Source of the DNA: an uncultured Anaerolineaceae bacterium
Lineage (GTDB): Bacteria > Chloroflexota > Limnocylindria > Limnocylindrales > CSP1-4
Reading direction: 5' to 3'
Length of the DNA: 59,742 bases
Assembly (NCBI GenBank): GCA_964475245.1
Contig: CAYYVV010000013.1
Span: forward strand, 1-59,742
In this document: piece by piece, positions 1 to 59,742 of the stretch
Layout: every line of letters begins with the position of its first letter
Numbering within the stretch: position 1 is the first letter of the stretch
Notes under the pieces: generated by a model
The model's database searches: none
Told to the model about the DNA's origin: nothing
The model's input: the letters and a program-made list of their open reading frames with translations, nothing else
Translations under genes and position numbers: made by a program

Positions 1-38
1 AGCGTCCGTGGTGAAACGACGGGTGGCTCGGCCGGCAT
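1..38 (-). CDS. 5' fragment of a probable xanthine dehydrogenase-family FAD-binding subunit (runs off the left edge)
   Basis: ATG at 38 overlaps the TGA of the 2Fe-2S subunit (TGATG) and reads MPAEPPVVSPRT. Its position after the Mo and Fe-S subunits fits the FAD subunit. Only 12 codons are visible. Confidence 0.55.
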   Translation of the reverse strand, partial: MPAEPPVVSPRT

Positions 39-499
39 CAGTGCTCGTCGGCCGCGAGGGCGATCGCCTCGACGATCTTGGTGTAACCCGTGCAGCGGCA
101 CAGATTGCCGGCGATTGCCTCGCGAATCGCGTCGTGGTCCGTGCCGCCGCCGTCGTCGAGATAGGCGCGCGCGGCCATGAGCATGCCCGGCGTGCAGATG
201 CCGCACTGCGCGCCGCCGCGCTCCAGAAATGCCTGCTGCAGCTCGCTCAGCGGGCCGCCCGCCGGCGCCAGACCTTCAACCGTGACGACGCTCGCGCCAT
301 CGACCTGGCAGACCGGAACGAGGCATGAATCGACGACCTGGCCGTCGACGATGACCGAGCACGCGCCGCACTCGCCTTCGCCGCAACCTTCCTTGGTTCC
401 GGTCAGCCCGAGATCCTCGCGCAGTGCGTCGAGCAGCCTGCGCATGCCCGGCACCTCGAGCGTGACGTCGGCGCCGTTGACGCTCAGCTGGTAGCTCAT
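38..499 (-). CDS. (2Fe-2S)-binding small subunit, xanthine dehydrogenase/CoxS family
   Basis: Motifs GTKEGCGEGECGACSV, QCGICTPG and GNLCRCTGY. Start trimmed to MSYQLSVNG (ATG 499), just after the large-subunit stop. Confidence 0.93.
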   Translation of the reverse strand: MSYQLSVNGADVTLEVPGMRRLLDALREDLGLTGTKEGCGEGECGACSVIVDGQVVDSCLVPVCQVDGASVVTVEGLAPAGGPLSELQQAFLERGGAQCGICTPGMLMAARAYLDDGGGTDHDAIREAIAGNLCRCTGYTKIVEAIALAADEH

Positions 500-506
500 C
501 AGCGGC

Positions 507-2963
507 TCATCCGTCGTATGGACCGCGCATCGGCTGCGGGTCGGTGGGTGCGTCGGGCGCCGGATCGAGGGCCGAATCGGGCGCACCTGCCTCGCTGGCG
601 GAAGGCGCGGGGATGGGGCTGCGGGGCGCGACCGTCGAGATGCCCGGCGGGGGCGGCGCCTTGATGCCGTAGAGAGTGGCAAGAATTCGCTCGGGCGACG
701 CGGGCAGGTCATGGACCCAGACGCCGGTCGCGTCGTGGATCGCGGCCACGACCGCTGCCGCAGGCACGTCCATGGGCAGCTCGCCTACGCCCTTGGCGCC
801 ATGCGGTGCGCCCGAGAACGGCTGCTCGACGAGGATCGAATTGATCCGCGGCGCGTCGAGCGACGTGGGGATGAGGTACGTCGCCAGGCGGTCGTTCAGG
901 TAGCGGCCGTCGGCCAGCTTGATCTCCTCGATCGTGGCGTAGCCGACGCCCTGGAGCGTGCCGCCCTCGACCTGGCCCTCGGCGAGCACGGGGTGGATGG
1001 CGTGGCCAATGTCGTCGGCCGCGACGACATCGTGGACGGTGACGTCGCCCGTGTCGAGATCGACGTGGACCTCAGCCACGGCCGCGGCCCAGCCGTATGC
1101 CGGGTACGCGTCGCCGTGGTACGTGTCGTCGTCGAACACCACTCCCGGATACGGCTCGAAGTGCTGGTCGATGCGCAGGCCGCCGCGCGCCGTCGCGTAC
1201 TCGTGGTACGAGTCGGCAAACGATCGGCCCGTGTCCTTCTCGACGGCATCGCGCAGGCGCGCGGCGGCCTTCATGACCATGCCGCCGACGACCATCGCCG
1301 TGCGTGATGCCACGGTCGGGCCGCTATCAGGGACGATCGACGTGTCCTGGGGCGCCATATCGACCTGCCCGACGTGAATGCCCAGTTGCTCGGCCGCGAG
1401 CTGCGGAAAGATCGTCTTGGTGCCCTGGCCCATCTCGGTCGACCCGGTCAGGACGCGGATCTGCCCGACAGACGTGAGCTCGACGCTGACCACGCTTTCG
1501 AGGTGGACCTCGCCACTGCCGGTGAAGCCACAGCCGTGCCATGCGAGGGCCAGGCCGATGCCGCGCGCGCTGCGCTGCGGCGCTGAGAAAAGGGCGCCCG
1601 ACTTTGCGCGCTCTCCTTGCTCGCGCCGCGCGGCTGCCGTCAACGTCCGGATGCGCTCGAACTCGGCCGCCTCGGCGGCGCGCTCGAGGACCTCCTCGCC
1701 GGCCACGCTCTCACGCAGGATCTGGCCACTGGGAGTCTCGTCGCCGATGCGATAGACCCAGCGTCGGCGGAGCTCGAGCGGCGACATCTCGAGCGCCTCG
1801 GCGATGCGGTTGACCTGCATCTCGGCCGCGAACTCGGTCTGCGGCGCGCCGAAGCCGCGGAATGCGCCATTGGGTGGCGTGTTGGTGGCCATGGCCCGGC
1901 CGCGGACGCGGACGTTGGGGCAGCTGTATGGCCCTCCGGCGTGGAGCGTGCCGCGCGACAGGACCACGGGGGTGAGCGTGCAATAGGCGCCGCCGTCGAA
2001 GATGACCTCGATGTCCTGCGCGACGAGGCGGCCGTCGCGTGTGACGCCCGTGCGATGGCGCACGATCGCCGGGTGGCGCTTGGTCGTCGCCGCGATGTCC
2101 TCGTGGCGGTCGTAGATCATGCGCACGGGCTTGCCCAGGCGCTGCGCGAGGAGCGCGGCGTGCAGGGCGATCATCGACGGGTATTCCTCTTTGCCCCCGA
2201 AGCCACCGCCTGTCTCGGCCTGGATCACGACGGCCTGCGCGTCGGTCAGGCGCAGTGCCCGTTTCATCGCCTTATGGATGTAGTACGGGCATTGCAGGGA
2301 GCCGTGGACCGTGATCCCGCCGTCTGCGTGGGGCACGGCGATCATCGCCTGGTTCTCGATGTACAGCTGCTCCTGGTGGCCGACGCGGTACTCGCCCTCG
2401 ATCACCAGCTCGGCTGCGCGAAAGCCGGCGTCCACGTCGCCCTTGCCGAGCGCGAAATGGGCGAACTCCTGCTCCGATTCAAGTGGGTCGAACACCGCGG
2501 GTAGGGCTTCGGTGCGCAGGCGGATTCGTTTGCTGGCCGCGCGCAGGGTCTCGCGGTCCGGCGCGGCGAGCAGAGCGACCGGTTCGGCGTGGTGGCGAAT
2601 CTCGCCCTCGGCGAGCACGGGCTGGTCGTCGGCGATGAGCGACACGAGGTTGTCGCCGGGGACGTCCTTGGCGGTCAGGACGACGACTCGTGACCAGTCG
2701 AAGTCCGGGTCGAGATCGATGCCCAGCAACCGGGCGTGTGCTTCGGTCGAGCGGACCGTGTGTCCGTACCAGGCGCCGGGGAAGACGAGATCGTCCGTGT
2801 ACAGGGCTGTGCCGGTGAGCTTGGCCGGGCCCTCACGCCTTGTCGGTAAAGCGCGCGCCCGCCCTGGGCCGGCTTCGCCGCGCTCGGGCGCGCGCAGCGG
2901 AGTCTCGAGGTCAGGCGAGGCGACAGATGGTCGCGTCCGGGACGGCCGCGTCGTGACTGTCAT
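507..2963 (-). CDS. Xanthine dehydrogenase-family molybdopterin-binding large subunit
   Basis: KLTGTALYTDD, GHQEQLYIE, GGGFGGKEE, NGAFRGFGAPQ, EMGQG, GPTVASR and KGVGELP (catalytic Glu). Start at ATG 2963 (MTVTT) is supported by TACCAT 8 nt upstream. Confidence 0.93.
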   Translation of the reverse strand: MTVTTRPSRTRPSVASPDLETPLRAPERGEAGPGRARALPTRREGPAKLTGTALYTDDLVFPGAWYGHTVRSTEAHARLLGIDLDPDFDWSRVVVLTAKDVPGDNLVSLIADDQPVLAEGEIRHHAEPVALLAAPDRETLRAASKRIRLRTEALPAVFDPLESEQEFAHFALGKGDVDAGFRAAELVIEGEYRVGHQEQLYIENQAMIAVPHADGGITVHGSLQCPYYIHKAMKRALRLTDAQAVVIQAETGGGFGGKEEYPSMIALHAALLAQRLGKPVRMIYDRHEDIAATTKRHPAIVRHRTGVTRDGRLVAQDIEVIFDGGAYCTLTPVVLSRGTLHAGGPYSCPNVRVRGRAMATNTPPNGAFRGFGAPQTEFAAEMQVNRIAEALEMSPLELRRRWVYRIGDETPSGQILRESVAGEEVLERAAEAAEFERIRTLTAAARREQGERAKSGALFSAPQRSARGIGLALAWHGCGFTGSGEVHLESVVSVELTSVGQIRVLTGSTEMGQGTKTIFPQLAAEQLGIHVGQVDMAPQDTSIVPDSGPTVASRTAMVVGGMVMKAAARLRDAVEKDTGRSFADSYHEYATARGGLRIDQHFEPYPGVVFDDDTYHGDAYPAYGWAAAVAEVHVDLDTGDVTVHDVVAADDIGHAIHPVLAEGQVEGGTLQGVGYATIEEIKLADGRYLNDRLATYLIPTSLDAPRINSILVEQPFSGAPHGAKGVGELPMDVPAAAVVAAIHDATGVWVHDLPASPERILATLYGIKAPPPPGISTVAPRSPIPAPSASEAGAPDSALDPAPDAPTDPQPMRGPYDG

Positions 2964-3080
2964 CGACGTCGATGGTAATCGCCGAATCGAAGTGAATCGC
3001 GTCTTCGCGTTTGCTAACTTGCCATCGGGGAGTTTGCTGCTGGCGGGTTCGCCGCTGGCGAGCCTAAGAGGAGGAGAGGG

Positions 3081-3584
3081 ATGACTGGGCTGCCGTTGCT
3101 GTTTCTGCTGCTCCACATCGGTGGAGCGGTGATCGCCTTTGGGCCGTCGTTCGCGTTCCCGATCATCGGCAGCATGGGCGGTGCCGAGCCGATGCATGCC
3201 AACTTCTCGCTGCGCCTGAGTGAGCGAATCGAGAGTCGGATCGTTCTGCCGCTCGCGATCGTCCAGGCGATCACAGGCATCGGCCTGATCTGGACAATGC
3301 CCGTCGACCTGACCAAGGCGCTCTGGCTAGATCTCGCGATCATCCTGTACGTCATTGCGCTGGGTATCGCCACGGGCAATCAGCTGCCCGTCACGAAGCG
3401 ACTGATCGAGGCGACCAAGAACCCGCCGCCTCCGCCGCCTGCGGGCACGCCCGTGCCTGCCGGGCCACCGCCGCAGATCGCGGCCATGATCAGGCGAGTT
3501 CAGCTGGGCGGCGTCGCTCTGACCGTGCTCATCCTCGTGATCATCGCCCTGATGGTGCTTGGCACGAACGGCTTCTTCGCCTAG
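3081..3584 (+). CDS. DUF2269-like integral membrane protein
   Basis: Four hydrophobic segments, an N-terminal HIxxAVIAFGP motif and a strong SD (GAGGAGG). Confidence 0.7.
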   Translation: MTGLPLLFLLLHIGGAVIAFGPSFAFPIIGSMGGAEPMHANFSLRLSERIESRIVLPLAIVQAITGIGLIWTMPVDLTKALWLDLAIILYVIALGIATGNQLPVTKRLIEATKNPPPPPPAGTPVPAGPPPQIAAMIRRVQLGGVALTVLILVIIALMVLGTNGFFA

Positions 3585-5179
3585 GTCGACGTCCCTCGCC
3601 GCACCACGCGGCCGGGAAGAGCTCCCGTGTGGCGGCCGTCGTCGACGACGACACGGCCGTTGACCAGGACGTAATCGATACCGGTCGGGAAGCGGCGCGG
3701 CTCGTCGTACGTCGCGTTTGCGGCCACGTTCGCCGGATCGAAGACGACCACGTCAGCCAGATAGCCGTCAGCGAGCCGACCTCGGTCGGCGAGCCCGAGC
3801 CGCGCCGCCGGCGCGGACGTCATCTTGCGCACGGCCTCCTCGAGACCGAGCAGGTGGCGCTCTCGGACGAACTCGCCCAGCACGCGTGGAAACGAGCCGT
3901 ACGTGCGCGGCGCAGGCTTGGCGCCGACGAACGTCGAGTCAGTGCCGAACATGCCCACCGGGTGAACCACGAAGTGATGCAGCGTCGCGTGCCACGGACC
4001 GGTCGTGACCTGGCTGACGCGCAGGTCCTCTGACAGCAGCAGATCGCAGATCGCATCGACCGCGTCGACGCCGCGCTCGTTCATGACGTCGGCGAGCGTG
4101 CGCGATTCCCACTGCAGGTTCTCGGGCCGAGTGAACGCTCCGAGCCTGACATCAGCCCAGCCCGCCGCCGACGCGTACGCCGCGCCGCGCGCAAGCAGCT
4201 CCTCGCGCAGCCGATCCCGGACAGCGCGGTCGGCCATACGCTCCTTCGCCTTGGCCGGCCCGCCGTCCTGGACCCACAGCGGCATCTGGATCAGCAGCCG
4301 CGTCGCCGCCCACTCGTACGGGTAGGTGTCGAACGTGACGTCGAGTCCCTCGGCGCGAGCGTCGTCGACCAGGGCAAGCAGCTGCTCGGGGCCGCCAGGG
4401 TATGTCTGGCGGTGGTAGAAGTGGGTGATGTGGACCGGTCCGCCGCCGCGCCGGCCGATCTCGATCGCCTCGCGGAACGGATCCAGGAAGCGATCGCCGA
4501 GCGGGTAGCGCACGTGCGTGTGGTAGAAGCCGCCGTGGCGCGCGGCTTCGCCGGTGAGCGATGCCAGCTCGGCGGTCGTGGCGTACGCGCCGGGCGGATA
4601 GTCGAGGCCGCTCGACACACCCAGCGCGCCCGCTGACATCGCATCGGCGAGCAGCGCGCGCATGTCGGCCAGCGCGCGCTCGTCGGCCGGCACGTTTCGC
4701 CAGCCGAGGCGCGAGATGCGCAACGCGCTGTTGCCGACCATGAGCCCGACGTTGACCGAAACCTTGCCGTCCAGCCGCGCGAGGTAGTCCGCCACCGACT
4801 GCCAGCTGGCCGCCAGTCCGTCCGGTCGGCCGTCCAAACCCGCGTTCATCTCGATCAGCGCGTCGAGGTCGGCCTGCGCGGGGAGCGGGGCATACGACAG
4901 CCCGTCGACGCCGATGATCTCGGTCGTCACGCCCTGGCGGACCTTTGGCTCGTGACGCGGCTCGGCCAGGATCATCAGGTCCGAGTGCGAGTGCAGGTCG
5001 ATGAAGCCGGGCGCGACGACCTTGCCGGCCGCGTCGATCCGCTGGCCCGCCTCGACCTGCGCTCCGCGCTGGATTATGCGCAGCCGGTCCCCGCTGATCG
5101 CCACGTCAGCCGCGAAACCGTCCGCGCCGGTCCCGTCGATGACGGTCCCACCGCTGATGAGCACGTCCACTGCCGGCAT
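3581..5179 (-). CDS. N-acyl-D-amino-acid deacylase (D-aminoacylase)-family amidohydrolase
   Basis: APGFIDLHSHSD, QGVTTEIIG, HTHVR, HITH, GTDS, PRTYGSFPRVLG and C-terminal GIDYVLVNG. TAGCCT lies 7 nt before the ATG. Confidence 0.9.
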   Translation of the reverse strand: MPAVDVLISGGTVIDGTGADGFAADVAISGDRLRIIQRGAQVEAGQRIDAAGKVVAPGFIDLHSHSDLMILAEPRHEPKVRQGVTTEIIGVDGLSYAPLPAQADLDALIEMNAGLDGRPDGLAASWQSVADYLARLDGKVSVNVGLMVGNSALRISRLGWRNVPADERALADMRALLADAMSAGALGVSSGLDYPPGAYATTAELASLTGEAARHGGFYHTHVRYPLGDRFLDPFREAIEIGRRGGGPVHITHFYHRQTYPGGPEQLLALVDDARAEGLDVTFDTYPYEWAATRLLIQMPLWVQDGGPAKAKERMADRAVRDRLREELLARGAAYASAAGWADVRLGAFTRPENLQWESRTLADVMNERGVDAVDAICDLLLSEDLRVSQVTTGPWHATLHHFVVHPVGMFGTDSTFVGAKPAPRTYGSFPRVLGEFVRERHLLGLEEAVRKMTSAPAARLGLADRGRLADGYLADVVVFDPANVAANATYDEPRRFPTGIDYVLVNGRVVVDDGRHTGALPGRVVRRGTST

Positions 5180-5209
5180 GCCGGCAAGGCTAGCGATCCC
5201 GACCCCGGT

Positions 5210-6553
5210 TCAGGCCGGCAGCAGGCGGCCTCTGACCCACGCGCCGCGGACCATCTGCGGCCGCGTCCGGAAGATCAGCCGGCTAGCCGTCTCGTCGGCA
5301 TCGCTCACCGTGCTCGACGGTATCGGTGCCGTCGCATGGGGGTCGATGCAGATGAAGTCGGCTTCCTTGCCCGGCTCGAGCGAGCCGACGCGGTCCTCGA
5401 TGCCCAGCGCCCGCGCGCCATCCAGCGTCCCCAGGCGCAGCCAGTCGAGCGGCCTGAGCCGTGTGCTCGAGTCGCCCAGCATGGTCGACCGCCCGCTCAT
5501 CGTGTACGCGCCGGCGCGCATCTCGCCAAAGATGCTCACGTCCGGGCCGCCCGCCACGTCGCTGCCCAGCCCGATCGTCATGCCCGCCGCGAGGTAGCGC
5601 CCGAGCGGCATAGCCCCGCTCGACAGGAACAGGTTCGACGACGGGCAATGGGCGATGCGCGTGCGCGTCTCGGCCAGCCGCGCCAGCTCACGGTCGGACA
5701 GGTGGACGGCGTGCGCCACGATCGTGCGCGGGCCGAGCGCGCCTGCGCGGTCATAGACATCGGTGTAGTCGAGCGCCTCCGGGAAGAGGCGAGTGACCTC
5801 GTCGATCTCGAGGCGGTCCTCGGCGAGGTGCGTCTGCCAATACGCGCCGGTGGCGCGGGCCAGGCTGGCCGACTCGCGCAACATGTCGGCCGTGCAGCTG
5901 ACCGCGAAGCGTGGCGTGACGGCGTACTGCAGCCGACCGTCGTCGCGGCCGTGCCAGCGTTCGATCAGGCGCTGCGTCTGGGCGAGGCTCTCGTCGAGCA
6001 CCTCGCTGTCGGGCAGCGAGCTGTCGTAGCGCAGCCGGTCCATCATCACTTTGCCCAGGACGAGACGGATGCCGTGCTCTTCTGCCGCGCCGAACGCGGC
6101 GTCGACGCTGTCCTCGTAGACGGCGCCGTAGAGCACCGCCGTTGTCGTGCCCGCAGCGGCCAGCGCGCGATAGAAGAGTGGCGCCAGGCGCCGGGCAGCA
6201 TCGGCGTGGAACTCACGCTCGAGCGGAAAGACGTACCGATCGAGCCACGTCAGCAGGTCGAGGCCCGCGCCCAGGCCTGCATTGGGCCACTGCGGCAGGT
6301 GGGCGTGCAGGTCGACGAGCCCGGGCATGACCAACAGCGGCCGCATGTCGATCGCATCCGCGCGCCCTGTCGCCGGCCAATTCTCGGCGCGCGCGATGCG
6401 GCCGGCGTTGTCAACCTCGAGCAACGCGTCGCTGATGAGGCGTGTCGACCCGTCGGGGAGTGGCGTGAGCAGTCGCGCCCGCAGCGCAAACGGGCCGTGC
6501 TTCAGCCCATCGGGCAGCTCGCTCGGCGACTCGTGGTCCTGTGCTTGTGCCAC
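5210..6553 (-). CDS. guaD: Guanine deaminase
   Basis: PGLVDLHAHLPQ, YAVTPRFAVSC, QTHLAE, AHCPSSNLFLSSG and GLGSDVAGG. GTG start at 6553 was chosen because TAACAT lies 7 nt upstream. Confidence 0.88.
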   Translation of the reverse strand: MAQAQDHESPSELPDGLKHGPFALRARLLTPLPDGSTRLISDALLEVDNAGRIARAENWPATGRADAIDMRPLLVMPGLVDLHAHLPQWPNAGLGAGLDLLTWLDRYVFPLEREFHADAARRLAPLFYRALAAAGTTTAVLYGAVYEDSVDAAFGAAEEHGIRLVLGKVMMDRLRYDSSLPDSEVLDESLAQTQRLIERWHGRDDGRLQYAVTPRFAVSCTADMLRESASLARATGAYWQTHLAEDRLEIDEVTRLFPEALDYTDVYDRAGALGPRTIVAHAVHLSDRELARLAETRTRIAHCPSSNLFLSSGAMPLGRYLAAGMTIGLGSDVAGGPDVSIFGEMRAGAYTMSGRSTMLGDSSTRLRPLDWLRLGTLDGARALGIEDRVGSLEPGKEADFICIDPHATAPIPSSTVSDADETASRLIFRTRPQMVRGAWVRGRLLPA

Positions 6554-6592
6554 TGAGCGGATGTTATTGGTCGCTATCCTGCGCGACAGGCC

Positions 6593-6871
6593 ATGCCGCA
6601 GGTTCAAGTCACCCAGGATCCACTCGTCGTCACGCTGATCGTGGGCCTGATCTGTGGCGCCGCCATCCTCGCCCTGCTCTTCGCAGGTCCATGGTCCGCC
6701 CGCGTGCCGCGTGCGCCGCGCGTGCCGAGCGTGGACGAGCACGAGCACTCCGAGCCGCCACCGACGATGGGGCCAGCGAGTCCGACCAGCATTCCTCCAG
6801 CGTCGCCGACTGAGATGCCACCTGAGCCAGCCTGGGCGAGCACCCGGCACACGCCGCCGGGGCACGACTGA
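6593..6871 (+). CDS. Small single-pass membrane protein with Pro-rich tail
   Basis: One TM segment (VVTLIVGLICGAAILALLFAG) followed by a Pro/Ser/Thr-rich tail. It fills the gap between two minus-strand genes. Confidence 0.5.
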   Translation: MPQVQVTQDPLVVTLIVGLICGAAILALLFAGPWSARVPRAPRVPSVDEHEHSEPPPTMGPASPTSIPPASPTEMPPEPAWASTRHTPPGHD

Positions 6872-6874
6872 GGG

Positions 6875-7969
6875 TCAGCCCACCGCCCGCGCCAGCGCGA
6901 ACGCTTCGTCCGACGACCCTCGGCCGAGCATCTCGTCGACGACCATTCGTGCCGACGCCGGCCCGGTCGAGATGCCCCACGCGCCGTGTCCGGCACACAC
7001 GAACAGCCCGCCTACGCCTGCGATCGCGCCGATGAACGGCCGGCCGTCGAGCGACGCGGGACGCGCGCAGACACGCACGCCGACGGGCTGCGCCTCGCCG
7101 AGCGCGGGTACGTAACGCTTGGCACGCTCGAGGATGCCCTGCACCCGACTCGCCGGATCTGGTTTTGCCGGTAAGAACGTCGATCCGACGCTCGTGTCGC
7201 TGCCGGTGGTGACGAGGCTGAACAGATCCTCTGGGTGCGGGCCGGGCCGGTCGATGCCCAGCTCTTCGAGCACGGCGTGTGGCGCATCCGGGAGGTTCAC
7301 GCTCACGACCACGCCCCACAGCGGCCGGATCGGTGGTCTCTGCGACCAGCCCGGGATGAGCTGCGGGCTCCACGGCCCTGCGGCGACCAGGACCTTCTCG
7401 CACGCGACGGCCCTGCCGCCGGTCAGCCGCACGCCGGTCACACGAGCGTCACTGACGATCGGCTCGGCCGCCTCGCCGATCTCGAGCGACGCGCCGGCGG
7501 CTCGCGCCCGTGCCGCGAACGCTTCCGTGGCCGCCGCCGGCGCAACCGGATAGCCGGTCGCGAGGCGGCACGCGTAGAGATCCGCGGCCAACGATGGCTC
7601 GAGCAGTCCGAGCTCGCGCCGCGCGATGAGCTGCGGCGCCAAGTCGGGCTCCCGCTCGGCGATCGACGCCGCAGCCTCGCTCACCGCGCGCTCGTCGGGG
7701 CTGAGCAGGAGCAGGCCGGCCGGTTCGGGCGCCAGCTCGAAGTCGGTGACCCGCGCGAGCTCGCGGTAGAGGGGCAGCGTGGCGCGATGCAGGCGCGCCA
7801 TGTGCGGCTCGAAGGGATGCTGGATCGTGCCCGAGTTGCGGCCCGACGCACCGGCGGCGATCTGCTCGCGCTCGAAGAGGCGCACGCGCACGCCAGCTTC
7901 GGCGAGGTAGGCCGCGGCCGCCGTGCCGATGATCCCGCCGCCGATCACGGCGACGTCGCAGCTATCCAT
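6875..7969 (-). CDS. FAD-dependent oxidoreductase, DAO/glycine oxidase (DadA-like) family
   Basis: VAVIGGGIIG Rossmann motif, GASGRNSG, RPASLDGRPFIG and GHGAWGISTGP. Start MDSCDV. Confidence 0.88.
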   Translation of the reverse strand: MDSCDVAVIGGGIIGTAAAAYLAEAGVRVRLFEREQIAAGASGRNSGTIQHPFEPHMARLHRATLPLYRELARVTDFELAPEPAGLLLLSPDERAVSEAAASIAEREPDLAPQLIARRELGLLEPSLAADLYACRLATGYPVAPAAATEAFAARARAAGASLEIGEAAEPIVSDARVTGVRLTGGRAVACEKVLVAAGPWSPQLIPGWSQRPPIRPLWGVVVSVNLPDAPHAVLEELGIDRPGPHPEDLFSLVTTGSDTSVGSTFLPAKPDPASRVQGILERAKRYVPALGEAQPVGVRVCARPASLDGRPFIGAIAGVGGLFVCAGHGAWGISTGPASARMVVDEMLGRGSSDEAFALARAVG

Positions 7970-8016
7970 CGCAGATAGACTCGGCGCCTGCTGCGGAGGG
8001 GGAGAAGGAGTCACCC

Positions 8017-8688
8017 ATGGACGTCCTCGACACGCTCGACGAGATGATCGACGAGCGACACTTGCTCAAGCACCCGTTCTACACGAAATGGGCCGATGGC
8101 ACGCTGCCGCTCGAGGCGCTCCAGGAGTACGCGCGCCAGTACTACGCATTCGAGTCGGCGATGCCGCGCTACCTGTCCGCGCTGCACACCCGGACTGCGG
8201 ACAAGGCCGTGCGTCAGCAGATCCTCGACAACCTATGGGATGAGGAGCACGGCAAGGACAATCACGCCGAGCTATGGCTGCGCTTCGCCGAGGGCATCGG
8301 TGTGTCACGCGAGGAGGTCCAGTCGGCGACGCCCAACGACGCGACCAGGGCCCTGACCGACACCTACTTCGAGGTGACCCGCGACGAGCCCGTCGCGGCC
8401 GGCGTCGCGGCGCTGTACGCCTACGAGCGCCAGGTGCCGCAGGTCGCGGGCTCGAAGATCGATGGGCTGGAGCGCCATTACGGCATCACCGACGCGCGGA
8501 CGCTGACCTTCTTCAAGGTCCACGGTGTGCTCGACATCGAGCATTCAGGCGCAGAGCGCGAGATGCTCGGCGAGCTTGCCGACGGAGCAGATCCGGCGCC
8601 GATCGAACAGGCCACGAGTCGTGCGCTCGACGCTTGGTGGAACTTCCTCAGCGCGGTCGATCAGCCGGCGGCGGTCGCTTCGGCCTGA
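8017..8688 (+). CDS. CADD-family heme-oxygenase-like dimetal oxidase (putative self-sacrificing pABA synthase)
   Basis: HLLKHPFY, YARQYY, NLWDEE..NH, LYAYE.Q.P..A..K and H.G.LD.EH align without gaps to the Chlamydia CADD sequence as I recall it. SD GGAGAAGGAG. Confidence 0.85.
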   Translation: MDVLDTLDEMIDERHLLKHPFYTKWADGTLPLEALQEYARQYYAFESAMPRYLSALHTRTADKAVRQQILDNLWDEEHGKDNHAELWLRFAEGIGVSREEVQSATPNDATRALTDTYFEVTRDEPVAAGVAALYAYERQVPQVAGSKIDGLERHYGITDARTLTFFKVHGVLDIEHSGAEREMLGELADGADPAPIEQATSRALDAWWNFLSAVDQPAAVASA

Positions 8689-8730
8689 CGGCCAGGCCGT
8701 GGCGCTTGGGCGCCTGCGGGACTGGAGATG

Positions 8731-8803
8731 GTGGACGACGGGCGGTCGGGTCATCTGAGTCGTTGCCGACTCGGGCTGGGGCGCTGCCAAGCCCGCCGTC
8801 CAC
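8731..8803. other. Structured stem-loop element between convergent genes
   Basis: GTGGACGACGGGC (8731-43) pairs with GCCCGCCGTCCAC (8791-8803) at 12 of 13 positions, enclosing the hairpin GAGTCG-ttgc-CGACTC (8757-72). Confidence 0.5.
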
Positions 8804-8861
8804 TGCGGGGAATGATCGCCCATGAGTCAAGCCCCTGGCCAAATCGTGCTGGCCGGGACAG

Positions 8862-9524
8862 CTACGTGCCCGACCGGTAGCGCTGCGCCGCCTCGGCGCG
8901 GTTGCGGACGCCGAGCTTGTGCAGGATGTTGCTGACGTGCGTCTCGACCGTGCGCGGCGAGATGGTCAGCGCCTCGGCGATCTCGCGGTCGGTCAGCCCG
9001 TCGGCGAGCATCGCCAGGACGTCGTTCTCGCGCGGCGATAGACCCATCAGCTCGCCTTCCATGCCCGAGACGGACCGCCCGCGCCGCGCCGCGTCGGCGA
9101 AGTAACGGAGTGCGCGGGCGGCAAAGCGGCGCGACATCGCGAGCTCGCCGCGCTGCGTGCCGCGCAGCGAGCGCAACAGCGCCTCCGGGCTGAGGTCCTT
9201 GGTCAGGTAGCCGGCCGCGCCTCGGGCGACCGCCTCGAGAAGATCGCGCTCGGAGCTCGACACGGTCAGCATCACGATCTTGGTGTTGGGCAGGCGCGGC
9301 CCAAGCTCCTGGACGAGCTGGATGCCGTTCATGCCCGGCAGGTCGATGTCGAGCAGCAGCACGTCCGGCCTGAGCATGGGCGCCAGGGCGAGTGCCTCCT
9401 GGGCATTGCTCGCCTCGCCCACCAGCTCGACGTCCGGCGCGCTGATGGCCTGGCGCACGGCCGAGCGCACGAGCGCGTGATCGTCGACGAGCATCACGCG
9501 CAGCTTGCCATCCACCTCGCTCAT
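8862..9524 (-). CDS. NarL/LuxR-family response regulator
   Basis: REC domain (LVDDH, LLDIDLP, YLTK) plus LuxR HTH (LSPRE..VL...GLTDREIA..L.IS..TVETHVSNILHKL). Confidence 0.95.
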   Translation of the reverse strand: MSEVDGKLRVMLVDDHALVRSAVRQAISAPDVELVGEASNAQEALALAPMLRPDVLLLDIDLPGMNGIQLVQELGPRLPNTKIVMLTVSSSERDLLEAVARGAAGYLTKDLSPEALLRSLRGTQRGELAMSRRFAARALRYFADAARRGRSVSGMEGELMGLSPRENDVLAMLADGLTDREIAEALTISPRTVETHVSNILHKLGVRNRAEAAQRYRSGT

Positions 9525-11086
9525 CGCAGCTCCTCTCCGTGTACGGGGACCACCACGTCGACGGTCGTGCCGCCGCTCGGCTCCGAGATGACCCTCAGCT
9601 CACCGCCCATCAATCGTGCGCGCTCCTTCATGCCCTGCATGCCCATTCCTTCGCCGCTCGTCTGGTCGGGCCGGAAGCCGCGCCCGTTGTCGACGATCGT
9701 CAGCCGCAGCTGGCCGCCCTGGACCTCTGCGCCGACGCGAACGACGGTCGCGTCAGCATGCTTGCGAACGTTAGTCAGCGCTTCCTGTAGAACGCGCAGC
9801 AGCTCGACCTGCGTCCGTGGCGACAGTGCGGTCGGGAGGTCGGCGGCGGAGAAGTCGGCGCGCACGCCTGAACGTACCGCGAAATCGTCGATCGAGCGCG
9901 ACATCAGCTCCTCGAGCGGCCGATCGCGTTCGTCGCCCGCGCGCATCGTGACCACGGCCTGTTTCGCTTCGGCGATCGCCGAATCCAGCGCCTGGGTCAC
10001 CTCGAGCGCAAGGCCGTGCTGCTCCTCGGGGACGTAAGCCACCAGGCGCTCGTGCTTCAGCTTGGCGAACCACAGGTCCTGCGCCAGGCCGTCGTGCAGC
10101 TCCCGGGCGAGCCGGGTGCGCTCCTCGAGCGTTGCCCGCTCGGCCTCCGACAGGCGCAGCCGTTCGAGCGCGGAGTATGCGCTGCGCAGCGCGCGCAGGT
10201 CCGAGCGCGACTCGGCATTGATGCCCGCGAAAAGTACGACGAAGAAGGCCAGGCGCAGCACGTCGCTGGTGGTGACGAGGCTGGTGTAGACGCCCGGGTA
10301 GAAGTACGAGTGGATCTCAGCGAAGAAGCCGATCAGCATTGCCACGGCGAGGTAGCCGTCGGCGACGGGGCCGTCGCGCAGGTACGAGCGGCGATAGAGA
10401 GCGACACCGATCAGGAACAGGACGGCGCCAACGGCCTGGATGACGAAGGCGATGCCGCTGACATCCGGGATCGCGCCCGTGAAGCGCGGGTCCGTGATCA
10501 TCTCCTTGATGCCGGCTGGGCCGACGAACGGCGGCAACAGCGTGTCGAGATCCACGAACCCGTTCTGGATGAGGTAGACGACGAGCAGCACGATCGTGAT
10601 CACGACCGTGGGCACGAACAGCACGCGCCGGGTCCGCGGCTGGCTGCGGAACGTGCCGACGGCCGCGGCACCGCCGACCACGAGCAGGGCAGCGGCGACA
10701 AGATTCGTGAACGACGAGACGTACAGCGGCAGCTGGCCGGGCTTGGCCAGTGACAGTCCGAATTCGTCCTCGACCTTGATGACGACGGCGGCGACGTTGA
10801 GCAGCGACACCCACGCCAGGAGCGAGAAGGCGCTGGCCTGATACAGGCCGGCCAGGCGGCCGGCCTCGCGGTAGCGGGCCAGCGCCAGCGCGGCCAGCGA
10901 GCCCGCCGCGAGCACCGTCAGGGCATTGATCGCGACGTCAGCCGAGCGGTCGAGGAGGGCGAAGCTGAGCGACTTGTCGACCAGGAACGCAGCCGTCGCG
11001 CCGAGCAGCGCGAGCGCCGTCACGACGAGAACGAGGTCCAGGCGCCGGACGGCAAACCCGTCGCGCCGCTCGCGCAGCCGATCCAT
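9521..11086 (-). CDS. Membrane sensor histidine kinase (HisKA_3/HATPase_c) with multi-TM sensor domain
   Basis: ERTRLARELHDGLAQ (H box), QEALTNVRKHA, DNGRGF and GMGMQGMKER, with about 8 TM segments. Start at 11086 is supported by TATCAT 6 nt upstream. Overlaps the response regulator by 4 nt. Confidence 0.93.
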   Translation of the reverse strand: MDRLRERRDGFAVRRLDLVLVVTALALLGATAAFLVDKSLSFALLDRSADVAINALTVLAAGSLAALALARYREAGRLAGLYQASAFSLLAWVSLLNVAAVVIKVEDEFGLSLAKPGQLPLYVSSFTNLVAAALLVVGGAAAVGTFRSQPRTRRVLFVPTVVITIVLLVVYLIQNGFVDLDTLLPPFVGPAGIKEMITDPRFTGAIPDVSGIAFVIQAVGAVLFLIGVALYRRSYLRDGPVADGYLAVAMLIGFFAEIHSYFYPGVYTSLVTTSDVLRLAFFVVLFAGINAESRSDLRALRSAYSALERLRLSEAERATLEERTRLARELHDGLAQDLWFAKLKHERLVAYVPEEQHGLALEVTQALDSAIAEAKQAVVTMRAGDERDRPLEELMSRSIDDFAVRSGVRADFSAADLPTALSPRTQVELLRVLQEALTNVRKHADATVVRVGAEVQGGQLRLTIVDNGRGFRPDQTSGEGMGMQGMKERARLMGGELRVISEPSGGTTVDVVVPVHGEELR

Positions 11087-11346
11087 CTGCCGATGATAGG
11101 TTTGCCAGCGGGCCACGCTGCTCATGCCGAAAAGGCTCCTCCCCGAGCCGTTCGAAAATCAATCACCAAAGAAAAGACTAGAGCCGGACCGCGCCCCAGC
11201 GCCGATCCGGCTCCCGTCATCGCTCGTCAGCATTCACCCCGCCGTGTAAGGGTGGCGCCGAGCTGGAATATTTGGTTCGTCGCGCAAGCCTGGGCCGGCG
11301 ACAACGCATACGATGGGCCACGCCGAGTGGCGCGAACATCCGAGGA

Positions 11347-11400
11347 GCTACGGAATTGAGTACGGAGCCGCGACTCCGTACTGGCAAGCCGTACTTCAGT
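11347..11400. promoter_or_regulatory. Inverted-repeat array (TACGG/CCGTA), putative operator
   Basis: Perfect inverted repeat AGTACGGAG-ccgcga-CTCCGTACT (11359-82), flanked by further TACGG (11349) and CCGTA (11389) half-sites. Confidence 0.4.
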
Positions 11401-11457
11401 AGGCGGCACGCTAGGCCGCAAAACACCCACAACCGCTCAGTACCGCAGGGATTCTTG

Positions 11458-12408
11458 ATGCATTCCGCCCGACCGAATCGGCTTGCTCCCGAATGGAAGA
11501 TCTGGAGCGCGCTGCTGATCGTGTACGTCGTCTGGGGCTCGACCTACCTGGCGATTCGGGTCGTCGACGAGACCATGCCGCCGCTGCTTGCCGCCGGCGC
11601 ACGGCACGTTTCGGCCGGCGTGATCATCTTCGTCCTGCTCCTGATTACCAAGGGACCGGGGGCGCTGCGCCTGAGCCGCGCCGAATGGTTCGGGGCGGGC
11701 TTCGTCGGGCTGGCCCTGCTGCTCGGCGGTAACGGCCTGGTCATGCTCGGTGAGCGTGACGTGCCGAGCGGCCTCGCCGCGCTGATCATCGCGGTCGTCC
11801 CGCTCTTCGTGGTGCTGATGCGGCGCGTCTTCGGTGAGCGGGTCGCCTCAGGCACCTACGTCGGCGTGCTGGGCGGTTTCGTCGGCATGGCCGTGCTGAT
11901 CGTGCCCCACGGGCTCAGCGGCGAGACCAATGTCGTGGCCATGCTCATGCTCGTCGGCGCATCGCTCAGCTGGGCGATCGGCTCCTACTTCTCTACGCGG
12001 CTCACGCTGCCGCGCGATCCGCTCGCATCGACCGGTGCGCAGATGCTCGTCGGCGGCACGAGCCTGGCCATCGTCGGCACGCTGGCCGGCGAATGGGGCC
12101 TTGTCCAGGTCGATCGCTTCAGCACCGACTCGGTCGTCGCGCTCGTCTATCTCATCATCTTCGGCAGTGTCGTGGCCTACACCGCGTACACCTGGGTCCT
12201 GCAGCACGCGACCGTGTCGCGCGTGTCGACCTACGCCTACGTCAATCCGGTTGTCGCGATCGTCCTCGGCGCGTTGATCCTGAACGAGTCGGTCGACGTC
12301 TGGATCCTGATCGGTGCCGCCATCATCGTCGTCGCGGTGGCGCTCGTCATCCGGGCCGAGGCGAAGCGGGCACCGACCGAGGATATCGTCGAGGCCGAGG
12401 CGGGCTAG
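11458..12408 (+). CDS. EamA/DMT-family transporter (YedA-like)
   Basis: About 10 TM segments, VYVVWGSTYLAI, GGNGL, PSGLAALI and YAYVNPVVA. Confidence 0.92.
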   Translation: MHSARPNRLAPEWKIWSALLIVYVVWGSTYLAIRVVDETMPPLLAAGARHVSAGVIIFVLLLITKGPGALRLSRAEWFGAGFVGLALLLGGNGLVMLGERDVPSGLAALIIAVVPLFVVLMRRVFGERVASGTYVGVLGGFVGMAVLIVPHGLSGETNVVAMLMLVGASLSWAIGSYFSTRLTLPRDPLASTGAQMLVGGTSLAIVGTLAGEWGLVQVDRFSTDSVVALVYLIIFGSVVAYTAYTWVLQHATVSRVSTYAYVNPVVAIVLGALILNESVDVWILIGAAIIVVAVALVIRAEAKRAPTEDIVEAEAG

Positions 12409-13361
12409 CGGTCCGACAGGCTCAGGTCGGACAGGATGCTGGCCAGCTCGCGCGCGTTGGTCGAGCCGTAGTTCGCGTAGCAGTTGTTCATCAGCACGTG
12501 CAGGTCGCGGGTCTGCTTGCCCGCCTCGGCCAGCCGAGGCGCCCAGTCGGCCAGCTCCTCTCGGTCGTACAGGTAGCGGAAGCGCTCGGCGGGCGTGATG
12601 TTCTTCTTCTCCCAGTTCTCGGCGTTGCGGCCGTGGAAGCGCATCACGGCAAGATCGGGTGAGGTGACCGCGACGAGCTCGGGCACGCTCGACTTGAAGC
12701 CCTGCGGCTCGTCGACCATGACAAACGGGAGCTTGTTGTCGGTCAGGAAGCGCAACGTTCGATCGACGTTCTTGTCGTTGAACCACGAGCCGTTGCGCAG
12801 CTCGACGGCAAACGCCTGACCGCCGAGCTGCTCGCGCGCGGCCAGGATCTCGTCGCGTGACTCGGAGATCGGGAAGAACCACTTCGGGTACTGAAGCAGC
12901 ACCGAGCCGAGCTGCCCGGCCGCGCGCAGTGGCTCGAGGCCTTCGAGGAACGTGCGCCAGACCGCCTCGCGCAGCTCCGCCGGCAGGTCGCGGGCGTAGA
13001 GCCGCGGCTTGGCCGCGAGCTCGGCGGGCAGCTCGTCGCGGATCGGCTTGGGCAGCCGGCGCGTCTCGGTCGGCTGGCCGGTCATCAGCGCGTGGGCCTT
13101 GACGTCAAAGATGAAGTCGGGCGGCGTTCGCTCGCGCCACAGCTCCGAGACACGCGCAACCGGCAGGGCGTAATAGGTGGCGTCGATCTCGACGAGCGGG
13201 AATTGCGCCGCGTAGTACTGCAGGCGTTCCTCGGCCGTGTCGACGCCGCGCGGGTAGAAGACCGCTCCGGAGGTCATCGTCGGGTCCGTCCACGAGGCGG
13301 TGCCGATGCGTACCGTCGCGCCACCGCCCGGTAGCACGATCGGGTCAGCGGCAGCGGACAT
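12405..13361 (-). CDS. DUF72 (YecE-like) TIM-barrel protein
   Basis: RIGTASW, VEIDATYY, FDVKA, LLQYP, VELRN, VMVDEP and RFHGRN..RFRYLY. Confidence 0.88.
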   Translation of the reverse strand: MSAAADPIVLPGGGATVRIGTASWTDPTMTSGAVFYPRGVDTAEERLQYYAAQFPLVEIDATYYALPVARVSELWRERTPPDFIFDVKAHALMTGQPTETRRLPKPIRDELPAELAAKPRLYARDLPAELREAVWRTFLEGLEPLRAAGQLGSVLLQYPKWFFPISESRDEILAAREQLGGQAFAVELRNGSWFNDKNVDRTLRFLTDNKLPFVMVDEPQGFKSSVPELVAVTSPDLAVMRFHGRNAENWEKKNITPAERFRYLYDREELADWAPRLAEAGKQTRDLHVLMNNCYANYGSTNARELASILSDLSLSDR

Positions 13362-13670
13362 GACGCCGGCCGCGCGTTCGCCGGCGATGTCCGGGCCGGG
13401 ATCGTGTGCGTCGGGTTGGTGATTGCCTGCGCTGGCCACGGCAGTGCTCCGAATTCGTCTGGCTCGCACGGCGAATTGTCGCAGCCAGATGCGCGTCTGC
13501 CGTGCGGGAGACCGGACGATCTTCGCCTGCCTATGGGACCGAGGCGCGGGTTCCGCCCGGGCCATTGGGCGCTGACGATGGGCTGGCAATCATCCCGGCG
13601 GCGACGGCGCAATCACGTCGCGTCGCGGAAGTCGTGTCGTTCTCGTCGTCGAGAGGGAAACAGTCAGCTG

Positions 13671-15221
13671 ATGGCCTATCGCGTCGCGCCTGCCCAGCGC
13701 AGCCTTCCCGCGCCGTCCGCGGCGCGCGCAACCGCCCGGATCAAGTCGATGGTGCTCGTCTTTGGTGTCGCGCTGCTCGCGACGGTCGCCATTCCGGCCA
13801 TAACCATGGCTGCTCCGACCGTGCATCAATTCGTTGGCAGTGGCACGGCCCAGGGCGCGTGGCTGGTCCAGTTCCGAAGCGACATCGCCGATAGCGCCGC
13901 ATCCAGGCTGGTCAAGGCCATCGGCGCGACCGAGATCGGCCAGATCGACGAGATCGGCGCACATGTCCTCAGCATTCCCGTGGCCCGACAAAACCGGATC
14001 CTCTCGGCCCTCCGGCACGACCCGCGTGTCGTATCAGTCGAGCAGGACAGCGCGGACCAGGCCACGGTCGTGCCAAACGATCCGCACTGGACCCAGGCTT
14101 GGGGACCGAAGCTGGTCAATGCCCCGGCCGCCTGGAACACAAGCACGGGCAGCTCCAAGACCATCATCGCCATCGTCGACACCGGCGTCGATCCGTCACA
14201 GCCGGACCTGCGCGGACGGGTACTGCGCGGTTGGGATTTCGTCGGCAACGACGCCCACGCAAATGACGACAACGGCCACGGCACGGCCGTCGCCGGGGTT
14301 GCGGCCGCGGGAGCCGACAACGGCGTGGGCATCGTCGGCATGTGCTGGAAATGCGAGATCCTGCCGGTCAAGGTCCTCAACGCGGCGGGCAGCGGCTCGC
14401 ACTCGAACATCGCCGCGGGCATCGTCTGGGCGACCGACCACAACGCGGACGTCATCAACCTGAGCCTGGCCGGCGCGACGGAATCAGATGTGGTCGCGAA
14501 AGCGGTTGCCTACGCGCGCAATCACGGCGTCGTGGTTGTTGCCGCAGCCGGCAATGAAGGCTCGTCACAGCGCTTCTACCCAGCGGCCCTGCCGGGCGTC
14601 ATCAGCGTCGGCGCAACGTCGGGCAGTGACAACCTCTATAGCTGGTCCAACCACGGTTCGTGGGTCAAGGTGTCGGCGCCTGGTTGCGCATACACGGGAT
14701 CGACCGGGCCCATTCGCTGGACGTGGTGGTGCGGCACGTCGTTCGCGACGCCCGTCATCGCCGGCATCGCCGCCCTGATCAAGAGTGAAAGCCCGGGCCT
14801 GAGCCGTGCGCGCATCGAGTCGATCATCCTTCACAGCACGGTCAACGTGCGTGGCGTGGTCGACGGCCGGGTCGACGCGGCGCGCGCCCTGCGCGCGGCA
14901 AGCTCGGCAAACTCGGGAAGCCCGGATCCCACACCGAAGACGACGCCCACCGACACGTGGCGCGGCCACGTCGACCGAGACAGGCAGCGCGTGAGCCACT
15001 CGTTCCAACTCAGCGGAAAGGTCGACGTCTCCGTCGCCTGGTCGAGCGGCGCGACGGTGTGGGTCAGGATCGCCGATGCCAACGACGACACCGTGGCCGT
15101 GTTCCATGGCAACCACGGCCAGCTCGACTGGGACGGGTCAGTGCCGTCCGGTCGCTACACCGTAGTTGTCGGTCAGTTTGCCCACATGTCGACTACGTTC
15201 ACGGTGACGACCCGCGACTGA
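13671..15221 (+). CDS. Secreted S8 subtilisin-like serine peptidase (thermitase-like) with C-terminal beta-sandwich domain
   Basis: Signal-like segment, propeptide, catalytic triad AIVDTG / NGHGT / GTSFATP, oxyanion AAAGN, PT linker and PPC-like C-terminus. Alternative start at 13749. Confidence 0.92.
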   Translation: MAYRVAPAQRSLPAPSAARATARIKSMVLVFGVALLATVAIPAITMAAPTVHQFVGSGTAQGAWLVQFRSDIADSAASRLVKAIGATEIGQIDEIGAHVLSIPVARQNRILSALRHDPRVVSVEQDSADQATVVPNDPHWTQAWGPKLVNAPAAWNTSTGSSKTIIAIVDTGVDPSQPDLRGRVLRGWDFVGNDAHANDDNGHGTAVAGVAAAGADNGVGIVGMCWKCEILPVKVLNAAGSGSHSNIAAGIVWATDHNADVINLSLAGATESDVVAKAVAYARNHGVVVVAAAGNEGSSQRFYPAALPGVISVGATSGSDNLYSWSNHGSWVKVSAPGCAYTGSTGPIRWTWWCGTSFATPVIAGIAALIKSESPGLSRARIESIILHSTVNVRGVVDGRVDAARALRAASSANSGSPDPTPKTTPTDTWRGHVDRDRQRVSHSFQLSGKVDVSVAWSSGATVWVRIADANDDTVAVFHGNHGQLDWDGSVPSGRYTVVVGQFAHMSTTFTVTTRD

Positions 15222-15237
15222 GCGGCACCCGCCGCCG

Positions 15238-16608
15238 TCAGAAGACCTTGCCCGGGTTGAGCAGCTCGTTCGGGTCGAGCGCGTGCTTGATCGAGCGCAT
15301 CGCCTCCACGCCGCGCGCGCCGCGCTGGAGCTCGAGCCATCTCTTCTTGGCCAGGCCCGTGCCGTGCTCTCCGGTCACCGTTCCGCCCAGCTCCAGCGCG
15401 GCGCGATAGATCTCGTCGCGCGTCGCGTCGATCTTGCGCTCGGCGTCCGGGTCGTTCCGGTCGAGGACATAAGTTGGGTGCAGGTTGCCGTCGCCGGCAT
15501 GGCCGAAGATGCCGACGGGCAGCTCGTGGCGCGCGGCGATCTCGACTATCCGGTCGATCATCTCGGGCACGCGGCTGCGCGGCACGCCGACATCGTCCAT
15601 CCGCGCGGCGCCCGCTCTCTCGAGCGCGCCATGGGCGCCGCGCCGCGCCTGGCGCAGCCAGTCGGCCTCCTGCGTGTCGGCCGAGACGAGCACGGACGAG
15701 GCGCCGGCGGAGAGGCACGCCTCTTCGCCGGCCTTCAGCTCGCGCGCCGCGGCGTCGCCGCCCAGGTCCGACTCGACCATCAGCATCGCCGCGGCGCCGC
15801 GGTCCAGGCCGAGCTGGTACGCGTCGTCGACCGCGGCGATCGTGAACGCGTCCATGAGCTCGAGCGTGACCGGGCGGATGCCTGCGGCGGTGATGTTGGC
15901 CACGCCCTGGCCGGCGGCGTGGATCGACGGAAAGAACGCGATCAGGGTCAGGTTTGCCGGCGGCCTGGGCAGCAGACGCAGCGTAGCTTCGGTGATCAGG
16001 CCGAGCGTCCCCTCGGAGCCGACGAACAGCCCCGTCAGGTTGTAGCCGGCCACGTCCTTGATGTTCTTGCCACCGGTGCGGATGACGCTGCTGTCGGCCA
16101 GGACGACCTCGAGTCCGAGCACCCAGTCGCGCGTGACGCCGTACTTGACGCAGCGCAGGCCACCCGAGTTCTCGGCCAGGTTGCCTCCGATCGTGCACGT
16201 CTCGAAGCTCGCCGGATCAGGCGGATAGAGCAGCCTGTGCTCGTCGGCGGCGCGGTTGAGGTCCGCGTTGATCACGCCCGGCTGGACCGTCGCGGTCAGG
16301 TTGAGCGGGTCGATCTCGAGGATCTGGTTCATGTGCGTGAAGCACACCGTCAGGCAGCCATCGATCGCGACCGCGCCGCCTGACAAACCCGTACCAGCGC
16401 CGCGCGCCACGATCGGCACGCCGGCCGCCGTGGCGACACCGACGATCGCGACGACATCTGCGGTCGAGCGCGGAAAGCAGACTGCCCTGGGCCGGCCGGC
16501 GTGCAGGAAAGCCGTCTCATCGAAGCGGAAGCCTTCGACATCAGCCGCGTCGGACAGGACGCGCATGTCGGGCAGCGCCGCGCTCAGCTGTGCCGCGAGA
16601 TCCGCCAT
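15238..16608 (-). CDS. FAD-linked oxidase, GlcD/D-lactate dehydrogenase family
   Basis: ARGAGTGLSGGA, YPPDPAS..TCTIGGNLAENSGG, KYGVTRD, GSEGTLG, HAGDGNLH and GEHGTG. Confidence 0.92.
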   Translation of the reverse strand: MADLAAQLSAALPDMRVLSDAADVEGFRFDETAFLHAGRPRAVCFPRSTADVVAIVGVATAAGVPIVARGAGTGLSGGAVAIDGCLTVCFTHMNQILEIDPLNLTATVQPGVINADLNRAADEHRLLYPPDPASFETCTIGGNLAENSGGLRCVKYGVTRDWVLGLEVVLADSSVIRTGGKNIKDVAGYNLTGLFVGSEGTLGLITEATLRLLPRPPANLTLIAFFPSIHAAGQGVANITAAGIRPVTLELMDAFTIAAVDDAYQLGLDRGAAAMLMVESDLGGDAAARELKAGEEACLSAGASSVLVSADTQEADWLRQARRGAHGALERAGAARMDDVGVPRSRVPEMIDRIVEIAARHELPVGIFGHAGDGNLHPTYVLDRNDPDAERKIDATRDEIYRAALELGGTVTGEHGTGLAKKRWLELQRGARGVEAMRSIKHALDPNELLNPGKVF

Positions 16609-16666
16609 GCCTCAAGGCTAGACGCTCGCTGCGCGGGCCGGCCAACCGGCCCGCTCAGGTCGGTCC

Positions 16667-16680
16667 ATTGGTCAAACCAT
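16667..16680. promoter_or_regulatory. Putative FadR-subfamily (GlcC/LldR/PdhR-type) operator
   Basis: ATTGGT-CAA-ACCAT matches the TGGT-N3-ACCA core and lies about 60 bp upstream of the GlcD-like gene. Confidence 0.4.
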
Positions 16681-16768
16681 CGATGGGCTGTGGGTCCGGC
16701 GACACCCCCGTCCCGGTTGACTATGCTTGGCCTACTTTCTCGATCATATTCGTCGCCCAGGGGTCCCA

Positions 16769-17926
16769 ATGAAGATAGGTGTGGTCAAAGAGCGCGCGCC
16801 CAACGAACGACGCGTCGCCCTCGTGCCCGACGCGCTCAAATCGCTGATCGCCGCCGGTGCCGAGATCCTCGTCGAGCAGGGCGCGGGCGATAGCGCCGCG
16901 ATCCCCGATCGGCTGTACAGCGATGCCGGCGCGCGCATCGTGGCGCGCGACGAGCTGTACAAGGACGCGGACGTCATCGCCCGTGTCCAGAAGCCCGACG
17001 GCCCGGACGTCAAGTCGCTGCGCGAGGGACAGGTCGTCGTCGGCCTGCTCCAGCCGCTCATCGATCCGCAGCTGATGGCGACCCTGGCCAAGAACAAGGT
17101 CACCGCGATCAGCCTCGACGCCATTCCGCGCACGCTGTCGCGTGCCCAGTCGATGGACGTGCTCTCGTCGCAAGCGAACGTCGGCGGCTATCGGGCGGTG
17201 CTCATGGGCGCCCTCGAGTACGGCCGATACTTCCCGCTGCTGACGACCGCCGCCGGCACTGCCAAGCCGGCCAACGTGCTCATCCTGGGCATCGGCGTCG
17301 CCGGTCTGCAGTCAATCGCCACGGCGCGCCGGCTGGGTGCGATCGTCAAGGCGTATGACGTCCGCTCCGAGACCAAGGAGCAGGCCGAGTCGCTCGGCGC
17401 GCAGTTCATCGTCCTCAAGTCGGTCGCTGACGCGACCGGCGCCGGTGGCTATGCCCGGGCACTGACGCCCGAGGAGCAGGCCGCGCAGCAAGAGGAGCTG
17501 AACGGCTACATCGCCAACATGGACGTGGTCATCACCACGGCCCAGGTGCCCGGCCGTCGGCCGCCGCTGCTCGTCACGGCCAAGGCCGTCGCGGGCATGA
17601 AGCCAGGCTCGGTCATCGTCGACATGGCAGCCTCCGCGCTCGGCGGCAACGTCGAGCTCTCCAGGCCCGACGAGACGGTCGTGACCGACAACGAGGTGAC
17701 GATCGTCGCGCCGACGAACCTGCCGGCGACCATGCCGGCCGGTGCCAGCCAGTTCTACGCTCGCAACATGTCGACCTTCCTCGTCCACTTCATGAAGGAC
17801 GGGGCCATGAATTTCGACCTGACCGACGAGATCCAATCGGCGACGGTCATCACCCGCGACGGCGAAGTCGTGCAGGAGGCAACCAAGAAGCTCCTCCAGC
17901 CGGCCGCCCCGGAGGCAACAAAGTGA
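16769..17926 (+). CDS. pntA: NAD(P) transhydrogenase subunit alpha part 1 (dI)
   Basis: MKIGVVKE....ERRVALVP, RAQSMDVLSSQ, GIGVAGL and DVVITTAQVPGR. Confidence 0.95.
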   Translation: MKIGVVKERAPNERRVALVPDALKSLIAAGAEILVEQGAGDSAAIPDRLYSDAGARIVARDELYKDADVIARVQKPDGPDVKSLREGQVVVGLLQPLIDPQLMATLAKNKVTAISLDAIPRTLSRAQSMDVLSSQANVGGYRAVLMGALEYGRYFPLLTTAAGTAKPANVLILGIGVAGLQSIATARRLGAIVKAYDVRSETKEQAESLGAQFIVLKSVADATGAGGYARALTPEEQAAQQEELNGYIANMDVVITTAQVPGRRPPLLVTAKAVAGMKPGSVIVDMAASALGGNVELSRPDETVVTDNEVTIVAPTNLPATMPAGASQFYARNMSTFLVHFMKDGAMNFDLTDEIQSATVITRDGEVVQEATKKLLQPAAPEATK

Positions 17927-18300
17927 ACCCAGACCTGCTCAATGCGCTGGCGATCTTCCTGCTCGCGATCCTCGTCGGGTTCGAGGTCATCAGCAAGGTC
18001 CCGGCGACTCTGCACACGCCGCTGATGTCGGGCGCGAACTCGATCCATGGCATCGTCATGGTCGGCGCGATGCTCATCGCCGCGGCCGCTGACAACCCGT
18101 TCAGCTACGTGCTCGCGTTCATCGCCATGGTCTTTGGCGCGGCCAATGTCGTGGGCGGTTACGTCGTCACCGACCGAATGCTCCAGATGTTCCGACGGCG
18201 CGAGCCGGCGAAGGCAGCACCTGCTGTCGAGGCGGCAAGCGTTCCGGCCGGCACTCCCGGCACGGGCACCGGTGCGGCCGGCGCCGCGGAGGGCAAGTAG
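17923..18300 (+). CDS. pntA: NAD(P) transhydrogenase subunit alpha part 2 (membrane)
   Basis: ISKVPATLHTPLMSGANSIHG and NVVGGYVVTDRMLQMF. GTG start overlaps the upstream stop. Confidence 0.93.
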   Translation: MNPDLLNALAIFLLAILVGFEVISKVPATLHTPLMSGANSIHGIVMVGAMLIAAAADNPFSYVLAFIAMVFGAANVVGGYVVTDRMLQMFRRREPAKAAPAVEAASVPAGTPGTGTGAAGAAEGK

Positions 18301-18302
18301 TC

Positions 18303-19772
18303 ATGTCGGACGCCTGGATCTACACACTCGTCTTCTTCAGCTGGCTGGCCGGCGCGGCCGCGTTCGTGCTCGGCCTGCACCAGATGAACAGCCCGGCCAC
18401 GGCGCGCCGCGGCAACCAGCTCAGCGCGGCCGGCATGGCCCTGGCCGTGATCGTCACCTTCCTGTGGCTGCTGACGCCCGGTAACGCGATCCATGCCGGG
18501 GGCATGAGCCTGACCGCCATCGCGATCATCGTCGTCGGCTTCGTGCTGGGCGGCGGTATCGGGCTGTACATGGCGCGCAAGGTCGCCATGACCGCCATGC
18601 CGCAGCTCGTCTCGCTGTTCAACGCAGTCGGCGGAGGGGCGGCCGCCCTGGTCGCAATCGACGACTTCGTGCGCATCGCGGGCCAGCCTGAGCTGACCGT
18701 TTCCACCTCGATCTTCGTGGTCCTGGGCGCCGCAATCGGCAGCGTGACCTTCTCGGGTTCGCTGATCGCTTCGGGCAAGCTCCAGGGCCTCATCCCGGGC
18801 CAGCCGATCATCTTCCCGGGCTCACGCCTGGTCACCGCGCTCACCGCGCTGATCGTCGCCGTCGGGCTCGTGGTGCTCGTTCTTGCCTCGGCGGGCGCGG
18901 TCGTCCTCACCTCGGACGTTCAGCTTCTGGTCCTGGGCCTCGTCGTCCTGTCGGCGCTGACATTCGGCATCACGCTCGTGCTGCCCATCGGCGGCGCGGA
19001 CATGCCCGTCGTCATCTCGCTCTTGAACTCGTTCACCGGCACGGCCGCGGCCATGGCCGGCTTCGTCATCGGCAACCCTGTGCTGATCATCGCCGGCGCG
19101 CTCGTCGGCGCCTCGGGCGCGATCCTGACCAAGCTCATGGCCGACGCCATGAACCGCTCGATCGCGAACATCATGGTCGGTGGCTTCGGGACCGGTGATG
19201 CAGCGGCAGGCTCCGCAACCGGCGCGGGCGCGTCAGGCGGCACCATCCGCGAGGTCAGCCTCGACGATGCCGCAATCCAGCTCGCCTACGCCCAGAAGGT
19301 GATCATCGTCCCCGGCTACGGCCTGGCCGTGGCCCAGGCGCAGCACGCCTGCCGCGAGCTCGGTGACCTGCTCGAGGCGCGTGGGGTCGAGGTCTCGTAC
19401 GCCATCCATCCGGTGGCCGGCCGGATGCCGGGCCACATGAACGTGCTGCTGGCCGAGGCCAACGTGCCCTACCCGCAGCTCAAGGAGATGGAGGAGATCA
19501 ACCCCGAGTTCGATCGGACCGACGTTGCCCTCGTGGTGGGTGCGAACGACGTCACCAACCCGGCGGCGCGATCGAACCCGCAGAGCCCGATCTACGGCAT
19601 GCCCATCCTCGATGTCGACCATGCGCGGTCGATCATCGTCATGAAGCGCTCGATGCGGCCCGGTTATGCGGGCATCGACAACGAGCTGTACGCCAACCCC
19701 AAGACGGGCATGCTCTTCGCCGACGCGAAGGACGGCCTGACCCAGCTGGTCGCCGCGGTCAAGGAGCTCTAG
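18303..19772 (+). CDS. pntB: NAD(P) transhydrogenase subunit beta
   Basis: MTAMPQLVSLFNAVGGGAA, IGGADMPVVISLLNS, VPGYGLAVAQAQ, HPVAGRMPGHMNVLLAEA and GANDVTNP. Confidence 0.96.
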   Translation: MSDAWIYTLVFFSWLAGAAAFVLGLHQMNSPATARRGNQLSAAGMALAVIVTFLWLLTPGNAIHAGGMSLTAIAIIVVGFVLGGGIGLYMARKVAMTAMPQLVSLFNAVGGGAAALVAIDDFVRIAGQPELTVSTSIFVVLGAAIGSVTFSGSLIASGKLQGLIPGQPIIFPGSRLVTALTALIVAVGLVVLVLASAGAVVLTSDVQLLVLGLVVLSALTFGITLVLPIGGADMPVVISLLNSFTGTAAAMAGFVIGNPVLIIAGALVGASGAILTKLMADAMNRSIANIMVGGFGTGDAAAGSATGAGASGGTIREVSLDDAAIQLAYAQKVIIVPGYGLAVAQAQHACRELGDLLEARGVEVSYAIHPVAGRMPGHMNVLLAEANVPYPQLKEMEEINPEFDRTDVALVVGANDVTNPAARSNPQSPIYGMPILDVDHARSIIVMKRSMRPGYAGIDNELYANPKTGMLFADAKDGLTQLVAAVKEL

Positions 19773-19807
19773 CAGGAGCGACCGCCAAATCCGACCCCGC
19801 CGCGGGG

Positions 19808-19840
19808 AACCGGCCCGGAAACGGGCCGGTTTCTTCGTTC
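19808..19840 (+). terminator. Rho-independent terminator of the pnt operon
   Basis: AACCGGCCCG-gaaa-CGGGCCGGTT, a perfect 10-bp stem, followed by TCTTCGTTC. Confidence 0.75.
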
Positions 19841-19865
19841 CCGCAGAGACCTATCCTGTCGCCTG

Positions 19866-21818
19866 ATGCTGAGCGGAATGCGCATTGTTCGTGTGCTGCT
19901 TGTTGTCGGCCTGCTGTGCGGCCAGCTGTTGCTTTTCGCCGGTGCCGCCGCGGCCGCCGATATCAGCTCTGCCGGGCCACTGACGCACGTCCTGATCACG
20001 CCCGACCTGAACTGCCAGATCGCCCACGCGGCGGATGTCGATTACGAGTTCTACGCGAGCGACGACCCGACCGGCTCGTGCGGCACGTTCCTGTTCGTCG
20101 GCGGCAGCCTGTATGGGCCGGCTGTCGTGTCGTCGGGCGCGTTCCCGGTCGACATCACGCCGTGGACGAGTGCCGGCCAGTCGGCCGTGGCCGGCAGTGG
20201 CTCTGCCGCGGATCCATTGAGTGTGGTCACGACGGTCGATGCCGCCGGGACCGGCCTGCGCGTCGAGCAGACCGACAGCTATGTACTTGGGACGCAGGTC
20301 TACCGCACGGACATCAAGGTCACCAACGGCGGCCCCGTGGCCCAGACGGGGACTCTCTACCACGCCGGCGACTGCTTCCTCCAGGAATCTGACACGGGCT
20401 TCGGACGCGTCGACGACGGAGCGCCATCGTGCGTCGTGACCAAGGACCCGGGGTCGCGCGTCGAGCAGTTCAAGCCACTGACGGCTGGCAGCAGCTACAT
20501 GGAGGGCGTCTACTCGGACGTATATTTCGCCATCAACGGACAGGCGCTCCCGAACACCTGCGCATGTGACTTCGCGCTCGACAACGGCGCCGGGCTGTCG
20601 TGGCCCGTCAATCTCGCGCCCGGCCAGTCACAGACCTACTCGCTCCAGACCCTCCTGTCGCCGACGGGTCTTGCGCCGGTCGTCCGGAGCTTCGTTTCGT
20701 CCGTGCCCGATCCGACGCAGATCACCCTCGACCCGGTCGTCGTTGGCGTGTCGGTGGCCATCACGGCCGGCGTGGTCCTGCTCGTGCCGTTCCCCTCGGC
20801 GCTGTTCAACAGCACGCTCGAGGACAACTACGACGCGGTCATGGCCGGCATCGGCAGGGTCCGCCGCAAGTTGCGCGACTGGTGGCTGCGCTTTCTCGCC
20901 TGGCTGCGCGCCGAGGTCGCGCGCCGGCGCCAGCCACCGACGATCACGCTTCCGCCGACTGCGAACGGTCCGGCACCCGAGGCTGCCGTTGAAGCCACCG
21001 CGCCCAGTTCTCCGCTGCCGACCGCTCCAGGCCAGCCGGTCGGCGATGTCTGGCGCACCCCGCTCGGCATCCTGGGCTTCGTCGGCATATCCGCGCTGTG
21101 CTATTCGTTCCTCGATCCCACATTCGGCATCAGCCTCACGTCGCTGGCCTCCCTCGTCGGCCTCGCCGTTGGGCTGCTGATCATCCTCATCGCCTATGGG
21201 CTGCCGCTCTTCTACTTCTCGCGCAATCAACGCATCCCGTTGACCGTTCGAGCCCTACCGGCATCGCTGATCATCGCGCTCGTGTGCGTGCTGGTCAGCC
21301 GGATCGCGAACTTCCAGCCCGGATACCTGTACGGGCTGGTCGTCGGCTTCTTCTTCGCACACGAGCTGACGCCACAGATCGAGGGCAAGGCCGAGGCGTG
21401 GGCCGCCGGCACGTCACTTGGCGCGGCGTTCGTCGCGTGGGTGTTGCTGGCTTTCATTCGCGGCGGAGCCGCTGGCGGCGACCCGACCACCAACGCTTTG
21501 CTCCAGTCGGCCACGGTGACTGTTGTTGTCGCGGGCATCGAGAACGCCGTTTTCGCGATGCTGCCGATGCGCTTCCTGCCCGGTGCCGCGGTGTACAAGT
21601 GGAACCGTATCGTCTGGATCGCGCTTCTCGGCCTCGGCATCTTCGCTTTTGCCCACGTGCTTCTCGATCCGTCGGCCGGCGCCGGATACCTGTCAGATAC
21701 CACGCGCACGCCGTTCGTCACGCTGATTGCGCTTCTCGTGCTATTCGGCATCGCGTCGGTTGCGTTCTGGGCGTATTTCAGGTTCCGGCCTTCGCCACGC
21801 CACGAGGAAGCGCTGTGA
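19866..21818 (+). CDS. Signal-peptide protein with Cys-containing extracellular domain and C-terminal multi-TM domain (FGLLP-motif membrane protein-like)
   Basis: Signal peptide ending AAAAAA, extracellular domain (NTCACDFALDNGAGLSW), then about 8 TM segments with AYGLP, FQPGYLYG and FAMLPMRFLPG. Confidence 0.7.
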   Translation: MLSGMRIVRVLLVVGLLCGQLLLFAGAAAAADISSAGPLTHVLITPDLNCQIAHAADVDYEFYASDDPTGSCGTFLFVGGSLYGPAVVSSGAFPVDITPWTSAGQSAVAGSGSAADPLSVVTTVDAAGTGLRVEQTDSYVLGTQVYRTDIKVTNGGPVAQTGTLYHAGDCFLQESDTGFGRVDDGAPSCVVTKDPGSRVEQFKPLTAGSSYMEGVYSDVYFAINGQALPNTCACDFALDNGAGLSWPVNLAPGQSQTYSLQTLLSPTGLAPVVRSFVSSVPDPTQITLDPVVVGVSVAITAGVVLLVPFPSALFNSTLEDNYDAVMAGIGRVRRKLRDWWLRFLAWLRAEVARRRQPPTITLPPTANGPAPEAAVEATAPSSPLPTAPGQPVGDVWRTPLGILGFVGISALCYSFLDPTFGISLTSLASLVGLAVGLLIILIAYGLPLFYFSRNQRIPLTVRALPASLIIALVCVLVSRIANFQPGYLYGLVVGFFFAHELTPQIEGKAEAWAAGTSLGAAFVAWVLLAFIRGGAAGGDPTTNALLQSATVTVVVAGIENAVFAMLPMRFLPGAAVYKWNRIVWIALLGLGIFAFAHVLLDPSAGAGYLSDTTRTPFVTLIALLVLFGIASVAFWAYFRFRPSPRHEEAL

Positions 21819-22228
21819 ACGATCGCGTCGAGCTCCAAGCTGAGGTTGCGGCGCCGCGCGATCTTGTCTTCCCCCTGCTGGCGACGGCCGACGGCCTGCG
21901 CCGTTGGCTCGACGCGGCAACGCTGGACGCGCGGGTCGGCGGGGAGCTGCGGGCAACATTGAGGGACGCGCAGGCCGTCGGCCGCATCCTGGCCCTCGAT
22001 CCGCCACAGCACATCAGCTTCACCTGGGACTGGCTGGAGCGGCCGCTCGGCGCGGCCAGTGTCGTCGCCTTCGACGCGATCGACCACGGTGCACGGACGT
22101 GGGTCACGCTGCGCCACGTCGGACTGCCGCCAGACCAGGTCGATATCCACGACCAGATGTGGCGCTACTGGCTGGCCCGGTTCAACGAGGCCTGTCGCAC
22201 CCTGCTCGCGCGCGTTCAGCCGGAATAA
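21815..22228 (+). CDS. SRPBCC/AHSA1-domain protein
   Basis: GTG overlaps the upstream TGA. Motifs APRDLVF..L...GLRRW, DARVGG, LDPP..ISFTW, TWVTLRH and W.YWL..F. Confidence 0.8.
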   Translation: MNDRVELQAEVAAPRDLVFPLLATADGLRRWLDAATLDARVGGELRATLRDAQAVGRILALDPPQHISFTWDWLERPLGAASVVAFDAIDHGARTWVTLRHVGLPPDQVDIHDQMWRYWLARFNEACRTLLARVQPE

Positions 22229-22282
22229 TGCCGGCTCTGGGTCACATCCACCGCGGACGGTCTGCTTTCAGCGTTCGCTGCT

Positions 22283-22738
22283 GTGCCTAAGTCTCAGTTG
22301 CTAGCCGTACCATCCGTTGCGGTCACTGTCGCGCTTGCCGTCATCTGTTCGGCTTGCTCTTTCGCGGGCAATCCAACGATCGACTCGCGAACGCCGTACC
22401 CCGCCAAGTCTGGTGACAAAGTCCTGCAACTGTCGACGGAGCCTCCGGCTACACCGCCTCCGTCTGGAGTGAATTTCGCGTGCCCGGCTACATCCTTTGG
22501 GTCGATCACTATGCTCTTTGACGGAACGGACGTTGCATTCGTACAAGGGGCCACTCAGAAGCAGGTACCTTTTGTGTGGCCTCGCGGCTTCTCGCTCGTT
22601 CAGCGCGCGGCGGTCGCGTTGTTGTTTGCTCCAGACGGGACAACGGTGTTCCAATCGGGACAATCTCGCGACGACATCGGATCGAGCGGCTTTGACGTCT
22701 GCCTAGTCGGAGGGACCTTCTACCCGCCGTCCCAGTAG
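22283..22738 (+). CDS. Hypothetical lipoprotein (lower-GC islet)
   Basis: Hydrophobic N-terminus with SAC lipobox-like site, two further Cys and a VWPRGF motif. Codons are A/T-richer than in the neighbours. Confidence 0.55.
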   Translation: MPKSQLLAVPSVAVTVALAVICSACSFAGNPTIDSRTPYPAKSGDKVLQLSTEPPATPPPSGVNFACPATSFGSITMLFDGTDVAFVQGATQKQVPFVWPRGFSLVQRAAVALLFAPDGTTVFQSGQSRDDIGSSGFDVCLVGGTFYPPSQ

Positions 22739-22796
22739 CCGTGCACGTGGGCAATCACCATTCGGTGCCTTCGGAGCCAGCCAGCACCAGGACCCT

Positions 22797-23792
22797 TCAT
22801 CGGTGGTAATGCTCGGCCGCGCGGGCGAGCTCTGAGGCGACGTCGGCACGGAGCGAGGCAGGCTCGAGGACTTCCGCGTCGGCGCCCCAGCCCATGATCC
22901 AGATCCTGATCTCGCGCATGCCGGCCACCTCGCCGCGCCAGATCAGTGAGCCGTCGGGCTGCTCCTCGAGCTCCTGACTCGGATGCCAGCGCGTCTCGGC
23001 CGCGCGCTTGGCGACCGCCGGCGAGAAGCGGATGACCACGCGCAGCGGCTCGTCGTCGGCGATCACGTCCCAGGCGCGCGCCAGCTCGGCGGCAGGGGAG
23101 TAGTCCTCCGGCGCCTCGAACGTATCCGGCGTCAGCGTCGCGGAAAGAATGCGCTCGACCTTGAACGTCCGCCGCGCCGCGCGGCCCTCGTCCCACGCGA
23201 GCAGGTACAGGGCGTGGGTCAGCGCCGAAGGCTCGATCGCCAGCGGGCGCACACGCGTCTTGCGCACGGGCTTGTCGGGGTCGTAGGCGCCCGCGTCGTA
23301 CTCGATCTCGACGACGCGTCGGTGCGCCCAACCCTCCGCGAGGACGCGGAAGACCTTCGTGAAGAGCGGGTTGGGCGGCGTGCGCGAGAAGACGTCGACT
23401 GTCGCCTCGATATGCGCCGCGAGCACAGGCGGCAGGACCTGGGCGAGCTTGACGAACGCGCCGATCAGCTCCGTGTCGTGCTCATCGCTGATCTTGGCCA
23501 GCAGCCGCGCGGCCAGGAAGAGCGTCGTCGCCTCATGGAGCGTCAGTGCCAGCGGCTGGAGAAACGCCTCGCGCTCCAGTCCGAACTTGCCACCGTCCTG
23601 CCAGATGGGCAGGCCCGCGTCGGAGTCCATCGACATCAGGTCGCGGTAGACGGTGCGCTTGGAGACGCCGATCCGATCGGCCAGATCCTGCGCCGACAGA
23701 CCATCGGCGTGGTCGTTGAGCAGCATCGCGATGCGCAGGTAGCGCGCCGCCTTGTCCCACTTCGCTCCGCCGCGGTCGGCGATGGTGTTCAT
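22797..23792 (-). CDS. WYL-domain transcriptional regulator (HTH-WYL-WCX; PafB/PafC/DriD-like)
   Basis: N-terminal HTH (LSAQDLADRIGVSKRTVYRDL), ALYLLAW (WYL equivalent), RTFKVERI and WIMGWG..AEVLEP. Confidence 0.92.
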   Translation of the reverse strand: MNTIADRGGAKWDKAARYLRIAMLLNDHADGLSAQDLADRIGVSKRTVYRDLMSMDSDAGLPIWQDGGKFGLEREAFLQPLALTLHEATTLFLAARLLAKISDEHDTELIGAFVKLAQVLPPVLAAHIEATVDVFSRTPPNPLFTKVFRVLAEGWAHRRVVEIEYDAGAYDPDKPVRKTRVRPLAIEPSALTHALYLLAWDEGRAARRTFKVERILSATLTPDTFEAPEDYSPAAELARAWDVIADDEPLRVVIRFSPAVAKRAAETRWHPSQELEEQPDGSLIWRGEVAGMREIRIWIMGWGADAEVLEPASLRADVASELARAAEHYHR

Positions 23793-23814
23793 GACGTCAA
23801 GTTAGCATCGGGCT
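23793..23814. promoter_or_regulatory. Overlapping back-to-back -10 boxes of two leaderless promoters
   Basis: TAACTT (minus, 23799-804) lies 6 nt before the WYL ATG and TAGCAT (plus, 23803-08) lies 6 nt before the SAM hydrolase ATG. Confidence 0.6.
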
Positions 23815-24765
23815 ATGAGCCGGCGAATGACGTGGGTCGTGACCACCCCGGCCGCGGCGCGCATCCCGCGCTCCCAGAACCGGCCGTTCGTGAGCATGCT
23901 CACCGATTGGGGCGCGCGGGATCCGTCGGCCGCGATCTGCCACGGCGTCGTGCTCTCGATCGTGCCTGAAGCGCTGATCGTCGACATCAGCCACGAGATC
24001 GAGAAATACAACATCCGCCACGGGGCGCTGATGCTGTGGTGCGCCCTGCCGTTCCTGCCCATCGGTGCGCACATGGCCGTCGTTGACCCGGGCGTGGGCA
24101 CGACCCGCCGGCCGATCGCGATCGAGGTCGCCCGGGGTGACATCCTCGTCGGGCCTGACAACGGACTGCTCCTGCCGGGCGCCGACCGGCTGGGCGGGAT
24201 CATGCGCGTCCACGTGATCGACAACATCCAGTACCGCCTGCCGGTGCTGACCTCGACTTTCCACGGGCGTGACCTTTTCGCTCCGGCCGCCGCACATCTC
24301 GCGCTGGGCGTACCGCTCGAGGCGCTTGGGCCCGAGCTGGACGCCAACGACCTGGTCACGATCGACTGGCCGCCCGTCGTCGTGCGCGAGAACGAGCTGG
24401 AGACGACTGTCATCTACCGCGACACATTCGGCAACCTCAAGCTCGCCGGGCTGACCGCGGACCTGCTCGCCGCTCTGCCGGGGATCGAGCACGGCGGCCG
24501 GGTCGAAGTGAACATCAGCGGCCGCAAGCGGCCGCTGATCATGCCCTGGGCGCCCACGTTCGGCGGAGTCGAGGCGGGCGGCTACCTGATCTTCGAGGAT
24601 TCGTACGGCAGGCTGTGCATTGCCCAGAACCAGGGCAATGCTTCAAAGTCGCTGAAGGTCAGGGAAGGTGCTGTGGTCACTGTCCGGCGTGCGCCCGAGC
24701 ATCTGACCGCGGGCACCGATGAAGACGAAGAGCCGGCCCAGATCGAGGCTCAGGCGGCCGAGTAG
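23815..24765 (+). CDS. SAM hydrolase / SAM hydroxide adenosyltransferase (DUF62 family)
   Basis: LTDWG, VVDPGVGTTRR (Asp, Arg), GPDNG, TFHGRD (His) and DTFGN give the Asp-Arg-His triad of the hydrolase branch. Confidence 0.88.
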   Translation: MSRRMTWVVTTPAAARIPRSQNRPFVSMLTDWGARDPSAAICHGVVLSIVPEALIVDISHEIEKYNIRHGALMLWCALPFLPIGAHMAVVDPGVGTTRRPIAIEVARGDILVGPDNGLLLPGADRLGGIMRVHVIDNIQYRLPVLTSTFHGRDLFAPAAAHLALGVPLEALGPELDANDLVTIDWPPVVVRENELETTVIYRDTFGNLKLAGLTADLLAALPGIEHGGRVEVNISGRKRPLIMPWAPTFGGVEAGGYLIFEDSYGRLCIAQNQGNASKSLKVREGAVVTVRRAPEHLTAGTDEDEEPAQIEAQAAE

Positions 24766-27149
24766 GCCTCGACCAGCTCGATCGGCGTCGGCTCGATCGG
24801 CGTCGGCTCGATCGGCGTCGGCTCGGTCGGCCGGAACTCGGTCGCCAGGGCAAGACCTTCAGCGGCCGTCGCGATCCTGTCGCGTCCGGCACGTTTCGCC
24901 GCGTAGCACGCGCGGTCGGCGGCGAGGATCACGCTGGCGGCGTCGTGGCCGTCCTTCGGATAGACCGCGATACCGACCGAGCAGGACACCTGGACGCGCG
25001 AATCGCCATCCTGGTTGAGTCCCGCGACTGCGGCGTGGATCTTGTCGGCAACGGTGCGCCCGCCGGCCAGACCGGTTGTCGGCAGCAGGACCGCGAACTC
25101 GTCACCGCCGAAGCGGAAGACGAGGTCGGACTCGCGACACGAGTCGTGCAACACGCCGGCGACGCGCTTGAGCATGTCATTGCCGGCCTGGTGGCCCAGG
25201 TGGTCGTTGTAATGCTTGAAGAAGTCCAGGTCGACCATGAGCATCGAGAAGCGCGTGCCCTGCGCGACCAGGCGGTCGATCTGCTGAGTGAGCGCGCCGT
25301 GGTTCCACAGCCCGGTCAGGTGGTCGGTCTCGGCGCGCAGCTCCACCGCACGATGCGCGGCGGCATTGCGCAGGGCGATCGAGACATGCGCCGCGAAGAG
25401 CTTGATGAGGTCGAACTCTTCGCTTGTGAACGCCGCGTTGGCGCCGAGCCGCTCGATCATCAGCGCACCCTGCGCGCCCTCGCCGCTGCGCAGCGGCGCA
25501 ACGATCATGGCGCCGGCGTGCAGGCCAAGCTCGCTGAAGGTCAGGACGCGCGGATCCTTCAGCTCATCCGAGACGAGCTGCGCCTCGCCGGTCCGCAGTG
25601 CATCGCCGCTGACGCCCGCGTCGTCCGGGGTGTCGATGGACATGAACTGGGTTGCGTCGACGCCGCGGGCAAAGATGGTGTGCAGCCGTCGCGTCGCAGG
25701 GTCATGGATGCTGACGACGATGTTGTCGACGTGGATCAGCGCCTGGAGCCGTTCGGCGATCTCCTCGAGCAGTGTCTGGGCATCGAGCGTGGTCAGGATC
25801 GACTCGGTCACCTTGAGCAGCTCACGCTGGCTGTTGAGCTGTCGGGTGAGGGCTTCCGACTGCGCGCGGAGCCGTTCGGTTGCATCGGCGTTGGCGACCG
25901 CCTGGGCGGCGATCGAGGCGTAGATCTCGAGGACGCGCAGGTCGTCGGGGCCAAACTGGTTCAGGCCCAGCTTGGCAAGGACGATGACGCCGATCACCTC
26001 GTCGTCGAAAAGCATCGGCGCGAGCAGGAGCGACTCGTCGGTGCCCTCGGTCGTGCCCGGAATGGTCTGCGTGCGCCGGTCGGCGTCAGCGTCGCCCAGC
26101 ATCTGGGCGATCCCATGACGGGCAACCCAGCCGGTGATTCCCTGGCCGACCTTGAGCCGAAGCTGCTCGCCGTTCTCGGTCTCGTACTCGCCGACCTCGC
26201 CGCGCCAGGCCACGGGCACGCAGTCCTCGCCCTCGACGCGATAGACGCGGATGTTGTGCGAGGCGATGAGCTGGTTGAGCTCGGTGCAGATCGTCTGCCC
26301 GATCTCGTTCACGGTGCGCAGGCGCGTCAGGCGCGTGCCGAGCTGCTGGATGGAGTGCAGCTGCGCCGCCCACGTTGCCATCCGGGTGTAGTTCTCGGCG
26401 TTGCGCACGATCGTCGCGCCCTGCTGGGCGATGCGCTCGAGGAGACTGAGGTCCTCGGGCGTCCATTCGTGGCGCTTGTCGTGATACAGCGTCAAGGCGC
26501 CCATCGGCTCGTCGTCGAAGCTGAGCGGCGCGACGGTGACCGTGTTGATGCCCTCGCGCAGGAATGCGCGGCGCAGCTCGAAGGCGCGCGGATCGTCCGC
26601 AACATCCTGTATCGATACGACGCGCCGCTGCTGAAAAGCGAGCGCCGCAACCGGCCGCGTCGTCGAATGCTCGATCGCCTGGCAGTAGTCGTCGGACAGG
26701 TTCACCCTGGCCTGGGCGCGGAACGTGCCGAGCGGGGTGCGCGTGAAGATCGCCGCCCGATCCGCACCGAACAGCTCAGCCGTTCGCTCGACGAGCCGGT
26801 GGAGCACTACGTTCGGGTCCAGCTGGTGGCCCAGCTCGGTGCTGATCGCGAGCAGAAGATCGGCATGACGCAGACGCCGCTCGGCCAGGGCATCAGTTGC
26901 GGCCCGTTGAGCAGGCCGGATCGCGGCGCGTGCGGCGCGCTGGCTCGGCTTCGCCTCGGCCGACTTCATGAAGCTCACGAGATCGCTGCGCCGGAAGCGT
27001 CGGTCGCCGCGGCGATTGATGCGCAGACAGCGCAGGACGCCCTGCTCGGTCCAGACACGCACCGTGTTGGGGTGCACGCCAAGCGTCCGGGCAGCCTCAC
27101 TGACTGTCAGGAAGTCTGTAGGACGGACAGCGTTCGTGGTCGTCTCCAG
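24750..27149 (-). CDS. HTH_17 (MerR/BldC-like) + three GAF domains + GGDEF diguanylate cyclase
   Basis: FLTVSEAARTLGVHPNTVRVWTEQG HTH, three GAF-type repeats, AETDHLTGLWN, DLDFFKHYNDHLGHQAGN, RESD (I-site) and GGDEF. Start extended from GTG 27077 to an in-frame CTG at 27149; the start is uncertain. Confidence 0.85.
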   Translation of the reverse strand: METTTNAVRPTDFLTVSEAARTLGVHPNTVRVWTEQGVLRCLRINRRGDRRFRRSDLVSFMKSAEAKPSQRAARAAIRPAQRAATDALAERRLRHADLLLAISTELGHQLDPNVVLHRLVERTAELFGADRAAIFTRTPLGTFRAQARVNLSDDYCQAIEHSTTRPVAALAFQQRRVVSIQDVADDPRAFELRRAFLREGINTVTVAPLSFDDEPMGALTLYHDKRHEWTPEDLSLLERIAQQGATIVRNAENYTRMATWAAQLHSIQQLGTRLTRLRTVNEIGQTICTELNQLIASHNIRVYRVEGEDCVPVAWRGEVGEYETENGEQLRLKVGQGITGWVARHGIAQMLGDADADRRTQTIPGTTEGTDESLLLAPMLFDDEVIGVIVLAKLGLNQFGPDDLRVLEIYASIAAQAVANADATERLRAQSEALTRQLNSQRELLKVTESILTTLDAQTLLEEIAERLQALIHVDNIVVSIHDPATRRLHTIFARGVDATQFMSIDTPDDAGVSGDALRTGEAQLVSDELKDPRVLTFSELGLHAGAMIVAPLRSGEGAQGALMIERLGANAAFTSEEFDLIKLFAAHVSIALRNAAAHRAVELRAETDHLTGLWNHGALTQQIDRLVAQGTRFSMLMVDLDFFKHYNDHLGHQAGNDMLKRVAGVLHDSCRESDLVFRFGGDEFAVLLPTTGLAGGRTVADKIHAAVAGLNQDGDSRVQVSCSVGIAVYPKDGHDAASVILAADRACYAAKRAGRDRIATAAEGLALATEFRPTEPTPIEPTPIEPTPIELVEAYSAA
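24778..24822. repeat. 15-bp tandem repeat x3 encoding EPTPI at the DGC C-terminus
   Basis: TCGATCGGCGTCGGC in three perfect copies. Confidence 0.9.
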
Positions 27150-27297
27150 GCAGTAGGAATTGGTAAGTGACGTCTATGTGTGACCGATGCCGCGAGGCTA
27201 CTTCGCGCCTCTGCCGGTATCAGTGACTCAAAGGTCCCAACCCCCCTCAACCCTCCGGCTGCGACCTACCTCCTGTTGCACATTCAGGTGTGCCGGC

Positions 27298-28209
27298 TTA
27301 CTGGTCATGTGGGTCGACCGCCACCAGCGATTGGTAGGGATTGAACGCGTCAACCTGGCGATCCTCGCCGATCGCTGACCAGTCGATCAGGAACGGCGCG
27401 CGCAGCTCGAAATGGAGTTGCGGCCGGACTTCCTCGGCATTGCCCGTCTTGCCCAGGACGCCGACAACCTGGCCGCGCGTGACGTGCTGGCCGATCTCGA
27501 CCCAATCAGCGTCGAGATGGACGAGCACGGCCATATAGCCGGCAGTGCCGGGCTCATCGCTTTCGACGACGACCGTCAGGCCGTAGCGATCGGGCTCCCA
27601 GGGCGACCAGCGAGTGGCAGGATCGATGATCGTGCCGTCGAACGGTGCCAGGACCGGCACGCCCTCGGGGGCGTAGATGTCGATCCCGTCGTGGAGCCGG
27701 ACCAGCTCGCCTTTGGCGTTGACCTTGGCATGGTTGTACGCGTTGGGCGGGCCAGCGCGTGGCTCGAGCCAGTTGTCGCGGTAGTGGTACTTCGAATCGG
27801 CGCGCAGTGGAAAGCCGATGTCGATGACCTGCCCGTTGAGGTCGAAATCGGCGGCGCTCGTCGGCGCGGCGCTGGCAGGCACCGTCGGGCTCGGGCTGGG
27901 CGGCGTCGTGGGCGGTGTGATTATCGGTGGCGAAGAGGTCGGCGGATGCTGTGTGGCTGAAGGCGCCGGCTCGGGCGCCTCGCTCGCGGGTCGTCGTGTT
28001 GGTGTCGCCGAGACAGATGCTGGTGCAGATACCGCCGGCGATTGGGTCGAGCCGGCCGATGGTCGGGACTGGCCCGCGAGCATCACCAGGGCGCCGACCA
28101 GGCCGACGACGATGATCAGGCCGACGACGACGATACCGAGACTGCCCGCTCGCGGGCGCTGGTCATCGATGCGCCGCGCCATCTGGCGCCGCGGCCGCTC
28201 GAAGCTCAC
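27298..28209 (-). CDS. Membrane-anchored M23-family metallopeptidase
   Basis: TM segment, Pro/Ser/Thr linker, HDGID (HxxxD), APFDG, VHLD, VGVLGKTGNA and QLHFELR. Confidence 0.85.
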   Translation of the reverse strand: MSFERPRRQMARRIDDQRPRAGSLGIVVVGLIIVVGLVGALVMLAGQSRPSAGSTQSPAVSAPASVSATPTRRPASEAPEPAPSATQHPPTSSPPIITPPTTPPSPSPTVPASAAPTSAADFDLNGQVIDIGFPLRADSKYHYRDNWLEPRAGPPNAYNHAKVNAKGELVRLHDGIDIYAPEGVPVLAPFDGTIIDPATRWSPWEPDRYGLTVVVESDEPGTAGYMAVLVHLDADWVEIGQHVTRGQVVGVLGKTGNAEEVRPQLHFELRAPFLIDWSAIGEDRQVDAFNPYQSLVAVDPHDQ

Positions 28210-28466
28210 GCCCGGCGCGTCATCCGTGCGTACATCAGCGTGCCGGCGACGGTGACGACGCCTGTGCCGAGCACGATGAGGATGGCGAAGAAAGGCGCGC
28301 CGACCTCGCTCGCGCCGGCGCCGGCGCGCGGATCGAGCGGGTCGATCAGCAGTGGCGACGCGCCGGGCGTTGGCCCCGGAGTCGGATCGGCAGCGAGCGT
28401 CGGCGCGACGGCCGCAACAGACAGCGCCAGGGCCAGCAGAACGGCAAGCAAGAGGCCACGGAACAC
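28206..28466 (-). CDS. Small protein with signal peptide and C-terminal TM anchor
   Basis: Signal peptide (..APTLAA), PTPG linker, TM segment and basic tail RMTRRA. Overlaps the M23 gene by 4 nt. Confidence 0.6.
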   Translation of the reverse strand: MFRGLLLAVLLALALSVAAVAPTLAADPTPGPTPGASPLLIDPLDPRAGAGASEVGAPFFAILIVLGTGVVTVAGTLMYARMTRRA

Positions 28467-28491
28467 CGTTGCCGAGCCTACACCGGAATGA

Positions 28492-29211
28492 TCAGAGCCC
28501 GACTATCGCGCTGACCAACGAACCGGCGACGAGGAAGCCGGCGCCGACCATGAGCGCCGCCGCGGCGACCACTCGGCCGCGGTTTCCGGTCGCCAGGAGC
28601 CGCATCGCCGCCGGCGCCTCGAGCGTGGTGACGATCAACGGCCGACCAGCGCCGGCGCTCAGCGTCGGCTGGCCCTCGCGCAGCACAGGCGTGCCGCACG
28701 CGGTCGCGTGCTCGACCGCGGACAGCTGCTCGATGAGCAGCCGGGCGGGGGCGTCGGCCGGAGGCGGATCGTCGACATCGGCGGTCAGCGCGGCGGGCAG
28801 GTCGCTGAACTTGCCCAGCGATTCGCGCGGAATGGCCACCAGGCCGTCACCGAGCGCATCGACGTCAATCGCGATGTAGGCCGAGCGCGTCTCGAGGCCG
28901 AAGGGAACCGCCTCGCGCTCGTCGGCGATCGTCCGCCAGGCGCCGCGAACGCCGGCAAGCTGGATGCGTTTGCGGCGAAAGACCAGTGGGCGGTCGTTCT
29001 CGTCGGGAAACTCCTCGTCGCTGCTGATGCGGCCCGTGACCCGGACATAGTCCGCGGCGCCAGTGGCCAATGCGCGGGCCTCCTCGATGTCGACGGCCGG
29101 CGCGGCGGCCAAGAGGCGGCCGACGCGGTAGCGCGTCCCGAGCGAGCGCAAAAGGAGCACGGCCGCCGCGCCACAGGCGAGCGCCGCGATCAGCAGAGCG
29201 ACGGGAATCAA
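28492..29211 (-). CDS. Hypothetical membrane protein (N- and C-terminal TM segments)
   Basis: GC3-rich coding pattern with terminal hydrophobic helices. Family not recognised. Confidence 0.65.
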   Translation of the reverse strand: MIPVALLIAALACGAAAVLLLRSLGTRYRVGRLLAAAPAVDIEEARALATGAADYVRVTGRISSDEEFPDENDRPLVFRRKRIQLAGVRGAWRTIADEREAVPFGLETRSAYIAIDVDALGDGLVAIPRESLGKFSDLPAALTADVDDPPPADAPARLLIEQLSAVEHATACGTPVLREGQPTLSAGAGRPLIVTTLEAPAAMRLLATGNRGRVVAAAALMVGAGFLVAGSLVSAIVGL

Positions 29212-29341
29212 GGCAAGGAAAGACCCGAAGGAACCTTCACGAGGCGTGGACCTTGATGTGATCGCGGTCGCTAGCGTCGCTTCTGGCCCCTCCGGGCTGA
29301 CGCGAACAGTAGTCGCGGCTTCGGAGACGGGTCAATCTACT

Positions 29342-29392
29342 TTGTCCACCAAAACAACAAACGTGCGCGGAACTATCCACCGTCTCTCCACA
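29342..29392. promoter_or_regulatory. Three degenerate DnaA-box-like 9-mers in an A/T-richer intergenic patch
   Basis: TTGTCCACC (29342), CTATCCACC (29373) and CTCTCCACA (29384) compared with the TT(A/G)TCCACA consensus. Confidence 0.25.
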
Positions 29393-29412
29393 GCGCTCAG
29401 TGCCGTCCGTGC

Positions 29413-30000
29413 TCAGCCTGCCTCGCCGCTGCGCGCGTCGAGGTACAGATGCTGACCCGAGTAGGTCGTCAGGTCGAGCCGGCCCGCGATGAGCTGAGCG
29501 CCGACGATGACATCGGCGTGCGCCGCGCGCCAGGCGACGCTGCCGTCCGAGCGCAGGGCGATCGTCTCGATCTCGGTCTGGAGCACGACGTGGTCGAGTC
29601 GCGCCGAGGCCAGGATGGCGACCGTGGGCGTGCCGCTCGCGTATGTCCACGCCAGCTCGCCAGTGCGCGCGACCAGGGCATAGACACGGAATCCGTAACG
29701 CACGATCAGCAGCCCGGGCTCGTCGAGCAACACCGCGTCGGGATCGTCGAAGATCGGCGAGGCGAAACGCGCCGTCCAGCGGGCGGTTGGTCCCTCGACA
29801 CGCAGCTCGGCGCGGCACTGCGCGTCCGGATTGGCATCGACGAGCGTGCCGAAGTCGAGGAGCGTTCCGTCTGCCTCCGAGACTCCGAACACAGCTGCTG
29901 CACGGCCGCTGCCTGCCCACCGGTATCGGGCGGCGAAGCCGCCCGGGTATTGAACGGCCAGGCGCTGGACCTCGGCCGCGGCAGGATCCCTGTCGGTCAC
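29413..30000 (-). CDS. Hypothetical protein with PQQ/BamB-like beta-propeller repeats
   Basis: VYAL.ARTGELAW, IALRSDGSVAW and LYLDARSG repeats. GTG overlaps the ybaK-family stop. Confidence 0.6.
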   Translation of the reverse strand: MTDRDPAAAEVQRLAVQYPGGFAARYRWAGSGRAAAVFGVSEADGTLLDFGTLVDANPDAQCRAELRVEGPTARWTARFASPIFDDPDAVLLDEPGLLIVRYGFRVYALVARTGELAWTYASGTPTVAILASARLDHVVLQTEIETIALRSDGSVAWRAAHADVIVGAQLIAGRLDLTTYSGQHLYLDARSGEAG

Positions 30001-30533
30001 GCCCCGCTTTGCGCGCCCGCCGGCTGCTGCGGCGGCCCGAAGGACGCGTTGGCGATCGGCGCGACGTTGGCGTTGGTGAGTACGCGCAGAGTTGCGGGCG
30101 TGACGGAGAAGACGGTGTTCGATGTCCCGGCCGCGGCCCAGATCGTCGCGAAGCGGCCCAGGTCGGGGTCCATCACGGTCCGAATCGGCCGCGTGTGGCC
30201 GAACGGTGGAATGCCGCCGATCGAATAGCCGGTGATCTCGCGCGCCTCATCAGCCGTCGCGCGGCGCATGCGCGGCTCGGTGAGCACCGCGGCGAGGAGC
30301 GAGACATCGACCATGTTGGCGCCACTGACGAGGACCAGGCACGGCTCCGGTCCGTCGTCGCGGTCGGCGACGAAGACGAGGCTCTTGACGATCTGGCCAA
30401 CCTCCGCGCCCACGGCGCGCGCCGCTTCCTCGGCAGTATGGGTCGACTCGTCGAAGACGATGACATCGAGCGTCACGCCCTTGCGCGCGGCAGCATCGAT
30501 CACACGTTGGGACGCCGATGGGACTTCGGGCAC
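29997..30533 (-). CDS. YbaK/EbsC-family aminoacyl-tRNA deacylase-like protein
   Basis: THTAEEAA..VG..VGQIVKSLVF, VSG, TGYSIGGIPPFG and IWAAAG. Confidence 0.9.
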   Translation of the reverse strand: MPEVPSASQRVIDAAARKGVTLDVIVFDESTHTAEEAARAVGAEVGQIVKSLVFVADRDDGPEPCLVLVSGANMVDVSLLAAVLTEPRMRRATADEAREITGYSIGGIPPFGHTRPIRTVMDPDLGRFATIWAAAGTSNTVFSVTPATLRVLTNANVAPIANASFGPPQQPAGAQSGA

Positions 30534-30604
30534 GGCCCGAGTCTAGCGCAATGAGTCTGGGGCTCGACCCGGCCGACGTAGAATGAAAGGAGCTCGAATA
30601 CCGG

Positions 30605-30692
30605 GACAGGGGAGCGCCCTCGGGCGCTGAGAGTGCGGAAATACCGCAGACCCTAGGAACCTGATCTGGTTCGTACCAGCGAAGGGAGTCAC
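30605..30692 (+). ncRNA. TPP riboswitch (THI element)
   Basis: AGGGGAGC...GCGCTGAGAG..GACCC..GAACCTGATCTGGTTCGTACCAGCGAAGGGAG contains the conserved CTGAGA and ACCTGAT..G..AGCG.AGGGA cores. It lies upstream of thiamine genes, with -10 TAGAAT at 30579-84. Confidence 0.95.
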
Positions 30693-30697
30693 CTTCT

Positions 30698-31354
30698 TTG
30701 AACGCCCTGATCGTCGCCGATGGCGACATCCCCGTGCGGGCGGACGTCGATCGACTGCTGGCACCAGATGGCGCCGACCTCGTGGTTGCCGCCGATGGCG
30801 GAGCGTTGAAGGCGCGCGCGCTTGGCTTCCGGCCCGACGTGGTCGTCGGGGATGCCGATTCGCTGCCTCATGCGGCACTCGACGAGCTGCGTGCCGACGG
30901 CGTCGACGTGATCGTCCACCCCGCGGCCAAGGACGAGTCCGACACGGAGCTTGCCGTGCGTGAGGCGCTCGCGCGCGGTGCCACGACGCTGACCGTGATC
31001 GGCGCGTTCGGCGGCGCGCGCCTCGAGCACACCATCGCCAATCTCTTGTTGCTGGCCATGCCCGAGCTCATTGGCCGCGACGCGCGCCTGGCGGACGGCG
31101 CGAGCGTCGTTCGCCTTCTCGAGCCCGGACCCGCACTCACGATCCACGGCCGGCGCGGCGACTTCGTGTCGCTCCTGCCGCTCGCGCCGCGTGTCGAGGG
31201 GGTAATCACTGACGGTCTCGAGTTCCCGCTTCGGGACGAGGCACTGACCCAGGGGCCGGCACGCGGCCTGTCCAATGTCATGACGGGCGACAGCGCGACG
31301 GTCAGCCTCCGTGCCGGCCGCTTGCTCGTCGTCCACACGGCGGCCGACCGATGA
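30698..31354 (+). CDS. thiN: Thiamine diphosphokinase
   Basis: VAADGG, VVGDADS, KDESDTELA, GAFGGARLEHT.AN and GLSN. TTG start. Confidence 0.9.
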   Translation: MNALIVADGDIPVRADVDRLLAPDGADLVVAADGGALKARALGFRPDVVVGDADSLPHAALDELRADGVDVIVHPAAKDESDTELAVREALARGATTLTVIGAFGGARLEHTIANLLLLAMPELIGRDARLADGASVVRLLEPGPALTIHGRRGDFVSLLPLAPRVEGVITDGLEFPLRDEALTQGPARGLSNVMTGDSATVSLRAGRLLVVHTAADR

Positions 31355-32568
31355 AACGTTTCGCCTGCCTCATCTCCGCGTTGCTGATCACGACGGCATG
31401 TGCCGCGCCGGTGGCCACGCCGCTCCTGGGCACGCCGCTGCCAGTTGCCAGTAGCGCACCGGCCGCGGCGCCCACTGCCACGGCCGCCAGCTCTGCCCTG
31501 CCGTCCGCGACGCCTGGCGCGACGCCGAGCGCCACGCCAACCCCAACGCCGACCGCGGCACCGCCAACACCCGGACCGACCCTGGTGCGAGGGGGCCAGG
31601 TCACCCTGGTTACGCACGACTCGTTCGCCGCCAGCGATCCGGTCATCCACGATTTCGAGACGCAGTCCGGCCAGACGCTGAAGGTGCTCAAGGGTGGTGA
31701 CGCCGGCGTGATGGTCAACCAGGCGATCCTGACCAAGACCGACCCGCTGGGTGACGTCCTGTACGGAGTCGACAACACGTTCCTGTCGCGTGCCCTCGAC
31801 GCCGGCATCTTCGTGCCCTACGTCTCACCAGCTTCGGCTTCGGTGGCGCAGGAGTTCAAGCTCGACCCGTTGAACAGGGTCACGCCGATCGATTTCGGCG
31901 ACGTGTGCATCGTCTACGACGTGAAGTCGGCGGGCGGAACCGGCGCCGCCCAGCCACCGCAAACGATCAACGACCTCACGAACCCCACGTACAAGAGCAC
32001 GCTCGTCGTCGAGAACCCGGCCACGTCGTCACCTGGCCTTGCGTTCATGCTCGCGACCATCGTCCGCTTCGGTGAATCGGGCGACTACACGTGGCTCGAT
32101 TACTGGCGCGACCTACGCGCCAACGACGTTCTCGTCGTCTCGGACTGGAATGACGCCTACTACAACGAGTTCTCCGGTGGCGGAAGCGGCGGCAACCGAC
32201 CTTTCGTCGTCTCGTACGCGACCGACCCCGCCGCTGACGTCTACTTCGGAGGCGGCCAGTCCACGACGCCTGGCGTCCAGAAGGTCGACGACGGGTGCTT
32301 CCGACAGATCGAGTTCGCGGCCGTCCTCGCCGGCGCCAAGAATCCCGCCGGCGCGCAGGCGTGGGTCGACTACATGGCTTCGCCCGAGTTCCAGTCGGAC
32401 ATCCCGCTCAACATGTTCGTGTTCCCGGTCAACCCCAACGCTCAGGTGCCCGACCTGTTCGCGAAGTTCGCCGCCCAGGCGACCAATCCGTTGACCATGG
32501 ATCCGCAGACGATCTCGGCCAACCGTGATCGCTGGATCCAGCAGTGGACCGACACGGTCATCCACTAG
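31351..32568 (+). CDS. thiB: Thiamine ABC transporter substrate-binding lipoprotein
   Basis: Lipobox TAC, long A/P/T linker, THDSF, DVLYGVDN, DFGDVC, ENPATSSPGLAF, VVSYATDP, RQIEFA and NMFVFP. Confidence 0.92.
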   Translation: MKRFACLISALLITTACAAPVATPLLGTPLPVASSAPAAAPTATAASSALPSATPGATPSATPTPTPTAAPPTPGPTLVRGGQVTLVTHDSFAASDPVIHDFETQSGQTLKVLKGGDAGVMVNQAILTKTDPLGDVLYGVDNTFLSRALDAGIFVPYVSPASASVAQEFKLDPLNRVTPIDFGDVCIVYDVKSAGGTGAAQPPQTINDLTNPTYKSTLVVENPATSSPGLAFMLATIVRFGESGDYTWLDYWRDLRANDVLVVSDWNDAYYNEFSGGGSGGNRPFVVSYATDPAADVYFGGGQSTTPGVQKVDDGCFRQIEFAAVLAGAKNPAGAQAWVDYMASPEFQSDIPLNMFVFPVNPNAQVPDLFAKFAAQATNPLTMDPQTISANRDRWIQQWTDTVIH

Positions 32569-34190
32569 TGGCCGTCGGGCGGCGGCTGGCGACGCCCGCG
32601 CTCGCCGCGCTTCCGCTCGCCTTCCTGGGCGTCTTCTTCGTCTACCCGGTCGTCTCGATCCTCGCGCTCGGGCTCGCGCCGGGAGGCGCCCTGGATGTTG
32701 GCGCCGCCCTCAACGTCCTGACCCAGCCCTTTGTCGCCCAGGTCGCCTGGTTCACGCTCTGGCAGGCTGTGCTTTCGACCGTCCTGACGGTGTGCCTGGC
32801 ACTGCCCGGCGCGTTCGTCTTCGCGCGCTTCGACTTCCCCGGCCGCAGGCTGATTGGCGCGCTCGCGATCGTGCCCTTCGTGCTGCCCACCGTGGTCGTG
32901 GCGGCGGCCTTCCTGGCCCTGATCGGTCCGCGCAGCCCGTTCGGCGTGCGCCTCGATCACTCGATCGTGGCCATCATCATCGCCAACGTCTTCTACAACT
33001 ACGCCGTCGTGCTGCGCATCGTCGGCGGCGTCTGGTCGCAGATCGACCCGCGCACGGAAGAGGCCGCGCGCGTCCTGGGCGCTTCGCGCTGGCGCGCTTT
33101 CCGGACCGTGACCCTGCCACTGCTGCGGCCGGCGATCGCGTCGGCGGCGTCGATCGTCTTCCTGTTCACGTTCACATCGTTCGGCGTGATCCTGCTGCTC
33201 GGCGGGGCGCAGTTCTCGACGCTCGAGGTCGAGATCTACCGCCAGACGGCCGAGCTGCTCGACCTGCGCACGGCCGCGGTCCTGTCGCTGCTCCAGATGT
33301 CGGCGCTCGTCGTCCTGCTCTTCGTCTACTCGCGCTACCAGCAGCGCAACGCGGTCCAGCAGCGCCAGCTGTCACGGCCAATGGTCGCGCGCGCTCCGCG
33401 GACGACCGCGGAGCGCGCGCTCGTCACGGCCAATCTCGTGTTCATGGCACTCCTCCTGGGCGTGCCTCTGCTCGTGCTGATCGAGCGCTCGCTGGCCATC
33501 CCGGGCGGCTACGGCCTCGCCAATTTCCAGGCGCTGTTCGCCTCGAGCCAGCTCTCGGCGTTGTTCGTGCCGCCCATCGTGGCGATCCAGAACTCGCTCG
33601 CTTTCGCGGTCGAGGCGACGCTGATCTGCGCGCCCCTGGGCCTCGCCGCCGCATTCGTCATCGCGCGCGGCCGCGGCCGGCTGGCGAGCGGCTTCGACGC
33701 CCTGCTGATGCTCCCGCTGGGAACATCCGCGGTCATCGTCGGGTTCGGTTTTCTCGTCGCCCTGGGCAACCTGCCCATCGACCTGCGCGTCTCGCCCGTG
33801 CTCATCCCGATCGCCCACGCGATCGTCGCGCTGCCATTCCTCGTCCGTGCCACGGTGCCTGTCCTGCGCTCGGTTGATCAGCGGCTGCGCGACGCGGCGG
33901 CCGTCCTGGGTGCCTCGCCGCCGCGCGTGTGGCGCGAGATCGACATGCCCATCGTCAGCCGCGCCGCTCTCGTCGGCGCGGGCTTCGCGTTTGCCGTATC
34001 GCTGGGCGAGTTCGGGGCGACGCTGTTCATCGTCCGGCCCGATACGCCGACGATGCCCGTGGCGATCTTCCGCCTGCTGAGCCAGCCCGGCGTGCTTGCC
34101 TTCGGCCAGGCGATGGCCATGGCCGCGCTGCTCATGTTCGTCACTGGAGCAAGCGTGCTCGCGTTCGATCGCCTGCGAGCCGACGCGTGA
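32568..34190 (+). CDS. thiP: Thiamine ABC transporter permease
   Basis: Two permease halves with EEAARVLGA and DAAAVLGA motifs, FTLWQA and SLGEFGAT. GTG overlaps the thiB stop. Confidence 0.92.
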   Translation: MAVGRRLATPALAALPLAFLGVFFVYPVVSILALGLAPGGALDVGAALNVLTQPFVAQVAWFTLWQAVLSTVLTVCLALPGAFVFARFDFPGRRLIGALAIVPFVLPTVVVAAAFLALIGPRSPFGVRLDHSIVAIIIANVFYNYAVVLRIVGGVWSQIDPRTEEAARVLGASRWRAFRTVTLPLLRPAIASAASIVFLFTFTSFGVILLLGGAQFSTLEVEIYRQTAELLDLRTAAVLSLLQMSALVVLLFVYSRYQQRNAVQQRQLSRPMVARAPRTTAERALVTANLVFMALLLGVPLLVLIERSLAIPGGYGLANFQALFASSQLSALFVPPIVAIQNSLAFAVEATLICAPLGLAAAFVIARGRGRLASGFDALLMLPLGTSAVIVGFGFLVALGNLPIDLRVSPVLIPIAHAIVALPFLVRATVPVLRSVDQRLRDAAAVLGASPPRVWREIDMPIVSRAALVGAGFAFAVSLGEFGATLFIVRPDTPTMPVAIFRLLSQPGVLAFGQAMAMAALLMFVTGASVLAFDRLRADA

Positions 34191-34209
34191 TCGAAGGCCG
34201 GGACGCCTG

Positions 34210-35217
34210 ATGCTCGAGCTGGTCGATGTCCGCGTCGCCTACGGCGAGACCGTCGCCGTCGACGGCGTCACCCTCGCCGTCGGCGACCACGAGACCGTCG
34301 CCCTGCTCGGCCCGAGCGGGTCGGGCAAGTCGACGTTGCTGCGCGCGATCTGCGGGCTCGAGCCGCTCACCGGTGGCAGGATCCTGCTCGACGGCCGCGA
34401 CCTGGCCGGCGTCCCGGTCCACGAGCGGGGCTTCGGTCTGATGTTCCAGGACTACGTGCTGTTCCCGCAGCGCGATGTGCGCGGCAACGTGGCGTTCGGG
34501 CTGGAGATGCGCGGCGACGCGCGCGCGCAGATCGATGCACGCGTGAACGAGGTTCTGGCTCTCGTCGGACTGAGCGGCTACGCGACGCGGCGGATCACCG
34601 AGCTGTCCGGCGGCGAGCAGCAACGAGTCGCCCTGGCCCGCGCGATCGCGCCGACGCCGCGCCTGGTGATGCTCGACGAGCCGCTCGGGGCGCTCGATCG
34701 GGCGCTGCGGACGCGTCTGATCGATGAGCTCGCCACGATATTCAGGGAGCTGCGTCTGCCGATCGTGTACGTCACGCACGACCAGGAGGAGGCGTTCGAG
34801 GTGGCCGACCGGATCGTGATCATGCGCGATGGGCGGGCGTCGGCAATCGATACGCCGGCCGGCCTATGGACCAATCCACCCGACGCCTGGACGGCGACTT
34901 TCCTGGGTTTCCACAACGTTGCCGACGCGGATGTGGAGGCGGGCATTGCCCACAGCCCGTGGGGCGATGTCAACCTGGGTTCCGTGCAATCGGGCCCGGT
35001 CACGCTCGTGCTGCGAGCCGAGGCGCTGAGCCTCGACCCGCGCGGAAGCATTCACGGGACCGTGTCGGCGCGCACGTTCCGCGGCGACCACGTGCGCGTA
35101 GTGGTCGCCACGGACGCCGGGTCGCCACTTGAGCTCGAAGTCCGGAGTGGCCCGCCCGTCGAGGTAGGTCAGCGCGTGTCGGTCTCGGTCGATCCCGGCC
35201 GCGTGAACGTCCTTTAG
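34210..35217 (+). CDS. thiQ: Thiamine ABC transporter ATP-binding protein
   Basis: GPSGSGKST, LSGGEQQR, LDEP, YVTHDQEEA and C-terminal TOBE-like domain. Confidence 0.9.
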   Translation: MLELVDVRVAYGETVAVDGVTLAVGDHETVALLGPSGSGKSTLLRAICGLEPLTGGRILLDGRDLAGVPVHERGFGLMFQDYVLFPQRDVRGNVAFGLEMRGDARAQIDARVNEVLALVGLSGYATRRITELSGGEQQRVALARAIAPTPRLVMLDEPLGALDRALRTRLIDELATIFRELRLPIVYVTHDQEEAFEVADRIVIMRDGRASAIDTPAGLWTNPPDAWTATFLGFHNVADADVEAGIAHSPWGDVNLGSVQSGPVTLVLRAEALSLDPRGSIHGTVSARTFRGDHVRVVVATDAGSPLELEVRSGPPVEVGQRVSVSVDPGRVNVL

Positions 35218-36236
35218 CGCCAGCCCAGCTCAGGTGCGACGTACTTGAGGATGCTCTCGACTGCGTGGGCGTTGTAATCGACGCCGAGCTGGTTGGGCAC
35301 GGTCAGCAGCAGCGTATCCGCGGCGGCGATGGCCTCGTCCTGGGCGAGCTCCTTGACGAGCACGTCGGGCTCCTCCGCGTAGCTGCGGCCGAAGACCGCG
35401 CGAGTGTTCTCGTCCAGCCAGCCGATCTTGTCGGAATCGTCGCGCTCGTGGCCGAAGTAGGCGCGGTCGCGATCGTCGACCAGGGCGAAGATGCTCCGGC
35501 TGACCGAGATCCTTGGCTCGCGCGTGTGGCCGGCTTCCTTCCACGCCGCCCGGTAGGCCTCGATCTGCTTGCGCTGCTGAACGTGGAGCGGCTCGCCGGT
35601 CTCGTCGAATTTGAGCGTCGAGCTCTGCAGGTTCATGCCCAGCTGTGCCGCCCAGACCGCTGTCGCGTCGGTCGCCGCGCCCCACCAGATGCGCTCGCGC
35701 AAACCCTCTGAGAAGGGTTCGAGGCGCAGCAGGCCGGGCGGATTGGGAAACATCGGCCGCGGGTTCGGCTTGCCGAAGCCGTCGCCCTTGAGCAGATCCA
35801 GGAACTCCTTGGCGTGGCGGCGGGCCATGTCGGCGTCCGTCTCACCCTCAGGCGGCTCGTAGCCGAAGTACCTGTAGCCGTCGATGACCTGCTCGGGCGA
35901 GCCGCGGCTGATGCCGAGCTGAAGCCGGCCTGTGGCGATCAGGTCGGCTGCTCCCGCGTCCTCGGCCATGTAGTGCGGGTTCTCGTAGCGCATGTCGATG
36001 ACGGCCGTGCCGATCTCGATGCGCTTCGTTCGCGCGCCAACCGCGGCGAGCAGCGGGAACGGCGACCCGAGCTGGCGCGCGAAGTGGTGGACGCGGTAGT
36101 AGGCGCCATCCGCGCCGAGCTGTTCGACAGCCTCGGCAAGCTCGATGGACTGGATCAGCGCGTCGGACGCGCTGCGCACCTGTGAGTAGGGCGCTGCCGA
36201 CCAATGCCCGAAGGAAAGGAACCCGATGTGCTTCAC
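35214..36236 (-). CDS. LLM-class flavin-dependent oxidoreductase
   Basis: MKHIGFLSFGHW, RVHHFA, IEIGTAVIDMRYENP and ISRGSPE. GTG start with TACCAT 6 nt upstream. Confidence 0.9.
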   Translation of the reverse strand: MKHIGFLSFGHWSAAPYSQVRSASDALIQSIELAEAVEQLGADGAYYRVHHFARQLGSPFPLLAAVGARTKRIEIGTAVIDMRYENPHYMAEDAGAADLIATGRLQLGISRGSPEQVIDGYRYFGYEPPEGETDADMARRHAKEFLDLLKGDGFGKPNPRPMFPNPPGLLRLEPFSEGLRERIWWGAATDATAVWAAQLGMNLQSSTLKFDETGEPLHVQQRKQIEAYRAAWKEAGHTREPRISVSRSIFALVDDRDRAYFGHERDDSDKIGWLDENTRAVFGRSYAEEPDVLVKELAQDEAIAAADTLLLTVPNQLGVDYNAHAVESILKYVAPELGWR

Positions 36237-36262
36237 TCGGGAATGGTAGTTAGGCTTCGCAC

Positions 36263-36775
36263 ATGACCGATTCCACGGCGACCGCAATGCCGGCCGAGGG
36301 CGCCACGGCGCCCGATTTCACCCTGTACGACGATACCGGCGCCGAGCGCCACCTGTCCGACCGCCGCGGCGCGTGGACGGTGTTGTTCTTCTATCCCAAG
36401 GACGACACCTCGGGGTGCACGACCGAGGCCTGCGAGTTCCGTGACGCCCACGCCGAGTACGGCACGCGCAACACCGAGGTGTGGGGCATCAGCATTCTGG
36501 GCACGGGCAGCAAGGCGCGCTTCAAGGCCAAGTTCGGCCTGACCTCGGTGCTCCTCGCTGACGAGGACCATGCCGTTTCCGAGCGCTACGGCACGTGGGT
36601 CGAGAAGATGAACTACGGCAAGCCGTACATGGGCATCCAGCGCGCCACGTTCCTGGTCGATCCTGACGGTCGCGTGGCTCGTCTGTGGCCGAAGGTCAAG
36701 CCGGAAGGCCACGCCCAGCAGGTGCTCGACGCCCTCGACGAAGAGCAGTCGCGGCGCACCACTCCGCGGGCATGA
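36263..36775 (+). CDS. bcp: BCP/PrxQ peroxiredoxin
   Basis: FFYPKDDTSGCTTEAC (peroxidatic and resolving Cys) and RATFLVDPDG. Confidence 0.92.
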   Translation: MTDSTATAMPAEGATAPDFTLYDDTGAERHLSDRRGAWTVLFFYPKDDTSGCTTEACEFRDAHAEYGTRNTEVWGISILGTGSKARFKAKFGLTSVLLADEDHAVSERYGTWVEKMNYGKPYMGIQRATFLVDPDGRVARLWPKVKPEGHAQQVLDALDEEQSRRTTPRA

Positions 36776-36776
36776 C

Positions 36777-36812
36777 GAGGCATCGCCCGTGGGGGGAGAC
36801 GAGCGATGCCTC
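36777..36812 (+). terminator. GC-rich hairpin just after the bcp stop (no U tract; terminator or 3' stabiliser)
   Basis: GAGGCATCGC-(16 nt)-GCGATGCCTC, a perfect 10-bp stem. Confidence 0.4.
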
Positions 36813-36893
36813 GGCGCGAAGCATACACAGTGGTAAGTGCCGCGCAACCTTCCAGCCAGCCGTGTTTATTGGTGCCGAAAGCCTGAATTACAA

Positions 36894-37631
36894 ATGGATA
36901 TAACGAGCCCGACGACTGCTCACGAAGACCGTCCGGCACGGGCTCTGGTCATAGTTGCGCACCCCGACGACGCGGACTTCGGAGTGGCTGGCACACTGGC
37001 CAAATGGATCCGTGGCGGCACCGTCGCGCGCATGGTCTGCTGCACGAGCGGCGACGCCGGCGCGGACGACGCGCGCGCTGATCCGCTGCTGCTCGCGCGC
37101 ACGCGCGAGGCTGAGCAGCGCGCGGCAGCAGCAGTCGTCGGCTACGAGTCCGTTGATTTCCTGCACCGCCCGGATGGCGCCCTCGAGAACGATCTGGCGT
37201 TGCGCGAGCAGCTCGTCAGAATCATCCGCGAATTTCGTCCCGACGCAGTCGTTTGCATGGATCCGCGCGTCGTCATTGGCCGCGGCGGCCACATCCAACA
37301 CGTCGATCATCGCAACGCTGCGATAGCTGCCGTGGACGCGGTCTATCCGGCGGCGCGCAACGCGCTGGCCTTCCCGCACCTGGTCATCGACGAGGGCCTC
37401 GAGCCGGTCAACGTCGATCTCGTCTACCTCTTCTTCACCGACCAGCCCGACACGTTCGTCGACATCTCCGACACGATCGACGTCAAGATCGCCGCGTTGC
37501 GCGAGCACGCCAGCCAGCTGCGCCAGCCCGAGAAGCTCGAGGAGATGCTGCGCGCGTGGGCCAAGGACGATGGCCAGCGCATCGCCACGGCCGGCGCCGA
37601 GGCGTTCTGCCTGGTGAACCTGGCGCGGTGA
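36894..37631 (+). CDS. PIG-L family deacetylase
   Basis: VIVAHPDDADFG, CTSGDAG, REAEQRAAA and HVDH. Confidence 0.88.
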   Translation: MDITSPTTAHEDRPARALVIVAHPDDADFGVAGTLAKWIRGGTVARMVCCTSGDAGADDARADPLLLARTREAEQRAAAAVVGYESVDFLHRPDGALENDLALREQLVRIIREFRPDAVVCMDPRVVIGRGGHIQHVDHRNAAIAAVDAVYPAARNALAFPHLVIDEGLEPVNVDLVYLFFTDQPDTFVDISDTIDVKIAALREHASQLRQPEKLEEMLRAWAKDDGQRIATAGAEAFCLVNLAR

Positions 37632-37641
37632 ACCTGGCGGG

Positions 37642-38793
37642 CTAGCCCGGATTCAGCAGCAGCGGCCGCAGCCGGCCCCACATGTCCCACAGTTGCGACA
37701 GGCGCGCGCCGCGCGGGCCGAGGAAGGCCATCACGTGCTCCAGGTCGAGATTGGGCGCCCGACTGGCCAGGTACTCCTCGACTGCGACCGTCGTGCCCAG
37801 CCACAGTGAGTTGATCGCTTCCTGGGCCGCCGGCCGGCGCAGCGCGCGCGGATCGAGGCCGACGTGCGACACGGCAATCGCGAGCTCGCGCATCGTCGGC
37901 ACGCGCTCGTCTGCCCAGCCCTCTCGGCCGTCGAAGCGGTAGCCCATCGAGGCAAGGCTGGCGACGACGCGCCGCGCGCCTTCGCCGGGGAACTGGCTCC
38001 AGAACGGATGCTCGGCTGGGAGGCGGAGAGCGTTGTCCTCCAGGGCGCGCGCCGCGAGCTGCTCGCGCAGCTCCAGCAACAGGAGCTGGAGGCGGCCGGC
38101 CTCGACGCCCGTCTCCTCGGCCAGCCGCAGGCCGAGCGACAGCAACGTGTCGCGGTCGCCGCGCAGGACGAGCGTGATCGGGCGCACGCGATGCGGCGCG
38201 GGCTGAGCGGCAGTGGCTGGATCTGGCGCATCCTGGTCGTCGGGCGTCGCAGGCTGAGCGGGCCCATCCGGTCTGTGGATTCGGCTCTGCGCCTCTTCCT
38301 CGCACGTCGCGAGCGCGCGGCGTGCCTCAATGCAGGCCACCTGCGCGGATTCGGCCGAGATCCGGGCGGCGTCGGCGGCAAGCTCGATGCCCGGCATTGC
38401 CCGTTCGAGCTCCGTGGCGCGGCGGACGACGTCCTCGGCGCGCCGATCGGCGAGCGCGACCTGGCGGTTCAGGCGATCGATGTCGCGCAGCCAGCTGTGC
38501 GCCGCTTCCTGGACCTGGGCCGCACTTGCGGCCGCCATCATCGCTGCGCGATATGCGAGGCGGGCAGCATTCTTGGTCGCGTCCAGCTGGCGCCGGTCGC
38601 GCACCATCGCGTCGGCTTCCCTGAGCGTGCTCACCTGGTGTAGCTGCCTTCTCGCCTCGCGCAGGCGCAGCTGGTGCGCGACCGCCGCCTGCCCCAGCCG
38701 CTCAGCCTCGGCACAGCGTGAATCGACCGCGGCCCGAGCCGGAGCGCACGGCCCACCGAGCGGCTCCGCGGATGCGGATGAGGACGTCGCCAT
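37642..38793 (-). CDS. Hypothetical protein with long N-terminal coiled coil
   Basis: Ala/Arg/Glu-rich heptad region followed by a globular C-terminus. TACGCT lies 7 nt before the ATG. Confidence 0.65.
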   Translation of the reverse strand: MATSSSASAEPLGGPCAPARAAVDSRCAEAERLGQAAVAHQLRLREARRQLHQVSTLREADAMVRDRRQLDATKNAARLAYRAAMMAAASAAQVQEAAHSWLRDIDRLNRQVALADRRAEDVVRRATELERAMPGIELAADAARISAESAQVACIEARRALATCEEEAQSRIHRPDGPAQPATPDDQDAPDPATAAQPAPHRVRPITLVLRGDRDTLLSLGLRLAEETGVEAGRLQLLLLELREQLAARALEDNALRLPAEHPFWSQFPGEGARRVVASLASMGYRFDGREGWADERVPTMRELAIAVSHVGLDPRALRRPAAQEAINSLWLGTTVAVEEYLASRAPNLDLEHVMAFLGPRGARLSQLWDMWGRLRPLLLNPG

Positions 38794-38926
38794 ATGAGCG
38801 AGCGTAGGTTTTCAGGCCCATCCGCGTCTATGGGACCGTTGGCGCCGCATGCCAGCGAACGCGGGCGATGCTACGATCGGCGGCGGTGGCAACCGAGCAC
38901 AGACTGCCCCACGAGGTTTGATCCTT

Positions 38927-40783
38927 TTGGCCATCGATCCCAACCAGGAATTCCTGGTTCAGCCTGTCGACGCTTCCTGGCTTCAGTGCAATATCGAGTG
39001 CCAGGAAGCGTGCCCCGTGGGCACGAACTGTCGCGGGTACCTGAACCTCGCCGCTGAGGGCCGCTTCGAGGAGGGCTACATCCTCGCGCGCGAGCCGAAT
39101 CCGGTCGCGGCGATGTGCGCCTACGTCTGCTCCGCCCCATGCGAGCGCGCGTGCCGGCGCGGCGACATCGATCGGCCGCTGTCGATCAGGGCCATGAAGC
39201 GCTTCCTGACCGAGTGGCACCAGGCGAGCGGCATCCCTGACGACATGCCCCAGATAACGCCGCGCGACACGAAGGTGGCCGTTGTCGGCGCTGGCCCGGC
39301 CGGCATCTCCGTCGCCCGCGAGCTGGCCACGGCCGGCCACCAGGTCACGGTCTTCGACGAGCTGCCCTACGGCGGCGGCACGATGCTCATCGGCGTGCCC
39401 GCCTTTCGCCTGCCGCGCGAGGCGATCGAGATGGACCTCAAGCTCGTGGAGCGGCTCGGCGTCCGCTTCCGGTACGGCGTGCGCATCGGGCGTGAGATCA
39501 CATTCGAGGAGCTCCAGCAGCAGTACGACGCGATCGGCATCTGCGCCGGAGCGATGAACGCCGTCCCGCTTGACGTTCCCGGCGGCGATCTCGAAGGCAT
39601 CCAGTACGGCGTCGACTACATGAAGAAGGCCAACCTGGGCGAGCCGATGGACGTCGGCGACAACGTCGTCATCATCGGCGGCGGCTACACCGCGATGGAC
39701 TGCGCGCGAACTTCGCTGCGCTACGGCTCGAGCAACGTCACGATTGCGTACCGCCGCACGCGCTCGGAGCTCGTGGTCGACGAGGAGGAGCTCGGCGAGA
39801 CCGAGCGCGAGGGCGTCCGGATGGAGTTCCTGGTCAGCCCGGTCGAGGTGCTGGGCGACGAGAAGGGCCACGTCCGCGCCGTCAAGTTCGTCCGCAACCG
39901 CCTCGGCGAGCCGGACGCGACCGGCCGCCGCGCGCCCGTGCCCATAGAGGGCAGCGAGTTCGAGATCCGCGCCGACACGGTCATCCCCGCCGTCAGCCAG
40001 GCCGCGGACAACACCTTCTTGCCCGTCGAGTCGAGCTTCGAGATCAACCGCGGCCGCGTCCGCGTCGATCCCGGCACGTACGCGACCAACGTCCGTGGCG
40101 TGTTCGCCTGCGGCGACTTCGTGACCGGGCCGACGACGCTGATCGAGGCCGCCGGCCACGGCAAGAAGTGCGCCTATGCCATCGACCGCTACCTGTCCGG
40201 CCGGCGCGAGGTCGACGTCGACGCCAATGTGCGCATCATCAGCTCGTGGCGCCACGAGATGCCCGAGTACTACGACGTCCTGCCGCGCGTCCACGTCCCG
40301 ATGGCGCCTGTCGCGGCGCGCTTCACGGCAGCCGCCGACCCGACCGTCAACTTCAGCACGCCCGTTGAGCTCGGCTACAGCGCCTCGCAGGCGGTGACCG
40401 AGGGCACGCGCTGCCTGATGTGCAACTACAACATCTGGTTCGACGGCTTCCGCTGCGTGCTGTGCGGCGCGTGCGCCGATGTCTGCCCTGAAGGCGTCAT
40501 CCACATGATCGACATCAACCAGATGAAGTCGGAGGGCCCGCTGCCCGAGCTCGTCGACGCCTACGGCTGGTCCGACGGAGCGGCGATGGTGCTCGACGAG
40601 GAGCGCTGCATCCGTTGCGCATTGTGTGTCAAGCGATGCCCGTATGACGCCATTACCATGGAGCGGTTCGAGCTCCAGGAGATCAGCTCCGACGGGCGCC
40701 TCTACAAGGAGAGCTACCGGGATACCCAGCTGGGGCTCGCTGGCATCGGTAACCGCGCCGAGGCGGGAGGATACGTTCGTTGA
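38927..40783 (+). CDS. GltD/NfnB/DsrL-like FAD-dependent NAD(P)H oxidoreductase with N-terminal Fer4_20 and C-terminal 2[4Fe-4S] ferredoxin domain
   Basis: CNIECQEACP...CAYVCSAPCERACRR, GAGPAG, FRLP, GGGYTA.D + AYRR, RCLMC, CVLCGACADVCP and CIRCALCVKRCP. Start is TTG 38927 or 38918. Confidence 0.9.
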   Translation: MAIDPNQEFLVQPVDASWLQCNIECQEACPVGTNCRGYLNLAAEGRFEEGYILAREPNPVAAMCAYVCSAPCERACRRGDIDRPLSIRAMKRFLTEWHQASGIPDDMPQITPRDTKVAVVGAGPAGISVARELATAGHQVTVFDELPYGGGTMLIGVPAFRLPREAIEMDLKLVERLGVRFRYGVRIGREITFEELQQQYDAIGICAGAMNAVPLDVPGGDLEGIQYGVDYMKKANLGEPMDVGDNVVIIGGGYTAMDCARTSLRYGSSNVTIAYRRTRSELVVDEEELGETEREGVRMEFLVSPVEVLGDEKGHVRAVKFVRNRLGEPDATGRRAPVPIEGSEFEIRADTVIPAVSQAADNTFLPVESSFEINRGRVRVDPGTYATNVRGVFACGDFVTGPTTLIEAAGHGKKCAYAIDRYLSGRREVDVDANVRIISSWRHEMPEYYDVLPRVHVPMAPVAARFTAAADPTVNFSTPVELGYSASQAVTEGTRCLMCNYNIWFDGFRCVLCGACADVCPEGVIHMIDINQMKSEGPLPELVDAYGWSDGAAMVLDEERCIRCALCVKRCPYDAITMERFELQEISSDGRLYKESYRDTQLGLAGIGNRAEAGGYVR

Positions 40784-41508
40784 GCTTTCTCGAGCGTGTA
40801 GACGTGGCTGTCAGGCGCAGCGCGGCCTTCCGTTCGCTGTTCCGCCAGCCCTACCCCACCGACGAGCGATCGCGTGCCTACGCGGTCATGAACAACGTCT
40901 TCCTGCACCTCCACCCGGTGCGCGTCCGGCAGCACGCGGTCAGGTTCGCGTACACGTTCTGCCTCGGCGGACTGTCGTTCTTCTTCTTCCTAGTGCTCGT
41001 CGTGACCGGCGTGTTCCTGATGTTCTTCTATATCCCGTCGTCGACGTCGGCGTATACGGACATCCTGAACATCCAGGCCCAGGTGCCATTCGGGCTGCTG
41101 ACCCGCAACATCCACCGCTGGGCCGCGCACTTAATGGTCTTCTTCGTCTTCCTGCACATGATGAGGGTCTTCTACCACGGCGCCTACAAGCCGCCGCGCG
41201 AGTTCAACTGGGTCATCGGCGTACTGCTGCTGTTCTTCACCGTGGCGCTCTCGTTCACCGGCTACCTGCTGCCCTGGGATCAGATCGCGTTCTGGGCCGT
41301 GACCATCGGCAACAGCATCGCGGGCTACGTGCCGCTTCTGTCGCGGCCGTCGCAGTTGCTCATCTTCGGCGGCATCGAGGTCAGCCAGAACACGCTCCTA
41401 CGCTTCTACGTGCTGCACGTGATCCTGTTGCCGCTGACCGCGGCTATCTTCCTCGCCGTGCACTTCTGGCGCATCCGGAAGGACGGCGGCATCTCAGGGC
41501 CGCTCTAG
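40780..41508 (+). CDS. Cytochrome b6-type N-terminal subunit (PetB/QcrB-like)
   Basis: YTFCLGG (heme-ci Cys), HRWAAHLMVFFVFLH, GYLLPWDQ.A.WA and LHVILLP...VH. Four TM segments. TTG overlaps the upstream TGA. Confidence 0.93.
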   Translation: MSFLERVDVAVRRSAAFRSLFRQPYPTDERSRAYAVMNNVFLHLHPVRVRQHAVRFAYTFCLGGLSFFFFLVLVVTGVFLMFFYIPSSTSAYTDILNIQAQVPFGLLTRNIHRWAAHLMVFFVFLHMMRVFYHGAYKPPREFNWVIGVLLLFFTVALSFTGYLLPWDQIAFWAVTIGNSIAGYVPLLSRPSQLLIFGGIEVSQNTLLRFYVLHVILLPLTAAIFLAVHFWRIRKDGGISGPL

Positions 41509-41541
41509 GCCAGCCATGGACCCACGCTCGAACGGACTGAA

Positions 41542-42186
41542 ATGACCGAAGACAAGTCGCGACTACCCGCTCCGACTGCACCCGCCGAGCCGAGCGCCCC
41601 ACGGCGCAGCACGCTACCCGCCGCGCCGCCCGAGCGACGCACGACGGAGATCGACAAGCAGCGCGTGCCCATGGCCGCGAAACCGTACCGGCTCCTGGCG
41701 CTGGTCAAGCAGGACGCTGTCGTTCGCGTTCAAAAGGAACCCGACGACACGGTCATGACCTGGCCGCACCTGCTGGCGATCGAGTTCTTCGCGGCGGCGA
41801 TGATGAGCGTCCTCCTGCTGCTGATGGGCGTCTTCGTCAACGCGCCGCTCGAGGATCTGGCCAACCCGAACACGACTCCGGTCGTGGCCAAGGCGCCGTG
41901 GTACCTGGTCGGCATCCAGGAGCTGCTCGCCTATTTCCACCCGGTCGTCGCCGGTGTGATGTCGATCGCCTACATCATCGTCGGCGCGCTGGTCATCCCG
42001 TACATCGACCGCGGCCCGCGCGGCGACGGCGGCTCGTCGCGACCCAGCGACCGCAAGCTCGGCATCATGCTGTTCACGATGTTCGCCGCCAGCGGCCTCG
42101 TCATCACGTTCCTGGGCGCCTTCTTCCGCGGCCCGGGCTACAACTACATCGTGCCGTGGACCGACGGCCTGTTCTTCGCTCTCTAG
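41542..42186 (+). CDS. Cytochrome b6 subunit IV-like protein (PetD/QcrC-N/ExtQ-like)
   Basis: WPHLL, LANPNTTP..AKAPWY (PEWY position), IPYID and three TM segments. Confidence 0.88.
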   Translation: MTEDKSRLPAPTAPAEPSAPRRSTLPAAPPERRTTEIDKQRVPMAAKPYRLLALVKQDAVVRVQKEPDDTVMTWPHLLAIEFFAAAMMSVLLLLMGVFVNAPLEDLANPNTTPVVAKAPWYLVGIQELLAYFHPVVAGVMSIAYIIVGALVIPYIDRGPRGDGGSSRPSDRKLGIMLFTMFAASGLVITFLGAFFRGPGYNYIVPWTDGLFFAL

Positions 42187-42207
42187 GGGGAAGCCTGGCA
42201 AACGAAC

Positions 42208-42876
42208 ATGGGTAACTGGAAGCTGGCCCGTTGGCAGGAACCGCAGACGCTGACGCGCGACGTGTTGCGCGAGATGCGCCGCGGCCGGCCGGCGGGCATG
42301 TCACGGCGCACGCTCATCCGGCGCTCGATCGGCGCCGGCGTGGCGCTGTGGCTGCTCGAGGTAACCGGCGGGCTGCTCGGCTTCCTGTGGCCCAACCTGT
42401 CGAAGGGCTTCGGTGGGCAGCTGACGCTCGGCGATCAGCCGACCGTCTCGGCCAGCCCGGCCGTGCAGGGCGTGTCCCTGTCGGACGGGGCGCCGGCATA
42501 TTTCGCACCGGCTCGAACCTATGTCCAGTTGCTCGACTACACGCGCGGCTTCAACGACGGCACCAGCAGCGACGGCACGGGCGACACGACCAACGTGCGC
42601 ACGCTCTACCAGCGTTGCCCGCACCTGGGCTGCAAGCCCAACTTCTGCACGACCAACTACTGGTTCGAGTGCCCGTGCCACGGCTCGCGCTATGACCGGG
42701 TCGGGACCAAGATCAAGGAGCTCGGTCCCGCGCCGCGCAGCCTCGACCGCTTCGCGCACACGATCAAGGGCGGCGTGCTGACCGTCGACACCTCCAAGAT
42801 CAACCTCGGCCCGCTGCCCGTCGCGCTTGGCCAGCCCGGGCTCATCCCGGCACGCTCTCCGCAGGGCTGCATATGA
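42208..42876 (+). CDS. Rieske [2Fe-2S] subunit (Tat-exported)
   Basis: SRRTLI twin-arginine signal with TM helix, CPHLGC and CPCHGSRY. Confidence 0.93.
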   Translation: MGNWKLARWQEPQTLTRDVLREMRRGRPAGMSRRTLIRRSIGAGVALWLLEVTGGLLGFLWPNLSKGFGGQLTLGDQPTVSASPAVQGVSLSDGAPAYFAPARTYVQLLDYTRGFNDGTSSDGTGDTTNVRTLYQRCPHLGCKPNFCTTNYWFECPCHGSRYDRVGTKIKELGPAPRSLDRFAHTIKGGVLTVDTSKINLGPLPVALGQPGLIPARSPQGCI

Positions 42877-44216
42877 GCGACAACCGGAGCGGCCGCGACC
42901 TCGTGCCGCGGCCCGAGGAGCCCGGCTCTGCCGTCACGCCGCGCGAAGCCGGCCTGCCCGCGAACGCCCCGGCCGATGAGCGCTTCTCCGCCGGCCAACA
43001 GGCGCACACCGTCGGGCTGAGCGAGGAGCGCGTCGCCAAGATCGTCAAGCAGAGCGGCAACGCGCGCATGTACGCGTTCCTTGCTGCGCTGTTCCTGGTC
43101 CTGTTCATCCCCATCTACTGGCTGTACGACATCGGCTTGCCCGTGATCGGCGACAGCGGCCGCCTCGCGAACGAGGCCAACCAGCAGCAGGTGACGGACA
43201 TCTCGCAGGGCTATGCCCTCTTCCTCGCCAACTGCGCGCGCTGCCATGGCAACAACGGCGAGGGTGGCGTCGGCCCGCCGCTCAATGACCAGGCCAAGCT
43301 GTACAACGCGCTCACGCCTCAGGGCGATCCCGGCAACGGCCACCTCAACCCGAACTACATCCAGAATGTGCTGACCGTCGGCGGCCGCTACGTGTGCGGC
43401 GACCCCAACAGCGTCATGCCCATCTGGGCGCAGCCCAACGGTCCGTTGAACTACCTCCAGATCCAGCAGATCATCGACTGGATCACGGCCAGCAGCAGCA
43501 CGTCCTTCGTCTACCAGCCGGCCGTGCCGGAAGGGCAGGCCGGAGCGACCGCGCCGCCGGCAGTGACCATCCACGGCTGGACCGATCCCAACTACAGCCC
43601 TGCGCCGGACGCGACCGCCGTGCCGGCATGCTGGCGCGGCACCTCGGTCACTGGCAGTGGCGGCTCGGCCGCGCCGTCGCTCGCGCCGGTGACCAGTCCG
43701 GGCACGGCCCAGAACCCGCGCATCGTCCAGGTCGAGGGCACGCCCAGCGCGCAGTGGGTCGACGCGACAACCGGCCAGCCGATCAGCCAGCTCGCGGTCG
43801 TGCCCGGTGAGACGATCGAGTTCCAGGTCAAGACCGACACTCTGGCCCACAACTTCCACATCGGCTCGGCGGCCGACCTGTCAGCTGCGCCCGAGCACAA
43901 CGACCTGCCCGGACTCGACACCTTCTCCGGCAACACGCAGAACTTCATCTACACCGTGCCGGGCGACCCGTCCGGTCTCCAGTTCGCGTGCACGGTGCCC
44001 GGCCACTACCAATCGATGCACGTCGACCTCGTGGCCCTGGGCGGCGGATCTGCGTCTCCGGGGGCATCGGGCGCGGCACCGTCCGCCGCGCCGCAGTCGG
44101 GCGCGCCGCAGTCTGCGGAACCGTCGGGATCGACCGCGCCGGCCGTGTCGGCAGCTCCTTCTCCGGCGCCGTCGGCAGCTCCATCGGCGGCTCCCAGCAC
44201 GGCACCCGCCTCGTAG
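42873..44216 (+). CDS. Membrane-anchored monoheme cytochrome c fused to a type-1 copper cupredoxin domain
   Basis: N-terminal TM segment, CARCH (43233-47), distal MP, then HNF (His 43848) and CTVPGHYQSM (43989-44018), ending in an Ala/Pro/Ser tail. Confidence 0.88.
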   Translation: MSDNRSGRDLVPRPEEPGSAVTPREAGLPANAPADERFSAGQQAHTVGLSEERVAKIVKQSGNARMYAFLAALFLVLFIPIYWLYDIGLPVIGDSGRLANEANQQQVTDISQGYALFLANCARCHGNNGEGGVGPPLNDQAKLYNALTPQGDPGNGHLNPNYIQNVLTVGGRYVCGDPNSVMPIWAQPNGPLNYLQIQQIIDWITASSSTSFVYQPAVPEGQAGATAPPAVTIHGWTDPNYSPAPDATAVPACWRGTSVTGSGGSAAPSLAPVTSPGTAQNPRIVQVEGTPSAQWVDATTGQPISQLAVVPGETIEFQVKTDTLAHNFHIGSAADLSAAPEHNDLPGLDTFSGNTQNFIYTVPGDPSGLQFACTVPGHYQSMHVDLVALGGGSASPGASGAAPSAAPQSGAPQSAEPSGSTAPAVSAAPSPAPSAAPSAAPSTAPAS

Positions 44217-45707
44217 ATGGCTGCCCAAGCCCTCCCGCCCGGAGCAGTTCGCCGCCGCGCGGTGTTCGGACTTCTCGACGCCGACGGCTGGACGTGGGCC
44301 TCGATCAAGGCCACCTTCTGGTTCGTGTTCATCATCTTCGTCCTGGGCTACATCCCGGACCGAGCCATCTATTTCACGATCTCGCCGACGATCGACCTGG
44401 GCTTCAACGTGATCTCGCCCATCAACCTCTGTCCGACCGATAACAAGTCGCTGCCCTGCCCGGCTCCCGCCGGCGCAGTAATCCCGTGGGAGCAGAGCCC
44501 GGCGGAGCTGGCACTGCCGCAGGGCCGCACCGCTTCTGGCACTTTCTCGTCGGGCAGCAACATCTACCTGGTCGGCGGCGCGAGTGGCGGAACGGCCACG
44601 AACAGCGTCCTGGTCACCACCGTCGCCAGCGGCAACTTCAGCCCGTGGCAGGACGGGCCGGCACTGCCCGACGCGCGCAGCGGCGCGGTCGTGCTCAACC
44701 TTGCCGGCACGCCGTACGTCATCGGTGGCTCTGACGCGTCCGGAAATCCGACCGCGACCGTCTACAGGGGCACCATCACCAGCGGCGCCCTGACCGGCTG
44801 GACAGACGCCGGCATCAACCTGCCCATGCCGCTGACCGACGCGTCCGGTGTTTCGACCGCGAACGGCCTGTACGTGTTCGGTGGCGAGATGAGCGGCAAC
44901 GCACTATCCGCGGCCACGTACCTGACGACGCTGACCACGACCGGCACGCCCAAGCTCCAGGCCTGGCAGGAGATGACCGAGGTGCCACTGCCTGAGGCAC
45001 GCGCCGGTGCGTCGGCCGTTTCGGCCGGCGGCTCGGTCTACGTGATGGGCGGCCGCGGGCCGAGCGGCGTCACGAACTCTGTCTTCTACCTGCCGCTCGA
45101 CACGCACGGCAACCCGGCCGTCAACCTCGCCATCGGCCGGCCGTTCGGCTGGGGCGTGTCGGTCAACCAGTCGGCCTCGGCGGCACTGCCGGTCGCGGTC
45201 CAGCACGCCACGACGTTCACCAACTCGGGTGCCATCTACATGATCGGCGGCACGGACGCAAACAACGCCACGCTCGCATCGAACTACTGGGCAGTGCCCA
45301 ACGCGACGAACGGCACGATCTCCGCCTGGCAGCACCTCGACGACACGGACCTGCCTGGGCCGCGCGCCGAATCGGCGGCCGCGGTTGTCGGTGGCGAGGC
45401 GTTCCTGATCGGCGGCAGTGGCGCGCAGGGCGAGGACCTCGCCTCGACCAGCCGCGCCAATCTCGCGCCCGGCCTGCCGTTCTTCCGACTGGGCCTGTTC
45501 GGCGTGACCGTCCCGGCGCTGTCGATCAAGGGTGACATCGGCCTGCAGCTGGGTTACATCGCGGCCGGCACTGCCGGCGCCGGCGGCCTCATCTTCCTGA
45601 TCCTCATCGGCTGGGCCTTCTCGCACCGCCCGCAGACGTTCCGCTTCTTCCAGCGGATCACCCGCGGCCGTTTCCGGGCACCTCCAGAGGACGATTACAC
45701 CTACTAG
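44217..45707 (+). CDS. Six-blade kelch beta-propeller protein with N- and C-terminal TM anchors
   Basis: Six hydrophobic-GG repeats (IYLVGG, PYVIGG, LYVFGG, VYVMGG, IYMIGG, AFLIGG) with spaced Trp. Starts immediately after the upstream stop. Confidence 0.82.
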   Translation: MAAQALPPGAVRRRAVFGLLDADGWTWASIKATFWFVFIIFVLGYIPDRAIYFTISPTIDLGFNVISPINLCPTDNKSLPCPAPAGAVIPWEQSPAELALPQGRTASGTFSSGSNIYLVGGASGGTATNSVLVTTVASGNFSPWQDGPALPDARSGAVVLNLAGTPYVIGGSDASGNPTATVYRGTITSGALTGWTDAGINLPMPLTDASGVSTANGLYVFGGEMSGNALSAATYLTTLTTTGTPKLQAWQEMTEVPLPEARAGASAVSAGGSVYVMGGRGPSGVTNSVFYLPLDTHGNPAVNLAIGRPFGWGVSVNQSASAALPVAVQHATTFTNSGAIYMIGGTDANNATLASNYWAVPNATNGTISAWQHLDDTDLPGPRAESAAAVVGGEAFLIGGSGAQGEDLASTSRANLAPGLPFFRLGLFGVTVPALSIKGDIGLQLGYIAAGTAGAGGLIFLILIGWAFSHRPQTFRFFQRITRGRFRAPPEDDYTY

Positions 45708-45949
45708 CGGGGACTTCGCCGCGCGCTCGTCGACTCTCGTCGACCCTTGGCCGCTTGGATTCCGCCCGCGCCGACATATCCGGGTTAATCCGAACCTAAG
45801 GCAGCTGCCTGCGTCGCCCGCCGCGCTGGGAATCGGGGCTCCAAGCGTGGAGTCGGTCGTCTCGCCGAGCGTTATGCCTTCGCAGCGTGCCTTATGCCGG
45901 TGTGGGCGGAATTCGGCAGCCTTTGCTCAACCGCGCCGAGACGGCACTC

Positions 45950-46153
45950 TCAGTAGTAGTCGGAGCAGGACAGGAAGTAGCCGCAACTGCAGATGAGCTT
46001 GCACTTGCGCTCGATCATTCGCGCGCCGCAGTTGGCGCAGGTGAGCATCACGGTTGCGCGGTCGTAGTCGGGCGTGGGATCGACGGAGGCCTGCGCAGGA
46101 GGCGGTGGCTCGTCGTCGATGATCAGGAGTGCGGGAGCGTCGAACGGCTGCAC
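45950..46153 (-). CDS. Small Cys-rich zinc-finger microprotein (HVO_2523-like pattern)
   Basis: CANCGARMIERKCKLICSCGYFLSCSDYY. TAGCCT lies 6 nt before the GTG. Confidence 0.7.
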   Translation of the reverse strand: MQPFDAPALLIIDDEPPPPAQASVDPTPDYDRATVMLTCANCGARMIERKCKLICSCGYFLSCSDYY

Positions 46154-46181
46154 CGCCGAAGGCTAGCCGAAGCGGATTGGC

Positions 46182-46580
46182 TCAGGTGAGCTCCGAGAGC
46201 GGCTGACGGCGGTCGAAGCCCGTGTTGATCTCGTGCCACCACGCGATGTCGTCCTCGCCGAGGCGCCAGCACAGCCAGATCGGCCGGCCGTTGGCGAGCG
46301 CCGGGAAGTCGATCAGGCCGGTCGAGATGTCGCGCAGCGTGATGCCCAGGACGTCGATCTGGCCAACGGCCTGCTGCATCCGGCGCACGATCTCGCGTTC
46401 CTCGTCCTCCAGCTCGGCGAGCTGCTCGGCGTGCTCCGCGGAGCCGTTCGTCTGCCGTCCGCGGACGAGCTCGCGCTGGAGCTGGGCGACGCGGTCGCGG
46501 TCGGCGCGCAGGCGCTCCAGCAACGGTCGGACCTGGGCAATCTGGTAGTTCGCCTCGTCGATCCCGAAATAGCGCGCCAC
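46182..46580 (-). CDS. DUF2203-family protein
   Basis: RYFGIDEAN, LRDISTGLIDFP, LCWRLGE and WWHEINTGFDRRQPL. Confidence 0.85.
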   Translation of the reverse strand: MARYFGIDEANYQIAQVRPLLERLRADRDRVAQLQRELVRGRQTNGSAEHAEQLAELEDEEREIVRRMQQAVGQIDVLGITLRDISTGLIDFPALANGRPIWLCWRLGEDDIAWWHEINTGFDRRQPLSELT

Positions 46581-46680
46581 TGCCGAATTCTCGCACTCGG
46601 TGCGCGGGATCCGTTCAGCACTCGACGCCGTCGTAGCGAGTGATAGCGTGGTCTCGACTCTAGGAAAGGAACGCATCGGC

Positions 46681-47745
46681 ATGCCCGTGTTTGGTGCTTC
46701 TGGCGGACGCCTCGTGCCTCGTGCCGCGGCTCTGGTTCTCGTGCTCGCCGCGACCGTTGGATGCTCGTACCTGGGCACGAGCCCGATGGGCGCGGCCCCG
46801 ACCTTCCGCAGTCCACTCGACGCACCGTCGACGTCGACGACACCAGGACCCTCGGCATCCGGCACGCTCACAACAATCGCCCCCGACTCAAATCTGGCCC
46901 AAAAGACCCAGCAGGCACACGAGCTTCTCGATCGTTGGGACGCGCTAGTCGGCAACGCGCCCGCGGACGCGGTTATCTTCACGAGCGGTCTCGCTGACGG
47001 TGGTGGCTGGAACGGCGACAACGCAGACGATCTGAAGATGGCGTTCATGACCGGGCGTATCGAGGCGGCGATCGATCTCTCGGCTGACATCCCGCCCAAC
47101 GGCCAAATCATCTGGACTAACGGATCGAAACAGGTTGTTGACCTGATTTCGGCGAAGGACGCCCTGACAGGTCTTGTCGCGGACGTATATGAGCCTGGCT
47201 CTTGTCCGGCCTGCACGCCGCTCCAGGTTGTCGGAGCAAAGCTCGTCTCCACCAGCGCGGCCACCTCACGGGGCGACGTAAACGTTCCGGTCTGGCAGTT
47301 CGAGCTCAGCTCCGATCAAACGCCGATCGATCCCATCACCTTCGTCGCGATCAAGGATGCGATCACAGCTACCCCAATGGACCTGGGCCGCCTGACCGAC
47401 AGTGGCGGCGGGCTCGAAATGGCTTACGGTGATTCTCAGAGCTCCGCACTTACGGTCACGTTCGTTGGTTCGCCTTGGCGCCGGGATAACCCGTGTGGCG
47501 CCGACTACACAGCCGACGCTGTTGAATCGAACCTGGCGGTCGCTGTGATCATCGAAGAGCACCACTCCGCGCTGCCACTGCCGGTTCAGGTGCCACCAGT
47601 AGGTTGTCCGGCGGTTGGTTTTGTTCGAACGGCGTCCGTCGCGCTTAGCGAGCCACTTGGCCAACGAACCGTGTTGGACGTCGCGTCTGCGATGCCCGTA
47701 CCGCTTCAGAACGGCGAGCCACCGACGTACTCGCCCTGGCCGTGA
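46681..47745 (+). CDS. Hypothetical Cys-containing lipoprotein upstream of an ECF sigma factor
   Basis: Lipobox TVGC, PT linker, paired Cys (CPAC; CGAD...CPAVG) and V.LSEPLGQR.VLD. Lower GC. Start uncertain. Confidence 0.65.
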   Translation: MPVFGASGGRLVPRAAALVLVLAATVGCSYLGTSPMGAAPTFRSPLDAPSTSTTPGPSASGTLTTIAPDSNLAQKTQQAHELLDRWDALVGNAPADAVIFTSGLADGGGWNGDNADDLKMAFMTGRIEAAIDLSADIPPNGQIIWTNGSKQVVDLISAKDALTGLVADVYEPGSCPACTPLQVVGAKLVSTSAATSRGDVNVPVWQFELSSDQTPIDPITFVAIKDAITATPMDLGRLTDSGGGLEMAYGDSQSSALTVTFVGSPWRRDNPCGADYTADAVESNLAVAVIIEEHHSALPLPVQVPPVGCPAVGFVRTASVALSEPLGQRTVLDVASAMPVPLQNGEPPTYSPWP

Positions 47746-47818
47746 CGGCGGTCGCGCCAACCAAAGGCGAGCCGCCGACATCTATTAAGCGGAACCGGGT
47801 ATCGCATCGAGGGAGTTG

Positions 47819-48331
47819 ATGGATCGCGAGCTCCTGGTTCAGGCACGTGCCGGAGATCGGGAGGCATTCGAATCGATCGTGTTGGCCAAGGGTGAGCCGC
47901 TTTTTCGGACCGCGATGGCGATCCTGGGCAACGAGGCCGACGCGCGCGACGCAACCCAGGAAGCATTGGTGGCCGCCTGGAGAGGGCTGCCGTTCCTGCG
48001 CGATTTCGATCGTTTCGACGCGTGGTTGGGCCGGATATTGATCAACGAGAGTCGCATGACGCTGCGCCGTCGTCGGCGCGCCAATGAGATTCCGCTGCCC
48101 GACGCCGATTTGGAAGTCGGGGGCCCCGACTCACCGCCTCCAGCTTCTTCCGACTTTGACGCCGCGTTCAACCGAATATCGGTCGACCAGCGGGCGATGC
48201 TCGTGCTCCACCACCTGCACGGCTACGGCGTCGACGAGATAGGCGCGTGGCTTGGCATCCCGTCCGGGACAGTCAAGTGGCGGCTCTCGCGCGCGCGTCG
48301 GGCGCTCGCGGCGCAACTGGACGAAGGCTGA
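47819..48331 (+). CDS. ECF-family RNA polymerase sigma factor
   Basis: Region 2 (DARDATQEALV.AW, FDAWLGRILIN) and region 4 (R.MLVLHHLHG...DEIG.WLGIPSGTVKWRLSRARR). SD GAGGGAG. Confidence 0.92.
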   Translation: MDRELLVQARAGDREAFESIVLAKGEPLFRTAMAILGNEADARDATQEALVAAWRGLPFLRDFDRFDAWLGRILINESRMTLRRRRRANEIPLPDADLEVGGPDSPPPASSDFDAAFNRISVDQRAMLVLHHLHGYGVDEIGAWLGIPSGTVKWRLSRARRALAAQLDEG

Positions 48332-50568
48332 TGAACGACGACGAGCTGCGCGACGCGCTTGAGCGCCGGTCGGCCGGCGCGCAGTTCCGGGCCGAAGAGT
48401 TGCTGCCCGAGGTTCGTCGCGCTGTCGGTGTCCGTCCTCAGCCGGCTCGCGTCGCCCGCTGGGCGCCGCTCGCCGGCCTCGCCGCCGCCGCCGTCATCGT
48501 GGTTGCCCTCGTGATCGCCTTCCCCGGCGGCGCGCCTTCGCCGGGGTCGAAGTCTCTCGACGTCATGACCACGGACGCCTTCGCCTCTGCGCTCCAACGC
48601 GGCTCGCTCGCCAACGAGACCATTCTCGTGAACGGTGGGATCGTGCCATTTGACGCATCGATAGCTGGCGGTCCATGCATCCCGCCTAGCCCGTGTGCCC
48701 TAGGGCAGCTTGAGAATGTGCAGCCGTCCATCGCGGTCATCGCCGATCAGGTCGCGGTCGCGCCGTCTGGCAGCTCGTCAGCGACTCAGGACGTCGGCTG
48801 GCCTTCGTGGGCGAATCTGAGCCTGCCGATCCGCGGAACCTTGGTGTTGTCGGTCGACCGCGCGGGCGGCGTGAAGTACCTCGGTCGTGTCGTGCCGAAT
48901 GGCGATCAACTCACTTGGTCGGTCGGTCAGGTCAAAACCGAACTCGATGTGACTGCTCAGGACCTCGGCGACGTCGTCCTGGTAAATGGCTGGCTAACAG
49001 GCGTCGATTTCCCAGCGCCCTGCCAAACCTTCCCTCCGCAGTTCCCTGGCCTGCCCGATCGAAGTGAGTGCGGAGTTGACTCGTGGATCGCCGATGAACC
49101 CGCGGTGTTGACCGCGCAGTCTGAACAGCCACTGTCGGCGATCGAGGTCCAGCCGGATGCGTTCGCCGACTATGCCCCGGATCCGACTGCTCGAAGTGGC
49201 GACAGCCTTCGTCCGCAGCGTGCCGTCTACGCAGTGGCTCGCCGTCTATACGGACAGTTCTGCGTAACTGAGTCACCTTGTTGGGACTGGTCGGTAGTCG
49301 GTCGCCTGTCGCAGGCTGGGCCGAATGTCGCGCCGCCCTCCGTGGACGCCGAACAGACACCGGCGGTCGAGGCGACGGCTAGCGCCGTTCCGCTTCAGAG
49401 CGGGAATGAACTGTCCTGCGGCAACGACATGACGGTGCTGGATATGACCGGTCTGGTCGCGTCGTGCAGCTCCAACGTCGCCCTGGTCCCGAGTCAACCG
49501 GCGGGTTTGATCGCAACGCCGACGGTGATCACCGCAATGTGGACCGGCGCGATGTGCCAACCCATCACGCAGGCGGCGTTCAACGAAACCGGTTCTGGAT
49601 ACGAGCTCGCGATTTCACCGTCAAGTCCACCGTATCCGAGCGGCGCACCGTTGTGCGCCGGTGGTCCGCTCGCGATGACCCTGACCCTGACTCTTCGCAC
49701 TCCGGTCTCCGCGGCGATTACCGCAACGTTCGGCGGGCAGGACTTGCCGTACCTGGCGTCACCATCACCTTCGCCGTCCACGGCAGCGGGCGCCTTAGAG
49801 CAGACATGCGGCCCGACGATGGTCTTGGCAGACTCGACGGGCCAGGTCGTGAACTGCATCGATGGTGGCGGCGGTGACTATCATTCCGCACAATTCGGCG
49901 TGGCACTCGACACAGATCCGCATTTGGTGCACCTCACGTGGCTCGCGAATTGTGAAAGGTCGGAGCACATTTCCGTGGCCAACTCGGCGGCTTCGGGCGG
50001 AGTCCCGCGTTACCAGATCACGATTGTGCCCAGATCCTTCGACGCGTCCTGCTTTTTCAGCCCAGCCGCGCGGCACGCAGTTATCGCCTTCGCCAAGCCG
50101 GTCGACCCGACCGCCGTTTCTTTGGACGTCGAATCCGCCGTGGTCGATTGCAATCGAGTAGGCGACTTCGGAAAGCACATCGATGAAGTCTCGATCCGAG
50201 ACGGGACGGGCTTGATTACAGCATGTACACAGAGCCCCCCTTCTGAAACAGATACTCACTCTGACTCGGCCCAAGACGTACAACCAAACCAAATTCGTGT
50301 GGACTGGACGGATGACGAAGGGCCATACCTCACCTTGACGTTCGATCAAACAGACCAGAGCTATGAGCTCGCAAGCCCTGATTTCTGCAGCTCTTGTCCA
50401 AACATCCGCTTCGAGATAGTCATCACTTTCGCGAGCCACGTGGACGCTTCATCGCTCTGGATCGGGCTCGAGGGTCGCACGCTTGTCCCTGGACTTACTC
50501 CCGTCGCGACTGACTCGCCGATGCCAGACTTCACGTTCGGGACATTGCCGCCGCTCCAAGGCCCCTAG
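48331..50568 (+). CDS. Putative anti-sigma factor: short cytoplasmic N-terminus, one TM segment, large Cys-rich extracellular region with three repeats
   Basis: ATG overlaps the sigma TGA. MNDDELRDALERR N-terminus, TM segment (LAGLAAAAVIVVALVIAF) and repeats DMTGLVASC / DSTGQVVNC / DGTGLITAC. Confidence 0.75.
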   Translation: MNDDELRDALERRSAGAQFRAEELLPEVRRAVGVRPQPARVARWAPLAGLAAAAVIVVALVIAFPGGAPSPGSKSLDVMTTDAFASALQRGSLANETILVNGGIVPFDASIAGGPCIPPSPCALGQLENVQPSIAVIADQVAVAPSGSSSATQDVGWPSWANLSLPIRGTLVLSVDRAGGVKYLGRVVPNGDQLTWSVGQVKTELDVTAQDLGDVVLVNGWLTGVDFPAPCQTFPPQFPGLPDRSECGVDSWIADEPAVLTAQSEQPLSAIEVQPDAFADYAPDPTARSGDSLRPQRAVYAVARRLYGQFCVTESPCWDWSVVGRLSQAGPNVAPPSVDAEQTPAVEATASAVPLQSGNELSCGNDMTVLDMTGLVASCSSNVALVPSQPAGLIATPTVITAMWTGAMCQPITQAAFNETGSGYELAISPSSPPYPSGAPLCAGGPLAMTLTLTLRTPVSAAITATFGGQDLPYLASPSPSPSTAAGALEQTCGPTMVLADSTGQVVNCIDGGGGDYHSAQFGVALDTDPHLVHLTWLANCERSEHISVANSAASGGVPRYQITIVPRSFDASCFFSPAARHAVIAFAKPVDPTAVSLDVESAVVDCNRVGDFGKHIDEVSIRDGTGLITACTQSPPSETDTHSDSAQDVQPNQIRVDWTDDEGPYLTLTFDQTDQSYELASPDFCSSCPNIRFEIVITFASHVDASSLWIGLEGRTLVPGLTPVATDSPMPDFTFGTLPPLQGP

Positions 50569-50644
50569 CCCGATCGACGCTCCGACATCGCGCGCCTCCG
50601 GGGCCGACCGGGAAGCCAGAACAAGCGCTGGTACGATGCCGGGC

Positions 50645-51826
50645 ATGAAGCTTGCACAGCGCATGGTCGGTATCGGAACGGAGACGGCCTTCGAGGCGGC
50701 AGCCCGGGGCCGGGCGCTTGAGGCGACAGGCGTGCACGTCGTGCATCTCGAGCTCGGCGAGCCCGACTTCGACACGCCCCAGAACATCCGCGACGCGGCG
50801 AAGCGTGCCCTCGACGAAGGCTGGACGCACTACGGACCGCCGCTCGGCCAGCCCAAGCTGCGCGAGGCAATTGCGGCCGAGTCGAAGCGCTTCCGCGGCA
50901 TCGACGTCGACCCGGACAACGTCGTGGTCACGCCCGGCGCCAAGCCGATCATGTACTACGCGATCCTTGCCCTGATCGAGCCGGGCGACGAGGTCATTTA
51001 CCCCGACCCGGGCTTCCCGATCTACGAGTCGATGACGCGCTTTGCCGGCGGCACGCCCATGCCCTACGCGCTGCGCGAGGAGAATGACTTCCGCTTCGAC
51101 GCCGACGAGCTGCGCGCGCTCGTGACGCCACGGACAAAGTTGATCATCTTCAACTCGCCACACAATCCGACCGGCGGCGTCCTCACGAGAGAGGACATAA
51201 CCGCGATAGCTGACATCGCGCGCGAGCGCGACATCACCGTCATGGCCGACGAGATCTACGGCCGCGGCATCTTCGAGGGCGAGCACGTCTCGATCGCAAC
51301 CCTGCCCGGGATGATGGAGCGCACGATCATCCTCGACGGCTTCAGCAAGGCCTGGGCGATGACCGGCTGGCGACTTGGGTTCGCGATCCTGCCACCCGCC
51401 CTGGTCGACCCGTTCAGCAAGCTGATCATCAACAGCGTCTCGTGCACGAGCAGCTTCGAGCAGATGGCCGCGGTCGAGGCGCTCAACGGCCCTCAGGATG
51501 AAGTCAAGCGAATGGTCGAGGAGTTCCGCGCTCGCCGCCAGCTGGTCGTCGACGGCCTGAACGCGATCCCCGGCCTGCGTTGTCGGATGCCACACGGCGC
51601 GTTCTATGTCTTCCCGAACGTGAGCGGCACGGGCATGAACGGCACGCAGATGGCCGACAAGCTGCTCTACGACGGCGGCGTGTGCACGCTTTCAGGCACG
51701 GCCTTCGGACAGGTTGGCAAGGATCACATCCGCATCAGCTACGCGAATTCGCAGGCCAACCTGAAGCTTGCCCTGGAGCGGATCCAAGAGGTCGTCAGCA
51801 AGACGCCTGCGGGCGCGCCCGCCTGA
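50645..51826 (+). CDS. PLP-dependent class I/II aminotransferase (aspartate aminotransferase-like)
   Basis: GEPDF.TP, VTPGAK, NSPHNPTG, ADEIY, GFSKAWAMTGWRLG and RISYA. TACGAT lies 7 nt before the ATG. Confidence 0.93.
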   Translation: MKLAQRMVGIGTETAFEAAARGRALEATGVHVVHLELGEPDFDTPQNIRDAAKRALDEGWTHYGPPLGQPKLREAIAAESKRFRGIDVDPDNVVVTPGAKPIMYYAILALIEPGDEVIYPDPGFPIYESMTRFAGGTPMPYALREENDFRFDADELRALVTPRTKLIIFNSPHNPTGGVLTREDITAIADIARERDITVMADEIYGRGIFEGEHVSIATLPGMMERTIILDGFSKAWAMTGWRLGFAILPPALVDPFSKLIINSVSCTSSFEQMAAVEALNGPQDEVKRMVEEFRARRQLVVDGLNAIPGLRCRMPHGAFYVFPNVSGTGMNGTQMADKLLYDGGVCTLSGTAFGQVGKDHIRISYANSQANLKLALERIQEVVSKTPAGAPA

Positions 51827-51868
51827 CCTCCAGCTCCGACTAACAGCACGGGCACCGACTAACCGCGG

Positions 51869-52693
51869 GTGCCGCTCCAAACCCTGCTCCTGGTTCTCTG
51901 CGCCGCGGTAGTCCATGCGCTGTGGAACCTGATCGTCGTCCAGTCCCACGACCGGACGGCGACCACGACGATCGTCATCCTCTTCGGCGCGCTCGTCTTC
52001 GCGCCGCTCGCGATCGTCTTCTGGAACGTCCAGGCTCAGGCGTGGCCGTACATCGTGCTTTCGTCGGCGCTGGAGCTGGTCTATTTCGTGCTGCTCGTTG
52101 CCGCGTATGAGCGGGCCGATCTCAGCCTCGTCTATCCGATCGCGCGTGGATCGGCGCCCGTGCTCGTGCTCGTCCTGTCGGTCGTGCTCGTCGGTGCTCC
52201 AACGTCGGCTGCGCAGATCGCGGGCGTCGCGCTCGTCGGAGTCGGTGTCTTCGTCGTCCGCGGCATCCGCGGCGGGGCGCACTGGAAGCACGTGGCGCTG
52301 GCGCTGGCCGTGGCGCTGGCGATCGCGAGCTACGTCGTCGTCGACAAGGAGGGCGTCAAGTACGCCGACCCGGTCACCTACGGCGTGCTCATCCTGGGCA
52401 TTCCCGGCATCGTCGCCACTGGCTTCGTCCTTGGCCGTGGCGGGCCACGCCGCCTCGCCGCGGCCTTCAACTGGCGCAGCGCGCTCGGCGGCGTCTTCTC
52501 GATGCTCGCCTACACGCTCGTGCTCATCGCACTGACGACGGCCGCGGCCGCGAGCGTGTCGGCCGTGCGCGAGTCGAGCGTCGTGATCGCCGCCATCCTG
52601 GGTGCAGTCGTGCTCAAGGAGAAGTCGGGGCCAGGGCGCGTGGTCGGCTCCGTGATCGTGCTCGTCGGCGTCGCCCTCGTAGTCTTGGGCTGA
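51869..52693 (+). CDS. EamA/DMT-family transporter
   Basis: About 10 TM segments, HALWN, DLSLVYPIARG and VSAVRESSVV. Confidence 0.88.
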   Translation: MPLQTLLLVLCAAVVHALWNLIVVQSHDRTATTTIVILFGALVFAPLAIVFWNVQAQAWPYIVLSSALELVYFVLLVAAYERADLSLVYPIARGSAPVLVLVLSVVLVGAPTSAAQIAGVALVGVGVFVVRGIRGGAHWKHVALALAVALAIASYVVVDKEGVKYADPVTYGVLILGIPGIVATGFVLGRGGPRRLAAAFNWRSALGGVFSMLAYTLVLIALTTAAAASVSAVRESSVVIAAILGAVVLKEKSGPGRVVGSVIVLVGVALVVLG

Positions 52694-52706
52694 AGGAGGG
52701 CAAAAG

Positions 52707-53654
52707 TTGAAATTCGGCGGCGTCTTCTGGATGCAGGGTGCGCAGTGGCCTGCGTTGCGCGAGGCATGGCAGGCTGCCGGCAGGGCCGGATTCGACTCAC
52801 TCTGGACCGAGGACCACCTGCTGGCCGACGCCGGCGACTGGCGCCAGCCAAAGTTCGAAGGCTGGGCCGCGCTGGCCGCACTCGCGCCGCTGACGGAAAC
52901 GCCGCGGATTGGTGTCCTGGTCACGGCGGTGGCGTTTCGGAATCCGGGACACGTTGCCAAGCTCGCCACCACGCTCGACCACATCAGCAACGGTCGCCTC
53001 GTGCTGGGCATGGGCGGTGGCCACTTTGCGCGCGAGCACGAGGCGTTCGGCCTCGACTTTGGGGCCACGCCCGGCGCGCGGCTCGACCGCCTTGACGAGG
53101 CTCTCGGGCTGGTCCGGCGCCTGCTCGATGGCGAGCTCGTCACGCACCACGGCCGTTACTACGATTTTGTCGACGCGCTGTGCGAGCCGCGTCCGGTCCA
53201 GCGACACATTCCGTTCATGATCGGTGGCTCTGGCCCGCGCAAGACGATGGGCATCGTCGCCCGTCACGCCGACGAGTGGAACAAGTCCTGGGGAACTCCG
53301 GAGGTCGTGGCCGAGTCGCTCGACATCCTGCGCCAGCGCTGCGCAGAGGTCGGCCGCGATTACTCGACGATCAGGAAGACGGTCATGGTCTGGCTGCACG
53401 TCGCCGATCGACGGGAAGATGCGATCGAGGCTTATCAAGCGGTCCGACTGGCGGCGGGGTTTTCACCCGACAACGACAACTTCGCTCCGGCCGTGCCGAT
53501 GACGGTCGGCACGATCGACGAGGTCGCCCAGGCCGTCCGCGCCTACCAGAGCGTCGGCGTCGACGAGCTGATCGTGCAGCTCCACGAACCGTATGACCGC
53601 GAGACGATGGAGCGACTGCCTGAGCTTCGGCAGGCGTTGGCGGAGCCCGAGTGA
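52707..53654 (+). CDS. LLM-class (probably F420- or flavin-dependent) oxidoreductase
   Basis: GFDSLWTEDHL, FRNP..VAK.A.TLDHISNGRL.LG.G.G, IGGSGPRKT and HADEWN. Confidence 0.88.
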   Translation: MKFGGVFWMQGAQWPALREAWQAAGRAGFDSLWTEDHLLADAGDWRQPKFEGWAALAALAPLTETPRIGVLVTAVAFRNPGHVAKLATTLDHISNGRLVLGMGGGHFAREHEAFGLDFGATPGARLDRLDEALGLVRRLLDGELVTHHGRYYDFVDALCEPRPVQRHIPFMIGGSGPRKTMGIVARHADEWNKSWGTPEVVAESLDILRQRCAEVGRDYSTIRKTVMVWLHVADRREDAIEAYQAVRLAAGFSPDNDNFAPAVPMTVGTIDEVAQAVRAYQSVGVDELIVQLHEPYDRETMERLPELRQALAEPE

Positions 53655-53665
53655 TCAGGCGAGGC

Positions 53666-54298
53666 TCACTCTACGGCCGCCGGTTGATCGATTGAGCACG
53701 TACTGCCCGCGGGCAGGGGCACGAGGCACATATCCAACGCCTCGTGGTAAACGACGGTGAACCTGAACGGGCCGACTCGATAATCCACGGCCACCGCTGA
53801 GTACGAGTACTCGCCTGGCGTATCCGCCGCGACCTCAATCGACACCCGTCCCTCACCGGGGTCGTTGTGCGCCGCAAGATCTGCAGGTAGCAGTCCGTAG
53901 TCCGTATCGAGCCGCAGGTCCGAGATCCCGGGTCCCGACGCTGGCAGCGCCCCGGCCATCCCGCCGGTTGTGCCGGGCAGGGCCATCCGTATCTGGACGA
54001 CTCGAAGGCCCGGAGTTGCGTCCAGAAGCCTCACCTGTTCGACGGTCGCTGGCCAAGGCCAATCATTGGCGAGACCGATGCCCGTGTAGATGGGCACGCC
54101 CGCCTTTACCCCGGCCTCCGACGTGATTCCAATCTCGCTGCTTCCCTGGTCAGCTGGCCGGGTGTCGAGCCACAGAACTCCATCCGCGTCTGGCTCGCGG
54201 AGAGGTCCGCCGGGATACCTGAGCAGCCCGGTCACGTTCAGGGTCACGACAACGACCACCGCGATGACGAGACCGATCGCGACGCGTCGGCGCGTCAT
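53666..54298 (-). CDS. Hypothetical membrane-anchored or secreted protein (lower GC)
   Basis: ATG overlaps the transketolase TGA. Basic plus hydrophobic N-terminus, beta-rich body and a C-terminal Cys pair. Confidence 0.6.
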   Translation of the reverse strand: MTRRRVAIGLVIAVVVVVTLNVTGLLRYPGGPLREPDADGVLWLDTRPADQGSSEIGITSEAGVKAGVPIYTGIGLANDWPWPATVEQVRLLDATPGLRVVQIRMALPGTTGGMAGALPASGPGISDLRLDTDYGLLPADLAAHNDPGEGRVSIEVAADTPGEYSYSAVAVDYRVGPFRFTVVYHEALDMCLVPLPAGSTCSIDQPAAVE

Positions 54299-56667
54299 CA
54301 GTGACTCTCGGCGGCGTCCGCTATTTCGCGCAGACGGCGAAGTCTGAGGTGGCGCTCGTCGACGAAGCGCTGGATCGCGTTGACGATGTGGGTCGGGCCG
54401 AGGTGCGCTTCGTCGATCACCTCGTCGACGGTGCCGCCGGTGCGCCAGCGGTTGTCCCAGTCGCTCGAGAGCGAGTACTCGTGGGCAATCTCGCCGTCGA
54501 TCCAGTGGCGCATGGTCATCCACGCGCGGTTGGTGATCGCCATGCCGTCCCATCGGTCGGCCGTAGAGGACGTGGCTTCGCGGTAGGCCTTGTCCTGCAT
54601 GGCGAAGAGCTGCGGCGAGATGCAGGCCACGATCTTGACGTTGAGGCCGCGCTCGTCGAGCTGGGGCAGGACCTTGACGAGATTGGCCGTTGAGGTCGTG
54701 CCTTGGACGAAGACGGTGCCGCCGCGCGGCTGACCGGGCTTGAAGTCACGCATCACGTACGCGCCGCGCGCCGCCTCGAAATGCGAGGGGATGCCCAGCG
54801 CCGCGCGGTCCGGGATGTCGATCGCCGGCCGCGTCACGTGCAGGGCGACGATCGGCACGTCCGCGCTCATCGCCGCGGCGAGCACGACCGGCACCTCGTT
54901 GTACTCCCACGGGTGCAGGTCGATGACCTGGCCCTCCGGGAAGAGCTGGGTGACGTACGTCTCGAAGATGCCGAAGTGGGTGCGCGAATCCTCGGCCGTT
55001 TCCGGACCCGCGTGGCCCGCGACCCAGAGCACCTTGCCGACCTTCAGCTCGGTGTCCTGCGCCAGCTGGCTGAACAGGCGCATCGGCCCGTACTTGAGGT
55101 ACGAGAACGAGCCGTAGGTTGAGCACGTGCCCCACAGGCCGTTGTAGTCGTTGAACGGGTCGGCGGCCATGTTCACGCTGGCCATGCCGACCACGAGCCC
55201 GGCATTGCCGAACTCGGTGATCTGCGTCGGCAGGACCGTGCCGGCGAGGTTCGTGTCGCGCTCGTACCAGCCGTAGCCGGGCATGTCGCCGAAGTCCTTG
55301 CCGAAGCCGGCGAGGTTGGTCGACTCCGCGAGGTCCGCAGATGCACCGAGGAACAAAGGCCGGCCGTGCTCCCTGCGCGCGAACGCGTTGACGTAGCTCC
55401 CCCACGCGCCATACGCGGCGCGGTTGGGCTGCTTGTCGCCCGGCTTCTTCCACATCTCGGGCGGGTAGGAGTGCGCGTCGAAGATCCGCTTGTCCTTGAA
55501 GACGGCACCGTCGTCGGTCAGGTTGAAGCCGTCGACGTGGTCCGGGACGGTCGAGGCGACCTCGTTCAGCCGATCGGTCAGCCAGTCCGTCAGCTCCGGG
55601 CGGGTGCGCAGCACGCTCAAAGCCGTCTGGAAGTTGGCTCTCGCCTGCGCGTCGCGCTCAGTCGGATCCGCGGGCGCGGGGGCGTCGACGCCCTGGTATT
55701 CGAGGCCGTACCTGGCCATGAAGTCCTTGCGCACGGCCCAGAACTCGGGTGAGTTCATGGGCCACGGCGTGCCGTGGCTCTTCGCGTCGTACTTGCCGTA
55801 GCCACGGCCCTTGCGCGTCTTGAACCACGCCACTGACGGTGTCCTGCCAGGGTTGTCTCCGCGTGCCGCTTCCAGAGTGGCTCTTGTGACATCGGCCCAT
55901 TCCGAGCCGTGCTCGGCGCCCGTGACGCGCCAGCCGTAACTCGCGAACCAGTCCGTTGGCGTGCCGTAGACGACACTCGAAAGCGGCCGCTCGTCGATGC
56001 CGAAGTCATTCCAGTCGATCATGAACACGAGATTGTTGAGGCCGAGTCCCCAGGCCGTGTGACGTGCCTCGTGTGCGCCGCCTGGCGTCAGGCCGCCCTC
56101 ACCCTCGAAGACGAAGACCTTGACCTGGTCCGCGCCGGCGTGCTTGAGCGCGAGGGCCTCGCCCGCGGCCGGACCCATGCCGTGGCCGGACGGACCCGTG
56201 TTGAACTTCAGGAAGAGGGTCTTGCCCTCCATCTCGGCATGGCCGGGCAGGCCGCCGCGGCGCCGGAGGCGGAGCAGAAGCTCCCAGGTCAGCGCCCACT
56301 TGCCGTCGTCGGGGAAGGCGAAGCGTGGGTCTGCGGGCACGCGTCCCTGTCGGACGCGGAACGCCTCGTTGAGCACAGCCAGCGTCGAGTAAACGAGCGG
56401 CACGGTATGCCCGGCGCTGAGCACGAACCGATCGCCGAACGGCAGCCACGGCCGGCGCACGTCCCATCGCATCGCGCCCGAGAGCATCAGCGACAGGAGC
56501 ATGTGGACCTTCGATCTGCTCCCACCGGGGTGGCCGCTCTGGCGGTAGTTCAGGGCGAGGTCGATGCACTCGTCGACCAGATCCTTGACGATCTCGTAGC
56601 GCTCGAAATCCGGCTCGGCGGCGCGATACAGGGCGTCGACGCCGATGGGCTCAGTCTTCAACACCAT
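54298..56667 (-). CDS. Divergent transketolase-family TPP enzyme (789 aa)
   Basis: SGHPGGS, LSAGH, LPGH, NTGPSGHG, GEG...N motif variant, KSHG, SADLAES, ITE, EDSRTH and three-domain layout. TAGCAT lies 7 nt before the ATG. Confidence 0.85.
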   Translation of the reverse strand: MVLKTEPIGVDALYRAAEPDFERYEIVKDLVDECIDLALNYRQSGHPGGSRSKVHMLLSLMLSGAMRWDVRRPWLPFGDRFVLSAGHTVPLVYSTLAVLNEAFRVRQGRVPADPRFAFPDDGKWALTWELLLRLRRRGGLPGHAEMEGKTLFLKFNTGPSGHGMGPAAGEALALKHAGADQVKVFVFEGEGGLTPGGAHEARHTAWGLGLNNLVFMIDWNDFGIDERPLSSVVYGTPTDWFASYGWRVTGAEHGSEWADVTRATLEAARGDNPGRTPSVAWFKTRKGRGYGKYDAKSHGTPWPMNSPEFWAVRKDFMARYGLEYQGVDAPAPADPTERDAQARANFQTALSVLRTRPELTDWLTDRLNEVASTVPDHVDGFNLTDDGAVFKDKRIFDAHSYPPEMWKKPGDKQPNRAAYGAWGSYVNAFARREHGRPLFLGASADLAESTNLAGFGKDFGDMPGYGWYERDTNLAGTVLPTQITEFGNAGLVVGMASVNMAADPFNDYNGLWGTCSTYGSFSYLKYGPMRLFSQLAQDTELKVGKVLWVAGHAGPETAEDSRTHFGIFETYVTQLFPEGQVIDLHPWEYNEVPVVLAAAMSADVPIVALHVTRPAIDIPDRAALGIPSHFEAARGAYVMRDFKPGQPRGGTVFVQGTTSTANLVKVLPQLDERGLNVKIVACISPQLFAMQDKAYREATSSTADRWDGMAITNRAWMTMRHWIDGEIAHEYSLSSDWDNRWRTGGTVDEVIDEAHLGPTHIVNAIQRFVDERHLRLRRLREIADAAESH

Positions 56668-57016
56668 GGCCGCGATGCTACACGGCGAGCCACGCTCGAC
56701 AGACGTGCCCTTTGGCCTATTGCCCGCCGGCTGCGTTTCGTTGCGCTGCGACCAGGGACCCGGGGTCACCGTCGTCAATGGAGCGAGGTTTCCATCAAAT
56801 CCGCGTCCGGACGCAGTTGGTTTCGTCCGACACCGAGGAATCCGCTCGATTGAGCGCGAATCCGCCACCGGAGCCAGCCGTGTGCGCGGATCTGGTGGGA
56901 GGTCGTCGTTTCGGCGCGATACGGGACTCGGATTGCTGAGTATTTGAGGGAAACGGGCCTCGCCCGAAGGCTTGCGCCGGTTGCGCAGGGGTACCTGTCG
57001 GCTATGCTCGCGCGCG

Positions 57017-57754
57017 GTGGTTGCCGCCGCGTTTCCCGACGAGTCTGTCACCTCGCCGCAGCGCTCATCGCGCCTCGGCGCGCTGCTCCGCCATCCGCAG
57101 CGGTCGGCGGTGCTGCTTGCCGTGCTCATCGGCTTTGCCTCGATCCTTTCGGCCGTGGTCGCCTGGCGCGCCTCGCTCGAGTCGAATGACGCATCCCGCT
57201 ATCAGAGCCTCGCTGTGCAGCAGCAGGCGCGCCGCGAGCAGATCGAGGACGAGCTTCAAGCCACGGTCGAAGAGGACCAGCGTTTCGTCGCCGAGTACGA
57301 GGAGGATGCGCTCGCGGCGCGCCAACTTCAGTCCCAGGCTGATTCGACCCGCACGACTGACCCGGCCAGCGCGGATCAGCTCGACCTGGGGGCCCAGTCG
57401 CGGCTGGCCATGGCGCGCACGCTGGAGCCGTTCTTCACTGCCCAGGGAGTCTCGCTCGACGCTGACGGCACGGTCCACTATGACGCGGCTTACGTTCTGC
57501 GCGTTCTGTCCGACGGCGATCCCGAGCTGCGCGAGCTCGAGACGTCGAAGGTCGGCGATCTCCAAAGCCGCGCCAACAACCGGTCGATCGACCTGATCGG
57601 CGTCGGCGCGCTGATCGTGGCGGCGCTGTTCTTCCTGACCATCGCCCAGGTCAGTCGAACGCGCGTCCGGCTGCGCCAGGTCTTCTTCGTTGCCGGCGGG
57701 CTGATGGTTGGCGTCGGTGCCGTCGGCTTCCTGCTCGTGGAGCTGCTGGCGTGA
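57017..57754 (+). CDS. Membrane protein: TM - helical extracytoplasmic domain - TM - TM (DUF4337-like)
   Basis: Hydropathy pattern and Gln/Ala/Glu-rich loop. GTG start with TATGCT 8 nt upstream. Confidence 0.65.
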   Translation: MVAAAFPDESVTSPQRSSRLGALLRHPQRSAVLLAVLIGFASILSAVVAWRASLESNDASRYQSLAVQQQARREQIEDELQATVEEDQRFVAEYEEDALAARQLQSQADSTRTTDPASADQLDLGAQSRLAMARTLEPFFTAQGVSLDADGTVHYDAAYVLRVLSDGDPELRELETSKVGDLQSRANNRSIDLIGVGALIVAALFFLTIAQVSRTRVRLRQVFFVAGGLMVGVGAVGFLLVELLA

Positions 57755-59742
57755 ACGCAGGAGCGCCGGCGAGCCGCGCCGACGACCGGCTGCCCGCGGC
57801 CGTCGCCATCGTTATCGCCTTCGCCACGCTCGTGGCCGCCCTGGCTGGCTTCCTCCTGGCCGACGCGTCGAATCAGGCCAGCGACCATCGTCAGCAGGCG
57901 GAGCAGCTGTCGCTGCAGGCGCTGTCGAGCTCAGAGAGCGCACAGCAGAACGCGCAGGTCAACGTCGAGACATTCGAGCGCTACCAGGAGCAGCGCACGG
58001 AATCGGGCAATGCACTGCTGGCGAGTCTGTACGCGAGCGCCGATCCGACCCGCCAGACACAGCTCCAGCTGGAGGCTCAGCGCTGGGACGCGATTGCCGC
58101 GTCGACGCTCAAGCTGACCGACATCGACCCGAATGGCGCGTTCGGGCCCGACAAGGACCCGACGTTCCCCCAGCGCTACTTCGCCAACGCGACGCAGGAC
58201 AGCCTGCGCCTCAATGCGCTGGCCGATGCGGCCGACGAGGAGGCGTCGTACATCGACCAGCGCTCCGCGGCATACACCGCGATCCTGGCCATGCTTGCGG
58301 TCAGCCTCTATCTGTTCGGCCTGACCCTCGCGGTCAGCGGCCGAGGGCTGCGCCTGGGCTTCCTTGGCGTCGGCCTGGTGCTTCTTGGCGTGGGCAGTCT
58401 GTGGCTGGCCCAGGGCATTCTTGCCCCGGCCTACGCGACCAACGACGAGGCGGCCACGGCCTACGCGCAGGCGCGGGTAACGTCACTGACTGCGTTCGAC
58501 TCGGGCGGCTACCAGGCTGCCGAGGCTCTGTATGACAAGGCAATCCAGCTCCGGCCGACCTTCGCCCGTGCCTACGCCGAGCGCGCCGACGTCATCTTCG
58601 AGGGCGCCAGCCCGCAGCGCTCGGGCTTCGCCAGCCTGGCACCGCCCGACGCGCTGCAACGCGCGCGCGCCGACCTTGAGTCGGCGCGCGCGCTCGGCCT
58701 GTCCAATGCCACGACACTCGGTGAGCTGGGCTTCTACAGCTTCGCCCAGGGCATCCAATCGGGCAGCACGGACCTGCTCGACCAGAGCATCTCTTACACC
58801 CAACAGGCAATCTCGCAGGACCCCGGTGAGCCCGTCTACCGCTACAACCTGGGCGTGGCGCTGACTGCCCTCGGCCGCATCGACGACGCCCGTGGCGCGT
58901 ACAACGACGCGGTCGGGCGGACTCTGTATACGGACGACGCGCTGACCCAGCTGCGCCAGGACCCTGGCACTGAAGAGGCAGTCCTCGCCGGTGCCTTGAC
59001 CGATCTCGAGACCGTGCGCAAATACCGGACCGATCTCGACGAGCAGATCCAGGATCTGAAGGCGTTCATCGTCGGCCGCGTCGCGGCCGAGTCGCGCAAT
59101 GCGCCGCCGCAGTCGCCGGCTGTCTTCAGCAATCTCCAGCTCGACGTCTTTCCCGCCGAGCTGCAGTGGCAGGCGAACATCGCCAGCTACGACCCGACGC
59201 GCGACGTCATCTCGGCGCAGTGGTACCACCAGGATCCGCAGGGCCTCGGTTGGGCCGTCATTCCCGAGGTATCGACTCCGGACGCGCCGACGCTGGGCAC
59301 GGATGGGCGCTACTTCCGGCTGGCGGCGTATCTCGGCGCGATCGCGCCCGCGCAGTGCCTGCCGTCGGGCCAGTACAAGGTCGAGATCTACGTCAACGGC
59401 CGGCTCGCGGCACAGGGCAGCGCGGGCACGAACTTCACCGACTACCAGGCATTCCTTGCGCGCGACCTCACGTCAGCGTTCTGCGTCCCGCCCGATTGGG
59501 TCCGCCGGTCGGACGGGATGCCCGGCCTGATGGACGGTTTTCAGAGCTCTGACAAACAGTACGGCGCCTACCTCGCGCGCTACGGCGTGCCGGGTTCGAT
59601 CAGCGCGCTGCCCGACGCGGCGGCCCAGGTCGAGGACGTGACCCTCAAGGCGTTCGCCGACTGGTTCCCGGCAACGCCCAGCTACGACGCGGCGGACGGC
59701 ACGACGAGCGACTACTTCGAGGGCTTGAGCGGCACTGCCTGG
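57751..59742 (+). CDS. Large membrane protein: DUF4337-like 3-TM module + TPR repeats + beta-sandwich domains (runs off the right edge; missing from the ORF track)
   Basis: I translated from GTG 57751 and found no stop to the window end (at least 664 aa). TPR-like segments (YDKAIQLRPTFARAYAER; AISQDPGEPVYRYNLGVALTALG) and GQYKVEIYVNG. Confidence 0.8.
   Translation, partial: MNAGAPASRADDRLPAAVAIVIAFATLVAALAGFLLADASNQASDHRQQAEQLSLQALSSSESAQQNAQVNVETFERYQEQRTESGNALLASLYASADPTRQTQLQLEAQRWDAIAASTLKLTDIDPNGAFGPDKDPTFPQRYFANATQDSLRLNALADAADEEASYIDQRSAAYTAILAMLAVSLYLFGLTLAVSGRGLRLGFLGVGLVLLGVGSLWLAQGILAPAYATNDEAATAYAQARVTSLTAFDSGGYQAAEALYDKAIQLRPTFARAYAERADVIFEGASPQRSGFASLAPPDALQRARADLESARALGLSNATTLGELGFYSFAQGIQSGSTDLLDQSISYTQQAISQDPGEPVYRYNLGVALTALGRIDDARGAYNDAVGRTLYTDDALTQLRQDPGTEEAVLAGALTDLETVRKYRTDLDEQIQDLKAFIVGRVAAESRNAPPQSPAVFSNLQLDVFPAELQWQANIASYDPTRDVISAQWYHQDPQGLGWAVIPEVSTPDAPTLGTDGRYFRLAAYLGAIAPAQCLPSGQYKVEIYVNGRLAAQGSAGTNFTDYQAFLARDLTSAFCVPPDWVRRSDGMPGLMDGFQSSDKQYGAYLARYGVPGSISALPDAAAQVEDVTLKAFADWFPATPSYDAADGTTSDYFEGLSGTAW

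Follow-up and report, generated by a model that had tools for sequence, protein, structure and literature searches.

An NADP-type iron-sulfur flavoprotein encoded with cytochrome b6 in aerobic Chloroflexota, a probable subunit of a Rieske/cytochrome b complex

The first gene of a respiratory operon in an aerobic Limnocylindrales bacterium encodes an NADP(H)-binding iron-sulfur flavoprotein that is likely a subunit of a b6-type Rieske/cytochrome b complex. The gene is translationally coupled to the cytochrome b6 gene, and it is syntenic with the genes for b6, subunit IV and usually the Rieske protein in at least six phyla. We tentatively favor a fuller reading, held at somewhat less than even probability, in which the flavoprotein forms the n-side NADP(H) module of the b6 complex and works as an NADPH oxidizer. 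The window, i.e. the whole 59,742-nt stretch of DNA analyzed here, carries the operon as follows:

38927..40783, + strand: NADP(H)-binding iron-sulfur flavoprotein; intact ORF of 618 aa, from TTG 38927 to TGA 40783
40780..41508, + strand: cytochrome b6, 242 aa (Pfam Cytochrome_B, 3e-47)
nt 40891-40917, + strand: N-terminal NNVFLH43LHP of b6, with His43 invariant
nt 40960-40971, + strand: CLGG motif of b6 with Cys61, the haem ci ligand
41542..42186, + strand: subunit IV-like protein, 214 aa, N-terminus extended by a long n-side segment (Pfam Cytochrom_B_C)
nt 41893-41904, + strand: Qo motif APWY in subunit IV
42208..42876, + strand: Rieske [2Fe-2S] protein, 222 aa, CPHLGC...CPCHGSRY (Pfam Rieske)
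42873..44216, + strand: membrane-anchored fusion of a monohaem cytochrome c and an auracyanin-like cupredoxin (Pfam Cytochrome_CBB3/Cytochrom_C)
44217..45707, + strand: Kelch beta-propeller membrane protein, the last gene of the cluster (Pfam Kelch families)

The longest open reading frame of the flavoprotein gene starts at ATG 38849 (644 aa), and the public gene call is identical. Because the relatives are 616-617 aa long with a first residue equivalent to TTG 38927, and a GAGG is located 10 nt 5´ of this codon, TTG 38927 appears to be the likelier start. Residue numbers are counted from it throughout; numbering from ATG 38849 adds 26. The stop codon (TGA 40781-40783) overlaps the b6 start codon (TTG 40780) in the sequence TTGA. 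The gene on the 5´ side lies on the opposite strand, which makes the flavoprotein gene the first of the operon, as the original prediction had stated. The same prediction had noted the lack of an adjacent gltB, nfnA or dsrAB partner; none of them turned up in the flanking +/-10 kb or in the remaining large ORFs of the 59.7-kb window, which also contains pntAB. Scans for an operon promoter and terminator gave no signal above chance.

The b6 protein matches PDB b6 chains from residue 59 onward (4e-50), passes the NCBIfam ExtP model (292 bits; cut-off 290) and contains the four haem-b histidines. Arg233, which corresponds to Arg207 at the Qn site of b6f, is kept. In the Rieske protein, the hydrogen-bond donors Ser and Tyr are both in place. 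The cytochrome c-cupredoxin fusion, which probably serves as the high-potential acceptor, contains CARCH at aa 121 and HNFH...CTVPGHYQSM; the best PDB match of its cupredoxin part is a weak one to auracyanin A (2aan_A, E 0.07), with the CTVPGHY loop in common.

The flavoprotein itself is composed of an N-terminal two-cluster domain, an FAD domain with an embedded NAD(P) fold, a long linker and a C-terminal ferredoxin:

38987..39205, + strand: N-terminal two-cluster domain (alignments to 4ylf_B and 8oh5_C; conservation table)
nt 38987-39031, + strand: first Cys cluster, C21/C25/C29/C35 (within Pfam Fer4_20)
nt 39116-39154, + strand: second Cys cluster, C64/C68/C72/C76 (within Pfam Fer4_20)
nt 39287-39304, + strand: GAGPAG motif of the FAD dinucleotide fold
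nt 39404-39415, + strand: FRLP motif with its arginine
nt 39677-39694, + strand: GGGYTA motif of the NAD(P) fold
nt 39749-39757, + strand: YRR, the 2´-phosphate patch (aligned with NfnB Y310-R311-R312)
40205..40453, + strand: linker of ~84 aa (residues 427-509), ending in RCLMC
nt 40409-40423, + strand: RCLMC (R495-C496-x-x-C499); R495, C496 and C499 invariant in alignment A1
40454..40642, + strand: C-terminal 2x[4Fe-4S] ferredoxin with two CxxCxxCxxxCP motifs (Pfam Fer4/Fer4_7/Fer4_9)
nt 40454-40489, + strand: ferredoxin motif CVLCGACADVCP (Pfam Fer4/Fer4_7)
nt 40607-40642, + strand: ferredoxin motif CIRCALCVKRCP (Pfam Fer4/Fer4_7)
40709..40780, + strand: C-terminal tail, residues 595-618 (pLDDT <50, disordered in the monomer model)

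Every motif named in the original prediction was located at its place in this one intact + strand ORF. The domain-level Pfam matches, to Fer4_20 (E 3.1e-17), Pyr_redox_2 (E 1.8e-31) and Fer4/Fer4_7 (E ~1e-10 to 1e-11), are far outside chance. Residues G121, G123, G126, R161, L162 and P163 are invariant in alignment A1, as are all eight Cys of the C-terminal ferredoxin, and conservation extends to all cluster Cys. In the N-terminal domain, Lys91 aligns with the cluster ligand Glu117 of NfnB and with Lys170 of StnC, and Cys35 aligns with StnC Cys114. The end of the linker resembles the N-terminal helix and RCLQC segment of NfnB, in which Cys39 and Cys42 are distal-cluster ligands; residues 479-500 align locally to NfnB 22-43 and Pf NfnI-L 25-46 (HMMER; weak alone). 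This segment of NfnB appears to have been relocated to the linker, and its RCxxC is a putative ligand of the distal cluster. The AF2 monomer model (pLDDT 81.5) has NfnABC, StnC and NfnB as its top Foldseek matches, and the PDB sequence matches are led by 9bov_A (1e-108), 8oh5_C (1e-90) and 4ylf_B (7e-84). No transmembrane segment is present. The C-terminal tail, which has related counterparts in other Chloroflexota copies when the C-termini are aligned, is a candidate docking peptide.

Judging from its residues, the nicotinamide site is of the NADP type. Y310, R311 and R312 of T. maritima NfnB hold the NADPH 2´-phosphate, and the YRR of the flavoprotein aligns exactly with them. The use of YRR as an NADP(H) marker is upheld by the family, which splits among the b6-linked flavoprotein genes into sequences with YRR (n=16) and sequences with C/S-L-E (n=14). 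Two further motifs had been put forward as fingerprints and are not diagnostic. GxGxxA, proposed as a mark of NADP(H) preference, is shared by 79 of the 81 family members, the NAD-type C/S-L-E ones among them. (F/Y)RLP, whose arginine had been linked to flavin bifurcation, is carried by 75 of the 81 sequences in the alignment, 80 of which have a residue there. StnC, the flavin of which is non-bifurcating, keeps this arginine ~6 Å from the flavin N5 (PMC10482914). Both motifs were dropped as indicators of NADPH preference or bifurcation, being near-universal in the family. The Lys in place of the NfnB Glu at the flavin-proximal cluster, as in StnC, suggests that flavin-based bifurcation by the flavoprotein is unlikely.

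The best matches, which reach beyond the FAD domain through RCxxC, are StnC of StnABC and the NfnABC/Bfu large subunit (8OH5, 9BOV, 9N5U). The flavoprotein has in common with StnC the YRR NADPH site, the Lys at the proximal cluster and the equivalent of Cys114, and the StnC flavin is a non-bifurcating NADPH port into a cluster chain (PMC10482914). Unlike these proteins, it closes with a plain 2x[4Fe-4S] ferredoxin in place of the NuoG/FdhF-like C-terminal domain, and its genomic partner is a membrane cytochrome instead of HydB/HydC-like proteins. Compared with NfnB/NfnL (4YLF, 5JCA), the core fold is similar (TM 0.8, rmsd 2.3 Å) and shares YRR, the (F/Y)RLP arginine and the two N-terminal clusters. 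In contrast to NfnB (~470 aa), the flavoprotein contains Lys for Glu117 and an additional ~190 aa of linker and ferredoxin, and the window has no NfnA gene. DsrL, compared here by its published description only, is built of an N-terminal 2x[4Fe-4S] domain, FAD and embedded NAD(P) domains, a linker of ~100 aa and a C-terminal 2x[4Fe-4S] ferredoxin (PMC7596348). The four-module order with a long linker is identical, and YRR is found as in the NADP-specific DsrL-2. The DsrL-like character originally proposed is therefore retained for the module order and not for the family, since the best matches are NfnABC/StnC and NfnB and the genomic partner is Rieske/cytochrome b6. No NIR_SIR/DsrAB-type gene was detected among the large ORFs of the 59.7-kb window, and the neighbors are b6, subunit IV and Rieske genes. 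The position of NfnB Cys39 is Ser or Thr in all DsrL (PMC7596348), whereas Trp18 occupies it in the flavoprotein, a weak difference at the alignment edge.

The pairing of an NAD(P) oxidoreductase with b6 is already known from anammox bacteria, and the window contains a member of it in aerobic Chloroflexota. By gene content and domain order, the flavoprotein is identified as the counterpart of Kuste4570/Kustd1483, the 'NAD(P) oxidoreductase' of the anammox Rieske/cytochrome b complexes, because the same four-module gene lies beside b6, subunit IV and usually Rieske, including in Scalindua. Kuste4570/Kustd1483 of Kuenenia stuttgartiensis (Kartal 2013; de Almeida 2016; Hauser 2025) likewise combine FAD and an NAD(P) site with four FeS clusters and share an operon with Rieske, a split b6 (CxGG, His43) and subunit IV. 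Their flavin-proximal cluster, as described in PMC12954380, is also without a fourth Cys and has a Lys nearby. The Ca. Scalindua orthologue is 36% identical over residues 14-580 (tblastn E 5e-110); its gene lies between those for Rieske and b6 in the kuste4569-4571 order, and the Scalindua b6 contains His43 and Arg247 as reported for Kuste4571. A published complexome and an AlphaFold3 model place the anammox counterpart on the n-side, and according to the part of PMC5600118 that cites de Almeida 2016, the Kuenenia counterpart migrates with the cytochrome b complex. The window differs from the anammox operons in its aerobic Limnocylindrales host, in the first position of the flavoprotein gene, in the added Kelch protein and in the extra Cys at 21 and 35 of the flavoprotein. 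On the p-side, a monohaem c-cupredoxin replaces the hexa-/octahaem cytochromes or HAO-like protein of anammox; no multihaem cytochrome c partner was found in the window, which has one CxxCH and a cupredoxin-like domain. A multihaem cytochrome is a trait of the anammox examples and probably not a defining one for the family.

The b6 and subunit IV proteins resemble cytochrome b 'subfamily G' (Dibrova 2013/2017), which equals the 'APWY clade' (Kao and Hunte 2014) and includes Geobacter ExtO/ExtP/ExtQ. Common features are a short b6, an RKDGG C-terminus, WxSxFR...NxxLH43 and APWY. Dibrova et al. already noted that subfamily G co-occurs with large NAD(P)-binding FeS proteins. In contrast to the window, a neighboring flavoprotein gene is missing from most of the sampled subfamily G members and from the Geobacter ext cluster; the latter was considered as a flavoprotein-bearing analogue and dropped, ExtM and ExtN being multihaem cytochromes. 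Compared with the canonical b6f complex, APWY replaces PEWY and the monohaem c-cupredoxin stands in place of cytochrome f, while the ci ligand Cys61 is present. A further parallel is FNR on the chloroplast/cyanobacterial b6f complex, where an NADP(H) flavoenzyme sits at the n-side of a haem ci/cn b6 complex, in a Mitchell-type Q cycle with an n-side donor. Binding of FNR there is loose; a part in cyclic electron flow through haem cn has been proposed and is under debate. Unlike FNR, which has the unrelated plant-type FNR fold, the flavoprotein has the GltD/NfnB fold, is encoded in the operon and carries its own ferredoxin domain. A literature search found no paper on a flavoprotein-b6 operon in Limnocylindria.

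Genes for b6 and subunit IV directly adjoin the four-module gene in 28 of 80 sampled GTDB loci, with a Rieske gene detected in 21 and APWY in all 28. The linked loci, in which the gene order varies, span at least six phyla (Chloroflexota, Acidobacteriota, Planctomycetota including Ca. Scalindua, Abyssobacteria, Verrucomicrobiota and Chlamydiota), and three further loci with the flavoprotein beside b6 were found in metagenomes. Their hosts are nearly all organoheterotrophs. Linked flavoproteins with YRR always occur with the haem-ci cysteine in b6, as in the window, and usually with the Rieske Tyr; with C/S-L-E, the haem-ci cysteine is always lost from b6. Two co-varying designs are thus seen; if the link is functional, haem ci may act as a gate between the NADP(H) wire and the b haems, a doubtful proposal at present. 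The type-2 relatives have 5-9 CxxCH motifs versus one in the window. Viewed from the cytochrome, the association is sparse: the flavoprotein gene adjoins b6 in only 3 of 80 members of the b6 clade in a metagenome sample. His43 and the N-terminal WxSxFR of b6 were dropped as flavoprotein-docking markers, since they are found in all 80 of these b6 genes. In a neighbor-joining tree, too crude to establish a single origin, most b6-linked genes fall together and two anammox-type sequences fall elsewhere.

In the favored reading, the four clusters would connect FAD with the ferredoxin domain as an electron wire. This domain would sit against the b6/subunit IV dimer on its n-side and exchange single electrons with the n-side haems (ci/bH), with an additional haem b, bound by His43, as a possible intermediary. 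That the ferredoxin domain docks near haem ci is plausible in view of the ci cysteine of b6, the synteny in at least six phyla, the stop/start overlap and the published anammox AlphaFold3 and complexome data. The flavin would be an ordinary 2e-/1e- converter as in StnC, without bifurcation. Electrons from NADPH (-320 mV) would pass energetically downhill along the clusters and reach the n-side haems and the quinone at Qi, and the complex would act as an NADPH:cytochrome c/cupredoxin oxidoreductase. An n-side donor scheme of this kind, Mitchell's original Q cycle, is described in PMC7908018. Several observations argue for this direction. The module is optional in the b6 clade, and haem potentials would not have to be retuned for a donor; b6 retains the haem-ci cysteine and Arg233; the hosts are nearly all organoheterotrophs, and half of the linked genes are NAD-type, for which quinol-to-NADH transfer has no obvious use; and pntAB in the window already supplies NADPH. 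Counting against it, an NADPH-to-Qi route saves no more energy than a type II dehydrogenase, and NADPH oxidation alongside PntAB could be wasteful. NADP specificity is also commoner in NADPH-producing enzymes.

Whether the flavoprotein belongs to the complex at all was weighed against two soluble alternatives. Membership of a named soluble family (DsrL, GltD or NfnB) would account for the common fold and cofactor motifs, the DsrL-like domain order and the public annotations as 'glutamate synthase beta subunit-like'; it is largely refuted already and now highly improbable. The profile comparison called for with the original prediction placed the protein below every NCBIfam GltD cut-off (TIGR01316, 350 vs 472 bits; TIGR01318, 276 vs 483; TIGR01317, 212 vs 448), and NfnB-like PDB chains outscore GltD chains (286-368 vs 220 bits). 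The absence of dsrAB, gltB and nfnA from the 59.7-kb window, Lys instead of Glu at the proximal cluster, the C-terminal ferredoxin that NfnB lacks and the conserved b6 partner also speak against it. A soluble NADPH:acceptor oxidoreductase with a ferredoxin-like or other partner, merely co-transcribed with b6 and not bound to it, is less improbable and still unlikely. P0122 (49% identity) and P0124, the nearest relatives beyond Limnocylindria, are four-module proteins encoded by stand-alone genes and count against a b6-complex subunit, as do the missing transmembrane segment and the fact that most b6 genes of the clade have no flavoprotein gene beside them. Conversely, the gene adjoins b6 repeatedly, across at least six phyla and in differing gene orders, the flavoprotein stop codon overlaps the b6 start codon, and the Kuenenia counterpart migrates with the cytochrome b complex in the account cited above, all consistent with a bound subunit.

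For a bound subunit, we lean towards NADPH feeding the n-side haems and Qi over quinol-driven NADP+ reduction, a possible and somewhat less probable use of the same wire in reverse. In the latter, bifurcated quinol oxidation at Qo would send the low-potential electron via the b haems, clusters and FAD to form NADPH and the other electron to Rieske, cytochrome c/cupredoxin and O2, as proposed for anammox (Kartal 2013; Hauser 2025). In its favor, homology and synteny tie the window gene to the anammox-type operon of Ca. Scalindua, the anammox Rieske potentials exceed +300 mV with menaquinone-7, and Hauser et al. read the Ser and Tyr of the Kuste4569 Rieske (+303 mV, menaquinone) as favoring NADP+ reduction; both residues are present in the window Rieske (CPCHGSRY). 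The NADP-specific YRR site and the unusual APWY motif fit as well. However, the electron would first have to work against the membrane potential and then climb to -320 mV, a balance that by our own estimate is marginal with menaquinone and a ~+250 mV acceptor, and the retained haem-ci cysteine and Qi-site arginine would short-circuit it into quinone. APWY, His43 and the Rieske Ser are common to a b6 clade mostly without an adjacent flavoprotein and so are not adaptations to it, and the hosts are heterotrophic, with PntAB in that of the window. An extension of the idea that APWY complexes run in reverse, in which NADPH and reduced cytochrome c/cupredoxin would jointly reduce quinone at Qo and consume proton-motive force, would explain APWY in every linked operon and agrees with Kao and Hunte (2014), who tie the APWY clade to reversed operation. 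We consider this confurcation improbable, even more so than a soluble enzyme: no APWY complex has been characterized, no gene for a high-potential lithotrophic donor was seen in the window, and the auracyanin-like cupredoxin fusion suggests an aerobic acceptor chain.

On paper, Rieske/cytochrome b complexes bearing a cytoplasmic NAD(P) oxidoreductase date back to 2011-2013, and we know of none for which activity, structure or the direction of electron flow has been established. The present locus indicates that the arrangement is not restricted to anammox and is part of a core respiratory operon in Limnocylindria, an abundant aerobic class. With a simple high-potential side of one haem c and a cupredoxin and an NADP-specific flavoprotein, the Limnocylindria complex offers a cleaner test case. 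It addresses whether a b6-type complex can pass a low-potential electron to NADP+, and whether n-side reductant can enter through haem ci, a role argued for in the case of FNR and ferredoxin in cyclic photosynthetic flow. The split between an NADP type with ci and an NAD type without ci is a concrete, checkable prediction. If haem ci acts as the gate proposed above, a doubtful premise, the main complex III of abundant freshwater and soil aerobic Chloroflexota would be a respiration-coupled NADPH machine and a hard-wired natural analogue of the disputed FNR-b6f pathway, either making NADPH by Qo-site bifurcation or burning it through a Mitchell-type Q cycle.

Two other candidate links to the cytochrome were weighed. 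YRLLALVK, common to the N-termini of subunit IV and of the stand-alone relatives P0141, P0124 and P0126, was considered as a Rosetta-stone link and is not significant (profile search E 0.05 and 0.2); P0124 is stand-alone and the P0141 gene adjoins an unrelated coiled-coil gene. The N-terminal membrane domain fused to the relative P0160, considered as a possible sign of cytochrome-b wiring, gave no Pfam match. The Kelch gene that closes the cluster is also located downstream in the loci L002, L003, L005 and L006.

A single intact plus-strand open reading frame occupies the region, and its longest reading, from ATG 38849, encodes 644 amino acids. Relatives are 616–617 amino acids long and start at the residue equivalent to TTG 38927, and a GAGG sequence sits 10 nt 5´ of this codon; the TTG 38927 start and the corresponding 618-amino-acid numbering were therefore adopted. 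The TGA stop codon of the flavoprotein gene overlaps the TTG start codon of the following gene (TTGA), and the gene upstream lies on the opposite strand. The cluster comprises six genes:

38927–40783, + strand, flavoprotein, first gene
40780–41508, + strand, cytochrome b6, second gene
41542–42186, + strand, subunit IV-like protein, third gene
42208–42876, + strand, Rieske protein, fourth gene
42873–44216, + strand, cytochrome c, fifth gene
44217–45707, + strand, Kelch protein, sixth gene

The same six genes are present on near-identical public-metagenome contigs, with unrelated genes on either flank. The last gene, directly 3´ of the cytochrome c gene, encodes a Kelch β-propeller protein with membrane segments, which also occurs in the loci L002, L003 and L006 (43–47%) and L005 (39%).

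All of the motifs named in the original prediction were located at their predicted positions. Cys21/25/29/35 and Cys64/68/72/76 fall within a Pfam Fer4_20 match (E 3e-17), and GAGPAG, FRLP, GGGYTA, YRR and RCLMC are all present, together with a Pyr_redox_2 match (E 2e-31). Two CxxCxxCxxxCP motifs are covered by Pfam Fer4, Fer4_7 and Fer4_9. The flavoprotein thus has the domains, the ligand residues and an NADP-type site. The assignment of NADPH from YRR is sound, since this motif aligns with Y310-R311-R312 of T. maritima NfnB, which hold the 2´-phosphate of NADPH, and marks the NADP-specific DsrL-2 versus the NAD-specific DsrL-1 (PMC7596348). GxGxxA and FRLP, which had also been taken as diagnostic, are uninformative because they are nearly universal: GxGxxA occurs in 79 of 81 aligned sequences and (F/Y)RLP in 75 of the 81 (80 with a residue at that position). 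The FRLP arginine corresponds to NfnB R187 (Pf R201) in the alignment; in StnC, the same conserved arginine is located ~6 Å from N5 of a non-bifurcating flavin (PMC10482914).

Among solved structures, the closest matches are the GltD-like NADPH modules found in three-subunit transhydrogenases (NfnABC 9BOV, 1e-108; 9N5U, 2e-108; StnC 8OH5, 1e-90), followed by NfnB/NfnL (4YLF, 7e-84; 5JCA, 1e-83), and true GltD matches less well (~1e-63). The fold ranking of the AlphaFold2 model (pLDDT 81.5, pTM 0.81; tail 595–618 disordered) is the same as the sequence ranking, and alignments to the transhydrogenase subunits span more than 630 columns, past the FAD domain. The proposed likeness to DsrL holds for the architecture and for nothing beyond it. 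In the window protein and in every extended relative, Lys91 stands in place of NfnB Glu117, which ligates the flavin-proximal cluster. This lysine aligns with StnC Lys170, and Cys35 aligns with StnC Cys114, which alternates with Lys170 (PMC10482914); a "missing fourth Cys, buried Lys" has likewise been described for Kuste4570 and Kustd1483 of the anammox Rieske/cytochrome b complexes (PMC12954380). By sequence, the flavin site therefore looks StnC-like, that is, an NADPH port that supplies a chain of clusters, and flavin-based bifurcation by the window flavoprotein is unlikely. The linker R495-C496-x-x-C499 is invariant in the alignment, and in a HMMER alignment the preceding helix pairs with the N-terminal helix plus RCLQC of NfnB. 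The N-terminal domain of most relatives holds only six Cys residues. The linker may thus return to give the distal cluster its two missing ligands before entering the ferredoxin domain.

When one genome per species was scanned with an alignment of four-module relatives, 80 loci were recovered. The b6 and subunit IV genes, usually with the Rieske gene, directly adjoin the flavoprotein gene in 28 of these, and this synteny extends across phyla. The linked lineages are Limnocylindria and another Chloroflexota lineage, nine Acidobacteriota, Ca. Scalindua and two other Planctomycetota, Ca. Abyssobacteria, Verrucomicrobiae and Waddliaceae. Gene order differs among lineages, and most linked genes cluster together in a crude neighbour-joining tree. 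Most of the other loci either have no such ferredoxin domain or encode large fusions. The Scalindua order (Rieske, flavoprotein, b6, subunit IV) is that of kuste4569–4572, and its b6 shares with Kuste4571 the reported His43 and Arg247, so the window gene corresponds to the "NAD(P) oxidoreductase" subunit of anammox bacteria. An AlphaFold3 model of the anammox complex puts this subunit on the n-side, and its four clusters run towards haem cN and a putative additional haem b (PMC12954380). Genomic context and the literature on homologues support a putative docking of the flavoprotein on b6. The kind is already known from a report by Dibrova et al., and the system is an aerobic Chloroflexota instance of this known, still uncharacterised kind. 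The window b6 exceeds the NCBIfam ExtP cut-off, and the Geobacter ext cluster is without the flavoprotein.

P0160 (820 aa), a relative of the flavoprotein, begins with a fused membrane domain of several spans (residues 1–215). Several of its histidines look conserved, and it may be a b-type cytochrome; a Pfam search of this domain gave no match. L090 and L100 show variant arrangements. In the metagenome locus L090, whose b6 is 85% identical to that of Scalindua, a flavoprotein-like gene 1 kb upstream of b6 matches residues 25–500 only. In L100, b6 precedes the flavoprotein gene, and subunit IV was undetected on the short contig.

Three features covary in the linked operons: YRR versus C/S-L-E, the b6 haem-ci cysteine, and the Rieske Tyr. 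Type 1 (the window, L001–L010, L039, Scalindua L017, L068 and L100) combines YRR with b6 CxGG, which contains the haem-ci cysteine, and with Rieske CxCHGSxY where the gene was found, except in L004 (Phe). In type 2 (Acidobacteriota, Abyssobacteria, Verrucomicrobiae, Waddliaceae, one Planctomycetales genome and L152), C/S-L-E replaces YRR, the haem-ci cysteine is absent, the Rieske is mostly GSxF, b6 and subunit IV are often fused, and multihaem cytochromes c are encoded downstream. The pairing holds in 16/16 type 1 and 14/14 type 2 members, which represent few independent lineages. No description of this split was found in the literature searched.

Other features are not specific to the linkage. 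The Qo motif APWY is present in all 28 linked operons; in the window subunit IV (41893–41904) it reads AKAPWYF, with APWY in place of PEWY or PDWY. Among 80 metagenome-sampled b6 genes of the APWY clade (L090–L169; 28 with 2 kb or more of sequence on each side), only three have the flavoprotein gene adjacent. The flavoprotein is thus an optional clade addition, or its gene lies elsewhere in those genomes. NNVFLH43LHP (window 40891–40917, b6 residues 38–46) and WxSxFR...R.R (residues 14–35) were rejected as docking markers because His43 and WxSxFR occur in 80/80 of these genes; both segments are invariant throughout the clade, with or without a flavoprotein neighbour. In anammox bacteria, His43 is proposed to hold the extra haem b at the dimer interface (PMC12954380). 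Subunit IV residues 49–65 (window 41686–41736) form a conserved n-side N-terminal segment, (Y/F)(R/G)L(L/M)A(L/V)V(K/R)...V(D/Q)(K/R), which is kept in L001–L016, L018–L025, L039 and L045 and absent from canonical PetD and two anammox-type loci. Its weak likeness to N-terminal sequences of certain stand-alone flavoproteins (E 0.05–0.2) is not significant.

We infer a wire from FAD through the proximal (Lys) cluster, the distal cluster and two ferredoxin clusters to the n-side haems. Our preferred route, held tentatively, is that NADPH would be oxidised into these haems and the Qi site, as with an n-side donor in a Mitchell-type Q cycle (PMC7908018). This path would be downhill throughout with no retuning of the haems, the flavoprotein module is an optional addition, and the haem-ci cysteine and Qi-site arginine are retained. 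The hosts are almost all heterotrophic, and half of the linked genes are NAD-type. Moreover, the window encodes a complete proton-translocating NAD(P) transhydrogenase (pntAA 16727–17926, pntAB 17923–18300, pntB 18303–19772, all +; AlaDh_PNT_N/C, PNTB 595 bits), so a pmf-driven route from NADH to NADPH already exists in the organism ~20 kb from the b6 operon.

Quinol-driven NADP+ reduction is somewhat less probable than NADPH oxidation. The nicotinamide site is NADP-specific, the Rieske Ser and Tyr signature is shared with Kuste4569 (+303 mV with menaquinone), and Qo-site bifurcation to make NAD(P)H has been proposed for the anammox complexes (PMC12954380); however, a rough estimate with menaquinone, an acceptor at ~+250 mV and a normal membrane potential gives a marginal balance. 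Smaller weight is given to reversed or confurcating operation of the complex, although the uncharacterised APWY clade has been associated with reversed operation (Kao and Hunte). Smaller weight also goes to a soluble enzyme not bound to the b6 complex and to membership in a named soluble family; the closest relatives outside Limnocylindria (P0122 and P0124) are stand-alone genes, and the flavoprotein scores under the cut-off of all NCBIfam GltD models.

On the high-potential side, the cytochrome c subunit has a single CARCH motif and a C-terminal domain with the ligand pattern HNFH...CTVPGHYQSM. The best PDB match of this domain is auracyanin A of Chloroflexus (E 0.07), with an identical CTVPGHY loop. 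A monohaem c with a cupredoxin-like domain fits an aerobic chain, whereas anammox and type 2 operons have multihaem partners. The cupredoxin-like domain (~43650–44060, +) is followed by an Ala/Pro/Ser-rich tail. In tblastn searches of other Limnocylindrales genera, matches to the cytochrome c subunit covered only its N-terminal ~270 residues, and its C-terminal domain was thus undetected there. Unrelated genes elsewhere in the window (507–3197, 3581–6865 and 24750–27077, all −) include a molybdopterin xanthine-dehydrogenase/CO-dehydrogenase-type large subunit, two amidohydrolases and a triple-GAF GGDEF diguanylate cyclase.

Follow-up and report, generated by a model that had tools for sequence, protein, structure and literature searches.

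A predicted cytochrome c joined to an auracyanin-like cupredoxin in the Rieske/cytochrome b operon of Limnocylindria

Outer redox carriers of described complexes

Among the subunits of Rieske/cytochrome b complexes, none varies as much as the c-type one. Auracyanin, a membrane-tethered carrier of respiration and photosynthesis, is a stand-alone protein and the partner of alternative complex III. In caa3 oxidases, subunit II carries a CuA cupredoxin and a class I cytochrome c on one anchored chain, forming a built-in electron wire. In haloarchaea, the halocyanin gene clusters with those of a split-b Rieske/cytochrome b complex, and halocyanin has been proposed to accept electrons from that complex and to pass them to an oxidase (PMC3509893). 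With this cluster, the pairing of blue copper with Rieske/cytochrome b has a precedent; the Sulfolobus SoxM supercomplex, with its sulfocyanin SoxE, offers another. In the bcc-aa3 supercomplex of actinobacteria, the diheme cytochrome cc, QcrC, unites c1- and carrier-equivalent centres on one anchored chain (PMC4505504). The anammox complexes Kuste4569-4574 and Kustd1480-1485 combine b6-like and subunit IV (SUIV)-like proteins with a high-potential Rieske protein and, on the cytoplasmic side, an NAD(P) oxidoreductase containing about four FeS clusters (PMC12954380). Complexes with the APWY motif, a clade defined in PMC4122944, and an NAD(P) oxidoreductase form an uncharacterised class for which reverse operation or electron bifurcation has been proposed (PMC4122944, PMC12954380).

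Here, we analyse a locus of a soil bacterium of the Limnocylindria (Chloroflexota) in which an auracyanin-like copper domain stands behind a cytochrome c in a Rieske/cytochrome b operon, unlike auracyanin itself. Halocyanin and SoxE differ in being archaeal and separate copper proteins in systems without a c-type heme. As in QcrC, both centres would lie on one anchored chain, making a soluble shuttle unnecessary, and there is weak similarity around the CxxCH motif; the second centre here is copper, however, not heme, the host complex is a split b6/SUIV type with APWY and not actinobacterial QcrB, and the anchor is N-terminal whereas that of QcrC is C-terminal. Subunit II of caa3 oxidases, whose Rhodothermus cytochrome domain (1W2L) gives a weak profile match, has a binuclear CuA and belongs to an oxidase, in contrast to a mononuclear type-1 site in a quinol-oxidising complex. 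The likeness to cytochrome f plus plastocyanin in b6f (Rieske to heme c to blue copper) is a functional analogy only: the protein is related to cytochrome f neither in sequence nor in fold, and its copper domain is fused and of azurin/auracyanin type, whereas plastocyanin is diffusible and of another type. In the literature searched, we found no description of a heme-plus-blue-copper fusion serving a complex-III-like enzyme as its outer redox arm.

Domain architecture of the fusion protein

The window (the whole stretch of DNA analysed, 59,742 nucleotides from an uncultured Anaerolineaceae bacterium) contains an open reading frame whose product is, by its sequence, a membrane-anchored monoheme cytochrome c joined to a type-1 copper cupredoxin. 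The order is anchor, cytochrome directly after it, a variable linker modelled at low confidence, and cupredoxin. The gene has a GC3 of 0.89, as expected of a real gene in this genome, and database searches returned more than 832 homologues, the best 120 of which were scored for CxxCH and the copper loop. In the features below, all on the + strand, "invariant" means invariant across the 48-sequence alignment A1.

42873..44216, +: cytochrome c-Cu fusion gene, 447 aa plus stop (ORF list)
42873..43067, +: N-terminal region, residues 1-65; conserved, cytoplasmic by the positive-inside rule
43068..43130, +: single transmembrane anchor, residues 66-86; N-in, C-out (Kyte-Doolittle, AF2 helix)
43155..43490, +: class I cytochrome c domain, residues ~95-206 (PF13442, PF00034)
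43233-43247, +: CARCH heme motif, residues 121-125; C121, C124 and H125 invariant
43395-43397, +: Cys175 in YVCGD; invariant
43416-43418, +: axial Met182 in SVMPIW; invariant
43491..43634, +: conserved post-cytochrome extension, residues 207-254; G235, W236, P245, P251, C253 and W254 invariant
43635..43697, +: Gly/Ser/Ala/Pro linker, residues 255-275; variable and gap-rich, a probable tether
43698..44042, +: auracyanin/azurin-type cupredoxin, residues 276-390 (AF2, Foldseek, profile)
43848-43850, +: His326 in AHNF; invariant
43989-44018, +: copper loop C373-TVPG-H378-YQS-M382 (C-x4-H-x3-M); ligands C373, H378 and M382 invariant
44043..44213, +: Ala/Ser/Pro low-complexity tail, residues 391-447; 45 of 57 residues A, S or P, pLDDT <50

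The reading frame and the features assigned to it in the first-pass annotation were recovered in the ORF list, the alignment and the Pfam search. Among them is the transmembrane anchor, a single hydrophobic span (residues ~66-86) with a maximum of 2.25 in 19-residue Kyte-Doolittle windows, which lies within an AF2 helix over residues 51-87. The flanking charges, K/K/R before and D after, argue for an N-in/C-out topology, which would place both redox domains outside the membrane; attachment of c-type heme needs an extracytoplasmic location. The 65 residues preceding the anchor are strongly conserved (invariant R13, P23, R24, E25, R37, H45, G48, L49 and R53) and may possibly contact subunits on the N side. 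The Ser/Ala/Pro tail, earlier put at about 50 residues, measures 57, and neither its sequence nor its length is conserved, some relatives totalling only 386-390 aa.

The marks of a class I cytochrome c are present, namely a CxxCH, a distal Met, an N-in/C-out anchor and Pfam scores above the cut-offs (31.5 bits against 27 for PF13442, 30.4 against 21.3 for PF00034). The single CxxCH and distal Met candidate (VMP) noted at first reading correspond to CARCH and Met182; CARCH is the only CxxCH in any credible gene of the window, and all of the best 120 homologues have exactly one. In sequence and profile searches, the cytochrome domain weakly resembled cytochrome cL, CcoP and QcrC of actinobacteria, a single-sequence PDB search with the fusion protein matched cytochrome c only, and AF2 models this domain poorly. 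With 25 bits, the match to the QcrC model NF050122 stays below the cut-off of 200, and a single CxxCH is present, not two heme c domains. Neither cytochrome c1 (PF02167) nor cytochrome f (PF01333) appeared in the Pfam/NCBIfam output at E<=0.1; the protein fills the cytochrome c1/f slot assigned earlier as a functional analogue, through the place of its gene only.

The region earlier called a linker holds the invariant motifs GW..P...P.CW and PGT...PR, leaving only about 20 residues that are truly flexible. The extension motif is kept even in the distant protein L042 (GWRDPAYKPTPGSTPFPACW). The linker proper is poorly conserved and gapped, and residues 248-269 have pLDDT <50. Two extra Cys pointed out previously (YVC, PAC) are Cys175 and Cys253, both invariant, and a disulfide between them is plausible.

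The C-terminal domain is supported as a cupredoxin with a complete, conserved set of type-1 copper ligands; its copper occupancy, like the heme occupancy of the cytochrome domain, is a prediction. AF2 builds residues 276-390 as eight beta-strands at pLDDT 89-98, and the top 50 Foldseek matches are all azurins (probability 1.0, E~2e-6, target-normalised TM-score 0.55-0.65), though at only 14-20% identity. Azurins (Pseudomonas, Alcaligenes; e.g. 4AZU), the best structural matches, share the His-Asn pair and C-x4-H-x3-M, but are soluble, periplasmic and outside any membrane complex. Searched against the PDB, the family profile matched one solved cupredoxin, auracyanin A (2AAN, E=2.3e-5), with the ligands aligned; this match came from the profile and not from the single-sequence search. 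Auracyanin A comes from Chloroflexus aurantiacus, in the same phylum-level group as the source of the window, and its loop CTVPGHYPLM parallels CTVPGHYQSM here, both C-x4-H-x3-M, with low similarity elsewhere. N327, the Asn after the first His ligand, is conserved in at least 90% of A1. The predicted fold, the profile match and the ligand set thus bear out an auracyanin-like type-1 copper domain with the His of HNF and the C-x4-H-x3-M loop as first described, and the specific likeness to auracyanin is likewise supported, as far as sequence comparison goes. The window protein has no Pfam cupredoxin match at E<=0.1, whereas relatives pass PF00127 (cut-off 21.2 bits), at 25.2 (P0024), 35.0 (P0048) and 35.2 bits (P0123).

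A further claim, that auracyanin uses C-x4-H-x4-M and that a one-residue-shorter H-to-M loop here may tune the copper potential, is contradicted by auracyanin A, which has the same spacing as the fusion; so does azurin, whose ligands C112/H117/M121 are likewise C-x4-H-x3-M. We therefore reject loop shortening as a tuning device. Among the best 120 homologues, the spacing is x3 in 109 and x4 in 10. The earlier interpretation accordingly keeps its auracyanin-like cupredoxin and its Rieske-operon slot and loses its statements on loop length and auracyanin spacing.

Operon context, conservation and natural variants

The gene is the fifth of a six-gene cluster, in the order GltD-like flavoprotein, cytochrome b6, subunit IV, Rieske, cytochrome c-Cu and Kelch protein. 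Its neighbours are as follows.

38849..40783, +: GltD-like NAD(P)/FAD flavoprotein (PF07992, PF14691, PF00037/PF12838; NCBIfam PRK12771, gltA)
40780..41508, +: four-helix cytochrome b6 (PF00033 at 3.2e-47; NCBIfam ExtP, cytochrome b6)
41542..42186, +: subunit IV-like protein, Qo motif APWY (PF00032)
42208..42876, +: Rieske 2Fe-2S subunit (PF00355; Tat RR signal; CPHLGC ... CPCHGSRY)
44217..45707, +: Kelch beta-propeller protein (Pfam Kelch families, PDB Kelch matches)

We compared this arrangement across loci from 46 related Limnocylindrales/Chloroflexota species genomes, and the six-gene order is kept in all 46 as far as the contigs reach. The flavoprotein has an FeS domain (Fer4_20) at its N-terminus and a 2x[4Fe-4S] ferredoxin domain at its C-terminus; its gene runs into the cytochrome b6 start (TTGA) and adjoins b6 in 40 of the 46 loci, the other six contigs stopping short. 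The four His ligands of cytochrome b6, read by eye from the sequence, align with PetB, and YTFCLGG, whose Cys stands where b6f binds heme ci, is found in 40 of 46 loci. KAPWYLVGIQE in the subunit IV-like protein occurs in 41 of 46, and the S-Y signature CPCHGSRY of the Rieske protein, which has PetC-type and Rieske_proteo NCBIfam similarity, in 38 of 46. The Rieske stop and the cytochrome c-Cu start overlap in ATGA, and the cytochrome c-Cu gene directly follows Rieske in 46 of 46 loci, in agreement with the cytochrome c1/f slot first proposed for it. The Kelch start codon comes directly after the cytochrome c-Cu stop, and the Kelch gene, whose product has hydrophobic segments at both ends, is the next gene downstream in 44 of 46 loci; the remaining two contigs end inside the cytochrome c-Cu gene. 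Operon position and co-inheritance predict that the fusion protein is a subunit of the Rieske/cytochrome b complex.

By its gene content, the host complex is no plain bc1 or b6f, since a GltD-like NAD(P)/FAD/FeS subunit accompanies a Qo motif of the APWY type and a Rieske protein with the S-Y signature. Split b6 and SUIV, APWY, the Rieske signature and the GltD-like gene place it with the APWY-clade and anammox-type complexes, and its parts list equals that of the anammox complexes. The P side differs: in place of the hexa- or octaheme cytochromes c of the anammox complexes, one heme and one copper site are found here, together with an extra Kelch protein.

Fusion of the two domains is real and lineage-wide as read from these genomes. 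In about 40 of the 46 species loci, the tblastn match runs unbroken across both domains, and none of the 46 shows a split between them apart from obvious assembly frameshifts, so the stop or frameshift that the first-pass annotation had named as a challenge to its reading is confined to assembly errors. Frameshifts made one locus (L045) and several of the long-read loci uninterpretable. The copper loop is present in 119 of the best 120 homologues, the exception (P0046) being a frameshifted assembly. Together with P0132, P0241 and P0254, that protein belongs to the frameshifted database relatives that could suggest an assembly or gene-calling artefact joining two genes; given the continuous frame in the window, in those 119 homologues from ENA, JGI, NCBI and Logan and in the unbroken species loci, we reject this explanation, whose probability is negligible.

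In relatives, the slot is modular at the level of gene sequence, with triheme, two-cupredoxin and PF13473-type forms. One protein joins a cytochrome c to two cupredoxins (P0123), another (L042) to a different cupredoxin type (PF13473, C-x2-H-x2-M), and in an Actinomycetes b6-type cluster (L055) a triheme tandem cytochrome c fills the c-type subunit slot, its gene in a comparable place. A copper-only form directly after Rieske, on three independent contigs (P0133), has its cupredoxin about 35 residues after the anchor, in the proximal place, and a heme-less form (P0136) also directly follows Rieske. The last two, in the slot of the fusion, show that the heme is not always needed. Stand-alone cupredoxin relatives also exist.

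Electron path and implications

We propose, with a probability of roughly 0.6, that the fusion serves a b6-type Rieske/cytochrome b complex as its high-potential redox subunit on the P side, with a tethered copper carrier placed after heme c. The N-terminal helix would hold the protein in the membrane, and the membrane-proximal monoheme cytochrome c would do the job of cytochrome c1 or f while being unrelated to either. The auracyanin A/azurin-type domain would be suspended on the linker of about 20 residues as a built-in tethered carrier, in a role akin to that of the second QcrC heme domain or of the cytochrome c fused to caa3 subunit II. The most likely path would run from quinol through the Rieske 2Fe-2S cluster, heme c and copper to a terminal acceptor, probably a heme-copper oxidase; Pfam searches of the other credible ORFs in the window (41 in all) turned up neither a terminal oxidase nor any other partner. 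The S-Y Rieske signature marks high-potential clusters (PMC4122944, PMC12954380), which would suit a copper or heme c acceptor. By analogy with cytochrome f and plastocyanin, the copper domain may act as a mobile carrier downstream of the heme.

The order of the two centres bears on this proposal. The copper-only and heme-less variants imply that Rieske-to-copper transfer without heme must be possible, and the heme-then-copper order is therefore not secured. A cupredoxin docking the Rieske head, with the heme as exit or side branch, or two parallel centres, would agree with those variants, in which copper must meet the Rieske protein, or whatever else is present, directly; in the fused form, however, the cytochrome sits beside the anchor and the cupredoxin lies distal, past a flexible linker, and we consider a copper-first or parallel arrangement improbable. 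A role in copper handling, whether CopI-like resistance or copper delivery to an oxidase, instead of electron transfer appears highly improbable. It draws on an NCBIfam CopI match over residues 352-383 (E=9e-5), which reflects the shared Cys-His-Met loop only and reaches 22 bits against a cut-off of 280, and we reject a CopI identity on these grounds. The full type-1 ligand set with Asn327, the electron carriers auracyanin A and azurin as nearest solved relatives, and a gene fixed in the Rieske/cytochrome b operon of 46 species all speak against such a role.

The direction of flow is left open by the combination of APWY and an NAD(P) module in an uncharacterised class. Electrons might run the opposite way, from a high-potential donor through copper and heme to Rieske and the Qo site in a reversed Q-cycle, while the GltD-like module on the N side feeds in low-potential electrons from NAD(P)H and menaquinone is reduced. 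Rusticyanin, a cupredoxin, is such an entry carrier for uphill electron flow in Acidithiobacillus, and translational coupling links the GltD-like NAD(P)/FAD/FeS gene to cytochrome b6. Kao & Hunte propose reverse operation for the APWY clade (PMC4122944), whose motif is present in 41 loci here, but that proposal is itself a hypothesis, the conserved cluster genes include no donor enzyme, and NAD(P)H-to-quinone transfer through such a complex is considered wasteful (PMC12954380). On balance, we regard reverse flow as unlikely.

Within the proposed forward direction, we consider it possible, though less likely than not, that the six-gene cluster is an electron-bifurcating menaquinol:NAD(P)+/blue-copper oxidoreductase of an aerobic soil lineage. 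One quinol electron would then pass downhill through the high-potential Rieske cluster, heme c and the tethered copper to an oxidase, and the second would be drawn uphill through very low-potential b hemes, heme ci, four FeS clusters and FAD to NAD(P)+. The corresponding anammox scheme has been proposed and never demonstrated (PMC12954380). If bifurcation holds, cytochrome c-Cu would act as driving arm in an oxygen-powered form of that scheme, and its two P-side centres would offer a much simpler test system.

Limnocylindria (Ellin6529), across which the fusion is fixed, are a common group in soil and freshwater surveys. Natural variants with two copper domains, a swapped cupredoxin, no heme or copper only show a modular rebuilding of the complex III outlet. 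Within the uncharacterised APWY/NAD(P)-oxidoreductase class, the fusion points to a compact complex, which, with one heme and one copper on the outside, may lend itself most easily to a test of bifurcation to NAD(P)H.

A six-gene cluster and its surroundings

The cytochrome c-Cu gene, which encodes an anchored monoheme cytochrome c fused to a cupredoxin, is number five of six tightly packed genes:

38849-40783, +, GltD-like NAD(P)/FAD flavoprotein with Fer4_20 and two [4Fe-4S] domains (first gene)
40780-41508, +, cytochrome b6 (second)
41542-42186, +, subunit IV-like protein (third)
42208-42876, +, Rieske protein (fourth)
42873-44216, +, cytochrome c-Cu protein, 447 aa (fifth)
44217-45707, +, Kelch propeller with hydrophobic ends (sixth)

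Junctions within the cluster read TTGA, ATGA and TAG-ATG, indicating translational coupling, and third-position GC in the cytochrome c-Cu gene is 0.89, like that of neighbouring real genes. Scanning a single genome from each species identified 46 loci that encode a clear relative, every one in a MAG of Chloroflexota/Candidatus Limnocylindrales, and the six-gene order is unchanged in every one as far as its contig extends. Across these loci, the b6 and GltD-like proteins share 80-99% identity; for the cytochrome c-Cu protein the range is 47-88%, apart from a handful of loci (L042-L046) that diverge most or are frameshifted.

The GltD-like flavoprotein, with about four FeS clusters, has a stop overlapping the cytochrome b6 start (TTGA); its gene adjoins b6 in 40/46 loci, and the remaining six contigs stop short of it. 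The Kelch protein starts at the codon right after the cytochrome c-Cu stop and lies directly downstream in 44/46 loci; its sequence contains no redox motifs, and it may serve the complex as a scaffold on the P side or as an assembly factor. Upstream lies a divergent gene for a 383-aa protein without a Pfam match (37642-38793, -), syntenic in most related loci, and downstream a DUF2203 gene (46182-46598, -) found in many. Elsewhere, the window encodes a molybdenum hydroxylase large subunit of the xanthine/CO dehydrogenase family (507-3197, -; MoCoBD_1/2 and hammerhead domain), and an ECF sigma factor followed by an overlapping 773-aa protein (47816-50568, +), which lacks a Pfam match and is possibly secreted or an anti-sigma factor.

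Domains of the cytochrome c-Cu protein

The ORF and all motifs listed in the first-pass annotation were recovered from the ORF list and by sequence inspection. The protein has one hydrophobic span (approximately residues 66-86) with K/K/R on its N side and D on its C side, indicating an N-in/C-out topology. Residues 109-170 match class I cytochrome c above curated cut-offs (PF13442, 31.5 bits, cut-off 27; PF00034, 30.4 bits, cut-off 21.3), including the heme motif CARCH (residues 121-125); Met182 follows within SVMPIW. Two further cysteines, Cys175 (YVCGD) and Cys253 (PACW), are present and may pair in a disulfide, and Ala, Ser and Pro make up 45 of the 57 residues of the C-terminal tail. The 65-residue cytoplasmic N-terminus (42873-43067, +) is strongly conserved (R13, P23-R24-E25, R37, H45, G48-L49, R53); such conservation is unusual for a simple anchor, and this segment may contact N-side subunits.

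Copper-domain motifs comprise His326 in AHNF and the loop C373-TVPG-H378-YQS-M382. A Pfam scan of the window's own sequence returned no cupredoxin match. AlphaFold2, run on a 48-sequence alignment of relatives, models residues 276-390 as a beta-sandwich (pLDDT 89-98), with the cytochrome part (without heme) and the linkers poorly modelled. All top 50 Foldseek matches of this domain model in the PDB are azurins (E~2e-6, probability 1.0, target-normalised TM-score 0.55-0.65). Moreover, among PDB sequences the family profile matches auracyanin A (2AAN, E=2.3e-5) as the sole solved cupredoxin, and the family His and Cys-His-Met loop fall on auracyanin A's own. Together with the invariant ligands described below, these results bear out the earlier proposal of an auracyanin-like type-1 copper domain, showing it to be an azurin/auracyanin-type cupredoxin whose predicted type-1 site is complete. 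The accompanying claim that the H-to-M loop is one residue shorter than in auracyanin, taken as C-x4-H-x4-M, has to be dropped: auracyanin A itself reads CTVPGHYPLM, so the loop is not shorter. Azurin, with C112, H117 and M121, contradicts the claim as well.

Homology searches yielded more than 832 relatives, all from MAGs or metagenome contigs and none from a cultured organism. Automated annotation had already seen both domains: JGI names many relatives ‘mono/diheme cytochrome c family protein/uncharacterized cupredoxin-like copper-binding protein’, and PF00127 is found in some of them. Each of the 120 best relatives has exactly one CxxCH; their copper loop is C-x4-H-x3-M in 109 and C-x4-H-x4-M (HYxxGM) in 10, the remaining one (P0046) being a frameshifted assembly. 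Invariant across the 48-sequence alignment are C121, C124, H125, M182, C175, C253, H326, C373, H378 and M382, with N327 at least 90% conserved.

The host complex and variation after the Rieske gene

Subunit IV carries the Qo motif APWY in 41/46 loci, and b6 carries YTFCLGG, with Cys at the heme ci-binding position of b6f, in 40/46. The Rieske box CPCHGSRY (38/46) is the Ser-Tyr signature of high-potential clusters. These three motifs place the complex in the ‘APWY clade’ of Kao & Hunte, which includes Chloroflexi, Planctomycetes and others and contains no characterised members (PMC4122944). Its parts list is also that of the anammox Rieske/cytochrome b complexes with an NAD(P) oxidoreductase, the GltD-like gene arrangement corresponding to that subunit; electron bifurcation to NAD(P)+ has been proposed for them (PMC12954380; PMC5600118). 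The window also contains an operon for the proton-translocating NAD(P) transhydrogenase PntAB (16727-19772, +; alpha subunit, 4TM part, beta subunit), which could matter for the balance of NAD(P)H should the Rieske/b complex produce or consume it.

The slot held here by the cytochrome c-Cu gene is variable, and other b6-type clusters fill it in their own ways. An Actinomycetes MAG (L055) encodes there, after b6-SUIV-Rieske, a triheme tandem cytochrome c (4662-5933) that is anchored at its N-terminus and has another hydrophobic segment towards the C-terminus. In an Eisenbacteria MAG (L061, 2656-11833), a multiheme cytochrome and a 1194-aa molybdopterin oxidoreductase come after GltD-Rieske-b6/SUIV. 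Within the cytochrome c-Cu family, a locus labelled Thermomicrobiales (L042, 932-2023) retains the cytochrome domain and GWRDP...PACW extension with a copper domain of another type (PF13473, CTVHPTM, C-x2-H-x2-M). A search with the cupredoxin domain only gave just 154 clusters at 50% identity, mostly stand-alone cupredoxins of 130-250 aa with CTVPGHYxxM, many bearing a lipoprotein-type N-terminal signal; it also returned a cytochrome c with two cupredoxins (P0123). Two further variants immediately follow Rieske genes belonging to this family: P0136 (L067) has the CxxCH region deleted and the axial Met lost but retains the remainder, and P0133, which recurs on three independent contigs, each from its own source (L068-L070), consists of N-terminus, anchor and cupredoxin only. 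All four architectures occupy the slot after Rieske; every variant of it seen in this family thus has a copper domain, and the heme is usual yet dispensable.

Proposed electron transfer and its alternatives

On the reading with the most support, the cytochrome c-Cu protein serves the Rieske/cytochrome b complex as its high-potential arm on the P side. The membrane-proximal heme would take the place of cytochrome c1/f, and the copper domain, attached through a variable linker some 20 residues long, would act as a tethered carrier to a terminal acceptor. We infer metal occupancy, the heme-then-copper order, the forward direction and the acceptor. Two alternatives stay in contention: the complex may run in reverse, as Kao & Hunte propose for APWY-clade complexes (PMC4122944), with this subunit as its entry port, and copper may come first in the electron order, which the copper-only variants favour. 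A cupredoxin domain that handles copper rather than electrons is unlikely, since its CopI match scores just 22 bits where the cut-off is 280.

A P-side arm of this kind has analogues: redox carriers fused into one chain are already known, and so are blue-copper proteins that partner Rieske/cytochrome b complexes. In actinobacterial QcrC a second heme domain parallels the tethered copper domain, as does, in caa3 oxidases, the cytochrome c joined to subunit II; sulfocyanin is a copper partner of archaeal Rieske/cytochrome b complexes. Halocyanin provides an analogous archaeal case (PMC3509893). Full-text literature searches turned up no account of a Rieske/cytochrome b subunit in which cytochrome c and cupredoxin form one chain. 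The interest of the protein lies more in the uncharacterised APWY/NAD(P) complex and its natural domain variants than in loop spacing.
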